DNA of 64,000 bases from an uncultured Actinomycetes bacterium (GTDB taxonomy: Bacteria > Actinomycetota > Thermoleophilia > Gaiellales > Gaiellaceae). The position numbers were made by a program, and so were the translations under genes. Below are positions 1 through 64,000 of this stretch, in pieces. The stretch is taken from the NCBI GenBank assembly GCA_963838795.1, contig CAWISL010000005.1, forward strand, positions 120,092-184,091, written 5' to 3'. The notes below the pieces were generated by a model. That model made no database searches. It was given only the letters and a program-made list of their open reading frames with translations, and had not been told where the DNA came from. The number at the start of each line of letters is the position of its first letter. Position 1 is the first letter of the stretch.

Positions 1-291
1 GTCGAAGGGCTTCTCGCAGAGGACGTGCTTGCCCGCCTCGAGCGCCTGGATCGACCACTCGACGTGCAGCGAGTTCGGCAGCGAGATGTAGACGGCGTCG
101 ATGCCGGGATCGGCGAGGAGTGCCTCGTAGCTTCCGTACGCGCGCTCGATCCCGTGCTCTCGCGCGTACGCCTCCGCGCGCGACTGCTCGCGGCTCGCGA
201 CGGCGACGACCTCCACCTGGTCGGACTCACGCGCACCGGCGAGCACCAGACGGTTGATGTGCGCGGTCGAGATGATCCCCCAGTTCGTCAT
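1..291 (-). CDS. Gfo/Idh/MocA family NAD(P)-dependent oxidoreductase, N-terminal part (3' end runs off the window)
   Basis: Own translation from ATG at 291: [16 protein letters not shown]...[28 protein letters not shown]. This is a Rossmann N-terminus with the EKP motif. ATGA overlap with the stop of the upstream kinase gene. Confidence 0.8.
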
Positions 292-1723
292 TCTGCCTCC
301 AATGGTCTCAGCGCCGGATACAGGGCGCGGTAGCGAGCGTAGCCGTCTGTGTAGAAGCCCTCCCACCCGGAGTCGGGGTCGACGGTCTCCCGAACGCGAA
401 CGCAGGCGGCGACCGCCTCGCCGACGTCGGCGAACACGCCTCCCGCGACGCCCCCGAGGAGCGCGGCGCCGTAGGCCGCTCCCTCCTCCACCTCCGTCCG
501 CTCGAGCGGGAGCCCGAGCACGGAGGCGACGATTCTGAGCCAGGGCTCGCTCCGGGCACCGCCGCCCGAGACCCGGCCGACGTCCAGGCGGCAGCCGAGC
601 GAGCGGAGGACCTCCAGCGAGTCGCGCAGGCCGTAGGCGACCCCCTCGAGCACCGCGCGCGCGAGCGCGCCGCGGTCGTGTCTGTGCGACAGGCCCGTGA
701 ACGCGCCGCGCGCGCGCGGGTCGGCGTGTGGCGTCCGCTCGCCGGCCAGGTAGGGCAGGAAGAGGAGCCCTTCCGCCCCCGGCTCCCAGCGCTCGGCCTC
801 GGCGACGAGGCGGTCGAACGGCTCGCCCGGGGCGACCGCGTCGCGAAACCAGCGGAGAGCCCCGGCCGCTGAGAGCATCACGCCCATCGCATGCCAGGCA
901 CCAGGGAGGGCATGGCAGAAGACGTGCGCGCGCCCCTCCGGATCCATGACCGCTCCCGGGAGCGTGGCGAAGACGACGCCCGACGTTCCGAGCACGACCG
1001 AGACCGGCCCCGGCGCGATGACGCCGACGCCGAGCGCCCCGGCAGCCTGGTCGCCGGCGCCGGCCGCGACCGGGATCCCCGCGGGCGTTACCGCGGAGCC
1101 GCGACGGCGACTCGAGCGCGGGCGGAAGCCAGTCTGCCGGGAGCTCCAGCGCGGCCAGCACCTCATCGCTCCACGCTGCGGGCCGCAACGTCGAAGAGGA
1201 GCGTGCCCGAGGCGTCGGCGACGTCGGTGACACGCTCCCCGGTCAGCGCGAGCCGCACGTAATCCTTCGGGAGCAGGACGTGGGCGATCCGCTCGTAGGC
1301 CTCGGGCTCATTCGCGCGGAGCCAGAGAAGCTTGGGCGCAGTGAAGCCGGGGAGTGCGCGATTGCCGGTGAGCCTCAGCAGGCGCGCGAGGCCGATCCGC
1401 TCCTCGATCTCCCGGCATTCCTTCGCAGTGCGCTGGTCGTTCCAGAGGATCGCCGGCCGGAGCACGCGCTCGTCGGCGTCGAGGACCACGAGGCCATGCA
1501 TCTGCCCGGTCACGCCGATGCCCGCGATCTCGTCCACGCCGAGCGCCTCGAGCGCCTCGCCGGCTGCGCGGCTCCAGTCCGCGGGATCCTGCTCGGCCCA
1601 GCCCGGCCGCGGCATCGACAGCGAGTACTCCCGCTCTGCCCGCCCCACGACCTCGCCGGAGCGGCTCACCGCGAGCGCCTTCACGCCGGTGGTGCCGACG
1701 TCGACCCCGACGAGCGCGCTCAT
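288..1723 (-). pseudogene. xylB: Xylulokinase (FGGY family) with interrupted reading frame
   Basis: N-terminal half (ATG 1723 to stop 1163): MSALVGVDVGTTGVKA...GQMHG...WNDQRT...PGFTAPKLLW. C-terminal half is in ORF 288..1166: [15 protein letters not shown]...GTSGVVF...[12 protein letters not shown]...GGGARS. The connecting peptide [22 protein letters not shown] is only readable in the third frame, implying two 1-nt shifts between about 1092 and 1177. Confidence 0.75.
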
Positions 1724-2112
1724 CGGAGCGCGAGCCCGGCCGCGAGGAGCGCGTCGCTCGCCAGCGCCTCGTCGTCCTCCCCCGGAAGGCCGCTGACGCC
1801 CACGGCGCCGACGCGGCGGCCGTCCTCGAAAGCGGCGACGCCGCCGCGGAAGAACGTGAAGAACGGGTCGAAGCTCGCCAGCTCGGCCGCGTCGTCCCGC
1901 GCCTTGTCGGCGAGCTCCCCCGATGAGCGGGCGTCGCTCCTGGCGGCGGTGTACGCCTTCCGCTGGGCGTTCAGCCGCGTGTCGGGCGCCGCTCCGTCCA
2001 TCGTCGCTGCGGCCACCACCTCGCCGTGGGTGTCCGCGACGAAGACCGACACGGGGCCCGGAGCGTCCCGCACCACGACCTCGACGATCTCGAGAGCCTG
2101 CTCGAGCCTCAC
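1720..2112 (-). CDS. GlcG/HbpS-like (DUF336) heme-binding-type protein
   Basis: C-terminal 130 codons of ORF 1720..2229: ...VADTHGEVVAAATMDGAAPDTRLNAQRKAYTAA...GGVAAFEDGRRVGAVGVSGLPGEDDEA. GTG at 2112 forms a GTGA overlap with the upstream stop. Its stop forms ATGA with the xylB start. Confidence 0.7.
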   Translation of the reverse strand: MRLEQALEIVEVVVRDAPGPVSVFVADTHGEVVAAATMDGAAPDTRLNAQRKAYTAARSDARSSGELADKARDDAAELASFDPFFTFFRGGVAAFEDGRRVGAVGVSGLPGEDDEALASDALLAAGLALR

Positions 2113-3122
2113 CCGGCTCCCAGCGCCTCGTAGACGAGCTCGTAGGCGCGGACGGCGTCTTTCGACGACTGCGCCTGGCGGAGCGCGGCGTCGTCGATGC
2201 GGGCGGCGACCTCGTCGATGAAGCGCCACTGGAGCACGCTACGGCGCACCGCGGCGACGGCGTCCTCGGTGTACGGGTAGAGGTCGAATCCGAGCCGCTC
2301 CCCGTTGTCGCCGTAGCCGGCGCGCCGCAGCTCGAGCGCCAGCTCGAGCGTCTCCATGAAGGCCGTCGCTCCGACCATGTTGTCGTCGTCGAAGTCACCC
2401 CAGCCGGAATTGGCGTGCTGGTGGCCGAGGAGCCCCTCCGCGGCGAGGAGGGCGGCGTACTCCGCGAGGCTTTCCCGATTCATGATCAGGTGCTGCCAGT
2501 CCATGTTGACCTTCACGTTCGTGAGCCCTTGCTCGCGGAGCTTGTGGATCACGTGGAGCGTCATGCCGAGGTTGCGCATGAGGATCTTCATCGCCGGCTC
2601 GGAGTTCTTGTGCTCGAGGAAGAGGAGGATTCCGCGGTCGGCACAGCGCTGTGCCGCCTCGCCGATCCCTTCCACGAGCCACGCCCAGCTCTCCTTGTAC
2701 GGCGCCTGGAACGGATAGTTGTAGCCCTCGATCCCGGGCCAGATGATGAAGTGCGCGTCGAGCTCGCCGGCGAAATCGATCGCGTCAGTCGTCCGGCGCA
2801 GTGCCTCGGCGCGAGTGGCGTCGTCGGGAGAGACCAGGCCGCCCCGTCCGAAGCGCGGGTCGAGGTGGAGGCCCGTGGCCATGCAGTAGACGTCGTGGCC
2901 GTCGAGCGCCTCCCGGACCTGGTCGAGGTTGTCCTCGTTCAGCTCCTGGGGGTAATGGAACTCGTAGCCGTCGATCAGGTCGCCGAGGCCTTCGACTGCC
3001 CTGCGCACTCTCTCGGCGGTCGTCTCGTTCGCGTACTCCGGCTTGTAGCCGCCGGGAACGAAGCGGGTGACCATCGACCCGAGGGCCCAGATGCCGAGGC
3101 TTGTCTTCAGTCCGTTGCTCAT
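2109..3122 (-). CDS. Xylose-isomerase-like TIM-barrel sugar isomerase/epimerase (not canonical XylA)
   Basis: 337-aa ORF with protein-like composition: IIWPGIEGYNYPF, LFLEHKNSEPAMK, NMDWQHLIM, GHQHANSGWGDFDDDN. Sits in an operon with the kinase. Confidence 0.8.
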   Translation of the reverse strand: MSNGLKTSLGIWALGSMVTRFVPGGYKPEYANETTAERVRRAVEGLGDLIDGYEFHYPQELNEDNLDQVREALDGHDVYCMATGLHLDPRFGRGGLVSPDDATRAEALRRTTDAIDFAGELDAHFIIWPGIEGYNYPFQAPYKESWAWLVEGIGEAAQRCADRGILLFLEHKNSEPAMKILMRNLGMTLHVIHKLREQGLTNVKVNMDWQHLIMNRESLAEYAALLAAEGLLGHQHANSGWGDFDDDNMVGATAFMETLELALELRRAGYGDNGERLGFDLYPYTEDAVAAVRRSVLQWRFIDEVAARIDDAALRQAQSSKDAVRAYELVYEALGAG

Positions 3123-3511
3123 GTGCGGTAGTCCCCCAGGATCGTGGTGAGCTCGATGAGGTTTCCGAACGGATCGCGGCAGAAGAAGCGCGGCCGGTTC
3201 GGAATCGGCGCCTGGTCGCTCGTCTCGACCCCGGCGGCACCGAGCTTCCGCCGCCAGCTCTCGAGGTCGTCGACCTCGAGGCAGAAGTGCCGTTGGGCTC
3301 CGAAGTCCGGCGGCACCGGATCGGGCAGGAAATGAAGCTCGAAGTCGGGCGACCCGGCCTCGAACCAGACCAGCTCCTGGTCGACGAGGGAGGCCGGGAC
3401 GGGCTTCTCGATGAGCCCGAGCACGTCCCCGTAGAACGCTCGGACATCGTCTTGCCGCCCGCGCGGGTACGGCGTCGAGACGTGTTGGAGACGCCTGACC
3501 GCGCTTGCCAC
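3119..3511 (-). CDS. VOC/glyoxalase family protein
   Basis: 130-aa ORF: FYGDVLGL...HFCLEVDDLESWRRKL...RFFCRDPFGNLIEL. ATGA overlap with the downstream TIM-barrel gene. Confidence 0.75.
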   Translation of the reverse strand: MASAVRRLQHVSTPYPRGRQDDVRAFYGDVLGLIEKPVPASLVDQELVWFEAGSPDFELHFLPDPVPPDFGAQRHFCLEVDDLESWRRKLGAAGVETSDQAPIPNRPRFFCRDPFGNLIELTTILGDYRT

Positions 3512-3530
3512 GCGGCGCAGTCTAACGGCG

Positions 3531-3559
3531 TTGACTCCGACGCTTCATCCTGTTACGTT
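3531..3559 (+). promoter_or_regulatory. Candidate sigma70-type promoter for the plus-strand array
   Basis: TTGACT (3531-3536), 17-nt spacer, TACGTT (3554-3559), in the AT-richer divergent intergenic region. Confidence 0.35.
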
Positions 3560-3561
3560 CG

Positions 3562-3599
3562 CCCTTCAAAACCGTTCATGTCCCTTCAAAAGCGATCAT
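3562..3599 (+). promoter_or_regulatory. Tandem 18-nt direct repeat (operator-like), period 20 nt
   Basis: cccttcaaaaccgttcat (3562-3579) and cccttcaaaagcgatcat (3582-3599), 16/18 identical, immediately downstream of the candidate -10. Confidence 0.4.
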
Positions 3600-3725
3600 T
3601 CTGCGAGGGCTGGGGGGAGCTGCTCACATGAGCGGGCAGACGGCGACCGCCGCGGGCTGGGCGGGCGCTCGCGCCTCGCGGGCCTTCCGCCCGGGTCGCT
3701 CGCGCTTCGCCTCGCCGTCGCGCTC

Positions 3726-4697
3726 GTGATCGCCTTCGTCGCCGTCTGGGTGGCCTACAAGGCTTTCGGCGACCCGCGCACGTTCGTCATCGTGGGCCTC
3801 AACGGCCTCACGCTCGCCGGCCTCTACTTCGTCGTGGCGAGCGGCTTCACGCTCATCTTCGGGCTCATGCGGGTCGTCAACATGGCGCACGGCTCCTTCT
3901 ACATGCTGGCCGGCTTCTTCGCGCTCGAGCTCCAGACGACCCTCACGAGCGGCGAGGCGACGTCGGCCTTCGGTTCGTCCGAAGCGGGCCTCGGGGACTG
4001 GCTCATCCCGCTCGTCGTCGCCTCCCTGGCCGTCGGCGTGATCGGCCTCGTCATGCAGCAGCTCTTCCTGCGCTGGAACCAGGGCCAGGAGCTGCGTCAG
4101 GCGCTGATCACGATCGCGATCGGGATCATCATCGCCGACCAGACCTTGGCCCACTTCGGCGGCATCGCCGAGTCCCTGGCGGCACCCGACGTCTTCCCCG
4201 AGAGCGTCGACCTCCCGTTCTCCAACCTCACGTATCCCTTCTTCCGGATCTTCGTCCTCCTCGTCGCGATCGCCGTCGGGCTCGCCCTCTGGGCGATGAT
4301 CCAGCGCACGCGCTTCGGCATGATCGTGCGCGCCGGCGTCGACGATCGGCAGATGGTCTCGGCGCTCGGGATCAACATCCAGCTCGTCTTCGCGAGCGCG
4401 TTCTTCCTCGGCGCCATGCTCGCGGGCCTGGGCGGCGTCCTCGGCGGGACGATGATCTCGGTCGACAAGGCCAACGACACGCAGTACCTGCTCATCTCGC
4501 TGATCGTGGTGATCATCGGCGGCATGGGGAGCCTGGCCGGAGCGGCGATCGGCGCGCTCGCCCTCGGGTTGGTCGACTCCTTCGGCGACGTCTACCTGCC
4601 CGCGGGCTACACGAACTACTCGATCCTGCTCATCTTCGGGCTGCTCGTGCTCGTGCTCGCGATACGGCCTCAGGGGCTCCTCGGGAGACCCGGGTGA
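3726..4697 (+). CDS. Branched-chain amino acid/amide type (HAAT) ABC transporter permease, LivH-like
   Basis: ORF 3531..4697: GLNGLTLAGLYFVVASGFTLIFGLMRVVNMAHGSFYM...IGGMGSLAGAAIGAL. The start is uncertain. GTG 3726 is the first in-frame canonical start close to TM1. Confidence 0.8.
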   Translation: MIAFVAVWVAYKAFGDPRTFVIVGLNGLTLAGLYFVVASGFTLIFGLMRVVNMAHGSFYMLAGFFALELQTTLTSGEATSAFGSSEAGLGDWLIPLVVASLAVGVIGLVMQQLFLRWNQGQELRQALITIAIGIIIADQTLAHFGGIAESLAAPDVFPESVDLPFSNLTYPFFRIFVLLVAIAVGLALWAMIQRTRFGMIVRAGVDDRQMVSALGINIQLVFASAFFLGAMLAGLGGVLGGTMISVDKANDTQYLLISLIVVIIGGMGSLAGAAIGALALGLVDSFGDVYLPAGYTNYSILLIFGLLVLVLAIRPQGLLGRPG

Positions 4698-5761
4698 ACC
4701 GATCCGCCCTGACCGTAGAGCGCGCCCTCTGGTGGGGACCGGGGCTCGTGCTCGTGCTCGTCCTCTTGGTCGCACCGCTGCTCTTCTCCGACTTCTACCT
4801 GAGCCAGGTGATCACCAAGGCGCTCTGGCTCGGAATCGCGGCGGCCAGCCTGATCTTCCTCGCCGCCTACGTGGGGATGGTCTCGCTCGGCCAGGTTGCC
4901 CTCTACGGGATCGCCGGCTTCACGATGGCCAACCTCGCCGCCGCCGACGGCGGCTCGCCGATTGCGTGGGGACCGTGGCCGGCCACCGTCGCGGGCATCC
5001 TCGCCGCCGTCGGCGCCGGGCTCTTCATCGGCGCGATCGCGAGCCGCAGCTACGGGATCTACTTCCTGATGATCACCCTCGCCGTGGGCGTTCTCGCCTA
5101 CTACTTCTTCGCCCAGGTGACGCAGCTCTCGGGCTTCGGCGGCGTCAACAACGTTACCCGCCCGGGCATCGTCTCGAACCCGGTGAGGGATCCCGTGAAC
5201 CTCTTCTACATCGCGCTCGTGGCTTCGGCGGCGGTGTACCTCTTCGTCCGCTACCTGGCGCGCACGCCCTTCGGCCTCGCGCTCCAGGGCGTCCGGGACG
5301 ACCCGTCCCGCATGCGGGCGCTCGGATACAACGTGCCGCTCCTGCGGATGCTCGCGTTCGGCCTCGGTGCGCTGATCGCGTCGTTCGCGGGGATTCTCTC
5401 GGTCTGGTGGAACACCCGAATCTCGCCCGGCTCGATCGACCTCACGCGGACGATCGACGTGCTGGTCATCGCGGTGATCGGAGGGCTCTACCGGCTGGAG
5501 GGAGCGTGGGTCGGGGCGTTCGTGTTCGCGGCCCTGGACAACTGGACCCGGGGCCTCGACATCGTCGGTCAACGCTTCAACACCGTGGTCGGGGCGATCT
5601 TCCTGGCCATCGTCCTCGTGTCACCGGGAGGGCTCATGGGGATCTGGAAGGCGATCACCGAGTTCCTCGCAAGCCGACTCTCGGGCCGACCACCGGCACA
5701 GCCCTCAGCGGGCCCGGCGGACGAGGCCCGACCGGCATCGGACAGTCCACAGCCGTCATGA
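4694..5761 (+). CDS. HAAT ABC transporter permease, LivM-like
   Basis: 355-aa hydrophobic ORF: YVGMVSLGQVALYGIAGF...RALGYNV...VIGGLYRLEGAWVGA. GTGA overlap with the LivH-like stop. Confidence 0.85.
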   Translation: MNRSALTVERALWWGPGLVLVLVLLVAPLLFSDFYLSQVITKALWLGIAAASLIFLAAYVGMVSLGQVALYGIAGFTMANLAAADGGSPIAWGPWPATVAGILAAVGAGLFIGAIASRSYGIYFLMITLAVGVLAYYFFAQVTQLSGFGGVNNVTRPGIVSNPVRDPVNLFYIALVASAAVYLFVRYLARTPFGLALQGVRDDPSRMRALGYNVPLLRMLAFGLGALIASFAGILSVWWNTRISPGSIDLTRTIDVLVIAVIGGLYRLEGAWVGAFVFAALDNWTRGLDIVGQRFNTVVGAIFLAIVLVSPGGLMGIWKAITEFLASRLSGRPPAQPSAGPADEARPASDSPQPS

Positions 5762-5855
5762 CGGAGAAGGGAGGAACAACGCGCGCCAACCGCTCGACGG
5801 GAACCCCGGCCGGCAACCGGGCGTTCGGATGGATCCAACAGGAGGAGAGGTAGGA

Positions 5856-7274
5856 ATGAGAGTTTCCACCGAGGGCGGGAAGGCCCGGTTCTGGGCACTG
5901 CTCGCCGTGCTCGTGCTCGTCTTCGCGGCGACCGTCGCAGCCTGCGGCGGTGACGACGATGACGGCGAGGAGGCAACCCCGACCGACACAGGCGGGGGTA
6001 CCGACGGCGACGCGAGCGGAGAGCCCATCAAGATCGGCGTCTTCGCGAACAACGAGGGCGCGTTCGCGCCCTTCGAAGGCCAGACCTGGGGCGGAGCGAT
6101 GCTCCCGCTGATCAACCGCGGGGCCACCCCCGTCAGCGGCGACTCGACCGAAGGCGTCGAGAACGCCACGATCGCCGGGCACCCCGTCGAGATCGTCTAC
6201 GGCGGTTCGGACTCGACCCCGGACAAGGCGGTCGAAGAGGCCCGGCGGCTGGTCGAGCAGGAGCAGGTCGACATCCTGGTAGGGCCGCTGTCGGGGAGCG
6301 AGGGCATCGCCGTCGCCGAATATTCCAAGGAGCAGCCGGGAGTCACGTTCGTGAACGGCATCTCGGGCGCGCAGGACACGACGCTCAAGGTCCGCTCACC
6401 GAACTTCTTCCGCTTCCACAACGACGGCACCCAGTGGACGGCCGGCCTGGGCAACTACGCCTACAACGAGCTCGGCTGGCGAAACGTCGTCACGATCGGA
6501 GACGACTACGACTTCCCGTACTCGCAGATCGCCGGCTTCGTGGCCGAGTTCTGCTCGATCGGTGGGAACGTCACCGAGCGGCTGTGGCCGCCGCTGGGCG
6601 AGGAGGACTACTCCTCGTACATCACGCAGATCCCCGAGGACGTCGACGGCTTCTTCATGGGCGTCGGCGGCACCGGGACCGTTGCCTTCGTGAAGCAATA
6701 CGGGCAGCTGCGCGGCAACCTGGCCGACAAGATCATGGGCGGCATCTTCATGACCGACCCCGTGATCCTCGAAGAGCTCGGGGACCAGGTCGTCGGAGTC
6801 GTGACGGCCGGCATGACAGCGGGTGACTCGCAGGAGCCCGCCTACATCGAGTACACGGAGCAGATCGCGGAGGCGTATCCGGAGCTCGAAGGCACCGGCT
6901 CGAGCGTGTTCTTCTACGGCTACTACACGGCGATGGAGGCGATCGCGCAGGCGCTCGAGCAGGTCGACGGCGACCTCTCGGACGATCACGCAGCGTTCCG
7001 TGAGGCGCTGGCGAATCTTGAGCTGGACGCCCCGCTGGGGCCGATCACGCTCGACGAGAACCGCCAGGCGGTCATGGACAACTTCCTGCAGCAGATCGTC
7101 GAGGACCAGAACGGTGACGGCGTCCCCGACGTGCAGACACTCGCCACGATCCCGGAGGTCGACCAGACGTTCGCGGGCGCGTTCAGCCCGGAGACGCCTT
7201 CGCCCGACCGGGAGAACCCCGAGTGCGTGGAGGGAACGCCTCCTCCGTGGACGGAGCAAGGCGGAGGCGGCTAG
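5856..7274 (+). CDS. HAAT-family ABC substrate-binding lipoprotein
   Basis: ATG 5856 preceded by ggaggagagg. Lipobox LVFAATVAACGG, then IKIGVF...VGPLSGSEG...; type I periplasmic binding fold pattern. Confidence 0.85.
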   Translation: MRVSTEGGKARFWALLAVLVLVFAATVAACGGDDDDGEEATPTDTGGGTDGDASGEPIKIGVFANNEGAFAPFEGQTWGGAMLPLINRGATPVSGDSTEGVENATIAGHPVEIVYGGSDSTPDKAVEEARRLVEQEQVDILVGPLSGSEGIAVAEYSKEQPGVTFVNGISGAQDTTLKVRSPNFFRFHNDGTQWTAGLGNYAYNELGWRNVVTIGDDYDFPYSQIAGFVAEFCSIGGNVTERLWPPLGEEDYSSYITQIPEDVDGFFMGVGGTGTVAFVKQYGQLRGNLADKIMGGIFMTDPVILEELGDQVVGVVTAGMTAGDSQEPAYIEYTEQIAEAYPELEGTGSSVFFYGYYTAMEAIAQALEQVDGDLSDDHAAFREALANLELDAPLGPITLDENRQAVMDNFLQQIVEDQNGDGVPDVQTLATIPEVDQTFAGAFSPETPSPDRENPECVEGTPPPWTEQGGGG

Positions 7275-7284
7275 CGAGCCCGTC

Positions 7285-8073
7285 GTGACCGTCGCAGCGA
7301 CACAGCCCCAGAGCGCCGAGCCGATCGTCCGCCTCCGCGGCGTCGGCCGGCGCTTCGGGGGCGTCCACGCCGTTCGCGACGTCGACCTCGACGTCTATCC
7401 CGGCGAGCGCCGGGCGCTCCTCGGTCCGAACGGCGCCGGGAAGACGACGCTCTTCAACGTCATCTCCGGCGAGTTCCCGCCGACGGGAGGAACCGTCGAG
7501 CTGTTCGGACGCGACGTCACGATCATGCCCGCCCGCAAGCGGGCGAGGCTCGGCCTCACCCGAACCTTCCAAACCTCGCGACTCTTCCTCGGCCTCTCGG
7601 TCGAGGACAACCTCTACCTGGCCGCGTTGGGCCCACGGGGCGGGCACCTCCGCCCCGTGCGCCTACCCGGCCGCGACGGCCCCGTCCGCGAGCGGGCCCG
7701 CGAGCTCGCCGAGCGGATCGGGCTCAAGGACCAGCTCGGGACTCTCGTGGGCTCGCTCTCGCATGGCGAGCAGCGCCAGCTCGAGGTGGGCGTCGCACGC
7801 GCCAGCGACCCGAAGATCATGATGCTGGACGAGCCGGCGGCAGGCCTCTCTCGCGGCGAGCGCGTCCTGCTGACGGACCTGCTGCTGGCGCTCGACCGAG
7901 ACGTCACCCTCATCCTCATCGAGCACGACATGGACGTCGCGCTGACGGTGGCGGAGCGGGTGACGATGATGCACGACGGACGCGTGATCGTCGAGGGCAC
8001 GCCGGCCGAGATCCGCGCCAACCAGGAGGTGCACGACCTCTACCTCGGAAAGCATCACTACGCCGATGAGTGA
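7285..8073 (+). CDS. ABC transporter ATP-binding protein, LivG-like
   Basis: GTG 7285. Walker A GPNGAGKTT, signature LSHGEQRQL, Walker B IMMLDEPAAG. Confidence 0.9.
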   Translation: MTVAATQPQSAEPIVRLRGVGRRFGGVHAVRDVDLDVYPGERRALLGPNGAGKTTLFNVISGEFPPTGGTVELFGRDVTIMPARKRARLGLTRTFQTSRLFLGLSVEDNLYLAALGPRGGHLRPVRLPGRDGPVRERARELAERIGLKDQLGTLVGSLSHGEQRQLEVGVARASDPKIMMLDEPAAGLSRGERVLLTDLLLALDRDVTLILIEHDMDVALTVAERVTMMHDGRVIVEGTPAEIRANQEVHDLYLGKHHYADE

Positions 8074-8791
8074 TCCCGTCCTCGCCCTGGAGAAGGTCAA
8101 CGCCTACTACGGGCGCGGGCAGGTCCTGCACGACGTCGGCTTCGAGATGGGCCGCGAGCCGGTCGCCGTGATCGGCCGCAACGGCATGGGGAAGACGACG
8201 CTGTGCCTCGCCATCATGGGCCTGATGGCCCACGCGGATGGCTCCGTCCGCTTCGAGGGGCAGGAGCTCATGGGCCGCGCCCCCTACAAGATCTCCGGCG
8301 CCGGGATCGGATACGTGCCGCAGGGCCGGCGCCTCTTCCCCTCGCTCTCGACGGAGGAGCACCTCGACATGCTCGGCGAGGGCAGCGGCGGCCGCTGGAC
8401 GAAGGAGGCGCTCTGGAAGCTGTTCCCGCGGCTCGCGGAGCGCCGCAAGATCAGCGGCGCCCAGCTCTCCGGCGGGGAGCAGCAGATGTTGGCCATCGCC
8501 CGCGCGCTCTACGGCAATCCCAAGCTTCTGATCATGGACGAGCCCTCCGAGGGGCTCGCGCCGGCAATCGTCGAGAGCCTCGTCGAGACGTGCCTGAACC
8601 TGGTCGAGGAGGGGGTCGGGCTTCTCCTCGTCGAGCAGAACCTCGGCGTCGCCACGTCGCTCGCAGGGCGGCAGCTGATCATGGTCGCGGGCGAGATCGC
8701 GGCCGAGACGACCGCCGAGGCGCTTCTTGCCGACCCCGACGCCCAGCAGCGCTACCTCGGCGTGACCCGCGTGGAAGGAGCCGTGGCCTAG
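8066..8791 (+). CDS. ABC transporter ATP-binding protein, LivF-like
   Basis: Walker A GRNGMGKTT, signature LSGGEQQML, Walker B LLIMDEPSEG. Overlaps the LivG-like stop. Confidence 0.9.
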   Translation: MSDPVLALEKVNAYYGRGQVLHDVGFEMGREPVAVIGRNGMGKTTLCLAIMGLMAHADGSVRFEGQELMGRAPYKISGAGIGYVPQGRRLFPSLSTEEHLDMLGEGSGGRWTKEALWKLFPRLAERRKISGAQLSGGEQQMLAIARALYGNPKLLIMDEPSEGLAPAIVESLVETCLNLVEEGVGLLLVEQNLGVATSLAGRQLIMVAGEIAAETTAEALLADPDAQQRYLGVTRVEGAVA

Positions 8792-8796
8792 ACATC

Positions 8797-10029
8797 GTGG
8801 CCAGCGTCGTCCTGCTCGGCACGCTCGACACGAAGGGGAACGAGTACGCGTTCCTGCGTTCGCTGCTGGACGGCCACGGCGTCGAGACGATCCTGGTCGA
8901 CACCGGCGTTCTCGGGGAGCCTCGCACTCCCCCGGACGTGACGCGCGACGATGTGGCGCGGGCAGCCGGCGCCGACGTCGGCGCGCTCGCCGCCGCGGGC
9001 GACCGCGGGGCCGCGGTGGCGACGATGGCGCGCGGCGCGGCCGAGATCGTCTCGCGGCTCTACGCCGACGAGCGTCTCGACGGCGTCCTCGCGCTCGGAG
9101 GCTCGGGCGGGACGGCAGTCGCCGCCGAGGCCATGCAGGCGCTGCCCGTCGGGGTCCCGAAGCTCATCGTCTCGACAATGGCCTCGGGCGACACCCGCCC
9201 CTACGTGGGCGCGACCGACGTGACGATGACGTACTCCGTCGTCGACATCGCCGGGATCAACGCCGTCTCGTCCCGCATCCTGGCCAACGCCGCGGCCGCC
9301 ATGGCGGGCATGGTGAAGTCGGAGCCGCCTTCGGTCGAGGGCGGGAAGCCACTCGTCGGGGCGACGATGTTCGGGGTCACGACACCGTGTGTGACCGAGG
9401 CCCGGGAGCGCCTCGAGGAGCTCGGCTACGAAGTGCTCGTCTTCCACGCCACCGGCACGGGCGGGCAGTCGATGGAGGCGCTCATGCGGAGCGGCTTCAT
9501 CACCGCCTCGCTGGACGTCACGACAACCGAGCTTGCGGATGACCTCGTCGGCGGCGTTCTTTCCGCGGGCCCCGACCGGCTCGAGGCCGGCGGCGAGCTC
9601 GGGATTCCCCAGGTCGTCTCCCTGGGTGCGCTCGACATGGTCAACTTCGGCGCTGTCGAGACGGTGCCGGTCCAGTTCCACGACCGGCTCCTCTACAAGC
9701 ACAACCCGACGGTCACCCTCATGCGCACGACACCGGAGGAGTGCGCCGAGCTCGGGCGGCGCATCGGCCGCAAGCTCTCGGCGGCAACCGGGCCCGTGAC
9801 GCTGTTCATCCCGCTTCGCGGAGTGTCGCTCATCGCCGTGGACGGCCAGGTCTTCCACGATCCGGAGGCCGACCAGGCGCTCTTCGACGGCCTTCGCGAG
9901 ACGCTCGATCCCGACGTGGACGTGCGCGAGCTGGACACGGACATCAACGACCCCGCCTTCGCCCAGGCAATGGTCGACACCCTCCACGAGCACTATCGGG
10001 CCTGGACGGCCGGGGGAGTGCGAGCATGA
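8797..10029 (+). CDS. UPF0261 / Tm-1 N-terminal-like ATP-binding domain protein (copy 1)
   Basis: GTG 8797. [16 protein letters not shown]...[41 protein letters not shown]...[10 protein letters not shown]...VFHATGTGG. Confidence 0.85.
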
Positions 10030-10871
10030 CGCGCGCGCAGGCTCTGGAACGCCTCCGGGCGCAGGTCCGGGAGGGCCGGCCGATCGTCGGCGCAGGCGCC
10101 GGGACGGGGCTCTCGGCGAAGTGCGCCGAGGCCGGCGGCGCCGACCTCATCATCATCTACAACTCCGGGCGCTATCGCATGGCGGGCAGGGGATCGCTCG
10201 CGGGCCTCCTCCCCTACGGCGACGCCAACGCGATCGTCATGGAGATGGCCGGCGAAGTGCTCCCCGTCGTGGAGTCGACGCCCGTCCTCGCCGGCGTCTG
10301 CGGCACGGACCCGTTTCGCCTCATGCCGGTCTTCCTCCGGCAGCTGCGGGAGGCTGGCTTCACGGGAGTCCAGAACTTTCCCACCGTCGGCCTCATCGAC
10401 GGCACGTTCCGTCAAAACCTCGAGGAGACGGGCATGAGCTACGCGCGCGAGGTGGACGCCATCCGCGCCGCCCGTGAGCTCGACCTCCTTACGTGCCCCT
10501 ACGTCTTCACCCCGGGCGACGCCCGAGCGATGGCGGAGGCGGGAGCCGACGTACTGGTTCCGCACATGGGCCTGACGACAGGAGGGACGATCGGCGCCGG
10601 GACCGCGAAAACGCTGGACGAGTCGATCGAGCTCATCCAGGCCATGCACGACGCAGCCGTGGAGATCGCGCCCGACATCCTCGTGCTCTGCCACGGCGGC
10701 CCGATCGCCGAGCCCGAGGACGCCGCCTACGTGCTCGAGCGCACGCGCGGCGTCGTTGGCTTCTTCGGCGCCTCGAGCATGGAGCGGCTCCCGACCGAAG
10801 TCGCGTTGACCGAGACCGTGAAGCGCTTCAAGGCTATTCCGGCCCGGCCGAGGGAAGGAGAGCGCGTATGA
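10026..10871 (+). CDS. PEP-hydrolase-like / TIM-barrel signal transduction family protein (Tm-1 C-terminal-like)
   Basis: ATGA overlap with copy 1. [45 protein letters not shown]...[16 protein letters not shown]...PHMGLTTGG...[11 protein letters not shown]. Confidence 0.85.
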
Positions 10872-11272
10872 ACGGGAGGTTCGTCCACGAGGCCGACATC
10901 GAACGCGAGCAGCTCGACTGGGGAGGCCTCGCGTGGATCAGCCGGCCTCCTTCCACCGGAGCGCGGCAGCTCACCGTGATCGACGTGTCGCTCGAGCCCG
11001 GGCACGGCCACGACTTTCACACGCACCCCGAGCAGGAGGAGGTCATCGTCGTCCAGGCAGGCGCGATCGAGCAGTGGCTCGAAGGCGAGAAGACGGTTCT
11101 CGGGCCGGGCGAGGCCGTCTTCATCGGCAGGGGCACCGTCCATGCCTCGTTCAACACGGGCCAGGAGACCGCACGCCTGACGGTCGCCCTCGGCCCGTGC
11201 ATCGGCGACGGAGGCTACGAGCTCGTCGACGTCTCTGGTGAGGAGCCCTGGAGGTCGCTGCGTACGCAGTGA
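10868..11272 (+). CDS. Cupin domain protein
   Basis: ATGA overlap. [18 protein letters not shown]...[16 protein letters not shown] (two-His cupin motifs). Confidence 0.8.
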
Positions 11273-12693
11273 GCGTCGACGCCCCCAAGATCGAGACTCT
11301 GGCGCGGGATCTCCGCGACCTCGTCGGCTCCGACGCGGTCGTCGCCGACGCGGACGCCCTGGAGCGCTACTCCGCCGACACCTACTGGAAGGCGCTCGCG
11401 GCGCGGGCGCACGGCACTCCGCTCGGCCTCCCCGACGCCGCCGTCCTGCCGGCCGACGAAGCCGGCGTGGCGTCCGTGCTGCGCTTCGCCAACGAGCGGC
11501 GCCTTCCCGTCGTCCCGCGCGGCGGCGGCTCGGGAAGCCAGGGAGGGGCGGTCCCGGTCGGAGGAGGCATCCTCCTCGACCTCACGCGCCTCGATCGGAT
11601 CGTCGAGATCGACGAGGAATCGCTGACGGTCACCGCCGAGGCCGGCGTCAACGGCGAGATGCTCGAGCGCGCCCTCAACGAGCGAGGGCTCATGCTCCCC
11701 CATTACCCGGCCTCCGTCGACCTGGCGACCGTCGGCGGCTACGTCGCCGCGCGCGGCTCAGGGGTGCTCTCGACGCGCTACGGGAAGATCGAGGACCTCG
11801 TCCTCTCGCTCCGCGTCGCCCTCGCCGACGGCAGCCTGATCGAGACCGTCGCCGTCCCGAGGCATGCAGTCGGGCCGGAGCTGACGCAGCTCTTCGTCGG
11901 CTCCGAGGGCACGCTCGGCGTCGTCACCCGTGCGACCTTGCAGCTGGCCCCGCTCCCGGCGGCGCGGCGCTTCGAGGCGGTCTCGTTCGCGTCGGTGCCC
12001 GAAGGGATCGCCGCCGTGCGCTCCTGCATCTCCCGTGGGCTGCGCCCGTCGGTCGTTCGCATGTACGACGAGGTGGCGACGCGCACGTCGCTCGGCCCCG
12101 TCGTGGAGCGCGAGCTCGAGGGCGTTTGCACGGTCTTCTGCTGTGAAGGCGAGCCGGCCGTCGCCGACGCGGAGGCGGAGACGCTCCTCGCCGTGGCGCG
12201 CGAGCACGGCGGGGTCGTCCTCGACGGCGGGCTCGGCGAGACCTGGTGGCGGCGGCGGTACGAGTTCTACAAGCCCCCGCACCATCCGCAGCTTCCCTCG
12301 ATCTGGGGAACGATCGAAGCCGTCGCCCCCTACGCCCGCATCTACGACGTCTACCGGGCGGTGAAGACGGCGGTCGAGGCCCCCTACGCCGAGCACGGGC
12401 TCACGCTCAAGGTCCATTTCAGCCACTGGTATCCGTGGGGGACGATGATGTACGGGCGCTTCATCGTCCCGGACGGCGGGCCCGAGGCGATCGACCTCCA
12501 CGACCGCATCTGGGAGGACGCGGTGGCGGCGATGCTGAGGGCCGGCGGCGTCATGAACGACCACCACGGCGTCGGGCTGAAGCTCGCGCCGTACATGCGC
12601 GCCCAGCACGGGTCGGCGCTCGACGTCCTGCGGCGGATCAAGGAGGTGCTCGACCCGAACCGGATCATGAACCCCGGCAAGCTCGATCTGTAA
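11269..12693 (+). CDS. FAD-linked oxidase (PCMH-type FAD-binding, GlcD/D-lactate dehydrogenase-like)
   Basis: GTGA overlap. VVPRGGGSGSQGG...VTAEAGV...GGYVAARGSGVLSTRYGKIEDLV...FVGSEGTLGVVT...HHGVGLK...DPNRIMNPGKL. Confidence 0.85.
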   Translation: MSVDAPKIETLARDLRDLVGSDAVVADADALERYSADTYWKALAARAHGTPLGLPDAAVLPADEAGVASVLRFANERRLPVVPRGGGSGSQGGAVPVGGGILLDLTRLDRIVEIDEESLTVTAEAGVNGEMLERALNERGLMLPHYPASVDLATVGGYVAARGSGVLSTRYGKIEDLVLSLRVALADGSLIETVAVPRHAVGPELTQLFVGSEGTLGVVTRATLQLAPLPAARRFEAVSFASVPEGIAAVRSCISRGLRPSVVRMYDEVATRTSLGPVVERELEGVCTVFCCEGEPAVADAEAETLLAVAREHGGVVLDGGLGETWWRRRYEFYKPPHHPQLPSIWGTIEAVAPYARIYDVYRAVKTAVEAPYAEHGLTLKVHFSHWYPWGTMMYGRFIVPDGGPEAIDLHDRIWEDAVAAMLRAGGVMNDHHGVGLKLAPYMRAQHGSALDVLRRIKEVLDPNRIMNPGKLDL

Positions 12694-12719
12694 GGCAGTC
12701 GGCAACGCGAGGAGGACCG

Positions 12720-13628
12720 ATGGGACTGAAGGTGGCGATGCACAACTGGATGCGGCCCGAGCCGATCGAGACGACGATCCGACGTCTGGGCCGGTGCGGC
12801 TACGACGGCATCGAGATCTCGGGAGAGCCCGCGCTCTACGACGCGAAGCACGTTCGCTCCCTGCTCGACGAGAACGGGCTCGAGTGCTGGGGGTCCGTGA
12901 CGCTCATGGTCGGCGGCCGCGACCTCCTGCACGAGGACAAGTACGTGCGCATCGGCAGCGTCCAGTACGTGAAGGACACGCTCGACCTGATCCAGGCCCT
13001 CGGCGGCTCGATCCTGACCGTCGTTCCGTCCACGGTCGGCAAGGTCACGCCGATGTCGACCCCGGAGGAGGAGTGGAAGTGGGCGGTCGAGAGCCTGAAG
13101 GAGTGCCAGGCCCACGCCGAGAAGTGCGGAGTCCGGCTCGCGCTCGAGCCGCTCAACCGCTTCGAAACCTACTTCCTCAACCGTTGCGACCAGGCCCTCG
13201 CGCTGTCGGAGGACGTCGGCGGCGACTGCGGCGTCTGCCTCGACATCTTCCACATGAACATCGAGGAGGCCGACTGGCCGGCCGCCATCAGGGCCGCCGG
13301 CGATCAACTGGTCGACTTCCACGTCGCCGACAACAACCGCATGCCGCCCGGGCAGGGCGCGATCGACTGGGAGCTGATCGTCCGCACGCTAGGCGAGATC
13401 GGCTACGACGGGTATCTCACCGTCGAGTTCGTCGCCACGGTCGATCGCAGCCGCATCTCCGAGCGCACCGAGATCGGGGACGCATCCGAGGCCGACGCGA
13501 GCGTGGGGCTCGAGCAGTTCCTGCGCGATCACGGAACGGGCGCCGTGCCGGAGGAGCTGTACGACCGCTACGTGCAGGAGTCGATCGACTGCTTGCGCCA
13601 GGCCATGAGCGCCGCAGCTCCTGCGTAG
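12720..13628 (+). CDS. Sugar phosphate isomerase/epimerase (xylose-isomerase-like TIM barrel)
   Basis: ATG 12720 after ggagga. GYDGIEISGEP...RLALEPLNRFETYF...DIFHMNIEE...HVADNNRMPPGQGAIDW...GYDGYLTVEF. Confidence 0.85.
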   Translation: MGLKVAMHNWMRPEPIETTIRRLGRCGYDGIEISGEPALYDAKHVRSLLDENGLECWGSVTLMVGGRDLLHEDKYVRIGSVQYVKDTLDLIQALGGSILTVVPSTVGKVTPMSTPEEEWKWAVESLKECQAHAEKCGVRLALEPLNRFETYFLNRCDQALALSEDVGGDCGVCLDIFHMNIEEADWPAAIRAAGDQLVDFHVADNNRMPPGQGAIDWELIVRTLGEIGYDGYLTVEFVATVDRSRISERTEIGDASEADASVGLEQFLRDHGTGAVPEELYDRYVQESIDCLRQAMSAAAPA

Positions 13629-13638
13629 AGGAGATCCG

Positions 13639-14493
13639 ATGGAGCTTCCCTCCTACAACATCGCCGATCTCGCCCCGCCGGACATCAAGGCGTACCTGGG
13701 CGAGAAGGACATCGTGATGATCCCCATCGCGAGCATGGAGCAGCACGGGCCGCACCTGCCGCTCGCGACCGACACGATCCAGGCCGACGAGATCACCCGG
13801 CGGGCGGCCGAGCGGGCCCAGGTCCTCTACACCCCCTGCATCTGGTTCGGCTACTCGCCGCAGCACATGTACGACCCCGGCGACGGAACGGGAACGATCA
13901 CGATCCGCTCGCAGATCCTGCTCGACGTCTACCACGACGTCGCGCGCTCGCTCATCCACCACGGGTTCAGCCGGCTCGTGTTCGTGAACAACCACGGTTC
14001 GAACACGAAGATCATCGATCCGCTGCTGCGACGGATCCGCTACGAGACCGGCGCGTTCGTCACGTTCTCCAAGCTCTACGCCGAGCGCTACCTCGGGCTG
14101 ATCGAGCCGGTCATGGAGAACCCGCCCGAGGAGACGCCCGGCTGGCACTCCAGCGAGCTCGAGACAGCCCAGGTCATGGCCCACGACGAGGGGCTCGTCC
14201 GGATGGACCGCGCCGTGAACCAGAAGGTGAGACGGCCGGACTGGTTCCCCGAGGGCTTCGTCAAGCTGGACGGCGCGCCGGAGGTGGAGTTCCAGGGCTA
14301 TCAGTACTTCCTCTTCCCCACGGATCACGGCGACTTCACGCCGAGCGGCGTGATCGGCAACCCGTTTCGAGCGACTGCCGAGAAGGGCGAGCGCACCTAC
14401 GAGCTCTACGCCGAGCACCTCGCCGCGGCGCTCGAGGAGTTCCAAAGGGTGCCGGTCGACGTGCACACGCGGGAGTGGCTCGAGCGGGCGTGA
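13639..14493 (+). CDS. Creatininase-family amidohydrolase
   Basis: IVMIPIASMEQHGPHLPLATD...FVNNHGSN...GWHSSELETA: the creatininase metal-ligand pattern. Confidence 0.85.
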   Translation: MELPSYNIADLAPPDIKAYLGEKDIVMIPIASMEQHGPHLPLATDTIQADEITRRAAERAQVLYTPCIWFGYSPQHMYDPGDGTGTITIRSQILLDVYHDVARSLIHHGFSRLVFVNNHGSNTKIIDPLLRRIRYETGAFVTFSKLYAERYLGLIEPVMENPPEETPGWHSSELETAQVMAHDEGLVRMDRAVNQKVRRPDWFPEGFVKLDGAPEVEFQGYQYFLFPTDHGDFTPSGVIGNPFRATAEKGERTYELYAEHLAAALEEFQRVPVDVHTREWLERA

Positions 14494-14500
14494 GCGACCT

Positions 14501-15739
14501 GTGACGAACGAGCCGCAGATCGCGCTGATCGGGACCCTCGACACGAAGGGCGACGAGATCGCGTACGTGCGCGAGCGCCTCGCCGGCCTCGGCGTTCGGC
14601 CGGTCGTGATCGACTCAGGGATCCTGGGCGAGCCGGGCACGAGCGCCGACGTCACACGCGAGGAGGTGGCCGGCGAGGCGGGGTACGAGCTGGAGCAGGT
14701 TCAGTCGGCGGGCAGCCGCGGGGCTGCGGTCGAGCTCATGGAGCAGGGAGTGCGTGCCGTCTGCCTGCGCCTCTGGCTCGAGGGCCGTCTGCACGGCGTG
14801 CTCTGCCTGGGCGGGGCCGAGGGAGCGCTCCTGGGAGCAGCCGGGATGCGCGCCCTCCCGGTCGGCGTCCCGAAGCTGATCGTGACTCCCAGCGCCTCGG
14901 GTCGGCGTGCGTTCGGCCCCTTCGTCGGCGAGAGCGACGTCCTCGTCATGCACTCGGTCGTCGACATCCTCGGCCTCAACCCCATCGCGCGGACGGTCTT
15001 CGACAACGCCGCGGCAGCCGTCGCGGGCATGGCTCGAGACGCCGGACGCCCGCTTCAGGACCTGGGCGGCCGGAGCGTGGGCATCACGATGCTCGGCCAC
15101 ACCACTCCCGCGGTGATGCGCATCCGCGCGGGCCTCGCGCTGGCCGGCCACGAGCCGGTCATCTTCCACGCGAACGGCGTCGGCGGCCCGGCGATGGAGA
15201 AGCTCGTCGAGGCGGGCGCGCTCGCGGGCGTGATCGACTACACGCTCTCCGAGCTTGCGAACTCGCTCCTCGACGGGCTCCACGCGACGGGGCCCGACCG
15301 CCTCCGAGTCGCGGGCGCTCATGGCCTCCCGCAGGTGGTGGTTCCGGGCTGCGTCGACTTCTTCAACCAGGGGGCGCTCGACACCGTCCCCGCCGAGTAC
15401 CGCGCCCGCCAGAGCTACTACCACAATCCGGTGGCGACGCTCGTCCGGCTCGAGCCGGGTGAGATGGCCGAGCTCGGAGGCATGGTCGCCGAACGGCTCA
15501 ACGACGCCCAGGGGGCCGTTCACGTCGTCGCCCCGACCCTCGGCTTCTCGCTGGCGGACGTCGAGGGCGGCGACCTCTGGTTTCCGGAGGCCGACGCCGC
15601 ATTCCTGGACGCGCTCGGCTCCGCCCTGCGGCCGGACATCCAGCTCGAGCTCGTCGACACCCACGTGAACGACCCGGAGCTCGCCGATCTCGTCGTCGAG
15701 CGATACCTCGTCCTGGCCTCCGCGCCGTCGGCGACCTGA
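14501..15739 (+). CDS. UPF0261 / Tm-1 N-terminal-like ATP-binding domain protein (copy 2, no adjacent TIM partner)
   Basis: IALIGTLDTKGDEIAY...[29 protein letters not shown]...HSVVDILGLN...IFHANGVGG. Colinear with copy 1. Confidence 0.85.
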   Translation: MTNEPQIALIGTLDTKGDEIAYVRERLAGLGVRPVVIDSGILGEPGTSADVTREEVAGEAGYELEQVQSAGSRGAAVELMEQGVRAVCLRLWLEGRLHGVLCLGGAEGALLGAAGMRALPVGVPKLIVTPSASGRRAFGPFVGESDVLVMHSVVDILGLNPIARTVFDNAAAAVAGMARDAGRPLQDLGGRSVGITMLGHTTPAVMRIRAGLALAGHEPVIFHANGVGGPAMEKLVEAGALAGVIDYTLSELANSLLDGLHATGPDRLRVAGAHGLPQVVVPGCVDFFNQGALDTVPAEYRARQSYYHNPVATLVRLEPGEMAELGGMVAERLNDAQGAVHVVAPTLGFSLADVEGGDLWFPEADAAFLDALGSALRPDIQLELVDTHVNDPELADLVVERYLVLASAPSAT

Positions 15740-15751
15740 GGGACGGAATCG

Positions 15752-16561
15752 ATGCCCGCGGACTTGCGCAGAGCCAGCATCCTCGAGCGGATCCAGCGCG
15801 ACGGGGGCGCGTCGGTCGCCGAGCTGGCGCGCGACTACGGCGTCTCCCAGATCACGGTTCACCGCGACCTGGAGCGACTCGGCCGCGACGGCCTCATCGA
15901 GCGCGTTCACGGAGGCGCTCGCCTCCCCGGCAGCGGTCCCAGCGAGCTCCGCGTGGCGACCGACTGGACGAAGCGGCTGGAGCACGCGCTGCAGGCGAAG
16001 GAGGCGATCGCGGCACGTGCTGCCCGGTTCGTCGAGGACGGCTCGACGATCTTCGTCGACTCCTCCACCACGTGCCTCGTGTTCGCCCGCCACCTGCAGC
16101 GCCTTCCACCGCGTGCGCTCACCCTCGTGACGAACTCGCCGGCGATCGCGGGCGAGCTGCACGCGCAGTCGATCCACGTCGTCGTCACGCCCGGCGAGGT
16201 CGACCAGACGCTCCGGATGATCGGCGGCCGCTGGGCGGCGGAGTTCCTCGGCGACCTCAACATGGAGACGGCCTTCGTCTCGGCCGGAGGCGTCACGCTC
16301 GAGAACGGGCTGACCACGACGCGACGAGCCCTGGCCGACACGCTGAGAGCCGCGTCCGCCTCCTCGGCGAAGACGATCGGGCTCATCGACTCGTCCAAGT
16401 TCGGCCTCTCGGCGCTGCTTTCGATCGCACGCCCGGACGAGCTCGACGCTCTCGTGGTCGACGACGGCCTCCCGCGCAAGACGATCCGCGCCTATCAGGC
16501 TGCGGGCGTCAATCTCATCCTGGCCGAGGGCCAGCCAATCTCCCCTGCCACGAACGCCTAA
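15752..16561 (+). CDS. DeoR family transcriptional regulator
   Basis: N-terminal wHTH: RRASILERIQRDGGASVAELARDYGVSQITVHRDLERL. C-terminal DeoR sugar-binding-type domain. Confidence 0.9.
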   Translation: MPADLRRASILERIQRDGGASVAELARDYGVSQITVHRDLERLGRDGLIERVHGGARLPGSGPSELRVATDWTKRLEHALQAKEAIAARAARFVEDGSTIFVDSSTTCLVFARHLQRLPPRALTLVTNSPAIAGELHAQSIHVVVTPGEVDQTLRMIGGRWAAEFLGDLNMETAFVSAGGVTLENGLTTTRRALADTLRAASASSAKTIGLIDSSKFGLSALLSIARPDELDALVVDDGLPRKTIRAYQAAGVNLILAEGQPISPATNA

Positions 16562-16573
16562 GGAGGACAGCGA

Positions 16574-17572
16574 ATGGCACGTCCCGTCACGCTCTTCACC
16601 GGCCAGTGGGCCGACCTTCCGCTCGACGAGCTCGCCGGCAAGGCCTCCGCCTGGGGCTTCGACGGCCTCGAGCTGGCCTGCTGGGGCGACCACTTCGACG
16701 TCGACGAGGCACTCGCCGAACCCAGGTACGTCGACGGACGCCACGAGATCCTCGCGCGGCACGGCCTGCAGTGCTTCGCGATCTCCACGCACCTCGTCGG
16801 CCAGGCGGTGTGCGACCCCGTCGATGAGCGACACCGGGCGATCCTGCCCCCCGACGTCTGGGGGGACGGCGATCCGGAAGGGGTGCGGCAGCGCGCGGCC
16901 GACAAGGTCAAGGACACCGCCCGGGCCGCTGCCAGGTTCGGGGTCACCCAGGTGAACGGCTTCACGGGCTCGTCCATCTGGCATCTTCTCTACTCGTTCC
17001 CGCCCAACGACTTCGATGCGATCGAGGCCGGCTACCGGGACTTCGCGGAACGCTGGGGCCCGATCGTCGACGTCTTCGAGGCCGAGGGCGTTCGCTACGG
17101 GCTCGAGGTGCATCCGACCGAGATCGCCTACGACTTCGTGACGACGCGCAAGACGCTCGAGGCGATCGACCGGCGCGAAGGCTTCGGAATCAACTTCGAC
17201 CCGAGCCACTTCGCCCATCAGTCCCTCGACTCGGCCGCGTTCGTGGACGAGTTCGCCGACCGCATCTACCACGTCCACGTCAAGGATTCGCAGAAGAATC
17301 TCGACGGCCGCAGCTCGATCCTCGGCGGCCACCTGAACTTCGGCGAGGCCGGGCGCGGCTGGGACTTCGTCTCGCCGGGGCACGGGGACGTGGACTTCGA
17401 GTCGCTCTTCCGCGCCCTCAATCGGATCGGCTACGAAGGGCCGCTCTCGATCGAGTGGGAAGACGCGGGGATGGACCGCGAGTGGGGCGCCCAGGACGCG
17501 TTGGCGTTCGTGCGCAGGAGCGACTTTACCCCGTCCGCGCTCGCCTTCGACGCGGCCTACGAGAGGAGCTGA
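16574..17572 (+). CDS. Sugar phosphate isomerase/epimerase (xylose-isomerase-like TIM barrel)
   Basis: [15 protein letters not shown]...[12 protein letters not shown]...NFDPSHF...HVHVKDS...[12 protein letters not shown]. Confidence 0.85.
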
Positions 17573-17574
17573 CG

Positions 17575-18741
17575 ATGGCGGACGAGGGCGAGGTCGGCTT
17601 CCTCACGATGGGGCGGGCCGGGGGCACGGACGAGGCCCGGACGATCGGGGTCGGCATGCTCGGCTATGCGTTCATGGGCAAGGCCCATTCGAACGCCTAT
17701 CGCAAGATCGCCTACATGACGTGGCCACCGCCGCTCGTGCCGCGGCTCGTGGCGATCTCCGGGCGGACCGAGGAGGCGGTCGCGGAGGCCGCGCGCCGCT
17801 ACGGGTTCGAGAGCTACGCGACCGACTGGCACGAGCTGATCGCAAACGACGAGGTCGAGCTCTTCGACAACAGCGGGCCCAACGACCTGCATGCGGAGCC
17901 CACGATCGCGGCGGCCGAGGCCGGCAAGCACGTCGTCTGCGAGAAGCCGCTCGCGCGCACCGCCGACGAGAGCTACGAGGTCTGGCAGCGCGTCGCAGCG
18001 GCGGGCGTGAAGCACATGTGCGCCTTCAACTACCGGTTCGTCCCGGCGGTACGGTTGGCCCGGGAGCTGCTCGAGGCCGGCGACCTGGGCGACATCTACC
18101 ACTTCCGGGGCCGGTATCTCCAGGAGTGGGGTGACATCGACGACGAGGTGTGGCGCTTCGACCGCGCAGCGGCCGGCTCGGGCGCGCTCGGCGACCTCGG
18201 CGCGCACGTGATCGACCTGGCGCGCTACCTCGTGGGCGAAATCGAGTCGGTGAGCGGCGCCACCCGCACGTTCAAGGAGGGGCGTGACGTCGACGACGCC
18301 TTCGAGTCGATCGTCACGTTCGCGAACGGCGCCGTCGGCACGATCGAGGCCTCACGCTTCTGTCCCGGACGGAAGAATGCCTTCGCCTGGGAGATCAACG
18401 GCTCGAAGGGCTCGATCGCCTTCGACCTCGAGCGGCTGAACGAGCTGCAGGTGCACCTTCGCGACTCGAAGCCCGGTGATCGGGCCCAGGGGTTCCGAAG
18501 CGTGCTCGTCTCCGAAGCCGATCACCCTTTCTGGGAGCACTGGTGGCCACACGGCCACATCATCGGCTGGGAGCACTCGTTCGTGCACGAGCTGCACCAC
18601 CTCCTCACCGCAATCGCGGAGGGCGGGGAGATCGGGCCGCACGGAGCGACGTTCGAGGACGGCTACCGGGCGGCCGAGGTCTGCGACGCGATCGTGCGCT
18701 CGAGCGACTCGGGCCGGCGCGAGGAGGTCGCATATCGCTAG
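17575..18741 (+). CDS. Gfo/Idh/MocA family oxidoreductase
   Basis: IGVGMLGYAFMGKAHSNAY...AGKHVVCEKPLA...; C-terminal alpha/beta domain. Confidence 0.9.
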   Translation: MADEGEVGFLTMGRAGGTDEARTIGVGMLGYAFMGKAHSNAYRKIAYMTWPPPLVPRLVAISGRTEEAVAEAARRYGFESYATDWHELIANDEVELFDNSGPNDLHAEPTIAAAEAGKHVVCEKPLARTADESYEVWQRVAAAGVKHMCAFNYRFVPAVRLARELLEAGDLGDIYHFRGRYLQEWGDIDDEVWRFDRAAAGSGALGDLGAHVIDLARYLVGEIESVSGATRTFKEGRDVDDAFESIVTFANGAVGTIEASRFCPGRKNAFAWEINGSKGSIAFDLERLNELQVHLRDSKPGDRAQGFRSVLVSEADHPFWEHWWPHGHIIGWEHSFVHELHHLLTAIAEGGEIGPHGATFEDGYRAAEVCDAIVRSSDSGRREEVAYR

Positions 18742-19564
18742 CCCCCGCCTGAACCGCCTCTTCGCCGCGGACGGGCGCTGCTTCGACGTCGCCGTCGACC
18801 ACGGCTTCTTCGGAGAGAGCTCGTTCCTCACCGGGATCGAAGACCTCGAGAGCGCCGTCCGAACGCTCGTGCAGGCGGCACCAGACGCGATCCAGCTCTC
18901 ACCCGGCCAGGCGCCGATTTTGCAACGCATAGCCGGCCCCGTGAAGCCGGCGCTCGTCCTGCGCACCGACGTCGCGAACGTCTACGGCCCGAGCCCCCCG
19001 TCGACGCTCTGGAGCGAGCTCGTCGAGGACGCCGTCGGGCAGGCGATTCGGCTCGACGCCACCTGCGTGGTCGTCAACCTGCTCTCGCTCCCCGGAGAGC
19101 CCGAGCTCCACCGGCAATGCGTCCGCAACGTGTCGACCCTCCGCGCGGCCTGCGAGCCCTGCGGCATGCCCTTGATGGTCGAGCCGCTGGCGATGAAGCA
19201 GGGCGACTCCGGCTACGGCGTGAACGGGGATGCCAACACGGTCGTGACGCTCGTCCGCCAGGCGGTCGAGCTGGGCGCCGACGTCATCAAGGCCGATCCC
19301 ACGGACGACCTGGACGACTACGGCCGGGTCGTCGAGGCCGCCGGCCGCGTGCCGCTGCTCGTCCGCGGCGGTGGGCGTGCGCCCGACGACGAGATCCTGA
19401 GGCGCACGGAGGCGGTACTCCGACACGGTGCCGCCGGGATCGTCTACGGGCGCAACGTCGTCCAGCATGCGGATCCCGTCGGGATGACGCTCGCGCTCAT
19501 GGCGGTCGTCCACGAGGGCGCGTCTGCCGAGCAGGCGCTCGCAGGCCTCGCCGCCCGTGCCTGA
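18734..19564 (+). CDS. Class I aldolase (DhnA/FbaB/LacD-type, DeoC superfamily); start codon unresolved
   Basis: RLNRLFAADGRCFDVAVDHG...VVVNLL...PLMVEPLA...GADVIKADPT...VRGGG...GIVYGRN. No ATG/GTG/TTG near the N-terminus. In-frame ATC at 18734 lies 6 nt after GGAGG (18723-18727); a CTG lies at 18749. Confidence 0.7.
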   Translation: MASPRLNRLFAADGRCFDVAVDHGFFGESSFLTGIEDLESAVRTLVQAAPDAIQLSPGQAPILQRIAGPVKPALVLRTDVANVYGPSPPSTLWSELVEDAVGQAIRLDATCVVVNLLSLPGEPELHRQCVRNVSTLRAACEPCGMPLMVEPLAMKQGDSGYGVNGDANTVVTLVRQAVELGADVIKADPTDDLDDYGRVVEAAGRVPLLVRGGGRAPDDEILRRTEAVLRHGAAGIVYGRNVVQHADPVGMTLALMAVVHEGASAEQALAGLAARA

Positions 19565-20717
19565 GCGGGTCGTCCGCTTCGGGCTCGTAGGCGGAGGCCT
19601 CATGGGACGCGAGTTCGCGAGCGCGGCCGCCCGCTGGATGCACCTCGGCGCCCTCGGCGTTCGGCCCGAGCTGGCGGTGGTCTGCGACGCAAACCCAGAC
19701 GTGCTCGCGTGGTACGAACGGCTCGAGCCGGCGCCGCGACTCCTCTCCGACTACCGCGAGCTGCTCGCGGACGACTCGGTCGAAGCTGTCTACTGCGCCG
19801 TCCCTCACCACCTTCACGCGGAGATCTACGGCGCCTGCCTCCGGGCCGGGAAGCACCTGCTGGGCGAGAAGCCCTTCGGCATCGACCTCGCCGCGAACCG
19901 GGCGATCGGCGCCGAGATCGACGCACACCCCGAGCTCCTGGTCCGCTGCTCCTCGGAGCTTCCGTTCTATCCCGGAGGCCAACGCGTGTGGCGCTGGATC
20001 GCCGAGCGCCGCTACGGACGCGTGCTCGAGGTGCGCTCGGCCTTCCTGCACTCCAGCGACCTCGATCCTGAGAAGCCGATCAACTGGAAGCGGCGCGCCG
20101 CCGAGAACGGCGAGTACGGCGTCATGGGCGACCTCGGCATGCACGCGCTGCACCTGCCGCTGCGGGCCGGGTGGTTCCCGAGCGACGTCCGCGCGATCCT
20201 GTCCGACGTGGTGCGCGAGCGCCCGGACGGGCTCGGCGGCACGGCTCCCTGCGACACGTGGGACAACGCCCTCCTCCTCTGCGAGGTGGAAGAGGACGGC
20301 GAGGTGTTCCCGCTTCGGATCGAGACGAAGCGGATCGCCCCGGGCGAGACGAACACGTGGATCATCGAGGTGGACGGAACGGAGGGGTCGATCGCCTACA
20401 CCACCAAGCAGCCCAAGACGCTGCGCTGGATGGCGTACGAGCCCGGCGGCGCGCAAGCCTGGAGCGTGCTCGACCTGGGGTCGGAGTCGGCCTACCCCTC
20501 GATCACCGGGGCGATCTTCGAGTTCGGCTTCTCGGACGCGATCCTGCAGATGTGGGCCGCCTTCCTGGACGAGCTCGCCCACGGGCGCGACGGCATGCGC
20601 CAGCCCTTCCACTGCGCGACGCCGGAGGAGGCGGCTGCGACCCATCGGGTCTTCACGGCGGCGCTCGAGTCGCAGGCGACCTCGTCGGTCGTGGCCCTCA
20701 GCGGCGCGCCCGCGTGA
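19557..20717 (+). CDS. Gfo/Idh/MocA family oxidoreductase
   Basis: RFGLVGGGLMGREF...AGKHLLGEKPFG. GTG start overlaps the aldolase stop. Confidence 0.85.
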   Translation: MPERVVRFGLVGGGLMGREFASAAARWMHLGALGVRPELAVVCDANPDVLAWYERLEPAPRLLSDYRELLADDSVEAVYCAVPHHLHAEIYGACLRAGKHLLGEKPFGIDLAANRAIGAEIDAHPELLVRCSSELPFYPGGQRVWRWIAERRYGRVLEVRSAFLHSSDLDPEKPINWKRRAAENGEYGVMGDLGMHALHLPLRAGWFPSDVRAILSDVVRERPDGLGGTAPCDTWDNALLLCEVEEDGEVFPLRIETKRIAPGETNTWIIEVDGTEGSIAYTTKQPKTLRWMAYEPGGAQAWSVLDLGSESAYPSITGAIFEFGFSDAILQMWAAFLDELAHGRDGMRQPFHCATPEEAAATHRVFTAALESQATSSVVALSGAPA

Positions 20718-21951
20718 GCAGGTCTCCGGCAGCGACGCCGCGGAGCGACGCATCCACCAGCTCCACCGGGTGAAAGGCAGGGAGCGGACGCCCTGCCCGG
20801 CGGAGTGCCGCCGTCACCTGGACGAGGCAGCCGGGGTTCGCGGCCGCATACGCGTCGGGCTCGACGGCGAGCACCCGTTCGGCCTTGCGTCGCCCCAGCT
20901 CGAGCGCAGCCTCGGGCTGCACGAGGTTGTAGATGCCGGCGCTTCCGCAGCAAAGAGCCTGATCCTCGGGCTCGGCGAGGTCGAGCCCGGGAATCGTCGC
21001 GAGCACGGCTCGCTGCTCCACCCGCACCCGCTGAGCGTGGAGAAGGTGGCAGGAGTCCTGGAGCGCGACGCGCAGCTCGAGGGGGCTCCGCTCGGCTCGG
21101 GGCTCGAGCCCGGCGAGGAGCTCGGCGACGTCGCGTACCCGGGCGGAGAAGGCGGCCGCTCGCTCGGCATAGACGGGGTCGTCCACGAGCAGGTGCGCGT
21201 AGTCCTTCAGGTTCGAACCGCAGCCGGCGGCGTTGGAGACCACGAAGTCGACAGCGGCCCCCTCGAATGTCTCGATGGTGTGCCGAGCATGCTCGAAGCC
21301 CTTGTCACGCCGCCCCGCGTGCACCGCCAGGGCGCCGCAGCAGCCCTGCGCCCGTAGTGCCACGACCTCGAAGCCGTAGGTCGCCAGGACTCGCGCCGTG
21401 GCGACGTTAACGTCGCCGAAGAGGACACGCTGGACGCAGCCCGTGAGGAGGCCCACGCGGCCGATCCGCTCGCCCACAGGCTCGGTGCGCTCGGGCGGCT
21501 CGGCTCCCGCACGCCAGGGCGGCGCCAGGTCGGTGAGCGGGCGCAGAAGCCCCGGAAGGGGCATCCTGCGCCCGGCCGGCGCGAGTCTGAGGGCCTTCCG
21601 CAGCCGGCCTGGGTGCGCGACGACGGCCAGGACGGCGGATCGGAGAGCGCGCTCGCGGCGCGGGCGACTGTACTCCTGCTCGATCGTCGCGCGCGTTTGC
21701 TCGATCAGGCGGTCATAGAGGACGCCGGAGGGGCAGGAGGTGACGCAGGCCATGCAGCCGAGGCAGCGATCGAAGTGCTCGACCACCGTCGGGTTGAGGT
21801 GGAGCGTTCCGTCCACGAGCCCTTCCATCAGGTAGATGCGCCCGCGCGGGGAGTCCATCTCCTCCCGCCAGAGACCCCACGTGGGGCAGGTCGGCAGGCA
21901 GAAGCCGCAGTGGACGCAGGTACTGACGAGCTCGCGGTCGATCTCCGTCAC
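20698..21951 (-). CDS. glcF: Glycolate oxidase iron-sulfur subunit
   Basis: Two ferredoxin-type Cys clusters (CVHCGFCLPTCP, CLGCMACVTSCP) plus two CCG domains (GCCG, CCGSAG). GTGA overlap with the glcE stop. Confidence 0.85.
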   Translation of the reverse strand: MTEIDRELVSTCVHCGFCLPTCPTWGLWREEMDSPRGRIYLMEGLVDGTLHLNPTVVEHFDRCLGCMACVTSCPSGVLYDRLIEQTRATIEQEYSRPRRERALRSAVLAVVAHPGRLRKALRLAPAGRRMPLPGLLRPLTDLAPPWRAGAEPPERTEPVGERIGRVGLLTGCVQRVLFGDVNVATARVLATYGFEVVALRAQGCCGALAVHAGRRDKGFEHARHTIETFEGAAVDFVVSNAAGCGSNLKDYAHLLVDDPVYAERAAAFSARVRDVAELLAGLEPRAERSPLELRVALQDSCHLLHAQRVRVEQRAVLATIPGLDLAEPEDQALCCGSAGIYNLVQPEAALELGRRKAERVLAVEPDAYAAANPGCLVQVTAALRRAGRPLPAFHPVELVDASLRGVAAGDLLTRARR

Positions 21952-22880
21952 GCGAGGACTCCCTCAGGGTCGAAGTGCTCTCTCACCCGCTCGGCGAGCG
22001 GGGACCACGGCTGCTCGTAGGGTTGAGGCAGATAGGCGAAGCAGGTGCTGCCGATCCGGACGAGCGCTTCGGGGAGCTCCTCCAAAGCGGCTGCGAGCTC
22101 GCCCGCCGCGAAGGCTCCCCGCGAGCGGGAGCCGAGCTGGGACGCCACCACCTGGTTCCAGACACCGCCGTCCTCCTCCCCGCCGAGGAGGGCGCGGCCC
22201 CGGTCGATCTGCGCCGAGGTCGCCCCCACGCCGCCCTCGAAGAGGACGACGAGGACGGACCGCTCCTCGGCCCAGAGAAGATCCAGCGCGCTCGGGGCGA
22301 GCGTCGAGTGGATCAGCTTCCGGACGATGGCCTGGACGTCGCCGGGCGTGGAGACGGGGATCACCAGCGTTCGGCTCGACTCCGGACGTGGGTGGAGGCG
22401 CAAGCTCGCGCGCGCGATCAGCCCCAGGCGCCCGTGGGAGCCGCAGAAGAGCTTGGCCAGGTCGTAGCCGGCGACGTTCTTCACGACCTTGCCGCCCGCG
22501 TTGGCGATGGTGCCGTCGGCGAGAACCACGGTCACCCCGAGGACGAGGTCGCGCGGTCGTCCGTACCGGTAGGCGCGGGGGCCGAAGAGGTCGCCCGCGA
22601 TGGCCGCACCGATCGTCGGGTCGCCCGGCGCGTCAAGCGCGAGCATCTGGCCGTGCTCGGCCAGTCGCTCGTTCAGCGCCGAGAGGTGGATGCCCGCCTC
22701 GACGGTGACGGTAAGGTCGCCGGCCTCGTGCTCGAGCAGCCGGTTGAGATATCGCGTCGAGACGACGAGCTCGCCGCCCGCGCGCTCGATCGAGACGCGC
22801 CGGCCTTCGCGTGCCGCCTGCCGGAGGATCTCCGCGGCCTGGGCGATTGCCAGGGGCTCGGCTTCAAAGGCGCTCGGCAA
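21948..22880 (-). CDS. glcE: Glycolate oxidase FAD-binding subunit
   Basis: LTVTVEAGIHLSALNERL...GGKVVKNVAGYDLAKLFCGSHGRLGLI. Best start is TTG 22880, just inside the glcD 3' end. Confidence 0.7.
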   Translation of the reverse strand: MPSAFEAEPLAIAQAAEILRQAAREGRRVSIERAGGELVVSTRYLNRLLEHEAGDLTVTVEAGIHLSALNERLAEHGQMLALDAPGDPTIGAAIAGDLFGPRAYRYGRPRDLVLGVTVVLADGTIANAGGKVVKNVAGYDLAKLFCGSHGRLGLIARASLRLHPRPESSRTLVIPVSTPGDVQAIVRKLIHSTLAPSALDLLWAEERSVLVVLFEGGVGATSAQIDRGRALLGGEEDGGVWNQVVASQLGSRSRGAFAAGELAAALEELPEALVRIGSTCFAYLPQPYEQPWSPLAERVREHFDPEGVLA

Positions 22881-24303
22881 GTCCTGCCTTCTCGAGGGGA
22901 TGTGCTCGGTAGGGCCCCGGTACCTCGCCGCACAGCCGGGGCGTCGGAAAGACCTTCCCCGGATTGGCCAACCCCGCGGGATCGAACCCACGCCGGAGGC
23001 GGGCCATGGCCTCGAGGTCATCGGGGCCGAACATGCTCGGCATCGCACAGGCCTTGTCGACCCCGATCCCGTGCTCGCCGGTCAGCGAGCCTCCTGCATC
23101 CATGCAGGCGTCGAGGATGGCAACGGCCAGCGCCTGGGCCCGCTCGGCCTGGCCCTCCTCGCGCCCGTCGTAGAGGACGAGCGGGTGCAGGTTGCCGTCA
23201 CCGGCGTGGAAGACGTTGCCGACGCGGAGCCCGTGCTCACGCTCGAGCTCGGCGATCCGCCGGAGCACCTCGGGCAGGCGAGTCCTCGGGACGACGCCGT
23301 CCTGGACGTAGTAGTCGTGGCTCACCCGGCCCATGGCGGCGAACGCCGACCTGCGGCCGAGCCAGAGGAGGGCCCGCTCGGCGTCGTCGGCCGCCACCCG
23401 GATCTCCACGGCGCCGGCCTCGATGCACAGGGCCTCGACGGCTGCGAGATCGTGCTCGACCTGCGTCGCTAGCCCGTCGAGCTCGACGATGAGGACGGCT
23501 GCGACGTTCGGGTAGCCGGGGTGCACGGCGGCTTCGGCAGCCTCGATCGTGAGTCGGTCCATCATCTCGATCGCGGCCGGGAGGATGCGGGCTGCGATCA
23601 CCCCCGACACGGCGGCCCCTGCCTGGTCGGTCGAGTCGAAGCCGGCGAGAAGCGTGCGCACCGCCTCCGGCCTGTGGAGCACGCGGACGACGATCTCCGT
23701 CGCGATGCCCAGGGTCCCCTCGGACCCGATGAACGCGCCGAGCAGGTCCGGCCCCGGATCGCCTACGCGCAGCCTCACGAGCTCGCCGTCGGGGAGGACG
23801 ACCTCCGCCTCGAGCACGTGGTTGACGGTGAAGCCGTGCTTCAGACAGTGGGCGCCCCCCGAGTTCTCGGCCACGTTGCCGCCGATCGTGCAGACCTGCT
23901 GGCTGGAGGGGTCCGGGGCATAGAAGAAGCCGTGAGGCGCGACGGCCTCCGTGATCGCGAGGTTCGTCACTCCGGGCTCCACGGTGACGCGCGCGCTCTC
24001 GAGGTCGACGTCGAGGATGCGGTCCATCCGCGCGAGCGAGATGACGATCCCTTCTGCTACGGGCAGCGCACCGCCCGAGAGCCCCGTTCCGGCTCCACGG
24101 GCGACGAAAGGGATCCCGTCGCGGGCGCAGAGGCGGACGACCGCCTGGACCTCGCCCGTGCTTGCCGGAAGAGTCACCAGCCCGGGGACGACGCGATGGC
24201 CCGTGAGGCCGTCGCACTCATAGGTGCGAAGCTGCTCCGGCTCGGTGATCACGCCAGCGGCGCCGATCGCAGCCTCGACGTCGCGCACGAACTGCACTCT
24301 CAT
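22864..24303 (-). CDS. glcD: Glycolate oxidase subunit GlcD (FAD-linked oxidase)
   Basis: FVARGAGTGLSGGALP...VEPGVTN...GGNVAENSGGAHCLKHG...FIGSEGTLGI...GEHGIG. Confidence 0.9.
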   Translation of the reverse strand: MRVQFVRDVEAAIGAAGVITEPEQLRTYECDGLTGHRVVPGLVTLPASTGEVQAVVRLCARDGIPFVARGAGTGLSGGALPVAEGIVISLARMDRILDVDLESARVTVEPGVTNLAITEAVAPHGFFYAPDPSSQQVCTIGGNVAENSGGAHCLKHGFTVNHVLEAEVVLPDGELVRLRVGDPGPDLLGAFIGSEGTLGIATEIVVRVLHRPEAVRTLLAGFDSTDQAGAAVSGVIAARILPAAIEMMDRLTIEAAEAAVHPGYPNVAAVLIVELDGLATQVEHDLAAVEALCIEAGAVEIRVAADDAERALLWLGRRSAFAAMGRVSHDYYVQDGVVPRTRLPEVLRRIAELEREHGLRVGNVFHAGDGNLHPLVLYDGREEGQAERAQALAVAILDACMDAGGSLTGEHGIGVDKACAMPSMFGPDDLEAMARLRRGFDPAGLANPGKVFPTPRLCGEVPGPYRAHPLEKAGLAERL

Positions 24304-24463
24304 GCCGAGCCCACCCGGACACGGTATCGGCCCAGCATGACTTCGACTCCCTCGGATTGAAGCGCGGAGAGGATCTCGCTCTTCGTCACACGCTTGACGG
24401 ACACCGCCGCCCCCGGAGGCGGGCCGGGCGGTCGTGATCCTGCTCGACGCCCGCGTCTTCGAC

Positions 24464-24481
24464 GACGACGAGCTCGTCGTC
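24464..24481 (-). terminator. Perfect 18-nt palindrome downstream of the sugar permease gene (possible stem-loop terminator, no U-tract)
   Basis: gacgacgagctcgtcgtc equals its own reverse complement. It lies 49 nt past the permease stop. Confidence 0.25.
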
Positions 24482-24529
24482 TCGAGGTCGTCGTGGTCCG
24501 AATGTAGAGCGCCGGAGCCGGGCCGTCCG

Positions 24530-25823
24530 TCAGACGGCGCCGCTGGCCGTCCGCCGCCGCTTCGCGAACGCGTCGATCAGCACGGCCCCGAGCAGGACGA
24601 GGCCGGTGATCACGAACTTCGTCCCCGACGCCAGGCCGAGGAGGTCCATTCCGTTCGTGATGGAGCCGATCACCAGGGCCCCGAGGAGCGCGGAGACGAC
24701 GCGGCCGACGCCGCCGAACAGGCTGGTGCCGCCGATCACGGCAGCGGCGATGACCAGCAACAGCAGCTGGCCTCCACCCGTGTTCGTGGCGACCGAGCGA
24801 AGCCGCGAGGCGAGCATGATGCCGCCGACGCCGGCCATGAAGCCGCTGATCATGAAGACGGCGATGCGCACCCGATCGACGGGGATCCCGGCGCGACGCG
24901 AGGCCTCGGCGCTCCCGCCCACTGCGTAGACGTGGCGGCCGAAGCGCGTTCGCGCGGCGATGAACGACCAGAAGATCAGGAAGACGATGAGGATCACGAT
25001 CGCGTAGGGCACCCCGCGATCCTGATTGCAGTACCAGACCGCGGCGAACGTGACGAGCGCGAGCCCGGCGATCTGGAGCAGGATCAGCGCGAAGGGCTTC
25101 CCGTAGAGGCCGCTTGCCCGCCGTTGGCGCGCGGTGTTGAGCTGCGCGAGGCCGTAGGCGAGCACCGCCACGGCTCCGAGGACCCAGCCGGCCGTCTCCG
25201 AGAGGAAGTCGTTCGCGATGCGAACGACTGTGTCGTCCTGGATCCGGATCGTCCCGATGGACGAGGCCTGGGTCGTCAGGATCAGGACCACGCCGGACCA
25301 GATGAGGAGACCCGCCAGCGTGACGACGAAGGACGGGACGCCGGCCTTCGTGATCACGAGCGCCTGGACGAAGCCGATCGCCGTGGTGACGAGGAGCCCG
25401 GCGAGGATCGCCAGCCACCAGGGCCACCCGGGGTCGTCGGGGCGCAGGAGCAGCGTCATCACGACCCCGCCGACCGCGCTGACGAATGCAACCGACAGGT
25501 CGATCTCGCCGATCAGGAGCACGAAGACGACCCCGATCGCGATCGTCGCGATCGCCGCTATCTGCAGCAGGAGGTTCGTGAAGTTGCGCTCGGTGAGGAA
25601 CGTGTCGTCGAGGAGGCCGAAGACGATGACGATGGCCACGAGCCCGACGATGATGGGAAGCGACCCCAGCTCACCCGCCTTGACTCCCTGCCACCAGCGC
25701 TGGGCGAAGCCCGCCGAGCGTCTCCGGCGACGCTCCCCCGCCCTCGGGGGGCCGAGGAGCCGGGGGCTCCTCGACGTCCGCCGTGACCGCGGGGGGCACG
25801 CTCGGGTCGACGTGCTCGGTCAC
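24530..25823 (-). pseudogene. xylH: CUT2 sugar ABC permease, XylH-like, N-terminal frame interrupted
   Basis: The permease body is ORF 24530..25639. Conserved N-terminal sequence ...FAQRWWQGVKAGELGSLPIIVGL continues upstream in the same frame with no start codon, back to the ATPase TGA. A GTG at 25823 makes a GTGA overlap with that stop but is in another frame. G5/G6/C5 runs lie at 25735-25766. Confidence 0.7.
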
Positions 25824-26608
25824 ACGTCCGCCCCTGCCCCGGCGGTCTCCATCCCGGGAACGTGGTCGAGCGTGCCGGCGGTGATCGCCTGCACGACCTC
25901 CTGCTGGTTCGTCTTCGCCCGCTCGAGCATGGCGACCCGCTGGCCGAGCCGGAGCACGGTGATCCGGTCGGCGCACTCGAAGACGTCGTGGAGGTTGTGG
26001 GAGACGATCACGACGCCGAGGTCCCGCTCGGCGAGGCGGCGGACGAGGTCGAGCACCTGGCGGGTCTGCGCGACCCCGAGGGCGGCCGTCGGCTCGTCGA
26101 GGATGACGAGCTTCGACTCCCACATGACCGACTTCGCCACCGCAACCGCCTGGCGCTGGCCTCCGGAGAGCCCGGCCACTCGCTGGCGGACCGACCTGAG
26201 TGTCGTGACGGACAGGCTGTTCAGCGTCTCGCGCGAGGCGCTTTCCATGCTCGACTCGTCGAGCACGATTCCGGTGCGGGTCCGCTCGCGGCCGAGGAAC
26301 ATGTTGGCGACGACGTCGAGGTTGTCCGCGAGCGCGAGGTCCTGGTACACGACCTCAATGCCGTATTTCGCGGCGTCGCGAGGCCCGTGGATGTCGACGT
26401 ATCCGCCCTCGAAGTACACCTCTCCCTCGTCGAACGGGTAGATGCCGGCGATGCTCTTGATCAGCGTCGACTTGCCGGCGCCATTGTCGCCAACGAGAGC
26501 CATGACCTCTCCGCGGTGAACCTCGAAGTCCACCTTGTAGAGCGCCTGCACCGCGCCGAACGCCTTCGAGACGTTCCTGCACTCGAGCAGAGCCGAGTTC
26601 TCAGTCAT
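25820..26608 (-). CDS. xylG: Sugar ABC transporter ATP-binding protein (single-cassette, XylG-like)
   Basis: Walker A GDNGAGKST, signature LSGGQRQAV, Walker B LVILDEPTAAL. Confidence 0.85.
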   Translation of the reverse strand: MTENSALLECRNVSKAFGAVQALYKVDFEVHRGEVMALVGDNGAGKSTLIKSIAGIYPFDEGEVYFEGGYVDIHGPRDAAKYGIEVVYQDLALADNLDVVANMFLGRERTRTGIVLDESSMESASRETLNSLSVTTLRSVRQRVAGLSGGQRQAVAVAKSVMWESKLVILDEPTAALGVAQTRQVLDLVRRLAERDLGVVIVSHNLHDVFECADRITVLRLGQRVAMLERAKTNQQEVVQAITAGTLDHVPGMETAGAGADV

Positions 26609-26669
26609 CGCTACTTCTCTCGCGGGAGAAGGGAGGGCGCCCGAAGGCGCCCTCCCCGAACCGCGGTCG

Positions 26670-27893
26670 TTACCCGTTTTCCTGACAGAAGTCCGTGTCA
26701 GCCGTGTCTCCGGTGCAGATCTCCTCGATCGGCACGAAGTCGTCCGCGACCACGGTGTCCATGATGTTGTCCTCGGTCACTCCGGTCGGTGTGAGCGCGA
26801 GGTAGGGCACGATGCCCTCGCCCGTCGGCGTGTCGGTCGGCTTGCCGTCCTCCGCCTGAATCCCAATCGACGTGAAGTCGAACTCGGATTCGATTGTCGT
26901 GGGATCTTCGCCTGCGCAGAGCGCCAGCGCGGCCTTCGCGGCCAGGTCGGCTTCCGCCTGAATCGGCTTGTAGACGGTCATCGTCTGCTGGCCCAGGATG
27001 ATCTGCTGGAGGCCGGCGGCGGTCGCGTCCTGGCCGCTGAGCGGCACGGGTCCGACGCCGGCCGCATCGAGGGCGTTGATCGCTTGCGTCGCGAGGTTGT
27101 CGTTCGCGGCGAAGACGGCGTCGACCTTGTTGTTCGCGTCGGTGAGGACCTGCTCCATGATCTGCTGGCCTTCGCCGTCCGCGCCCCAGCCGGGGACGAA
27201 CTGGTCGGCGACGATTTCCCAATCGCCGGCGTCGGCCTTGGCCTCGACGGTAGCCGCGTACCCGTCGCGGAAGAGGAACGCGTTGTTGTCCTCTTCCCCG
27301 CCGTTGAGCATCACGACCTGAGGCGTGCCGCCGAGCTCGTCGATGATCGGCTCGAGGACCTCGGCCATCGTCGCTCCGACCTTCACGTTGTCGAAGCTCA
27401 CGTAGGCCGCTCCACCCGAGCTGCCCGTGTTGAACCGGTCGTACTCGATCACGTCGACACCGGCCTCTTTCGCGATGTCGATGATCGTGCCGCCCGAGCC
27501 CGTGTCGATGCTCGCCAGGATGATCACTCCGGCACCGTCCGCAATCGCCTGCTCAGCCTGGGACTGCTGCGTCGCGGCGTCGCCCTCGGCGTTGACGATC
27601 GTATGATCGACACCGGCCTCGATGAAGGCCTGGTCGAGGTAGGGGCGGTCATTACTCTCCCAGCGCGGCGACGTCGCGCTGTCAGGCAGAAGCACCCAGA
27701 TGCTCTTGTCGCAGGTGCCGCCGCCGGCGGCCGCGCCGGTGTCGGCGCCGCCGGTGTCACCGCCCGCATCGTCGTCGTCGTCACCGCCGCACCCTGCGGC
27801 GACCAGCGCGAGGCCGGTCACGAGCGCCAAGAGGAGAACGAGCACCAGTCGGCGCGACTTCGATTCGGTTGCTTTCAACGAAAATCTGCTCAC
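26670..27893 (-). CDS. xylF: D-xylose-type ABC substrate-binding lipoprotein
   Basis: GTG 27893 after caggagg. Lipobox LALVAAGCGG. XylF-like blocks: RWESNDRPY, YDRF, VSFDNVKVG, EDNNAFLFRDG, ANNKVDAVFAANDNLA, SGQDATAAGLQQI, GQQTMTVYKPI. Confidence 0.85.
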   Translation of the reverse strand: MSRFSLKATESKSRRLVLVLLLALVTGLALVAAGCGGDDDDDAGGDTGGADTGAAAGGGTCDKSIWVLLPDSATSPRWESNDRPYLDQAFIEAGVDHTIVNAEGDAATQQSQAEQAIADGAGVIILASIDTGSGGTIIDIAKEAGVDVIEYDRFNTGSSGGAAYVSFDNVKVGATMAEVLEPIIDELGGTPQVVMLNGGEEDNNAFLFRDGYAATVEAKADAGDWEIVADQFVPGWGADGEGQQIMEQVLTDANNKVDAVFAANDNLATQAINALDAAGVGPVPLSGQDATAAGLQQIILGQQTMTVYKPIQAEADLAAKAALALCAGEDPTTIESEFDFTSIGIQAEDGKPTDTPTGEGIVPYLALTPTGVTEDNIMDTVVADDFVPIEEICTGDTADTDFCQENG

Positions 27894-27937
27894 GGCTCTT
27901 GCCTCCTGGTAGAACGACCCCGCGCAGTGACGGGGGC

Positions 27938-27966
27938 AGCTTAGGGCTCTTCGAGGCCAGTAGCAA
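27938..27966 (-). promoter_or_regulatory. Candidate promoter for xylFGH
   Basis: On the minus strand: TTGCTA, 17-nt spacer, TAAGCT, about 45 nt upstream of the xylF GTG. Confidence 0.35.
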
Positions 27967-28125
27967 GGAAGTTCGGTGCCGCTGAAGGCGGGCAAGCGGC
28001 TCCGCGGGCGAGGAACGCCGGCAACGGCGATTATTGCCCGGCTTTGGCGTATTTCCAGGCTGAGCAGGCGAAAATTCGTAATTCAGCGTGCGAAAGTGTT
28101 GAATACCGCGCACGAGCGAGACGCG

Positions 28126-29331
28126 ATGACGGTGGAGCCCGGAACATTTGGCACGCTGCGGGAGCTAAACCGCCTCCGGGTCGTCGACGCGCTCCGGCGC
28201 GCGGGAACCGCCAGCCGCACCGACCTCGCGCGCACGACCGGGATCTCGAGGACGACGGTGGCGACGCTGGTGTCGGACCTCCAGGCCCGGGGCCTGATCG
28301 TCGAGATGCCGGACGCCCGAGCGGAGCCGACGGGACGCGGCCGCCCGCCGGTGCTCCTCCGTCTCGACGCGGCCGCCGGCGCCGCTCTGGGCGTCGACTT
28401 CGACCACCGCCACGTCCGGGTGGGCGTGGCCGACCTCTCGTCGACCGTTCTCGCGGAGCGCCTGGTCGAGCTCGACGTCGACAGCGCTCCGGAAGACGCG
28501 CTCGACGCGGCGGCCGAGCTCGCGGAGGACGTGTTGTTCGAGGCAGGGGTCGACCGCAGCCGCGTCATCGGCGCGGGGATGGCGCTCGCGGCTCCCATCG
28601 ACAGCGAGAAAGGCGTGCTCGGGTCGACCGTGCTTCCGAACTGGGCAGGCATCCAGGCGGGCGAGGAGCTTTCGCGCCGGCTCGAGATCCCCGTCGAGCT
28701 CGACAACGACGCCAACCTCGGGGCGCTCGCGGAGGTCTCCTTCGGCGCGGGGCGCGGGCACGCCGACGTCGTCTACGTGATGATGTCCGCGGGCATCGGC
28801 GCGGGGCTCGTTCTCGGCGGACGCCTCTACCATGGCGCGACCGGGATCGCGGGTGAGCTGGGTCACATCCAGGTGCGCCCCGAGGGCGCCGTCTGCCGCT
28901 GCGGCAGCCGCGGCTGCCTGGAGACCGTCGCCTCCACGGGCGCGCTCCTCTCGCTCCTGCGCCCTACGCACGGCCCGGATCTGACGCTGCCCGGGATGCT
29001 GGAGCTCGTCGCCGACGGCGACCTTCCCGCCCGGCGCGTCGTCAACGACGCCGGCCGGGCGGTCGGCAGAGCGCTCGCAGACCTGTGCAACTACCTGAAT
29101 CCGGCCGCGATCGTCGTCGGTGGCGATCTCAGCCTCGCCGGCGACGCGCTCCTCGACGGCGTGCGCGAGGAGATCGAGCGCTACGCGCTCCCGGGAGTGG
29201 CCCAGGCCGCGGCCGTCAAGGCCGGAGTCCTCGGGGACCGAGCCGAGGTGCTCGGTGCCATGGCCCTCGTGATCGCGGACACCGAGCGCCTGCGCTCGGC
29301 CGGCCTGGCGCCGATCGGCACGCTGCGCTAG
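28126..29331 (+). CDS. ROK family transcriptional regulator (divergent from xylF)
   Basis: N-terminal wHTH (LRRAGTASRTDLARTTGISRTTVATLVSDL). ROK body (GVDFDH..., NDANLGALAE) and zinc motif GHIQV...CRCGSRGCLE. Confidence 0.9.
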   Translation: MTVEPGTFGTLRELNRLRVVDALRRAGTASRTDLARTTGISRTTVATLVSDLQARGLIVEMPDARAEPTGRGRPPVLLRLDAAAGAALGVDFDHRHVRVGVADLSSTVLAERLVELDVDSAPEDALDAAAELAEDVLFEAGVDRSRVIGAGMALAAPIDSEKGVLGSTVLPNWAGIQAGEELSRRLEIPVELDNDANLGALAEVSFGAGRGHADVVYVMMSAGIGAGLVLGGRLYHGATGIAGELGHIQVRPEGAVCRCGSRGCLETVASTGALLSLLRPTHGPDLTLPGMLELVADGDLPARRVVNDAGRAVGRALADLCNYLNPAAIVVGGDLSLAGDALLDGVREEIERYALPGVAQAAAVKAGVLGDRAEVLGAMALVIADTERLRSAGLAPIGTLR

Positions 29332-29494
29332 GAGGGGTTGGCGGAACGTCGCTCGTCGTCGGGATGCGATGGTCGTTCCGAGACAAGGACGCAGGGAGCG
29401 TTCGTAGCCGGAGGCTACGGGCGCGACTGAGGACGAAGTCCTCGGGGCGAGCAGCGCGGCCCGGCGGCACAGGCTGCGTTTCGCCAAACCCTCC
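29331..29494. other. Structured convergent intergenic region (nested hairpins; probable bidirectional terminator, possibly an sRNA)
   Basis: ggaggggttggcggaacg (29331-29348) is complementary to cgtttcgccaaaccctcc (29477-29494): 16 Watson-Crick pairs, 1 G-U, 1 mismatch. Inner hairpins are gtagcc-gga-ggctac (29404-29418) and gaggac-gaa-gtcctc (29429-29443). Confidence 0.4.
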
Positions 29495-29500
29495 TAGAGG

Positions 29501-30522
29501 CTAGCTAGACGGGGCAGACGGATAGCGCAGGATGCTCTCGGCGAGCTTCGACGCGTCGCCGAAGATCCCCGCGATCGCGAGGCCCTCGTCGGGGACGACG
29601 CTCCCCGGCAGCAGCGCCGCCTGGCGGATCGCCGCAGCCTTGCCGACGTGGCAGTCGGCCCCGATCGCGGCCGGGCCGCGGATCTGCGCGCCCGCCTCGA
29701 CGGTGACGTTCGGTCCCAGCACCACCGGCCCGTCGATCATGGCGTCGTGGTAGATGCGGCAGCCTTCCTCCGCCCAGACGCCCGGGGCGATCTCCTCGCC
29801 CGGGATGTCCACGCGGACGTGGCCGAGCACCGCGTCGAGGATGGTGTTGCGGAGCTCATCGAGATCGCCGACGTCGTTCCAGTAGGCCATCGTCGTGTAC
29901 GCGTAGACCTCCTCGCCCGCGGCCACGAGGCTCGGCCAGACGTCCTCGCCGAAGTCGTAGAACGTGTCCGGCGGGATGCGCTCGAGCAGCTCGGGCTCGA
30001 TCACGTAGATGCCGCAGTTGGCGAGGTCGCTCCGGGCCTCGTCCCGCCGCGGCTTCTCCTGGAAGCCGCGCACCCGCGTGTCGCGGTCGAGGATGACGAC
30101 GCCGTAGGAGGACGGGTCCGGCACGGGCTTGACGGTCAGCGTCGCCAGGGCGCCCGTCCGTTGGTGGTGGCCGAGCAGCGCGGTCAGGTCGACGTCGTGG
30201 AGACCGTCGCCCGACGTGATCAGGATCGTCTCGTCCCCCCAGTAGTCCTGTAGCTTCTTCGTCCCCCCGGCGGTTCCCAGGAGCTCCGGCTCCTCCGACC
30301 AGAGGATGGACATGTCGAGCGCGGCGCCGTCGCCGAAGTAGCGCTGGATCATCTCCGGGAAGGCGTGCAGGTTGATCCCGACCTCGGTGACGTCGTGGCG
30401 TCGGAGCAGGTTGAGGAGGTGGTGCAGGACCGGGCGGTTCGCGACCGGCATCATCGGCTTCGGGAGAAAGTCGGTGAGCGGGCGGAGGCGCGTCCCGAGA
30501 CCGGCGGCCATGACCATCGCCT

Positions 30523-30526
<4 letters not shown>
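29501..30526 (-). CDS. NDP-sugar pyrophosphorylase (nucleotidyltransferase + left-handed beta-helix domain)
   Basis: [28 protein letters not shown]...GTAGG...ANCGIYV. C-terminal hexapeptide-like repeats. ATGA overlap with the mtnA stop. Confidence 0.85.
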
Positions 30527-33194
<2,668 letters not shown>

Positions 33195-33223
<29 letters not shown>

Positions 33224-33908
33224 GCCGGTCCGGGCCCTCGCGCAGGCGCTCGTCGGCGACCCGGAGGTCCTTGGGCGTGTTCACCGTCAGCCAGAGGCCG
33301 GCGTGGCGAAACGCTCCCAGCCGGCCCCGCTCGGCTAGCTCGGGGAAGGTCGTCGCCTCGTGGTCGCCCCGCTCCGGCAGAGCCTCGAGGGCTTCCTGCC
33401 CGAGGACGTAGACGCCGCAGCTGACCCAGTGCGGCAGGAGGGCTGCCTCCTCGAAGCCCGTGACGCGGTCGTCCGCGTCCAGCTCGACAACGCCGAAGGG
33501 AGAGCGTGGATGCGCGACGACGATCGTGGCCGCGCAGCCCCCCTTGCGGTGGCGCTGGAGGAGCCCGGCGAGATCGACGTCCGCGAGCTCGTCGCCGTTC
33601 AGGGCGAAGACGTCTCCCGTCTCCAGCCGGGCTGCGGCGGCCAGGCGGAGACCGCCGCCGCGGCCGAGCGGCGCCGGCTCGGGAACCGCCACGACCTCGG
33701 CGCCCAGGCCGGCCAGCTCGGACTCGAAGAGCTGCTCCTGCCCGACGGCGCAGCTGACGAGCACCCGCCCGACTCCGGCGGCGACGAGCAGTGCCACTTG
33801 ATGGGCTGCCAGAGGCCGTCCGGCGACCTCGACCAGCGCCTTCGGCCGGCCGCCCGCGGCCGCGCCGAGACGCTCGGCCTTGCCGCCGGCGAGGATGATC
33901 GCCTCCAC
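33195..33908 (-). CDS. Nucleotidyltransferase (sugar-1-phosphate nucleotidylyltransferase-like)
   Basis: GTG start. EAIILAGGKAERLG...RPKALVEV...NGDELADVDL...CGVYVL. Confidence 0.8.
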
Positions 33909-33920
33909 GGAACCGCGTCT

Positions 33921-35846
33921 CTAACCGGTCAGGGGCTTGAGGCCCTTGGCGATCGCGAGCATCGTCTCGTTCGAGAGATCATTGCGGAGCGTGTTCACGA
34001 CCCAGTAGACGGCCCCGTTCTGCTCGAAGGCGACGATGTGCAGCTTCGCGCCGCTGAAGAAGAGCTTGTACTGCCGGCCGGCGATCGTCCGCTCGAGCGT
34101 CGGGTCGTCGAGGATGGGAGGCTCCTCCCAGCCGGTCTGCTGGATGCCCCAGAACGTGTTCTGCCCGGTGTTGTACGTGAGCCGGACCGCGCGCTCGTCG
34201 GCGAGCTTGTAGGCGCGGATGCCCTCGTCGTCGTCGATCGAGGAGCCCGACTCCCGCACCGTCGGCACCATCAGCGGGAAGTCGACCTCCTTCCGCAGCT
34301 GGCGGAGCGCGGGCGTGATCGACGTCCTGTCGGTGACGACATCGGGGCGCTGGCGCTCGGGCGTGTCGTCGGTCGGCGCGGGGCCGAGAGTCCCCTGGAA
34401 CGTCTTCCCGACAATGACCTGCAGCGTCGTTGACAGCTGCTTGCCGCCCGGCGCCTCCTCGACCTCGGCGTCGCCGAAGAGCTCCGCGACCTCCTGGGCG
34501 GCGACCCTGCCCCCCTCGACCTCGGGGTCGTAGAGCACCCGGGTGCGGAAGTAGTCGAAGTTGTCGGCGTTGCCGCCGTTTCGGGTCTGGTAGCCGATCT
34601 GGCCGAGGAGCACCGCGGCCTCGTCCGCCGAGCCGTCCTCCCCGTTCCCGTTGAGGATCTTGATGCTCACCGCAGACGGCGGCGGCCCGGTCTCCTCCTT
34701 CGGCTTCTGCCCGGTGGCCACCGTGATCGCCCGCTCAGAGGAGCTCACGTCCGGGTTCGAGAACCGGCGGACCGCCTCCTGGAGCGAGCTGTCGGAGACC
34801 TCGAGCTCGAAGTAGCCCGAGACGCCCTCGAGGGGCACTTGCTGGAAATGGCCGGCGGGAAGGCCGTAGAGGGCGTTCGCGTAGCCAAGCACCTCGCCGG
34901 AGCTGATCGGCTTGCCGCCGCCCTTGGCCACCTCGATGTTCTCGGTGACCGCCTTGACGATGCCCGGCAGCTCGAAGATGTCCCAGGCACTCGAGACCCG
35001 CTGCTTCAGCGCCTTCACGAACTCCTGCTGACGGACGACCCGGTACAGGTCGGAGTCGGTGTGGCGGAAGCGGACGAAGTCGAGGGCGTCGTCACCGTTC
35101 AGGAGCTGGTACCCGGGCTTGAGGTCGAGCATCGGGTACCCCTGATCGGGGATGTCGTTGAAGTAGCGCTGGTCGACGTCCATGTAGACGCCGTCGAGGC
35201 GGTCGACGATCTTCTTGAACGCGCGGAAGTTGATCGTGATCAGGTAGTTGATCGGGATCCCGGTCAGCTTCTTGACGGTCGAGATCGTTCCGCGGGTGCC
35301 GCAGTACGCATATGCCTCGTTGATCCGGCCGGTCCAGGGCGAATGCCCCTGACAGCCCGGATGCGAGACGACGAGGTCGCGCGGGAACGAGAGCATCGTG
35401 ACCGCGTTCTCGTCCGGATCGACCCTGACGAGCATCACCGTGTCCGACCTGGAGCCCGCGGCCGAGGCCCCGGCCTGCTGGTCGTAGCCGATGATGATCG
35501 CGACCGCGGGCTCGTCCGCGCCCGAGATCTCGGCCAGCTCCTGCGCTGCTGCGCGGTTCTCCGGGGAAGTAGCGCGAAGCGCCGACACGCTGTGGTCGAA
35601 GTAGAGCTTGACGCCCCCCGCCAGGGCTCCGGCGGCCACCAGGACGGCGACTACGAGCCACATCACGCCCTTCAGGAGGAGCTTCAGCGGATTCCGCCGC
35701 ACGCGGTACAACGAGCGCCCAGCTCCCGTCTCGGGGGGCGGCGGCGGCGGCGCGGTCGCGGGCTCGAGCGGCGGGAGCGGGCCAGGTGGTAAGGCACCGT
35801 TCCCGTTTGCCGACCGCTTGGTGCCTCTCTTCAGAGTCGTGCGCAT
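33921..35846 (-). CDS. LytR-CpsA-Psr (LCP) family cell-envelope transferase with LytR_C and an extra C-terminal domain
   Basis: ATG 35846. Pro-rich cytoplasmic tail, one TM segment (VMWLVVAVLVAAGALAGGV). LCP core: SDTVMLVRVDP...LSFPRDL...INYLITINFRAFKKIVD...ALDFVRFRH. Then IKILNGNG... Confidence 0.85.
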   Translation of the reverse strand: MRTTLKRGTKRSANGNGALPPGPLPPLEPATAPPPPPPETGAGRSLYRVRRNPLKLLLKGVMWLVVAVLVAAGALAGGVKLYFDHSVSALRATSPENRAAAQELAEISGADEPAVAIIIGYDQQAGASAAGSRSDTVMLVRVDPDENAVTMLSFPRDLVVSHPGCQGHSPWTGRINEAYAYCGTRGTISTVKKLTGIPINYLITINFRAFKKIVDRLDGVYMDVDQRYFNDIPDQGYPMLDLKPGYQLLNGDDALDFVRFRHTDSDLYRVVRQQEFVKALKQRVSSAWDIFELPGIVKAVTENIEVAKGGGKPISSGEVLGYANALYGLPAGHFQQVPLEGVSGYFELEVSDSSLQEAVRRFSNPDVSSSERAITVATGQKPKEETGPPPSAVSIKILNGNGEDGSADEAAVLLGQIGYQTRNGGNADNFDYFRTRVLYDPEVEGGRVAAQEVAELFGDAEVEEAPGGKQLSTTLQVIVGKTFQGTLGPAPTDDTPERQRPDVVTDRTSITPALRQLRKEVDFPLMVPTVRESGSSIDDDEGIRAYKLADERAVRLTYNTGQNTFWGIQQTGWEEPPILDDPTLERTIAGRQYKLFFSGAKLHIVAFEQNGAVYWVVNTLRNDLSNETMLAIAKGLKPLTG

Positions 35847-35944
35847 GGAGGAAAGTCGCCGGTGGGCGACGCGCTGAGGATACCGAAGGTCACAGTCGTC
35901 CCTGCGGGTTCTACCGTCCCCGGCGGTCTCCTCCGCGAGCCTCG

Positions 35945-39595
<3,651 letters not shown>

Positions 39596-39637
39596 GGACG
39601 AATTGTGCCCTCAGCGGCGCGTTTTGAGGGGTCCAGG

Positions 39638-40069
39638 TCAGCCGCGGCCGGCGACGGCGATCTTGTTCTCCGCGTGGCGGAGGCGCTGCTCGACCTTCCA
39701 GCGGTCGTCCTCGTCCGCGCCGGCGTCGATCCGCTCGAGGAGGGCGCGGGCCTCCTCGGCCTCGCGGCGCGCCTCCTCGACGTCGATCTCCCCGGCGCGC
39801 ACGGCGTCGTCGACGAGGACGAGCGCGCGGTCCTGTTGCACCTTGAAATACCCCGGCCCGGCAGCGAACGCTTCCCAGTTTCCGCCCGTCTTGATGCGGA
39901 TCTCGCCCGCCTTCAGCATCGCCACGAGCGGCGCGTGCCGCGCGAGCACGCCGATCTCGCCCGAGACGCCGGGCACGATCAGCATCTCGGCCTCGCCCTC
40001 GTAGGCGGCGCCTTCCGGCGTCACGAGCGAGAGGTCGAAGGTGCGGACTGCGCCCTCTTGCGTAGCCAT
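39638..40069 (-). CDS. atpC: F0F1 ATP synthase epsilon subunit
   Basis: 143 aa: LSLVTPEGAAYEGEAEMLIVPGVSGEIGVLARHAPLVAML. Directly downstream of atpD. Confidence 0.9.
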   Translation of the reverse strand: MATQEGAVRTFDLSLVTPEGAAYEGEAEMLIVPGVSGEIGVLARHAPLVAMLKAGEIRIKTGGNWEAFAAGPGYFKVQQDRALVLVDDAVRAGEIDVEEARREAEEARALLERIDAGADEDDRWKVEQRLRHAENKIAVAGRG

Positions 40070-40080
40070 CCGGGACCTCC

Positions 40081-42148
<2,068 letters not shown>

Positions 42149-42207
42149 ACCTGCTCAGACGATAGCGAGAGGCGGAGGTTAGGCTTGGAACCCGGCGGCC
42201 CGAAGAC

Positions 42208-43100
42208 CTACATCCGGGTGACGCGGTCGAGCCTGAGCCTGGCCCGCTCGGCCTTCCGCTCGCGCTGGCGGCGCGGATCCGGCACGGGCACGGCAGCGAA
42301 GAGCGCCCTCGTGTACTCGTCCTTCGGGCTCGAGTAGACCTGCTCCGCGGGCCCGACCTCGACGAGCTTGCCCTGGTTCATGACGGCGATCTCATCGGCC
42401 ATGGTGCGGACGACGGCGAGATCGTGGGAGATGAACAGGTAGGTGAGCCCGAAGTCCCGCTGTAGGTCCTTGAGGAGATTGAGGATCTGCGCCTGAATCG
42501 ACACGTCGAGCGCGGAGACCGGCTCGTCGCAGATGATGAGCTTCGGGTTGAGCGCGAGGGCGCGGGCGATGCCGATCCGCTGCCGTTGGCCGCCGGAGAA
42601 CTCGTGCGGGTAGCGGTTCGTAAAGTTCGGGTTGAACCCGACCACCTCGAGCAGACGGCGAACCGTCTCGGTCCTGCCCTTGCGCGTTCCCATCCCGTGC
42701 ACCTCGAGCGGCTCCGAGACGATGTTCCCGACGGTCATGCGCGGGTCGAGCGACGAGTAAGGATCCTGGAAGACGATCTGCATGTCCTGCCGCATCTGCC
42801 GCAGCTCTTCCTTCTTGAGCTGAGTCAGCTCCTTGCCCTGGAACCGGATGGAGCCGCCCGTCGGCTTCATGAGCTGCAGGACGCAGTAGCCGGTCGTCGA
42901 CTTTCCGGAGCCGGACTCGCCGACGAGCCCGAGGGTCTTGCCTTCGGGGATCGAGAAGGAGACGCCGTCCACGGCCTTCACGTAGCCGACCGTCCTCTCC
43001 CACAGGATCCCCTTGCGCACGGGGAAGTGCTTCTGCAGGTCCGTGACCGTGAGGAGGACGCCGTCCTGGTTCGGGAGCGTCGTGGCCGCGGGTGCCTCGG

Positions 43101-43104
<4 letters not shown>
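42208..43104 (-). CDS. Oligopeptide/dipeptide ABC transporter ATP-binding protein (OppF/DppF-like)
   Basis: Walker [10 protein letters not shown], signature FSGGQRQRI, Walker [13 protein letters not shown], and the oligopeptide C-terminal region. Confidence 0.9.
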
Positions 43105-44112
<1,008 letters not shown>

Positions 44113-44200
44113 CAACGAGCCACCCGCTAGTGCCCCTCTAGGTGATGCTGCTGTGCTTCTGCGTTGCGAGCGCCACGCCAGAGTCCGCACTCGACCGAAG

Positions 44201-44221
44201 CCAAGGCTGAGGAAGCCTTGG
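44201..44221 (-). other. Perfect 8-bp stem hairpin inside the 182-nt oppC-oppD spacer
   Basis: ccaaggct-gagga-agccttgg. Confidence 0.3.
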
Positions 44222-44294
44222 TGAGGGCGAGGGTGGGCTCTGGCGCCGCCTGATCGCGGGGCAGAAGTGCGGCGTGCATTGCCTGGTGGGGCAC

Positions 44295-45260
44295 CTAGGT
44301 CTCCCTCGTGCGCGGGTCGAGGGCGTCGCGGAGCCCGTCGGCGATGAAGTTCGCGCAGAGCACGAGGGCCGCGATGAAGAGGCACGGGATCCAGAGGTCG
44401 AGGGGGTGCGTCCGGTACGCCTCACGGCCCTCGCTCGCGAGCGCGCCCCACGAGGCATCGGGCGGGTTGATGCCGAGCCCGATGAACGAGAGGAACGCCT
44501 CGCCGAGGACGACGGTCGGCAGCTCGAGGAAGACGAAGATGATCAGCACGCCGAGCGTGTTCGGAAGCAGATGGCGGACGAGCACCCGGTGCCAGCGGGC
44601 GCCGACGGCATGCGCCGCCCGGACGTAGTCGTTCTGCTTCAGCGTGATCACCTGCCCCCGCACGATGCGCGCCGCCGTGAACCAGCTCGCGATCGTCAGC
44701 GCGATCACCATCGTCCAGAAGTTGACCGTCCCGATGATGGCGAGGGCGAGGATGGCGAAGGGCAGGTAGGGCAGCCCGTAGAGCGCGTCCAGAAAGCGCA
44801 TCATCCCGTTGTCGAGTCGTCCGCCGACGAACCCGGAGATCGAGCCGTACGCGATGCCGATCACGAGGATGGCGAACGTGGCGGCGAAGCCGATGGCGAT
44901 CGACACCTGGCCGCCCTTGGCGACCCGGGTCCAGAGATCGCGACCGAACTGATCGGTGCCGAACGGATGCTCGAGCGACGGAGGCAGGTACGTCTCCGCG
45001 AAGTTCACCTCGTTGGGGTCGATGTCGAAGATCGTCGTCCAGATCCCCGGGATGATCCAGAAGCCCGGGATCAGGAAGCAGTAGAGCAGGATCACCGTGA
45101 AGACGATCGCCGCGGCGACAGCGCCCTTGTTGCGCAGGTAGCGGCGGTACGCGTCGCGCCACAGGCTCGTCTGGCGAACGGGCTCGCCGGCCGACTCCGC
45201 GAGGGGCGGCGCTGGGACCGGCGCCTCGAGCGTCCGCGCTTCGGGGGGGATAACGGACAT
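44295..45260 (-). CDS. Oligopeptide/dipeptide ABC transporter permease (OppC/DppC-like)
   Basis: 321 aa: HPFGTDQFGRDLWTRV...; the BPD transport EAA-type loop YVRAAHAVGARWHRVLVRHLLPN. Confidence 0.9.
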   Translation of the reverse strand: MSVIPPEARTLEAPVPAPPLAESAGEPVRQTSLWRDAYRRYLRNKGAVAAAIVFTVILLYCFLIPGFWIIPGIWTTIFDIDPNEVNFAETYLPPSLEHPFGTDQFGRDLWTRVAKGGQVSIAIGFAATFAILVIGIAYGSISGFVGGRLDNGMMRFLDALYGLPYLPFAILALAIIGTVNFWTMVIALTIASWFTAARIVRGQVITLKQNDYVRAAHAVGARWHRVLVRHLLPNTLGVLIIFVFLELPTVVLGEAFLSFIGLGINPPDASWGALASEGREAYRTHPLDLWIPCLFIAALVLCANFIADGLRDALDPRTRET

Positions 45261-45267
45261 CAGCGCG

Positions 45268-46209
45268 TCACGTCCTGCTCGTCCGGGTCCGCGGGTCGAG
45301 GAACCCGTACGCGATGTCCACGAAGAGATTCGCCAGGATGATCACGACCGACGTCAGGACCGTGATCCCCATCACTACCGAGTAGTCGCGGTTGGACACC
45401 GAGCTCACGAAGTAACGGCCGATGCCCGGGATCGAGAAGATCACCTCGATCACGAACGTCCCCGTGATGATGAGCCCGAAGAGCGGCGCGGTCGCCGTCA
45501 CGACCGGGATGAGCGAGTTTCGGAACACGTGGCGGGTGACGACGCTCTTCCAGCGCAGCCCCTTCGCGCGTGCCGTACGCACGTAGTCCTGCTGCATCGT
45601 CTCCAGCATCGTCCCGCGCACGAGCCTGGCGAAGTAGGCCATCGGGAAGAGCCCGAGCGCGAGCGACGGCAGGATGACGCGCGAGTCGATGTCCCAGAAG
45701 CCGAGCGGCCACCCGTTGGTCGGGAAGACGTTGACCTTGAGCGCGAAGTAGTAGATGAGCAGGGTGGCGATGAAGAAGCTGGGTAAGGCAAAGCCGATGC
45801 TCGAGAAGAACATCAAGAGGTAGTCGTAGAGCGTGTTCGGTCTCAGGGCGGCGATGATCCCAGCCGGGATGCCGAAGAGGATCGCCCAGATGAACGCGAG
45901 CACGCCGAGCTTCACCGACCGCGGGAAGTGCTCCTTGACGATGTCGGTCACGGAGCGGTCGCGCAGGACGAGCGACGGGCCCAGGTCGAGCGTGAACACG
46001 CCCTTCACATAGAGCAGGTACTGCATGTACCAGGGCTTGTCGAGGTTGAACTTCCGCTCGAGATTGGCCTGGACCTGCGGGGGCACCGCCCGCTCCGTGC
46101 GGCGGAAGGGGTTCCCCTCGATCTGCCGCATCATCATGAAGATCATGAAGATGACGAGCAGGAGGACCGGAATCGTCCAGAAGATCCTCCTGATGATGAA
46201 CGCTGCCAT
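45268..46209 (-). CDS. Oligopeptide/dipeptide ABC transporter permease (OppB/DppB-like)
   Basis: MAAFIIRRIFWTIPVLLLV...YVRTARAKGLRWKSVVTRHVFRNSLIPV. Confidence 0.9.
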   Translation of the reverse strand: MAAFIIRRIFWTIPVLLLVIFMIFMMMRQIEGNPFRRTERAVPPQVQANLERKFNLDKPWYMQYLLYVKGVFTLDLGPSLVLRDRSVTDIVKEHFPRSVKLGVLAFIWAILFGIPAGIIAALRPNTLYDYLLMFFSSIGFALPSFFIATLLIYYFALKVNVFPTNGWPLGFWDIDSRVILPSLALGLFPMAYFARLVRGTMLETMQQDYVRTARAKGLRWKSVVTRHVFRNSLIPVVTATAPLFGLIITGTFVIEVIFSIPGIGRYFVSSVSNRDYSVVMGITVLTSVVIILANLFVDIAYGFLDPRTRTSRT

Positions 46210-46253
46210 CTAGGTTGGATTGTCTACCCGTTGGCGACCGTTTGCCAACAGGA

Positions 46254-46283
46254 GTGGGCGGGGCGCCGAAGCGCCCCGCCCAC
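46254..46283 (-). terminator. Strong hairpin after the substrate-binding protein gene (attenuator or mRNA stabiliser)
   Basis: gtgggcggggcgc-cgaa-gcgccccgcccac: perfect 13-bp stem, 21 nt past the SBP stop. Confidence 0.5.
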
Positions 46284-46303
46284 CGACCTGAAGCCGACTG
46301 CTT

Positions 46304-47962
46304 CTAACCCCCCTGGACGACGACCTTCGTGAAGTCGATCTGATCCAGCGGGCTGATGAAGAACGTGTCCCGAACCGCGTCGTTCTCGAGGTTCGGATAC
46401 GTGTACCACATGATCGGCGTGAGCGGCACTTCGCCGGCCTCGTCGAACATGAGTCCCTCCAGCTGGCGGTAGAGCTCGTAGCGAGCGTCGTCGTCGACCG
46501 TCTGCTTGGCCTCCTCGACGAGCGCGTCGTACTCCTCGTTGCACCAGTTGGTGTTGTTGTTGCCCGAGTCACAGGTGAAGAGCTCGAGCCCGTTGATCGC
46601 GTCCGGGAAGTCGTAGATCCACCCGAGGCGATAGGCGTCGACGGCCTTGTTCGGCGGAGGTCCGAGGAACTCAAGGTACTGAGCCCACTCCTGCGCCTTG
46701 ATGGTCGTGTCGATGCCGAGCTCGTCCCACATGCTCTGCACGGCCACGGCGATCTCCGGGTGGCCGGGCGCGTCGTTGTGGAACAGGTTGACGTCCGTGT
46801 CCGGGTTCGGCTCCTCGGCCATGAGAGCGGTCGCCTGCTCCATGTCGCCCTCGGCGGGCAGCCAGGGCGAGTTCGGGTTGATGACGTCGAAGCCGTTGAC
46901 GCCCTCCGGAGTCATGCCCGTGGCCTGCGAGCGGCCCGTCCGGTCGATCTGGTCGGTGATGATCTTCCGGTTGATGGCCAACGACATCGCCTTGCGCTGG
47001 GCCAGGCCGATGTTCTCGACGTTGAACCCGTAGTAGTACGTCCCGAGGGCGGGATACAGCTCGAAGTACGGCTCGCCCTTGAGCCGGTCGATGTCCTCGG
47101 GCGGCAGTCCGGCGCCGTCGAGCGCGTCGACCTCGCCGGCCTCGAACGCCTGCACGCGGGTGACGCCGTCGACGATGATCGGCCCGTCGATCCGCTCCAG
47201 CGTGACGTTCGCGGCGTCGCGGTAGTCGGGGTTCTTGACCATGTTGATCGACGCCTCGTGGTCCCACGACTCGAGCATGAACGGACCGTTGGTGACGATG
47301 TTCTCCGGATCCGTCCAGTTGTCGCCGAACTCCTCGACGGTCGCCTGGTGAACCGGCAGGAACGAGTGGTGCGAGACCTGCCCGAGGAACCACGGCTGCT
47401 CGGAGGTCAGCTCGACCTGGAGCGTGTAGTCGTCCACCGCCGTGACGCCGATCTCGTCGGCCAGCGCGTCGCAGTTCTTCGCGCAGCCGTTGTACTCGGC
47501 GGCGCCCGTGATCCCGTAGAGCTGATAGGCGTAGTCGGTCGCAAGCTCGGGGCTCAGCGTCCGCTTCCACGAGTACACGAAGTCCTGAGCGGTGACCGGA
47601 TCGCCGTTCGTCCACGTCGCGTCCTCGTTGAGGTGGAACGTGACGACGTTCCCGTCGACCTCCCAGCTCTCGGCCAGCGCAGGCTCAGGCTCGTTCGTGT
47701 CCGGATTCAGTCTGACGAGCGGATCCATCAGGGCCAGGATGACGTTCGACGACGTCGTGTCCGTGGCCTTGCCGGGGTCGAGCGACGGCGGCTCGGCGCC
47801 CCAGGCGATCGTGAGCGTCTGCTCCGCCGCCGCGGCGCCGGTGTCGGTCGCGCCCGTGTCCTCGCCGGCCCCATCGTCGTCGTCCCCGCCGCACCCGGCT
47901 GCGCCGAGCGTCAGGACCGCGACGAGGGCCATGACGAGCAAGAGCCATCTGTTTCTACGCAC
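46304..47962 (-). CDS. Peptide/nickel ABC substrate-binding lipoprotein (family 5, OppA/DppA-like)
   Basis: GTG start after gaggaggg. Lipobox LTLGAAGCGG. Family-5 SBP length and blocks (LVRLNPDT..., YSWKR..., GPFMLESW...). Confidence 0.9.
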   Translation of the reverse strand: MRRNRWLLLVMALVAVLTLGAAGCGGDDDDGAGEDTGATDTGAAAAEQTLTIAWGAEPPSLDPGKATDTTSSNVILALMDPLVRLNPDTNEPEPALAESWEVDGNVVTFHLNEDATWTNGDPVTAQDFVYSWKRTLSPELATDYAYQLYGITGAAEYNGCAKNCDALADEIGVTAVDDYTLQVELTSEQPWFLGQVSHHSFLPVHQATVEEFGDNWTDPENIVTNGPFMLESWDHEASINMVKNPDYRDAANVTLERIDGPIIVDGVTRVQAFEAGEVDALDGAGLPPEDIDRLKGEPYFELYPALGTYYYGFNVENIGLAQRKAMSLAINRKIITDQIDRTGRSQATGMTPEGVNGFDVINPNSPWLPAEGDMEQATALMAEEPNPDTDVNLFHNDAPGHPEIAVAVQSMWDELGIDTTIKAQEWAQYLEFLGPPPNKAVDAYRLGWIYDFPDAINGLELFTCDSGNNNTNWCNEEYDALVEEAKQTVDDDARYELYRQLEGLMFDEAGEVPLTPIMWYTYPNLENDAVRDTFFISPLDQIDFTKVVVQGG

Positions 47963-48050
47963 TTGCTGCCCTCCTCTTGTTCATCAACGGCCGCACGTCG
48001 TTCTGGCCGAGCGGCCAACTTGCTGCTTAGACGCGCCTCGCCGCCCGAAG

Positions 48051-48989
48051 TTAGCGCGTTGCGAGGACGCGGCGCTCGACCACCTGGCTGTCGCGGAGCT
48101 GGGTCGTGCACCCGCCGACGGTGAGGAGCGTCCCGTCGACGTAGAAGGTCTGCAAGCCGTGCCGCGTCACGAGCGAGCGCGGGCCCGTCGTCCACGCGCC
48201 GGTAGCGGCGTCGTAGATCTGGTACGTGCTCTCCCAGACGGCGTGGATCTCGTCCCCCGCCACGGCCGCGCCGAGCAGCTCCATCGGCTCGGGCATCGCA
48301 GGGCCCTTGCGCCACTCGCCGGTCTCGGGGCTCAGGATCCAGACGTCGCGGAGGATGTCGTCCCCACGCCTGCCCCCGATCATCCAGATCTCGTCGCGAA
48401 ACGCCACGGAGTCGAACGCGTGGTTGGTGAAGGGCAGAGGTGGCCCCTCCGACCACGTGTCGGAGGCCGGGTCGTAGATGAAGACCTCGCGCCGCTCGAG
48501 CCCCTCGTGGTAGCCGCCGAGGACATAGATCTTCCCGTCGAGCGCGACCGCGGCGTGGTTGAAGCGCGGCTCGGGAAGCGGCGCCCGCTCGCTCCATTCG
48601 TCGCTCGCCGGGTCGTAGGCATGCAAGGCCGCCGAGTTGCCCTCGGCGGTCGTGCCTCCGACGACATAGAGGAGGCCGTCGACCGTCGCTGCGGCGCCCG
48701 CACGGACGGCCTCGGGCATCCGGCGCAGGGTCTCCCACGAGTCCGTGGCCGGGTCGTAGCGCGCGAGGAGATCGAGCGGTCGCCCGGTCTCCCCCACCAT
48801 CCCTCCGGCTGCGTAGACCTGCCCGTCGATCTCGGCCGCGGCGACGTAGCTCCGGCGCTGCGACATCGACTCGCCGAACGTCCAGTCCGCCGCCTCGGCG
48901 TCCTCGGCCCCGGAGCCGAGCGTGCCGACGACCGCGGCCGCGACCACGAGGGTGAGCACCGCGAGGAGGACGGCGACGGCGCGCATCAC
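48051..48989 (-). CDS. Kelch-repeat beta-propeller protein with N-terminal signal/anchor
   Basis: Repeated units: G.(V/I)Y..GG...........YDP..D.W (DGQVYAAGG, DGLLYVVGG, DGKIYVLGG, IWMIGG). Hydrophobic N-terminus AVAVLLAVLTLVVAAAVV. Confidence 0.8.
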   Translation of the reverse strand: MMRAVAVLLAVLTLVVAAAVVGTLGSGAEDAEAADWTFGESMSQRRSYVAAAEIDGQVYAAGGMVGETGRPLDLLARYDPATDSWETLRRMPEAVRAGAAATVDGLLYVVGGTTAEGNSAALHAYDPASDEWSERAPLPEPRFNHAAVALDGKIYVLGGYHEGLERREVFIYDPASDTWSEGPPLPFTNHAFDSVAFRDEIWMIGGRRGDDILRDVWILSPETGEWRKGPAMPEPMELLGAAVAGDEIHAVWESTYQIYDAATGAWTTGPRSLVTRHGLQTFYVDGTLLTVGGCTTQLRDSQVVERRVLATR

Positions 48990-49035
48990 CTTCTTGAGAC
49001 GCTCACGCCCGGCCCTGCGTTAGCGCTTCCGCACC

Positions 49036-49926
49036 CTACTGGGTGAGCGCGTCCGCGCCCGCGACGACCTCGAGGATCTCCTGCGTGATCTCCGACTGGC
49101 GCGCCCGGTTCATGTCCAGCGTCAGCTTGTCGATCAGCTCGCCGGCGTTCTTCGACGCGTTCCGCATCGCGGTCATGCGGGCGCCGTGCTCCGACGCGGC
49201 CGACTCGAGAAGGGCGCGGTAGACGGTCGTCTCCAGGTAGGTCGGCAGCAGGCGCCCGAGGATCTCCTCCGGCTCGGGCTCGTAGATGAAGTCTCCCTCG
49301 AGCGCGATCTCGTAGGCGCTCTTCTCCTCCTCCTCGAGCAATGTGCGCGGGATCGGGAGGACGTCCTCGACCGAGACGGTCTGGGTCAGCGGCGAGACGT
49401 AGTGGTTGTAGACGACCACGACCCGGTCGACCTCGCGCTCGACGAAGAGGTCGGCGAGTCGCTTCGAGATCGCGACCGCGTCCGCGTAGACCGGTCGGTC
49501 GGTAAAGTCGACCCAGGCCTGCTCGATCGCGTAGCGGCGGAAGCGGAGCGTCGAGCGTCCCTTCTTGCCCACCACCACCCAGCGGACGTCCGCGCCCGCG
49601 GCCCGGATCTCCCGCTCGAGCTGGAGCGCGCGCCGGATGATCTGCGCGTTGAACGCTCCGGCGAGGCCGCGATCTCCGGTCAGCGGCAGGATGGCCACGG
49701 ACTGGACCGTCTCCCGGGCCTCGAGGAGCGGGAAGCCGCGCGCGGGCGTCGCCCGCGCGGTCCCGATCATCAGCTCGCGCATGCGCTCGGCGTACGGGCG
49801 CAGCGCCGCGATGCGCGTCTCCGCCCGGCGCAGCTTGGCGGCCGCGACGAGCTCCATCGCCTTCGTGATCTTGCGCGTGTTGCGAACGGAGCGAAGTCGC
49901 CGCTTGATGTCCTGGACGGTGGCCAT
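49036..49926 (-). CDS. atpG: F0F1 ATP synthase gamma subunit (reading frame continuous with atpA upstream)
   Basis: From ATG 49926: [36 protein letters not shown]...[38 protein letters not shown]. Confidence 0.9.
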
Positions 49927-51459
49927 GGCGCGTTCAGCGAGGACCGCCTCTTCGTGGACGGCGAAGTTCTGCCTGAACTCCTCGATCTGCGCCCGCGCCG
50001 CCGCCTGCGCCTCATCCGGGAGATCGCCGCTCTCGCGGATCCCTGCGTAGACCGTTCCCTCGGTGCGCAGATACTCCCGCAGCTCCCCCTGGAAGCGCGG
50101 AACCTGGTCCGGCGGGATGTCGTCGAGGAGGCCCTGGACGCCCGCGAAGATGGCGATCACCTGCTCCTCCAGCGGCCACGGCTGGTACTGGGGCTGGTTG
50201 AGGGTCGTCACCATGCGCTCGCCGCGAGCGAGCGTTCGCTGCGTCTGCGGGTCAAGCTCGGAGCCGAACTGCGCGAACGCCTCCAGCTCGCGGTACTGGG
50301 CGAGGTCGAGACGGAGCCGGCCGGCGACCTGCTTCATCGCCTTCGTCTGGGCGTTCCCGCCCACGCGGCTCACCGAGATGCCGACGTTGATTGCCGGGCG
50401 CACGCCCGAGTAGAAGAGGTCGGACTCGAGGAAGATCTGCCCGTCTGTGATCGAGATGACGTTGGTGGGGATGTAGGCGGAGACGTCGCCGGCCTGCGTC
50501 TCGATCACCGGCAGCGCCGTCAGCGAGCCGCCGCCCAGCTCGTCGGCGAGCTTGCAAGAGCGCTCGAGCAGGCGTGAGTGGAGGTAGAAGACGTCGCCGG
50601 GGAACGCCTCGCGTCCGGGCGGGCGACGGAGGAGGAGGGACATCTGCCGATAGGCGTCCGCGTGCTTGGAGAGGTCGTCGTACATGCAGACGGCGTGCCT
50701 GCCGTTGTAGAGGAAGTGCTCGCCCATGGCGGTGCCGGCATAGGGCGCCATCCACTTGATCGGGGCCGCCTCGGTGGCGGAGGCCGTGACGATGATCGTG
50801 TAGTCCATCGCCCCCGCCTCCTTCAGGCGCTCGTACACCTGCGCGACGGTCGAGGCCTTCTGCCCGATGGCGACGTAGATGCAGATCATGTCCTGCCCGC
50901 GCTGGTTCAGGATCGTGTCGATGAGGATCGCGGTCTTCCCCGTCGAGCGGTCGCCGATCACGAGCTCGCGCTGGCCTCGGCCGATCGGGATCATCGAGTC
51001 GATCGCCTTGATCCCCGTCTGCAGCGGCTCGCTCACGGGCTGGCGGTTGACCACTCCCGGCGCCTTGAACTCGAGCAGGCGGTTCTCGGAGGCTTGCAGC
51101 GGCCCCTGGCCGTCGAGCGGGACGCCGAGCGGGTTGACGATGCGGCCGATGAGCTCGTCGCCGACCGGCACGCTGATGACCTTGCCGGTCCGCTTCACGG
51201 TCTCGCCCTCGGCGACCTGTTCCCAGTTGCCGAAGAGGGCGACGCCGACGTTGTCCTCCTCCAGGTTGAGCGCGATGCCGGTGACGCCGTGCTCGAGCTC
51301 GAGCATCTCCAGCGCCATACAGCTCTCCAGCCCGTAGGCGCGGGCAATGCCGTCGCCGATCTGGAGAACCGTGCCGACCTCGGCCAGGTCGGTTTCGACG
51401 CCGTAGGCCTCGATGCGCTGCTTCAGGATCGAGGTGATCTCTTCGGGGCGTAGCTTCAC
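49927..51459 (-). CDS. atpA: F0F1 ATP synthase alpha subunit, no stop codon before atpG
   Basis: [17 protein letters not shown]..., Walker A GDRSTGKT, ...[32 protein letters not shown]... Ends ...[19 protein letters not shown] and is followed in frame by the gamma ATG. Confidence 0.9.
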
Positions 51460-51466
51460 GTGATTC

Positions 51467-52000
51467 TCAGCTCCTTGCTGTGAGTTCCTGGCGTAGCTGG
51501 TCCAGCCGTCCGCGCACGCTCGCGTCGAGGCGCTGCGAGCCGGCCTGGATGACGATGCCCCCGATCAGGTCGGGGTCGATGCTTCTCGTTGCCTCCACTT
51601 TGCGGCCGGCCGCCTGCTCGATCTGACCCACGAGCTTGGCGGCCTCCTTGTCGGAAAGCTCGACGGCGGTCGTCAGCTCCAGCTCGAGCACACGCTCTTG
51701 CAGGGCGATCAGGCGCTCGAGCTCGCCCTGGATCTCGTCGACCTCGGCGATCCGGCCCTTCTCGGCCAGCAGGAGGAGGAAGTTGCGGACGAGCGGCTCG
51801 GCGTCTCCGAGCGCCACGGCGAGCGCGTCGCGCTTAACGTACGGCTCAATCTGCGGGTTGCGGAGGAGCGACCGCAGCTCGTCGGAGGCGCCGACGGCGG
51901 CGACGAACTCGCCCAGCTCCTCCCGGACCTCCTCGACCTTCTCCTGGTCGCGGGCGGCCTCGAGGAGCGCCTCGGCGTACACGCGATCTGCCACGGCCAA
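51467..52000 (-). CDS. atpH: F0F1 ATP synthase delta subunit
   Basis: 177 aa (OSCP-like: [14 protein letters not shown]...[21 protein letters not shown]); position between atpF and atpA. Confidence 0.9.
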
Positions 52001-52012
52001 AGCTTCAGCCCC

Positions 52013-52591
52013 CTAGTTCTCGCTCGCGATCTGCTTCACGTCGACCTCGGCGATCGTCTCGTCGATCAGCCGCCTCTGGTCCTTCGCGTCGAGGACCTTG
52101 CCGGTGACCTTCTCGGCGGCGAGGAGCGTCAGCTCGACGACGTCGCGGCGGATCTGCTCCCGGAGCCTGGTGTTCTCCGCCTCGAGCTCCTCGCGGTTCT
52201 TCTCCAGCCGCTCCTTCAGATCGGCGTCGGCCTGCTCGCGCGCTTGCTCGAGCTGGCGCTGGGCCTGGCGGCGCGATTCGTCGAGGATTCGCTCGCGATC
52301 GGCCAGGGCCTCCTCGCGCTCGCGCTTCACGAGCTCGCGGAGATCGCGGGCCTCCTCGCGCGCCTTGTCCGCCTCGTCGAGGGCCTCACGGATCCGGTCT
52401 CGGCGCTGGTCGATTATGCCCTGGATGCGCCCGAAGGCGAAGCGCCTGAGCACCCAGAGGACGATCAGGAACGTGAGGATCGTCCAGACCATCAGGCCCG
52501 GGACGACATCGATCAGCGAGCCCTCGTCCTCCTCCGCCGTCGTGGTCGTCTCCTGGGCGAAGAGGAATGCCTGGAGTAGGGAGTCCCTCAT
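52013..52591 (-). CDS. atpF: F0F1 ATP synthase subunit b
   Basis: One N-terminal TM segment (MVWTILTFLIVLWVL), then a long charged coiled coil. Confidence 0.9.
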   Translation of the reverse strand: MRDSLLQAFLFAQETTTTAEEDEGSLIDVVPGLMVWTILTFLIVLWVLRRFAFGRIQGIIDQRRDRIREALDEADKAREEARDLRELVKREREEALADRERILDESRRQAQRQLEQAREQADADLKERLEKNREELEAENTRLREQIRRDVVELTLLAAEKVTGKVLDAKDQRRLIDETIAEVDVKQIASEN

Positions 52592-52597
52592 CGGCGA

Positions 52598-52861
52598 TCA
52601 GACGAGCACGAACGCGAGCAGGCCGCCGAGGAGCGCGTAGAAGACGACGGCCTCGGTGAGAGCGAAGCCGAGCCACTGGATGCCGGTCAGCTCCCCGCGA
52701 AGCTCGGGCTGCCGGGCGACCGCCTGGATCATGGAGCCGAAGATCGTGCCGATGCCGATGCCGGCGCCCACGGCGCCGAGCCCGACGCCGACCCCGAAGG
52801 CGATCGCCTTCCCGAGGTCGGCCAGGCCAGCGTCCGTGGTCTGTGCGAGCAGGATGTCCAC
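52598..52861 (-). CDS. atpE: F0F1 ATP synthase subunit c
   Basis: 87-aa hairpin: GAVGAGIGIG...ARQPE...FALTEAV (carboxylate Glu). Confidence 0.9.
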   Translation of the reverse strand: MDILLAQTTDAGLADLGKAIAFGVGVGLGAVGAGIGIGTIFGSMIQAVARQPELRGELTGIQWLGFALTEAVVFYALLGGLLAFVLV

Positions 52862-52870
52862 TGTCCCTCC

Positions 52871-53701
52871 TTAGTGTTCCGGTTCGATGGCTGCGCCGAT
52901 GTAGATGGCCGAGAGCAGGGCGAAGACGAAGGCCTGGATCGTGACGACGATGCCGACCTCGAAGAGGTAGATGGCCGTTCCGATCACCACCGAGAACGGG
53001 ATCAGCCACCAGGCCGAGAAGATGAAGATCAGGCCGAGCATGACGAGGATCAGCATGTGGCCCGCGAGCATGTTGGCGAAGAGCCGCACCGAGAGCGAGA
53101 TCAGGCGCATGAACTGCGAGATCACCTCGAGCGGGACGATCAGGGCCAGCAGCGGCTTGGGCGCCCCCTCGGGGATCCAGCTCTTGAAGTAACGGCCCAC
53201 CCCGTTGTAGCGGATGCCCTCGAAGTGAGTGGCGCCGAAGGTGATGAGCGCGAGGGCGAGCGTGACGCTCAGGTTGGCCGTCGCCGCGTAGATCCCCCAG
53301 GTCGGCAGCTCGACGCCGAAGAAGTCGAACTTCTCGTCGGAGAGCGGCAGCGGGATGAAGCCGACGATGTTCAGCACCCAGATGAAGAGGAAGAGCGAGG
53401 CAACGTACGGGAACCAGAGGTGCAGCGCCTTCGAGGGAATGCTCGACTCCGCGATCTGCTCCTGGACGGCCTCGTAGATCGCCTCGCCGGTCGTCTGCCG
53501 GCGGTCGGGTCGGAGCGAGAGGCCGAACCGCATCAGCCAGATCCCCAGCAGGATCGTCAGGAGCCCGCCCAGCCAGAGGTATGCGACCGCCTTGTTGACG
53601 GAGAGGTCGAGCGGCCCGATGTGAATCGGGACCCACTCCTGGAGGACGAACTCGTGCTGCGGGTCGAAGTCGCTCTCGGAGGCGGCGAGCAGGAGGCTCA
53701 T
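52871..53701 (-). CDS. atpB: F0F1 ATP synthase subunit a
   Basis: 276 aa, polytopic, with LSVRLFANMLAGH (essential Arg). Confidence 0.9.
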   Translation of the reverse strand: MSLLLAASESDFDPQHEFVLQEWVPIHIGPLDLSVNKAVAYLWLGGLLTILLGIWLMRFGLSLRPDRRQTTGEAIYEAVQEQIAESSIPSKALHLWFPYVASLFLFIWVLNIVGFIPLPLSDEKFDFFGVELPTWGIYAATANLSVTLALALITFGATHFEGIRYNGVGRYFKSWIPEGAPKPLLALIVPLEVISQFMRLISLSVRLFANMLAGHMLILVMLGLIFIFSAWWLIPFSVVIGTAIYLFEVGIVVTIQAFVFALLSAIYIGAAIEPEH

Positions 53702-54093
53702 CGCCGCGGGCTCCCGGAGAAGTAGATGGCAAGGCTCGTGATCAGCTCGGCGCTGTACGCGGCCGCGTAGGTGAGCGCGCCGGCGAGGGCGAGCGACGGG
53801 TTCGCCACCGCGACGGCGAGCAGGATCAGGACGAGCGCGATCCCGCGGCCCATCATCCCGAAGGCCGCCACCCCGGAGCCGCGGAGCGTAGGCTCGCCGA
53901 TCCCCGCCTTCCCGAGCAGGAGCCCGACGACCTGGCTACCGGCCCAGAGGAGCGCGCCGAGCGCCCACCCGCGGACGTCCCAGCCGGCGAGGAGGAAGAT
54001 CGGAAGAGCGAGTGCGACGACGGCGCCGCCCACGAGGACGGGCATGCGCCGGTCCGGCATGGGACGCGGCGTGAGCAGCGCCCCGGGAGTCAC
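53698..54093 (-). CDS. Small hydrophobic AtpI-like protein at the head of the atp operon
   Basis: 131-aa ORF with 4 predicted TM segments. Overlaps the atpB start by 4 nt. Start uncertain (GTG 54093 or an internal ATG). Confidence 0.55.
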   Translation of the reverse strand: MTPGALLTPRPMPDRRMPVLVGGAVVALALPIFLLAGWDVRGWALGALLWAGSQVVGLLLGKAGIGEPTLRGSGVAAFGMMGRGIALVLILLAVAVANPSLALAGALTYAAAYSAELITSLAIYFSGSPRR

Positions 54094-54213
54094 GGGGCGT
54101 CCGAGCGACGGACGAGGGCGGCCACGACGGCATGCATCTTATTCGGAGACAGGGTATCAGTCCGAGAGGCGAGTTCGTAACAGTGCTTTGGCTTGTTTTG
54201 AGCCGTTCTCAGG

Positions 54214-55632
54214 CTACTTTGTGCCGACGAGCCGTCGCGCGCCGAGCTCGCGCAGGACATCGACGAAGAGGTCAACGTCGGGCTCGCGCGTACGCCAGTT
54301 CACGATCGCGGGGCGGAAGGCGACCTTGCCGCCGAATCTCGTCGTCCCCACGTAGACCCGGCCGTCGGCGAGCACGTCCTCGCCGAGGCGGGCGTTGACC
54401 GCGTCCAGCTCCCGCTCGGGGACGCCGGGTGGGCGATAGCGAAAGCAGACGATGTTGAGGGGAACCTCGGCGAGCCGCTCGAGGTCGGGGGCCTCGTCCA
54501 CGAGGCCCGCGAGTCGCTGAGCCAGGTCGAGGTGCCGCTCGACCATCTCCCGGTAGCCGGAGCGCCCCCACGCCCGAAGCGCGGCCCAGACCGCCAGCGA
54601 GCGCGCGCGCTGCGACGACTCCGGCGTCAGGTAGCCGTAGGTTGGCTCGGGCTCCCCGGATGGCAGGTAGGCCGCCGTGAGCGTGAAGACCTTGGCGAGC
54701 AGGCCGAGGTCGCGGACGAAGGCGAAGCCGCAGTCGTACGGGACGTTGAGCCATTTGTGCCCGTCGGCGATGAGGGAGTCCGCACGCTCCACCCCCTCGG
54801 CCAGCGCCGCCGAGCGCGGCGAGACGCGCGCGAAGAGGCCGAACGCCCCGTCGACATGCAGCCAGGCGCGATGCTTCTCGGCCATGTCGGCAAGTGCCGG
54901 GAGGGGGTCGAACTCGCCGGCGTTCACGTCTCCCGCGTTCCCCACGATGATCGCCGGCGCGCCGCCGAGGTCCCGCAGCGCCCGCTCCAGCGCGGCCAGA
55001 TCGATCCGTCCGACCTCGTCGCGCACGAAGGTCTGCACCGAGGCGCGGCCGACCCCGAGCATCGAGAGGGCCTTCGTCGCGCTCGTGTGGATCAGCCCGC
55101 TCGAAAACACAGGCACCGGCGGGAGCCCGGCCATCCCGTCGGCGCCGATGTCGCGCCCGTGCTCTTCGCCCCACCACTGCCGCCCCGCGGCGAGGCCCAT
55201 CAAGTTCGCGGTCGTCGCGCCGCTCGTGAGCGCCCCTCCCCACCCGGCCGGAAGGTCGAACAGCTCCTTCAGCCAGCCGACCGCGACGGTCTCGAGCCGC
55301 GTTCCGAGGGGCGAGCCCACCCAGCTGAAGGCGTTCTGGTCGAGCGCGGTCGCCAGCCAGTCGGCGCCCAGGGCGGCCGGCGTCACACCGCCGGTGACGA
55401 AGTGGAAGAAGCGGGGGCCGGAGGACGCCGTCGCGGCGTCGAGGCCGGCGGCGAGCTCGTCGAGGGCCTCGACCGCGCCCGAGCCCTGCTCGGGGAGCGC
55501 CCCGCCGAAGCGGTCGACCACCTCGTCGGCGCCCTCGGGCAGCACCGGGCGCTCGTCCAGCCCGTCGAGCCAGGCCGAGGCCTCGGCGAACGCGCGCTCG
55601 GCCGCCGCCGCCGTCTCGTCCCGCCGGATCAT
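54214..55632 (-). CDS. Group II PLP-dependent decarboxylase family protein
   Basis: ATG 55632 (ATGA overlap with the wecA-like stop). TSGATTANL...HVDGAFG...SLIADGHKWLNVPYDCG (PLP lysine motif). Confidence 0.85.
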   Translation of the reverse strand: MIRRDETAAAAERAFAEASAWLDGLDERPVLPEGADEVVDRFGGALPEQGSGAVEALDELAAGLDAATASSGPRFFHFVTGGVTPAALGADWLATALDQNAFSWVGSPLGTRLETVAVGWLKELFDLPAGWGGALTSGATTANLMGLAAGRQWWGEEHGRDIGADGMAGLPPVPVFSSGLIHTSATKALSMLGVGRASVQTFVRDEVGRIDLAALERALRDLGGAPAIIVGNAGDVNAGEFDPLPALADMAEKHRAWLHVDGAFGLFARVSPRSAALAEGVERADSLIADGHKWLNVPYDCGFAFVRDLGLLAKVFTLTAAYLPSGEPEPTYGYLTPESSQRARSLAVWAALRAWGRSGYREMVERHLDLAQRLAGLVDEAPDLERLAEVPLNIVCFRYRPPGVPERELDAVNARLGEDVLADGRVYVGTTRFGGKVAFRPAIVNWRTREPDVDLFVDVLRELGARRLVGTK

Positions 55633-56768
55633 GCGGTCTTGCGCTGCTCCGCCGCGGCGGGCTCCTCCGCCTGCCGACGCCCCGCCCAGGCCCGCAGGCG
55701 AGGCACCTTCAGGATCTCGAGCACGTAGACAATGTAGAGCGAGGTGCCGGCCACGACGAAGGCGATCGTCGCGACGAGGACGGTCGGCCAGAGATGCCAG
55801 TCGCCGTGTGCGCGGAAGGGGACGAAGCGCGTGGCGAGCGCGGCACCGGCCAGGATCGCGCACCAGGCCCACAGGTACGTCACCGTGCGACGCTGTGAGA
55901 AGCCGCGGCGGAGGAAGCGATGGTGGAAGTGCGACTGGTCGGGCGCGAAGACGCGCTCGCCGTGCCGGAGCCGGCGGGCGACGACGAAGGAGCTATCGAG
56001 GATGGGGACGGCGAGGACGAAGAGCGGGAAGAAGAGGGCGACGCTCGCCGCCGTCTTCAGCGTCCCCTGGATGGCCACCGCGGCGAGCGTGAACCCCAAG
56101 AGCAGCGAGCCCGAGTCGCCCATGAAGATCCGCGCCGGGTAGAAGTTGTGCCGGAGGAAGCCGAGGCACGCGCCGGCGACGATCGCCGAGAGCACGGCCG
56201 CCTCCGGGCGCCCGAGCGAGAGCGAGATGACCGCGAACGTCGCGCCCGCGATCGCGCATACCCCGGCCGCGAGCCCGTCGAGGCCGTCGAGGAAGTTGAC
56301 CATGTTCATGATCGCGACGATCCAGACGATCGAGACGAAGACGCCGAGCCACGTCGGGAGCTCGTGGACGCCGATGATCGGAAGCGTGAAGCGGTCGATC
56401 GTGACGCCGGCCTGGACGGCGATCCCCGCGGCTCCGAGCTGGCCGGCGAGCTTTGCCCACCAAGGCAGGCCGCGGAGGTCGTCGACCACGCCGACCGTCG
56501 TGGCGAGGGCGGCGCCGAGCAGGATCCCCCGGTAGGCGGGCGTCAGCTCGAGGAAGGCGAGCGCAGGGACGAAGATCCCGAAAAAGATCGCGATGCCGCC
56601 CAGGCGTGGGACGGCGCGGAGGTGCAGGCGGCGCCGGTCGCCCGGCTCGTCGACGACGCCGAGCATGCGGGCCATCCGCCCGACCGCGGGGGTGAGCACG
56701 AGCACGGTCCCGAGCGCCACGAGGAAGCCCCAGAGAACGTCCGTATGCGCCGTGAACGCGTTCCACAT
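55629..56768 (-). CDS. wecA: Polyprenyl-phosphate N-acetylhexosamine-1-phosphate transferase (MraY/WecA family, GT4)
   Basis: VVDDLRGL...NMVNFLDGLDGLAAG...YPARIFMGDSGSLLLGF. Located upstream of atp, as rfe is in mycobacteria. Confidence 0.85.
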   Translation of the reverse strand: MWNAFTAHTDVLWGFLVALGTVLVLTPAVGRMARMLGVVDEPGDRRRLHLRAVPRLGGIAIFFGIFVPALAFLELTPAYRGILLGAALATTVGVVDDLRGLPWWAKLAGQLGAAGIAVQAGVTIDRFTLPIIGVHELPTWLGVFVSIVWIVAIMNMVNFLDGLDGLAAGVCAIAGATFAVISLSLGRPEAAVLSAIVAGACLGFLRHNFYPARIFMGDSGSLLLGFTLAAVAIQGTLKTAASVALFFPLFVLAVPILDSSFVVARRLRHGERVFAPDQSHFHHRFLRRGFSQRRTVTYLWAWCAILAGAALATRFVPFRAHGDWHLWPTVLVATIAFVVAGTSLYIVYVLEILKVPRLRAWAGRRQAEEPAAAEQRKTA

Positions 56769-56790
56769 GGCCTTAGCGGGCCTTCACGAG

Positions 56791-57432
56791 CTACTTCGTC
56801 CCGTAGAGGCGGTCGCCTGCGTCGCCGAGCCCCGGCACGATGTAGCCGCGCTCGTCGAGCCCGCGGTCGATCGAGGCGACGACGACGTGGACGTCCGAGT
56901 GCGCGGCGTGCAACCGCTCCAATCCCTCGGGCGCCGCGATGATGGCGATCATCCGCACCGAGTGCGCGCCGGCCCGCTTGAGGATCTCCACGGCGGCCGC
57001 CGTCGAGTTACCCGTAGCCAGCATCGGGTCGAGCAGGATCACGTCCCGCTCGGCCACGTCGGCAGGCAGCTTCACGTAGTACTCGACCGGCTGAAGCGTC
57101 TCCTCGTTTCGGTACAGGCCGATGAACCCAACGCGGGCGGCAGTCACGAGCGAGAGGACCCCGTCGAGCATCCCGATGCCGGCGCGGAGGATCGGGACGA
57201 CGGCCACCTTCTTGCCGGAGATCCTCGGCACCGTCATGCGCTCGAGCGGCGTGGCGATCTCGACTTCCTCGACCGCGAGCTCCTTCGTCACCTCGTACGT
57301 GAGGAGCACCGCGAGCTCGTTGACGAGCTGCCGGAAGAACTGCGTCGGAGTCTCCTGGTCTCGCAGCAGCCCGAGCTTGTGCTGGACGAGCGGGTGGTGG
57401 ACGACCGTCACCCGCTCGGTGGTGACGCTCAC
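56791..57432 (-). CDS. upp: Uracil phosphoribosyltransferase
   Basis: GTG 57432 (GTGA overlap with the glyA stop). [12 protein letters not shown]...[10 protein letters not shown]...[12 protein letters not shown]...[17 protein letters not shown]. Confidence 0.9.
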
Positions 57433-58727
57433 GCGACGTACTCCGGGTAACCGCGGTAGCCGGGGTAGAGCGGCCGCCGCTCGCAGAGGGCGGCGCTGCG
57501 GGCACGCATCGCGCCCCGGTCGCCGTCGCCTAGGGCCCCGGTGATGATCGCTCCCACCTCGCGGAGGTCGTCCTCGTCGAAGCCGCGCATGGTCACGGCC
57601 GGGGTGCCGAGCCGGATTCCGGACGCCTCCATCGGCGGACGCTCGTCGAAGGGCACCGTGTTTCGATTCGCCGTGATGTGCACCTCGTGCAGGCGCTCTT
57701 CCGCCGCGCGGCCCGTCCAGTCGCTGCGGCGCAGGTCGACCTGGACGAGGTGCGTGTCCGTGCCGCCGGTGAGAAGGTCGAAGCCGCCCTCGACCAGCGA
57801 GGCGGCGAGCGCGTCGGCGTTCGCGCGGATTTGGCCCTGATAGGCGCGGAAGGCCTCGGTGGCCGCGATCTTGAAGCACGTGGCCTTCGCCGCGATGACA
57901 TGCAGCAGCGGGCCGCCCTGCATGCCGGGAAAGACCGCCTTGTCGATCGCGCCGGCGTGCTCCTCCTTGCAGAGGACGAACCCGGCGCGCGGGCCGGCGA
58001 GCGTCTTGTGGCTCGTCGAGGTGACGAAGTCGCAGTGCGGCACCGGATTCGGGTGAAGGCCGGCGGCCACGAGCCCGGCGATGTGAGCCATGTCGCAGAG
58101 GAGCAGCGCCCCTACCTCGTCGGCGATCTCGCGGAAGCGCTCGGCCTCGATCGTGCGCGGGTAGGCCGAGGCGCCGCAAACGATGAGCTTCGGCCGGCGC
58201 TCCTGCGCCAACCGCCGCACCTCGTCGAAGTCGATCAGCCCCGTCTCGCGATCGACCCCGTAGCCGACGACGTCGTAGAGCTTGCCGGAGAAGTTGACCT
58301 TGAGGCCGTGCGTCAGGTGCCCGCCGTGGTCGAGCCGCATGGCGAGGATCGTGTCGCCCGGCTGGAGCGAGCTGAAGTACACGGCCATGTTCGTCTGCGC
58401 CCCGGCGTGCGGCTGCACGTTGGCGTGCTCGGCGCCGAAGAGCGCTTTCGCGCGGTCGATGGCGAGCTGCTCGATCTCGTCGACGACCTCGCAGCCGCCG
58501 TAGTAGCGGCGGCCCGGGTAGCCCTCCGCGTACTTGTTCGTCGCCACGCTTCCGACGGCCTCGAACATCGAGGGCCAGGTGAAGTTCTCCGAGGCGATCA
58601 GCTCGATCGTGCCCCGCTGGCGCTCGAGCTCGCGGCCGATCAGCTCGACGAGGTCAGGGTCGACGTCCGCGAGCGCGGCGCGCCGCAGCTCCTCGAGCGT
58701 CTCCACCGCAACGGCCATCGGTGCCAC
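57429..58727 (-). CDS. glyA: Serine hydroxymethyltransferase
   Basis: 432 aa: ELIASENF...[14 protein letters not shown]...[10 protein letters not shown]...[12 protein letters not shown]. Confidence 0.95.
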
Positions 58728-58788
58728 TCTAGTGCACGCCGCCGCCCTGGACGGGCGCGCTGTTCCGTGGCATGGTCAGTGCGTGGGG

Positions 58789-59073
58789 ATGGTGGGGATC
58801 CTGGCCCTTGCGGCTCTCGTCGTCGTTCCGCTGCTGCGTGAGTACGCGGACTTTCGCCGTGCCTGGGGAGTCGGGCGCCTGGCCGCGCTCGGGCTGACCG
58901 GGCTCGTCGTTCCGGCCGTCGCCGTGGGACTGGCCGTAGCGATGCCGTTCGCCGCGTGGCCGTTCGTGCAGTGGGGGGTGACGGTGGCGGCGGCGCTGGC
59001 CGCGTACTCGCTGGCCGTGCGCGCCGTCCGAGAGGCTATCGAGCCGCGGCGAGCGCCGCAGCGGCCGCGCTGA
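58789..59073 (+). CDS. Hypothetical small membrane protein (opposite strand to all neighbours)
   Basis: 94 codons from ATG 58789 with high GC3 and three hydrophobic segments (GILALAALVVVPLL, LAALGLTGLVVPAVAVGLAV, VTVAAALAAYSLAV). It fills the otherwise empty 308-nt glyA-tsaC gap. The 3' end overlaps tsaC by 38 nt. Confidence 0.4.
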   Translation: MVGILALAALVVVPLLREYADFRRAWGVGRLAALGLTGLVVPAVAVGLAVAMPFAAWPFVQWGVTVAAALAAYSLAVRAVREAIEPRRAPQRPR

Positions 59074-59644
59074 GCGCTTCCTCCGCGGGGACGAGGCCCT
59101 CGCGGAGCACGGTCGGCTCGGCCCCGGTGAGATCGAGGACCGTCGACGGCGACCCCGGGAGCTCTCCCGCGTCGACCACGGCGCCGCAGCTGTCGAGGAT
59201 CTCCTCGGCGATGTCCTCGCGGCGGGCAGGGTCGGGCTGCCCGTGGAGGTTCGCGCTCGTGGCCGCGACCGCACCCACTCCTCGCACCACGTCGGCGGCC
59301 TCCGTCGACAGGATCGGGACGCGGACGCCGATGGTCTCCGGCCTCGTCCCGGTGAGCCAGCGGAAGCGCCGCGCCGGGTTGGGGAGGATGAGGGTGTAGG
59401 GGCCGGGCAGGAGCGCCCGGGCGACGACTGCGCCCCGGCCGCGGGCCTCCGGCACGGCGTCGAGAATCGCGTCCAGGTCGGCGGCGAGCAGTTGGATCGG
59501 CATCGTCTCCGGCCGCCGCTTCGCGGCGAAGAGCCGCAGGCAGGGCCGCTCCCGGTAGGCATCCGCGCAGAGCCCGTACACCGTGTCCGTCGGGAGCACG
59601 ACAAGCTGCCCCGCCCGCAACGCCGCGACGGCGTCGCCGCTCAC
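59036..59644 (-). CDS. tsaC: L-threonylcarbamoyladenylate synthase (YrdC/Sua5 family, short form)
   Basis: GTG after ggaggggg. VVLPTDTVYGL...IGVRVP...ATSANLHGQP...GSPSTVLDL. Confidence 0.85.
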   Translation of the reverse strand: MSGDAVAALRAGQLVVLPTDTVYGLCADAYRERPCLRLFAAKRRPETMPIQLLAADLDAILDAVPEARGRGAVVARALLPGPYTLILPNPARRFRWLTGTRPETIGVRVPILSTEAADVVRGVGAVAATSANLHGQPDPARREDIAEEILDSCGAVVDAGELPGSPSTVLDLTGAEPTVLREGLVPAEEALSAAAAALAAAR

Positions 59645-59666
59645 GCCTGCCCCCTCCGGGCATGCC

Positions 59667-59809
59667 CCAGGGTCAGACCCCTGGACATGTCACCAGCCAC
59701 GTCCGCACCGCCTGTGCATGGTCGCGGCGCCATGCGAGCCACGGGTGTGCCACATCCACAGCCCTTGTCCTCCGCGGCCACGGCCTGGGTCTGACCCCGG
59801 GGCGTGGCC
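59667..59809. repeat. Pair of inverted REP-like palindromic units in the prmC-tsaC spacer
   Basis: ccagggtcagacccctgg (59667-59684) and cctgggtctgaccccgg (59784-59800) share the 11-nt core gggtcagaccc in opposite orientation. The right unit is nested in a ggccacg/cgtggcc stem (59776-59809). Confidence 0.45.
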
Positions 59810-59810
59810 C

Positions 59811-60638
59811 CTAGGGACAGCGGGCCTCCACGACCCGGTCGCGACCGGCCAGGTCCGGGGTGCAGAGGACGCCCTCGTAGCCGAGTGCCGCCAGGCCCCC
59901 GGCTACCTCGGCGGCCTGGCCGTCGCCGCACTCGAGGACGAGGTGGCCGCCCGCCGCGAGGACGTCGCGCGCCTGGCGCGCGACGCGCTCCCAGACGCGG
60001 TCGCCGACGACGGCCTCGTATGGCTCGTAGAGCCGGATCTCCGGCTGGAGGGTGTCGTACTCCGAGGCAGGGACGTAGGGCGGGTTCGAGACGACCAGGT
60101 CGAAGGGGCCGGCGACGCCGTCGAGGAGGTCGGCGCGGCGCAGCTCCACCCGGGCGTCCAGGCCGCTGCGGGCCAGGTTCTCGTGCGCGAGCGCCAGCGC
60201 AGCCTCCGAGCTGTCCACCGCCACGACGCGGGCCGCGGCGTGCTCGTCCGCGATGGCAAGCGCGATCGCCCCCGAGCCAGTGCCGACGTCGAGGACACGC
60301 GGGGCCTCGAGCCCTCGCAGGTGGGCGAGGCACCGCTCCACCAGCACCTCCGTCTCCGGCCGCGGCACGAGCGCACGCGCGTCCACGGCCAGCACGAGGC
60401 GCCGGAACCCCCACTCGCCAAGGACGTAGGCGAGCGGCTCGCGGGCGCGCCGTCGGCTCACGAGCAGGCGCAGGCGGCCGAGCTCGGCTGCGCCCAGCGG
60501 GCGGCCCGACGCGTACAGCTCCGACCTGGAGACGCCGAGCACGTCGGCCACGAGCAGCTCCGCGTCCACGCGGGGCGACGGCACCCCTGCCTCGTCGAGC
60601 TCCCGCGCGACCCCGTGCACGGCGTCGAGAGGGCTCAC
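59811..60638 (-). CDS. prmC: Release factor glutamine N5-methyltransferase
   Basis: [14 protein letters not shown]...[10 protein letters not shown]. Overlaps the prfA stop. Confidence 0.9.
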
Positions 60639-61693
60639 GACGCCGTTGCCGCGGTCTCGAGCGCCCGCCGGCGCTCTTCCGCCGTGAGCGCCTCGGTGAG
60701 CTCGTCGAGGTCTCCGTCCAGCACGGAGTCCAGCCGATGGAGCGTGAGCTTGATGCGATGGTCGGTGACGCGGTTCTCGGGGAAGTTGTAGGTGCGGATC
60801 TTCTCCGCGCGGTCGCCGCTGCCGATCTGCGAGCGCCGCTGGGCCGAGAGCTCCTCCTGCTGGCGCCGCAGCTCAGCCTCGAGCAGCCGAGCACGAAGGA
60901 CGCGCAACGCCTTCTGCTTGTTCTGGAGCTGCGACTTCTCGTCCTGCATGGCCACGACGATCCCGGTCGGCAGGTGGGTGATCCGCACCGCCGAGTCGGT
61001 CGTGTTCACGCTCTGACCGCCCGGCCCAGTCGAGCGGTAGACGTCGATCTTGAGGTCGCCGGGTTCGAGCTCGACGTCGACCTCCTCGGCCTCCGGCATG
61101 ACCGCGACAGTCGCCGTGGACGTGTGGATCCGTCCTTGCGACTCCGTCTCGGGCACGCGCTGGACGCGATGCGTCCCGCCCTCGAACTTGAACACGGAGT
61201 AGGCGCCCTCGCCCTTGACGGCGAAAGTGACGTCCTTGAACCCGCCGCCGTCGTTCGGCCCCGAGCCGAGCGGCTCCCACCTGTACCCGCGGCGTTCCGC
61301 GTAGCGCGTGAGCATGCGGAAGAGGTCGCCCGCCCAGAGCGCCGCCTCGTCGCCCCCGGCGCCCTGGCGGATCTCGACGACGACGTCCTTCGCGTCGTTG
61401 GGGTCGCGCTCGACGAGCGCGAGCTTCAGGTCCTCCTCGAGGCGCTCCAGCCTCTCCTCCAGCTCGGGGATCAGCTCCCGCAGGTCGGGGTCGGAGCGGG
61501 CGGCGTCGGCGTCGTCGCGGGCCTCGCGCCATTCCACCGCCAGCTTGTGCGGGCCTTCGAGCTCCTTCAGACGGCGGCCGGCGTCGGCGGCCGCGTTGCG
61601 GTCCGAGTAGAGGTCGGGGTCGTTCATGCGCTCCTGCGCCTCGGCGTAGGAGCGCTCGAGCTCCTCGACCAGGCTGTCGATCTGGGCCGTCAT
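60635..61693 (-). CDS. prfA: Peptide chain release factor 1
   Basis: ATG 61693. PET-type tripeptide context ([17 protein letters not shown]) and GGQ motif ([12 protein letters not shown]). Confidence 0.95.
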
Positions 61694-61737
61694 GACCGGC
61701 TCAGGATAGCCCCGCCCGGGGCCGCGCCAGCCAGGCT

Positions 61738-62652
61738 CTACGCCATGACCTCGACCTTGCGCTCCTCCGGCGTCAGCCGGCCCTCGAGGCGGAGCACCTC
61801 GTGGAGCGCGCGGATCGAGACCTCGATCTGGTCGAGCGAGGGAGCACGCGTCGTCAGGCGCTGGAGCCAGAGTCCCGGCGCGAGGACGACGCGGAGGATC
61901 GGGTTCTGCGGATGCTTGCCCGCGAAGCGGATCACCTCGTAGGCGATGCCTGCGATCACCGGCAGGAGCAGGATGCGCGACGCGATCAACCAGAACCAGC
62001 CGGGCTGGCCGACGAAGGCGAAGACGAAGATCGCGATCACCATCACGTAGAGCAGGAACGCCGTGCCGCAGCGGACGTGGATGAGGCTGTGGCGTTGGAC
62101 GGCCTCGGGCTCGAGCGGATCGCCGGCTTCGTAGGCGTTGATCGCCTTGTGCTCGGCCGCGTGGTACTGGAACACGCGCTTCAGGTCCGGCAGGAAGCCC
62201 ACGATGACCAGGTAGAGGACGAAGATCGACACCCGAATGAGCCCCTCGACGACGACGAACCAACTCGTCGACTCGATCGGGAGCCAGCTCGTGATCAGCG
62301 CCGGCGAGACCTTGAAGAGGAGGAGCGCGAAGCCGATCGCGATGCCGAAGGCGAAGAGGAGCTGCCCGCGCGAGATCTCCGTCTGGACCTCTCCGTCCTC
62401 GCCCTCCTCCTGGGCCGCGTAGTTCGCCGAGATGGCGAGGGCGCGAAAGCCGATCGCGAGCGACTCGCCGAGCGCGAAGACGCCCCGGACGACGGGGATG
62501 CGGGCCCAGCGGTGCTTGAGCAGGAACGAGGAGATCGGGCGGTTGACCTCCGCGATCTCGCCGTCGGGCTTCCGCACGGCCACCGACCAGGCGGACGGGC
62601 CGCGCATCATCACGCCTTCCAGGACAGCCTGGCCGCCGATGGGCGCGCTCAT
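61738..62652 (-). CDS. DUF1385 family membrane protein
   Basis: [14 protein letters not shown]...[13 protein letters not shown]...HVRCGT. Commonly found between rpmE and prfA. Confidence 0.8.
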
Positions 62653-62664
62653 CTTTGACGCCTC

Positions 62665-62889
62665 TTACTGCTCGTCGCTGCGCCGCGCGCCGGCCTTCTC
62701 CAGGCGGCGCTGGAACCGCTCGACACGGCCACCCGTGTCCACGAGCTTCTGCTTACCCGTGTAGAAGGGGTGGCATTCGGAGCAGATCTCGACATGAAGC
62801 TCGGCCTTCGTGGAGCGGGTTTCGAACGTGTTCCCGCAGGAACACGTGACGGTCGCGAGGACGTACTCGGGGTGGATATCGGTCTTCAT
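62665..62889 (-). CDS. rpmE: 50S ribosomal protein L31 (zinc-binding type)
   Basis: [27 protein letters not shown]...[13 protein letters not shown]. Confidence 0.95.
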
Positions 62890-63842
62890 GAATCGGCCGG
62901 GCGCTGGACGGGCTTGAGGATACCAGAGGCCGTTTCCCGAGCCACGTTGCCACCCGAGACGACCACGGCCACGGTCGTGCCCTCGAGCGCGGGGATCTTC
63001 CCGGCGAGGAGCGCGGCGATCCCGGCTGCCGCGGCGGGCTCCACGGCGAGCTTCGCGCGCTCGTAGAGGAAGCGAAACCCCTCCTCGATCTCCTCCTCGG
63101 TGACCAGCACGGGCTCGATGCCGAGCTCGAGGCCGAGCTCGATCGGAAGCGCGCCCGCGAAGGGCGCGTTGAGGCCGTCGGCGATCGAGCGCGGCGTCAC
63201 CGGAACCGGCGCGCGGGCCGCGAGGCCGTCGTGGAACGCCGCCGAGCCTTCGGGCTCGACCGCGATCACACGCGTTCCCTCGAGGGCGACGGCGACCCCG
63301 GACACGAGCCCACCGCCACCGGTCGGGACGACCGCAACGTCGATCTCGGGGAGGTCCTGTGCGATCTCGAGGCCGACGGTGCCGGCACCGGCCACGATCA
63401 GCGGGTCGTCGAACGGGTGGACGAGCACCCGGCCGGTCCTCTCCCGGAGCTCGTCGAGGCGCGCGAAGACCTCCCGCGGCCCCGGGGCCTCCTGGTCGAC
63501 GGTCGCGCCGTAGCCGAGAGCGGCCGCGCGCTTCGGCTCGCTCGCGCCCTGCCACATGACGACGAGACAGTCGATCCCCTCCACCGCGGAGCCGTACGCG
63601 AGGGCGCCCGCGTGGTTTCCCGCCGACGCGGAGATCACCCCGCGCCCGCGTTCCTCCGGCGTCAGCGACGCAAGCTTGTTGAGCACGCCGCGCGCCTTGA
63701 AGCTGCCGGTCTTCTGGAGCAGCTCCGCCTTCAGGAACGCGCGGCCACCGAACGAGCGGCCGAGCGTCTCCGAGGAGAGGAGCGGCGTCCGGAGCAGGCG
63801 GCTCCCGACGACGGCCGCGGCTGCATCTACATCTGGGCGTAT
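62886..63842 (-). CDS. PLP-dependent threonine/serine dehydratase family enzyme; start unresolved
   Basis: RTPLL...[16 protein letters not shown] (PLP lysine)...[10 protein letters not shown]...[11 protein letters not shown]. The only canonical in-frame upstream start is GTG 63995, which would overlap the ETF-QO gene by about 170 nt. An in-frame ATA lies at 63842. Confidence 0.75.
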
Positions 63843-64000
63843 TCGGGGCCGTCCCCGCCCTCGGGCGGCGTCAGCCGCCCGCCCTTGGCCGAGATCGCCC
63901 CGCACTGGATGCAGTTCGCGGCCGTCACCTCGACATCGACGACGTTTCCGGCCGGGCTCGCCTCGCCCGCGATCTCGTAGACGTGCGCCGGGCACATGTG
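63827..64000 (-). CDS. Electron-transfer flavoprotein:ubiquinone oxidoreductase, C-terminal 57 codons (5' part outside the window)
   Basis: Own translation: [13 protein letters not shown]...[35 protein letters not shown]. This matches the ETF-QO 4Fe-4S C-terminal signature CPA.VYE...NC..C......PEGG.GP.Y..M. Confidence 0.75.

Follow-up and report, generated by a model that had tools for sequence, protein, structure and literature searches.

Conserved core, mobile trio and lineage-specific pair in a putative catabolic array with two UPF0261 paralogues from Gaiellaceae

Introduction

MarK (PDB 9MPY), described in J Biol Chem in 2025, is a UPF0261-family kinase that converts ATP to ADP, and the only proven activity of UPF0261 is the phosphorylation of acetovanillone and related phenols, not of a sugar (PMC12624787). 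In plants, UPF0261 and PF09370 are fused in one protein (PMC5028733). An earlier note on the present DNA held that no biochemical function had been assigned to the corresponding bacterial pair. This is outdated for UPF0261 since the description of MarK, and still holds for UPF0261 together with PF09370, for which no characterisation was found in the literature searched. Two described catabolic systems can be compared with the locus analysed here: its two Gfo and two XI-like TIM genes resemble the LgdA/B1/B2/C set of levoglucosan breakdown (PMC7676230, PMC10066097), and the array as a whole parallels the iol operon family by family.

Organisation of the locus

The window is a stretch of 64,000 nucleotides from an uncultured member of the Gaiellaceae. 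Pfam and NCBIfam scans reveal a tight plus-strand array of 12 genes at 8797-20717, immediately behind a five-gene Liv-type importer. The earlier note had counted 13 genes, but the families that it named also total 12; the profile HMM scans found every one of them in its place, and Pfam bore out the five Liv/HAAT genes. The annotated features are the following.

about 288-1723, minus strand: XylB-type FGGY kinase (TIGR01312, 532 bits, cutoff 380), in a divergent operon (288-3424, minus strand) with the next three genes
1720-2112, minus strand: HbpS-like protein
2109-3122, minus strand: XI-like TIM barrel
3119-3424, minus strand: VOC
3531-4697, plus strand: Liv/HAAT permease 1 (PF02653, 125 bits; gene call)
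4694-5761, plus strand: Liv/HAAT permease 2 (PF02653, 111 bits)
5856-7274, plus strand: Liv-type substrate-binding protein, 472 aa (PF13458, 169 bits)
7285-8073, plus strand: LivG-type ATPase (PF00005 and PF12399)
8066-8791, plus strand: LivF-type ATPase (PF00005)
8797-10029, plus strand: UPF0261 copy 1, Tm-1/PF09370-partnered clade, candidate ATP-dependent kinase (PF06792, 225 bits; PF23189, 313 bits)
10026-10871, plus strand: PF09370 PEP hydrolase-like TIM barrel, candidate lyase on a phosphorylated product (PF09370, 444 bits; 2P10, 382 bits)
10868-11272, plus strand: Cupin_2 protein, candidate isomerase (PF07883, 56 bits)
11269-12693, plus strand: GlcD/D-lactate-dehydrogenase-type FAD-linked oxidase (PF01565 and PF02913, i.e., FAD_binding_4 and FAD-oxidase_C; PDB relatives)
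12720-13628, plus strand: XI-like TIM barrel 1 (XI1), ketose 3-epimerase/IolO/YcjR type (PF01261; PDB)
13639-14493, plus strand: creatininase-family metallohydrolase (PF02633, 207 bits)
14501-15739, plus strand: UPF0261 copy 2, creatininase-partnered clade, candidate core kinase (Pfam; NCBIfam; MarK 9MPY, 220 bits; residues; tree)
15752-16561, plus strand: DeoR-family regulator (PF08220 and PF00455)
16574-17572, plus strand: XI-like TIM barrel 2 (XI2), 2-hydroxy-3-keto-glucal hydratase/SCO6571 type (2ZDS, 475 bits; 8RO4, 158 bits)
17575-18741, plus strand: Gfo/Idh/MocA dehydrogenase 1 (Gfo1), levoglucosan-dehydrogenase-like (6A3F and 4H3V, 314 bits)
18734-19564, plus strand: DhnA/archaeal-type class I aldolase, DeoC/LacD family (PF01791, 112 bits; NCBIfam; PDB 2QJG)
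19557-20717, plus strand: Gfo/Idh/MocA dehydrogenase 2 (Gfo2) (Pfam; NCBIfam; locus comparison)
20698-24303, minus strand: convergent GlcF, GlcE and GlcD, glycolate-oxidase-like (Pfam; NCBIfam; locus comparison)

The genes of the array are joined by ATGA or GTGA overlaps or by gaps of 2-26 nt, and the ATGA overlap reported between UPF0261 copy 1 and the PF09370 barrel is present. The start of permease 1 is uncertain because the window shows indels there relative to the ENA contig, and the XylB-type kinase, frameshifted in the window, is intact in that contig. The substrate-binding protein scores far under the NCBIfam cutoffs for UrtA and LivJ; its nearest PDB entries are 4ZPJ and the aromatic-acid-binding proteins 4EY3 and 4EVQ.

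A conserved seven-gene core

Orthologues of UPF0261 copy 2 with at least 70% identity yielded 80 species-level loci, of which 54 extend over at least 19 kb (long loci) and come from Thermoleophilia, Dormibacterota, Chloroflexota and Eisenbacteria. A core of seven genes, in the order FAD oxidase, XI1, creatininase homologue and UPF0261 copy 2, DeoR, XI2 and Gfo1, recurs in 51-54 of these 54 loci from different species, which is far beyond chance. DeoR and XI2 are present in all 54, Gfo1 and the FAD oxidase in 52 each, and XI1 and the creatininase homologue in 51 each. As to adjacency, XI2 adjoins Gfo1 in 51 long loci and the FAD oxidase adjoins XI1 in 48, while UPF0261 copy 2 and the creatininase homologue are adjacent in 51, in one order in 36 and reversed in 15. 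Four of the five Liv genes accompany the core in 39-41 long loci (24-41 when each of the five is counted). The earlier note had suggested a comparison of gene neighbourhoods, and the combination is indeed conserved in other genomes, the operon being found in more than 50 species. The array is nevertheless not the single unit that had been described; it is a composite of separable modules, namely the core, a mobile trio (UPF0261 copy 1, PF09370 barrel and cupin) and a pair specific to the Gaiellaceae (aldolase and Gfo2).

Among characterised enzymes, those most closely related to Gfo1 and XI2 are active on 3-keto pyranoses. Homologues of both (44% and 59% identical, respectively) occur on an Arthrobacter plasmid, in a cassette that combines two Gfo with two XI-like TIM genes and is located close to a CUT1 sugar ABC importer. 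In other phyla, GMC oxidoreductases and ThuA-domain proteins are found next to the core.

UPF0261 proteins as candidate kinases

The two UPF0261 copies are 44% identical to each other. The earlier note listed motif blocks common to both; three of them are shared, and the remaining one reads IGTLDTKG in copy 2 rather than LGTLDTKG. Both copies retain the D-T-K ATP motif of MarK together with G195, H219 and H304, and D14/T15/K16, G195, H219 and H304/N305 are invariant across both UPF0261 clades. The aromatic pocket of MarK is not retained: T196, I285 and H348 are altered in both clades and F283 in clade A only, with I285 replaced by Asn in both and T196 by His or Gln in clade B. Given the MarK precedent and the preserved ATP-site and catalytic residues, both UPF0261 proteins are good kinase candidates.

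Copy 2 is the sole ATP-binding enzyme of the core, and DeoR-family sensors typically bind sugar phosphates; together these points argue that a kinase step is needed. The earlier note saw no recognisable sugar kinase. This is correct inside 8797-20717, but the statement is limited to the array because the XylB-type FGGY kinase sits in the divergent upstream operon; among the 54 long loci, nine, Gaiellaceae and Solirubrobacter included, have this gene beside the core.

A related arrangement is found on a Thermus thermophilus megaplasmid, where a creatininase homologue (48% identical) is followed by UPF0261, a class II aldolase and a TTT carboxylate transporter, with genes for an XI-like TIM barrel and a Zn dehydrogenase alongside. 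Here too, no kinase candidate other than UPF0261 stands upstream of the aldolase, which belongs to a phosphate-dependent family.

The mobile trio

UPF0261 copy 1 matches NF002674 with 585 bits and Tm-1 (3WRY) with 301 bits. In 28 of 29 loci UPF0261 has PF09370 as its direct neighbour, as it does in seven of eight plasmid contexts, the eighth (Haloferax) having both in one cluster, and in P0274 they are fused in the order opposite to that of the plant proteins. The cupin adjoins or is near the pair in five of the eight plasmid contexts, with examples in Haloterrigena, Haloferax, NGR234 and S. meliloti. After 2P10, a Foldseek search with the PF09370 model returned 2-methylisocitrate lyase, dimethylmalate lyase, oxaloacetate acetylhydrolase and HpaI/HpcH, i.e., PEP mutase/isocitrate lyase and HpaI folds; the model is of moderate quality (pLDDT 68.6) and aligns to the lyases with a TM-score of about 0.55.

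In rhizobia, haloarchaea, Thermomicrobium, Rubrobacter and Streptomyces, the trio also stands alone beside transporters of various kinds. The rhizobial trios adjoin CUT1 sugar importers, and two of the three contexts include a Gfo/Idh/MocA gene. In Thermomicrobium roseum, a run of fumarylacetoacetate-hydrolase, ABM monooxygenase, xanthine-dehydrogenase-type and PEP-utilising genes comes after the Liv genes, UPF0261 and PF09370, and an M24 creatinase/prolidase-like protein is encoded behind the S. meliloti trio. Because these neighbours are so diverse, from aromatic-type genes to M24, the substrate of the trio may differ from that of the core.

Proposed pathway and alternative explanations

No characterised pathway that explains the locus was found in the literature searched. 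Direct observations are the families with their conservation and adjacency, the kinase residues that are kept, and the gene fusions; from these we infer a substrate, an order of steps and a chemistry for each step. In the best explanation, which we hold tentatively, the importer and the 12 enzyme and regulator genes form a 17-gene transcription unit. It would break down a polyhydroxylated compound that is taken up by the cell and derives from a sugar or cyclitol, probably an acid, lactone or glycoside. On this best reading the breakdown involves 3-keto chemistry and the UPF0261 proteins are the kinases of the pathway.

The Liv-type ABC system would import the substrate, and Gfo1, a relative of levoglucosan and scyllo-inositol dehydrogenases, would oxidise a secondary alcohol of the ring to a ketone. 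The adjacent XI2, related to 2-hydroxy-3-keto-glucal hydratase, may then catalyse hydration or elimination beside the ketone. The FAD oxidase, of D-2-hydroxyacid-dehydrogenase type, and its constant neighbour XI1, of ketose-epimerase or oxo-acid-isomerase type, could fix the position or configuration of the carbonyl. The product would be phosphorylated with ATP by the MarK-like UPF0261 copy 2, and its constant partner, the creatininase-family metallohydrolase, might open the ring hydrolytically or cleave a C-C, C-N or C-O bond, as IolN does on a 1,3-diketone. DeoR would sense the phosphorylated intermediate. The trio may serve as an end module in which the cupin isomerises, UPF0261 copy 1 phosphorylates and the PF09370 barrel, as a lyase of the PEP/pyruvate fold, cleaves; this is the working scheme of IolB–IolC–IolJ or KduI–KdgK–KdgA, proposed here for unrelated proteins. 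Gaiellaceae alone would have gained two further enzymes, the class I aldolase and Gfo2. Against this explanation, the specific enzyme assignments all lie under the NCBIfam equivalog cutoffs (e.g., IolN 79 versus 245 bits, creatininase 119 versus 235), Liv-type importers are unusual for sugars, and the nearby XylB-type kinase could supply the sugar kinase step. The differing neighbours of the trio, the moderate quality of the PF09370 model and the phenolic substrate of MarK also weigh against it.

Two alternatives draw on known sugar and cyclitol routes. In a variant of the levoglucosan/3-keto-glycoside pathway, a glycoside or anhydrosugar would be oxidised at C3 by Gfo1, elimination and hydration would fall to the XI-like barrels, a Gfo enzyme would reduce 3-keto-glucose to glucose and the other genes would handle the aglycone set free. 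The likeness to the Lgd set, the joint occurrence of Gfo1 and XI2 orthologues in the Arthrobacter cassette, the match of XI2 to 8RO4 and the GMC and ThuA-domain neighbours in other phyla are consistent with it, and levoglucosan dehydrogenase is the best characterised relative of Gfo1 (NF052479, 356 bits; 6A3F, 314 bits). However, 356 bits is well under the equivalog cutoff of 650, the short XI-like gene in the cassette does not match XI1, Gfo2 is missing outside Gaiellaceae and the importer is not of the CUT1 type. Moreover, the known pathway has no place for the always conserved FAD oxidase, XI1, creatininase homologue and UPF0261 copy 2, and we consider this variant unlikely. The same low probability is given to a Thermotoga-type route for an inositol isomer or derivative, in which one or two oxidations would yield a diketo-inositol, the creatininase-family hydrolase would open the ring like IolN, XI1 would epimerise the keto acid like IolO, and the cupin, UPF0261 and the lyase or aldolase would stand in for IolB, IolC and IolJ, with DeoR as IolR. 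Indeed, IolR of B. subtilis is a DeoR-family regulator, TM0416 is among the best PDB matches of XI1, Gfo1 matches scyllo-inositol dehydrogenase 5YA8 (168 bits), and NCBIfam matches to IolN (79 bits), IolO (145), IolG (109) and IolE (48) complete the family-by-family parallel. All of these Iol matches are far under their equivalog cutoffs (300 for IolO), the hydrolase is closer to creatininase (119 bits) and MftE (92 bits), whose cutoffs it also misses, than to IolN, and XI2 matches keto-glucal hydratase better (158 bits, against 30 for IolE). The genes scanned in the array and its flanks include no homologue of IolD or IolA, and the Liv-type importer is atypical in that inositol normally enters through CUT2 or MFS systems.

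The other two alternatives leave sugar chemistry. The first takes up an idea of the earlier note, whose interpretation is partly supported overall, that the substrate contains nitrogen or is lactam-like. A nitrogen-containing ring (a lactam, cyclic amidine or creatinine-like compound) would be opened with ATP: phosphorylation of the amide or enol oxygen would be the task of UPF0261, and hydrolysis that of the creatininase-family enzyme or TIM barrel, akin to 5-oxoprolinase and hydantoinase. The hydrolase does belong to the creatininase family (best NCBIfam match TIGR04448) and keeps to UPF0261 copy 2 in either order, an M24 protein follows the S. meliloti trio, and urea and amide systems occur among Liv-type importers, although the UrtA match is weak. 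Yet the core and the flanks examined contain no deaminase, aminotransferase, amidase or ammonia-handling genes, the surrounding conserved genes and the DeoR regulator are of sugar type, and P0060, the sole sequence in which creatininase and UPF0261 seemed to be fused, owes this to a frameshift artefact; we rate a ring of this kind as improbable. A lignin-derived aromatic or phenolic substrate with UPF0261 proteins as MarK-like phenol kinases would agree with the proven activity of the family, with the benzoate derivatives bound by 4EY3 and 4EVQ, the nearest ligand-defined PDB relatives of the binding protein, and with the Thermomicrobium roseum gene run. The loss of the MarK pocket (I285 to Asn), the sugar-type surroundings of the rhizobial trios, and the absence of an AcvCDE/HpeCBA-type carboxylase, phosphatase or ring-cleavage dioxygenase among the scanned genes and conserved loci make it very unlikely.

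Breakdown of a sugar- or cyclitol-derived compound remains the explanation that we prefer. With two copies of UPF0261, the recently recognised kinase family of tomato Tm-1, next to enzymes of sugar oxidation, and with its conservation in more than 50 species, this soil actinobacterial operon represents a real, still unsolved breakdown pathway, and the locus is a good place for working out the role of the Tm-1-type enzyme pair.

The Gaiellaceae-specific pair

The aldolase and Gfo2 are confined to Gaiellaceae (15 of the 54 long loci), and Gfo2 is always accompanied by the aldolase. No ATG, GTG or TTG start for the aldolase exists within 18476-18869; translation likely begins at a conserved ATC at 18734, behind GAGGAGG, which gives an 8-nt overlap with the upstream gene. 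Of the 15 long loci with the pair, seven retain the convergent GlcF, GlcE and GlcD genes beside it.

Gene content and genomic setting of the array

The stretch has a G+C content of 70%, and its nearest relatives are metagenome-assembled Gaiellaceae (Thermoleophilia) genomes; a 383-kb soil-metagenome contig (ENA ERZ25039469 contig_15466) is near-identical to it. Profile searches confirmed, position by position, every family that an earlier note had named from the sequence, together with the five Liv/HAAT genes directly upstream; they give 12 genes in place of the 13 counted there.

Genes of the array, as assigned by profile search
8797–10029, plus strand, UPF0261 copy 1
10026–10871, plus strand, PF09370 TIM barrel
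10868–11272, plus strand, cupin
11269–12693, plus strand, GlcD-type FAD oxidase
12720–13628, plus strand, xylose isomerase (XI)-like TIM barrel (XI1)
13639–14493, plus strand, creatininase family
14501–15739, plus strand, UPF0261 copy 2
15752–16561, plus strand, DeoR
16574–17572, plus strand, XI-like TIM barrel (XI2)
17575–18741, plus strand, Gfo/Idh/MocA dehydrogenase (Gfo1)
18734–19564, plus strand, DeoC/LacD aldolase
19557–20717, plus strand, Gfo/Idh/MocA dehydrogenase (Gfo2)

Neighbouring genes overlap by 4 or 8 nt or are separated by 2–26 nt, and the ATGA and GTGA overlaps among the first four genes are present in the sequence. A scan of positions 3000–21500 returned no promoter, a result that is uninformative for an actinobacterium of 70% GC, and the terminator scan of the same interval, equally uninformative at this GC content, gave one weak site, located within the second permease gene, a lower count than shuffled sequence gave.

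The HAAT/Liv importer is complete and comprises two BPD_transp_2 permeases, a Peripla_BP_6 binding protein and two ATPases. The binding protein scores far below the cutoffs for LivJ (26 versus 477 bits) and UrtA (37 versus 493 bits), so that the ligand cannot be deduced from these families; its nearest ligand-defined structural relatives bind benzoate derivatives, at matches of only 54–72 bits. DeoR combines an HTH_DeoR domain (49 bits) with a DeoRC sensor domain (130 bits), and both the binding protein and this sensor can be screened for ligands.

The aldolase is probably of the DhnA/archaeal class I type (PF01791, 112 bits) and stays below the equivalog cutoffs for fructose-bisphosphate aldolase (126 versus 299 bits) and ADH synthase (105 versus 430 bits); a GADVIK motif is visible, which we take to contain the candidate Schiff-base lysine. 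Its gene lacks a canonical start codon and likely starts at an ATC (18734) that lies 6 nt after GAGGAGG, both within 18721–18736. The ATC is conserved in 16 close-relative loci (L008–L039, including the ENA copy of the contig), two of which have a different upstream gene, and in more distant orthologues an ATG or GTG occurs three codons away from the RLNRLF N-terminus that they share. The public start (GTG 18869) truncates the DeoC domain and was replaced by the ATC; likewise, the public start of Gfo2 (19602) cuts the Rossmann N-terminus, and 19557 was used instead.

A conserved core with a separable trio

Searching one genome per species (GTDB) with UPF0261 copy 2 recovered 80 loci at 70–95% identity from Gaiellaceae, Thermoleophilaceae, Solirubrobacteraceae, Dormibacterota, one Chloroflexi genome and one Eisenbacteria genome. 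The Solirubrobacteraceae loci include the cultured Solirubrobacter phytolaccae, S. deserti and S. taibaiensis, as well as Candidatus S. pratensis. All window proteins were compared with the loci by tblastn, and their presence was tallied in the 54 loci of at least 19 kb.

Presence of window genes in the 54 loci
DeoR, XI2: 54/54
Gfo1, FAD oxidase: 52/54
XI1, creatininase homologue: 51/54
Liv genes: 24–41/54 (four of the five genes in 39–41)
UPF0261 copy 1: 32/54
PF09370: 29/54
Aldolase, Gfo2: 15/54, Gaiellaceae only
XylB-type FGGY kinase: 9/54
GlcDEF: 7/54

The array is a real, strongly conserved and uncharacterised catabolic operon, and it is composite. Its core (FAD oxidase, XI1, creatininase homologue, UPF0261 copy 2, DeoR, XI2 and Gfo1) keeps constant neighbours: XI2 adjoins Gfo1 in 51 loci, DeoR adjoins XI2 in 50 and the FAD oxidase adjoins XI1 in 48. 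UPF0261 copy 2 lies beside the creatininase homologue in 51 of the 54 loci, 36 times in one order and 15 times in the reverse. The trio of UPF0261 copy 1, PF09370 and cupin travels as a block, which is found ahead of the FAD oxidase in Gaiellaceae, behind Gfo1 in many Thermoleophilaceae and past the importer in others; in Solirubrobacter species it does not occur within 10 kb of the core. Clustering of all ORFs at the loci revealed no further recurrent family.

The core is adjoined in other phyla by GMC oxidoreductases or by ThuA-domain proteins of very large size; both groups are linked to 3-keto-sugar chemistry. ThuA-domain proteins of 941–1167 amino acids adjoin the core in Solirubrobacter (L074, 2572–6075; L083, 934–7262), together with XylB-type FGGY and ROK genes, and some of them also bear PKD or glucose/sorbosone-dehydrogenase domains.

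In kind, the locus belongs to what is already known, namely a substrate-inducible catabolic gene cluster with enzymes of 3-keto-sugar chemistry and a kinase family of which one member has been characterised. Three features are new: a UPF0261 clade is almost always paired with a creatininase-family hydrolase, cupin, UPF0261 and PF09370 form a separable trio, and this UPF0261 clade and the trio are combined with a Liv-type importer. The locus and its relatives offer two functionally distinct UPF0261 clades side by side, each with a defined partner, and Solirubrobacter species (for the core) as well as S. meliloti, NGR234 and H. volcanii (for the trio) are available as cultured hosts for genetics. 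In S. phytolaccae KCTC 29190 the core spans about 35.7–43.2 kb of NZ_JAPDDP010000010.1 (L074, 7628–15075); the trio is located at about 727.7–730.3 kb of pSymA in S. meliloti 1021, at y4oU–X in NGR234 and at HVO_RS01065 to HVO_RS01105 of pHV3 in H. volcanii.

The UPF0261 proteins as putative kinases

Both copies score far above the gathering cutoff of 27 bits (copy 1: PF06792 225 and PF23189 313 bits; copy 2: 181 and 235 bits). UPF0261 is a large family, with 4,671 clusters at 50% identity in bacteria, archaea and all land plants, yet only one catalytic function has been shown, in 2025: MarK of Novosphingobium aromaticivorans phosphorylates acetovanillone and other phenols while converting ATP to ADP, and its crystal structure is available (9MPY; PMC12624787). 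HpeHI/AcvAB, which we had considered as further UPF0261 proteins, are of the distinct PEP-utilising dikinase type and were dropped (PMC12624787). The view in the earlier note that no function had been assigned therefore fails for the family and stands for the UPF0261+PF09370 pair, for which a literature search covering Mll9387, y4oU/y4oV and At5g66420 found no functional study.

Residues were aligned, and a neighbour-joining tree was calculated, for both window copies, MarK, Tm-1 and 33 relatives. Copy 1 groups with Tm-1 and with rhizobial, haloarchaeal, Thermomicrobium and Rubrobacter proteins (clade A, partnered with PF09370), while copy 2 forms its own clade (clade B, partnered with the creatininase homologue); MarK and a Thermus protein fall outside the PF09370-partnered clade. 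The window copies share the two-domain architecture of MarK (220–235 bits, about 35% identity), and the D14-T15-K16 motif of the ATP site and G195, H219 and H304 of the substrate site (MarK numbering) are invariant in 18/18 clade A and 14/14 clade B proteins, with one gap at H304 in clade A. H304/N305 are invariant in the alignment. In contrast, the acetovanillone pocket of MarK (T196, F283, I285, H348) is not conserved: clade A has V, M, N, I/L at these positions and clade B has H/Q, F, N, A/S, so that F283 is kept in clade B only. Neither window copy is a MarK orthologue. A further difference lies in the partners, an obligate TIM barrel for copy 1 and a creatininase-family protein for copy 2; MarK resembles copy 2 in that no PF09370 gene is present among its described neighbours. 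Judged by the conserved residues, both copies probably function as ATP-dependent phosphotransferases, on substrates that differ from those of MarK and are more polar.

The earlier note had reached a kinase role by another route, namely the lack of a sugar kinase. Within 8797–20717 there is indeed no FGGY, PfkB or ROK kinase. Upstream, however, gene calls and profile searches identify a divergent operon on the minus strand (VOC, XI-like TIM barrel, HbpS-like protein and FGGY kinase), and the FGGY kinase passes the xylulokinase equivalog cutoff (532 versus 380 bits), which weakens the premise. The conclusion itself now draws on other evidence: the MarK precedent, the conserved residues, the presence of DeoR in a core in which UPF0261 copy 2 is the sole ATP-binding enzyme, and a Thermus cluster described below.

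Orthologues of the FGGY kinase (66–76% identity) adjoin the core in further Gaiellaceae and in Dormibacterota, and also at four loci of Solirubrobacter. The XylB-type gene (288–1723, minus strand; 265–1698 in comparison locus L001) is intact in the ENA contig and disrupted in the window by two single-nucleotide insertions some 80 nt apart. Elsewhere, too, the two sequences differ at scattered mismatches and by small indels, for example around the livH start (3500–3640), and these differences, including the frameshift, probably reflect assembly or polishing.

Outside the lineages studied here, the Brucella UPF0261 gene BRA1168/BMEII0128/BAB2_1127 was attenuating in a mouse signature-tagged mutagenesis screen and differs between vaccine strain S19 and virulent strains (PMC2364660).

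The UPF0261–PF09370–cupin trio

In the window, the PF09370 gene is joined to UPF0261 copy 1 by an ATGA overlap, and the two genes are adjacent in 28 of the 29 loci with PF09370. Outside the lineage, eight contexts from a tblastn search of annotated plasmids were read, of which the one from S. meliloti, unannotated in the plasmid collection, was rebuilt by tblastn and Pfam. The two genes adjoin each other in seven of these; in Haloferax, the eighth, they share a cluster. A transporter and a regulator are the usual neighbours of the pair.

Contexts of the pair outside the lineage
Thermomicrobium roseum: Liv ABC–UPF0261–PF09370
Haloferax volcanii pHV3: UPF0261–Liv ABC … PF09370–cupin
Haloterrigena: PF09370–cupin–UPF0261
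Rubrobacter: solute:sodium symporter, then the UPF0261+PF09370 pair
Streptomyces SAT1: UPF0261+PF09370 pair alone
Rhizobium NXC14: cupin–Gfo–sugar ABC–GntR, divergent from the pair
NGR234: sugar ABC–y4oU–y4oV–cupin–Gfo/Idh/MocA–σ54 regulator
S. meliloti 1021 pSymA (L091, 7727–13479): CUT1 ABC–UPF0261–PF09370–cupin–M24 creatinase/prolidase-like–MFS

In plants, the two families are fused as Tm-1 in the order UPF0261–TIM barrel (PF09370/TBST; PMC5028733). Each gene of the bacterial pair is the counterpart of one half of this protein, and copy 1, which belongs to the same clade, matches the N-terminal half with 301 bits and 44% identity (PDB 3WRY). Different from Tm-1, whose known role is the binding of tobamovirus replicase, the halves are here separate, translationally coupled genes of a catabolic operon. 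The 684-amino acid protein P0274 carries PF09370 at the N-terminus and UPF0261 at the C-terminus; as this order is the opposite of that in Tm-1, it represents an independent fusion. Tight adjacency, translational coupling and two independent fusions make it very likely that UPF0261 and PF09370 are physical and functional partners.

The PF09370 protein matches its Pfam model with 444 bits (cutoff 33.8) and the structural-genomics entry 2P10 (Mll9387) with 382 bits and 63% identity; a structure of the family has been available since 2007. An assay of PEP or phosphonopyruvate hydrolase activity for PF09370 was not found in the literature, and the name "PEP hydrolase-like" stems from a structural-genomics fold assignment. 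After 2P10, Foldseek relates the AlphaFold model to 2-methylisocitrate lyase, dimethylmalate lyase and oxaloacetate acetylhydrolase of the PEP mutase/isocitrate lyase superfamily, and also to HpaI/HpcH pyruvate aldolases (TM about 0.55); the model is of moderate quality (pLDDT 68.6, loops below 50). These matches would fit, and weakly support, a lyase that cleaves a C-C bond in an α-oxo or α-hydroxy acid. The cupin fold is used by sugar-acid isomerases such as IolB and KduI, and the trio could operate as a module in which the cupin would isomerise, UPF0261 phosphorylate and PF09370 cleave the substrate.

The creatininase homologue and the Thermus cluster

The creatininase homologue exceeds the Pfam threshold (PF02633, 207 bits) and remains below all NCBIfam equivalog cutoffs: creatininase TIGR04448, 119 versus 235; MftE, 92 versus 172; IolN NF041098, 78.7 versus 245 bits. 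By sequence, it is a family member and not an orthologue of creatinine amidohydrolase. Residues E34-x-H36, D45, H119, H170 and E173 are apparently present, which we take to be the creatininase-type metal ligands. No literature was found that ties creatininase to 3-keto-sugar pathways, and no creatininase–UPF0261 fusion occurs among the 150 best family representatives; the 652-amino acid candidate P0060 is a frameshift read-through with an out-of-frame Arg/Ser-rich linker.

The best plasmid-borne relatives (48% identical) are encoded on Thermus megaplasmids, in a creatininase–UPF0261–class II aldolase/adducin–tripartite tricarboxylate transporter cluster that lies opposite to GntR–Zn dehydrogenase–CBS–XI-like TIM barrel. 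In Thermus thermophilus TF19 (plasmid pTF19b; L090, 8642–17688) the carboxylate transporter is TctCBA, whereas the UPF0261 gene of strain AA1-1 (L088) is cut short by a transposase. The DUF1537 acid-sugar pathways (LtnD/DenD–OtnI–OtnK–OtnC) employ a dehydrogenase, an XI-like oxo-acid isomerase, a kinase of an unusual family and, for C-C cleavage, a class II aldolase-type decarboxylase. The Thermus cluster looks like a close parallel, in which UPF0261 would occupy the kinase position and a carboxylate importer is added. The array would follow this logic too and differs in that it contains no DUF1537 protein, its OtnI match reaches only 55 of the required 325 bits, and the window has no class II aldolase. 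As a compact locus in a culturable thermophile, the Thermus cluster could help to identify what the creatininase/UPF0261 pair acts on.

Sugar-type enzymes and possible substrates

The remaining core enzymes are of sugar type. Gfo1 is nearest to levoglucosan dehydrogenase (NF052479, 356 bits, below the cutoff of 650; 6A3F, 314 bits) and matches scyllo-inositol/L-glucose dehydrogenase more weakly (168 bits); Gfo2 reaches 81 bits with NF052479, again below 650. XI2, which adjoins Gfo1, scores 475 bits with the uncharacterised SCO6571 (2ZDS) and 158 bits with the 2-hydroxy-3-keto-glucal hydratase 8RO4. XI1 resembles ketose 3-epimerases, Thermotoga IolO (TM0416; NF041099, 145 bits, cutoff 300) and the 3-keto-glucoside epimerase YcjR. 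The FAD oxidase shows roughly the same distance to D-lactate dehydrogenase, glycolate oxidase and alkyl-DHAP synthase.

An acidic substrate is hinted at by the benzoate-derivative-binding relatives of the binding protein and by the carboxylate importers beside the homologous Thermus pair. Our leading reading, which we hold tentatively and at slightly less than even chance, is a sugar- or cyclitol-derived acid, lactone or glycoside that would be imported and processed by 3-keto chemistry, with the UPF0261 proteins as pathway kinases. A levoglucosan-type or 3-keto-glycoside variant is improbable. It shares with the known pathways a Gfo/Idh/MocA dehydrogenase beside a candidate XI-like TIM hydratase and two members of each family (PMC7676230, PMC10066097; 6A3F, 8RO4), and an Arthrobacter plasmid carries orthologues of Gfo1 (44% identity) and XI2 (59%) in a cassette that comprises two XI-like TIM barrels and two Gfo proteins near a sugar ABC importer, which would be like the levoglucosan pathway of these studies. 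Different from LgdA/B1/B2/C, however, Gfo1 misses the equivalog cutoff, an LgdB1-type gene was not detected, import is by a Liv-type system, and the known pathway has no place for four additional conserved genes; XI1 gave no match to the short XI-like gene in the Arthrobacter cassette in a comparison made without reference LgdB1/LgdB2 sequences. The inositol route of Thermotoga maritima (IolG/IolM/IolN/IolO), as represented by NCBIfam models, likewise unites a Gfo dehydrogenase, a creatininase-family hydrolase and an XI-like epimerase, but the scores here are far below the equivalog cutoffs, the array adds an FAD oxidase and UPF0261, and the importer type differs; we consider this route just as improbable.

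Two readings depart from sugars. ATP-assisted opening of an N-heterocycle is quite improbable. A phenolic substrate has the MarK precedent, but MarK acts on phenols upstream of a biotin carboxylase, such genes are absent here, and its pocket is replaced in both copies; we regard it as highly improbable. A more far-reaching reading deserves somewhat more credit than these, although it is still unlikely: UPF0261 and PF09370, often with the cupin, would form an unrecognised two-component kinase–lyase, fused in plants as Tm-1, that replaces KdgK/KdgA- or IolC/IolJ-type end modules to which it is unrelated, the sister UPF0261 clade and the creatininase-family metallohydrolase would form an ATP-linked ring-opening or C-C-cleaving pair, and jointly they would constitute a new pathway by which Thermoleophilia and Dormibacterota break down a compound abundant in soil. 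Solving the locus would name a pathway of many abundant, poorly studied soil Actinomycetota and would probably provide the first substrate for a Tm-1-type enzyme.

Additional features of the window

Homologues of GlcF, GlcE and GlcD (20698–24303, minus strand) converge on the array, and the end of GlcF overlaps that of Gfo2 by 20 nt. GlcFED is kept beside the aldolase–Gfo2 pair in 7 of the 15 long loci with this pair, a hint that a C2 compound, for example glycolaldehyde or glycolate, might be formed at that point. A second sugar importer, of the XylFGH/multiple-monosaccharide type, follows within 24530–29331 (minus strand), adjoined by a ROK-family regulator (27964–29331, plus strand); the region forms a carbohydrate-use island.

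Further downstream, the ATP synthase operon (39638–53935, minus strand) is interrupted: atpC (39638–40159) and atpD (40081–41763) are followed by an Opp/Dpp-type ABC importer (42208–47980), a Kelch-repeat protein (48051–49019) and a single 842-codon ORF (49036–51564) that holds the alpha- and gamma-subunit domains of ATP synthase, either as a true fusion or through a lost stop codon.

Follow-up and report, generated by a model that had tools for sequence, protein, structure and literature searches.

Does a Gaiellaceae-like actinobacterium make the alpha and gamma subunits of its F1Fo ATP synthase as one polypeptide, or is a single nucleotide of the deposited sequence wrong? The question is raised by the window, i.e., the whole stretch of DNA analysed here (64,000 nucleotides, 70% G+C, with homologues pointing to a Gaiellaceae-like actinobacterium), in which both subunits are complete within the same open reading frame (ORF), and the stop codon between them is absent. 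The fusion is present in the deposited sequence; its presence in the organism is a separate question.

The assembled frame within the atp operon

The first-pass annotation of this DNA described an ORF on the minus strand, at 49036..51459, in which a complete alpha runs without a stop into a complete gamma, and both the ORF listing of the window and full-length Pfam matches agree with this description. The ORF is 807 codons long and starts with GTG. Its alpha part (aa 26-495) is covered by the domains ATP-synt_ab_N (PF02874, positions 3-69 of 69), ATP-synt_ab (PF00006, 1-213 of 213) and ATP-synt_ab_C (PF00306, 1-126 of 126), and its gamma part (aa 515-805) by PF00231 (2-285 of 285). The alpha-type Walker A motif (GDRxTGKT) is present as GDRSTGKT at 50955 on the minus strand, and the beta-type motif GGAGVGKT is found in a separate gene, at 41106. 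The minus strand reads gag gcg gtc ctc gct gaa cgc gcc ATG gcc acc across the junction, the very letters given in the first-pass annotation, which also placed the gamma ATG correctly, at 49926. This ATG is codon 512 of the ORF, in the frame of alpha, and it represents gamma's own start at the conserved N-terminus, the same as in relatives (M/V-A-T-V-Q). The assembled atpA-atpG junction sequence of the window is GTCCTCGCTGAACGCGCCATGGCC, with the consensus letters across the junction site being GCTGAACGCGCC. The atp genes recognized in the window are the following:

53698-54093, minus strand: atpI-like gene, assigned by position, without a Pfam match
52871-53701, minus strand: atpB, Pfam ATP-synt_A at full length
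52598-52861, minus strand: atpE, Pfam ATP-synt_C at full length
52013-52591, minus strand: atpF, Pfam ATP-synt_B at full length
51467-52000, minus strand: atpH, Pfam OSCP at full length
49927..51459, minus strand: atpA (F1 alpha) frame as assembled, codons 1-511, assigned by Pfam, Walker A and homology; its true end is probably the TGA at 49936-49934, giving 508 aa
49036..49926, minus strand: atpG (F1 gamma), 296 aa, assigned by PF00231 and the start shared with relatives
39638..41625, minus strand: atpD (beta), ORF 40081-41625, with atpC (epsilon) within 39638-40159, assigned by GGAGVGKT at 41106 and Pfam

From its first gene to atpG, the operon (atpI-like, B, E, F, H, A, G, with the block above atpA at 51467..54093) is ordered as in the related loci L001-L003. 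When compared to the canonical, translationally coupled atpA-atpG pair of an atpIBEFHAGDC operon, the window is alike in the same upstream order, in the full-length alpha and gamma domains and in the close junction characteristic of its relatives, but it differs in having the stop one base out of frame, and in having atpD and atpC ~7.4 kb away from atpG, not adjacent to it. The region 3' of atpG (39638-49036, minus strand) encodes a Kelch-repeat protein, an Opp/Dpp-type ABC transporter (SBP, two permeases and two ATPases) and a zf-HC2-type protein, followed by atpD and atpC. The separation recurs in most Gaiellales-like loci and not in relatives further away. There are 27 Gaiellales-like loci with atpD 2-9 kb (mostly 7-8 kb) 3' of atpG and 17 more that lack atpD in the flank available, and 54 more distant relatives have atpD next to atpG; the split operon is also seen in L001-L004, L008, L013, L042, L166 and others. 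Judging from these gene orders, the separation of atpG from atpD is a real trait of the clade, unrelated to the fusion.

Two of the neighboring genes deserve a mention. The Kelch-repeat protein encoded directly 3' of atpG (48051-48989, minus strand) is 312 aa long and secreted-looking; its gene is shared with L003 and, apparently, with L166, and absent from L001, L002 and L004, and it appears, from this comparison, to be a variable insertion in the conserved atpG-opp interval. At the position of atpI, the hydrophobic ORF of 131 aa (53698-54093, minus strand) overlaps the start of atpB by 4 nt, and similar ORFs of 115-131 aa, without Pfam matches, are found in relatives.

Junctions in relatives and the out-of-frame stop

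The nearest homologues of the window alpha are stand-alone proteins of 506-514 aa, 87-94% identical to it, and stand-alone alphas of 509-512 aa reach 94-96% identity. The nearest relatives, with alphas at 90-96% identity, have the two genes separate. In a census of the junction, 164 related loci were classified, one of them incomplete, and the set included two loci, L003 and L004, that were fetched because they are fused. All the classified loci except these two possess a stop between alpha and gamma. In the relatives the two genes either overlap by one nucleotide (TAGTG or TGATG) or are separated by a spacer, of 0-12 nt at typical close junctions and usually <50 nt across the classified loci, and they are often in the same frame. 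A stop of alpha 3 nt ahead of gamma is found in 20 loci, one 6 nt ahead in 38 and one 9 nt ahead in 16, in a sample biased toward frame-0 geometries because the census query spanned the junction, and these frequencies are not population estimates. In many of the Gaiellales and Solirubrobacterales relatives of this biased sample (L005-L164), atpG follows in the frame of atpA with only the stop or 1-3 further codons in between ('ggc tag ATG', for example), and in such same-frame relatives one substitution or stop-codon readthrough would yield an alpha-gamma polypeptide.

Among individual junctions, those of L001 and L002 have alpha ending as ...HEEAGVLA, with TAG overlapping the gamma GTG by one base (TAGTG). 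In L165, which encodes the closest alpha (96% aa identity), the junction is GCT GCC GCC TGA GGCGCGTCC ATG, i.e., TGA, 9 nt and ATG, and in L038 it consists of TGA, 10 nt and GTG. No unfused relative of the same species (at least 98% identity) is found among the matches. In the window, three elements of the junction can be recognized by comparison with these loci:

49934..49936, minus strand: TGA, one base out of frame, the probable true stop of atpA, aligned to the TGA stop of L165
49936..49938, minus strand: where a base is most likely missing, in the Ala codon GC(N) directly before TGA, now read as GCT and then GAA, from the register with L001 and L002
49927..49933, minus strand: atpA-atpG spacer ACGCGCC, 7 nt, translated in the assembly into the ...ERA linker, resembling the L165 spacer GGCGCGTCC

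The first-pass annotation had pointed to a TGA lying out of frame 7 nt before the gamma ATG, and had proposed that a single missing base upstream of it would restore the alpha stop. The TGA is found at 49936-49934, followed by the 7 nt of ACGCGCC and the gamma ATG, and the proposal works in silico: with one base inserted just 5' of the TGA, alpha would end as ...HEEAVLA followed by a stop, at 508 aa, with the TGA aligned to the stop of L165, and the geometry of the repaired junction would be GCN TGA, 7 nt and ATG, with the start of gamma in close coupling. As assembled, the window encodes no stand-alone alpha (~500-515 aa, ending before atpG), with the in-frame stop being absent, and such an alpha is obtained once this one base is inserted before the TGA at 49936.

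The alignment also suggests where the frame is lost. The window sequence GTC CTC GC (V L A) lines up in register with GTA CTC GCG TAG (V L A stop) of L001 and L002, so that the frame would be correct up to this point and wrong afterwards. The TGA of the window, along with its GC-rich spacer ACGCGCC, aligns with the real TGA and the spacer GGCGCGTCC of L165, and the TGA stop of L038 is comparable. Thus a change of a single base restores the arrangement typical of the relatives, as is expected of a consensus error. One other repair was considered, by a base missing after GAGGC, which would produce HEEAGPR followed by a stop and would restore the common motif HEEAG; it was rejected, given the common register of VLA here and the VLA-stop in L001 and L002.

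The fusion does not require the change to fall at one precise position. The 233 nt 5' of the ATG contain no stop in the gamma frame, and therefore the loss of one nucleotide anywhere in the final ~220 nt of atpA would make a full fusion ORF. At the anomaly density of the window, the chance of such a fusion is computed to be ~0.5% per genome, which would roughly account for a handful of fusions in thousands of long-read metagenome-assembled genomes (MAGs).

Stop-less junctions in other assemblies and frameshifts in the window

Proteins combining alpha and gamma make up 15 of the best 120 protein matches, and two more belong to the 90% cluster of the window protein; ~17 alpha-gamma "fusion" proteins are already present in protein databases. 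Their origin is skewed. All of the 15 fused proteins come from ENA/NCBI, and 72 of the 105 unfused ones come from JGI (Fisher p = 2.3e-7); by source, 0 of the 72 JGI proteins among the best matches are fused vs 15 of the 48 from ENA/NCBI. Likewise, fused loci were found in 0 of 80 JGI metagenome contigs, which represent independent, high-accuracy assemblies, and in 0 of 80 GTDB species representatives.

The fused junctions are also unlike each other. One example is P0121 (L003), with the junction ...SAVGPVS-M. Another example is P0122 (L004), with the junction ...AGVLAY-V, which equals one base inserted in TAGTG. Further examples are P0002 (L166), P0004 (L167) and P0003 (L168), encoded on contigs fetched apart from the 164-locus census, which leave the alpha frame 10-55 codons before its end and proceed into an Arg/Gly-rich nonsense tail. 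An identical stop-less junction in independent relatives, the observation that the first-pass annotation had set against an assembly error, was not found either in the census or in L166-L168: every fused junction examined differs, and the stop-less junctions belong to indel-rich contigs of one ENA assembly series. Indeed, the contigs of six relatives that were inspected are all 'contig_N' records of ENA assemblies ERZ250394xx-395xx, and they carry truncated, split or merged neighbors (for example, SBP and atpB genes that are split, an OSCP that is shortened, a permease merged with an ATPase, and a gamma frame that continues into the Kelch gene). The naming of these contigs is of the same style as in the long-read MAG records of Microflora Danica, a project that assembled Nanopore reads only, using Flye and a single round of Medaka, and whose catalogue has been inspected for Nanopore-associated errors (PMC12313526). 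From the contig naming and the like-styled Microflora Danica records, the ERZ relatives likely have ties to this project, and from its database sources (NCBI and ENA) and its closest relatives we infer that the window contig comes from a Nanopore-only project of the same type.

If single bases are miscalled in this contig, other genes may be expected to be affected as well. Approximately 55 ORFs of the window were checked for complete coverage of Pfam profiles, and ~50 ORFs other than the broken ones have full-length matches. Two conserved genes are broken by 1-nt insertions within the same 64 kb, making, with atpA-atpG, three single-base anomalies:

43101..44385, minus strand: oppD-like ABC ATPase, 1-nt insertion near 43,675, from the Pfam split, frame plot and alignment
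288..1715, minus strand: FGGY carbohydrate kinase, 1-nt insertion near 1,166-1,175, from the Pfam split and the sequence

In the oppD-like gene, ABC_tran is matched at positions 2-101 of 137 in the ORF at 43180-44385, and positions 98-137, along with oligo_HPY, are matched in the ORF at 43101-43802. The frame plot switches at 43643-43708, and the window has one extra T (GGCATTCCC) vs GGGA-TCCC in L001, L002 and L003; this extra T is probably another consensus error. In the kinase gene, the match to FGGY_N (positions 3-186 of 245) ends at the stop of the ORF at 1163-2398, FGGY_C is found in the ORF at 288-1166, in a different frame, and an extra G (AGC-G-TGG) interrupts the sequence between ...AARS and WSDEVL. 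Such frameshifts elsewhere in the same contig are what consensus errors would produce. The GC3 frame plot detected the oppD shift and missed the FGGY shift, and most of the frame switches that it displays are normal gene boundaries; coverage of Pfam profiles was needed instead to detect frameshifts.

A gene of the UPF0261 family is present twice in the window, in the region at 8203-10871 (plus strand), where a PEP_hydrolase-like gene follows the first copy, and at 14501-15739 (plus strand). Both copies are found within a catabolic cluster of a sugar/inositol type, with genes for an AP_endonuc_2 TIM-barrel protein, GFO/IDH/MocA, DeoR and ROK proteins.

Consensus error, mutation or fusion

Overall, the apparent fusion is most likely ordinary and does not represent a new kind of enzyme. 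We put at roughly 0.78 the probability that the atpA-atpG fusion is a single-nucleotide consensus error of long-read metagenome assembly. The organism would then possess an F1Fo ATP synthase of the ordinary type, its atpA and atpG being separate genes, and one nucleotide would be wrong in the deposited consensus, at the extreme 3' end of atpA. Most probably, the last Ala codon would have lost one base directly before the true TGA stop (49936-49934), shifting the stop out of frame and joining the alpha frame to the gamma frame that starts 7 nt on. As the genome is 70% G+C, no further stop would intervene, and a gene caller would read one ORF of 807 codons. We infer that the cell itself does not carry the change, which would stem from the sequencing or from the calling of the consensus (in a Nanopore-only assembly of the Flye plus Medaka type). 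Of the three options offered in the first-pass annotation, a 1-nt assembly error is thus the favored one, based on the L165 stop, the one-base repair and the two further frameshifts, and a genuine fusion is very unlikely. The stoichiometry argument made there against an obligatory fusion is sound. F1 is alpha3-beta3-gamma1, with gamma rotating inside alpha3-beta3, and an obligatory fusion would therefore supply three gammas per ring (3:3) and would tether the rotor to the stator via a linker of six residues. A linker of this length cannot span the distance from the C-terminal domain of alpha to the N-terminal helix of gamma.

Some observations speak against an error. The window is otherwise fairly clean, with three anomalies per 64 kb, and an error at exactly this spot is a priori improbable, the site having come to notice by selection for anomalies. 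Both verified indels of the window are insertions, and the change in atpA-atpG would be a deletion. Four stop-less variants are found among alphas at least 90% identical, which could be read as a tendency of the lineage, each with a different junction. When compared to single-base consensus errors as they occur in long-read assemblies, the window case is alike in being single-base, sporadic and non-conserved, in being accompanied by other broken genes in the contig and in being confined to one class of assemblies; it differs in that the putative missing base is outside of a long homopolymer.

Instead of an indel, a substitution may be involved, and this reading ranks second, even if an unlikely one. 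An ancestral GCT TAA CGC GCC ATG, in which a 6-nt spacer keeps the stop and the start in the same frame, would have changed from TAA to GAA at 49935. Such same-frame geometry is very common in the Gaiellales relatives of our biased sample (e.g., 'gcg taa ccc cga ATG' in L005), and the stop would also land directly after VLA, as it does in L001 and L002. However, the TGA at 49936-49934 would become a coincidence, despite being aligned with the TGA stop of L165, and both verified errors of the window are indels, and it is for these reasons that the substitution is placed behind the loss of a base. If artefactual, it overlaps with a consensus error; if real, it overlaps with the next possibility, of a recent mutation that fuses atpA and atpG, is fixed or frequent in the population sampled, and is either inactivating or tolerated for a while. 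A real mutation takes the sequence as deposited, one base change suffices for it, and the mutational target is large, but we still consider it improbable. The F-type operon is otherwise intact and conserved, and the loss of free alpha and gamma should be strongly counter-selected; the junction is common to no relative; the two more broken conserved genes per 64 kb are better explained by assembly noise than by three recent and independent pseudogenisations; and one class of assemblies supplies all of the fusions.

Far less credible is a genuine functional fusion, with free subunits produced by cleavage between ...VLAERA and MATV..., by internal initiation at the gamma ATG, or by frameshifting onto the TGA. 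Each half is complete and evidently constrained, and stop-less junctions recur among related assemblies, but no junction is common to two of the sampled relatives, the nearest relatives are unfused, and no fusions are found in short-read assemblies. In many of the other "fusions", the end of alpha is translated in a wrong frame, so that they cannot be selected products, and internal initiation could provide free gamma but not free alpha. Equally hard to credit is a Gaiellaceae lineage that truly encodes an alpha-gamma polypeptide, with either a cleaved linker or a tolerated fused fraction, even if the origin of a fusion would be easy here, since atpA and atpG are separated only by a stop codon or by a 1-nt overlap. 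Such a polypeptide, if true, would be the first case of a rotary ATPase with its stator and rotor naturally fused, and, if real, it would challenge the assembly of a 3:1 rotary motor. No natural alpha-gamma fusion was found in a literature search.

With a consensus error being the preferred explanation, the locus presents a cautionary case, in which high G+C content, closely spaced or overlapping genes and one wrong long-read base combine into a clean-looking "fusion protein" that enters databases. Its practical value is in annotation hygiene and not in bioenergetics.

A natural fusion of two ATP synthase subunits is known from mycobacteria and other actinobacteria, the b-delta fusion (atpFH), which is conserved by clade and joins single-copy stator parts that are already in contact. 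Like that fusion, the window ORF joins two neighboring atp genes of an actinobacterium into a single polypeptide. Unlike b and delta, alpha and gamma have unequal copy numbers (3:1) and belong to the stator and the rotor, respectively, and the window junction is conserved in no relative. The atpF and atpH genes themselves are separate in the window.
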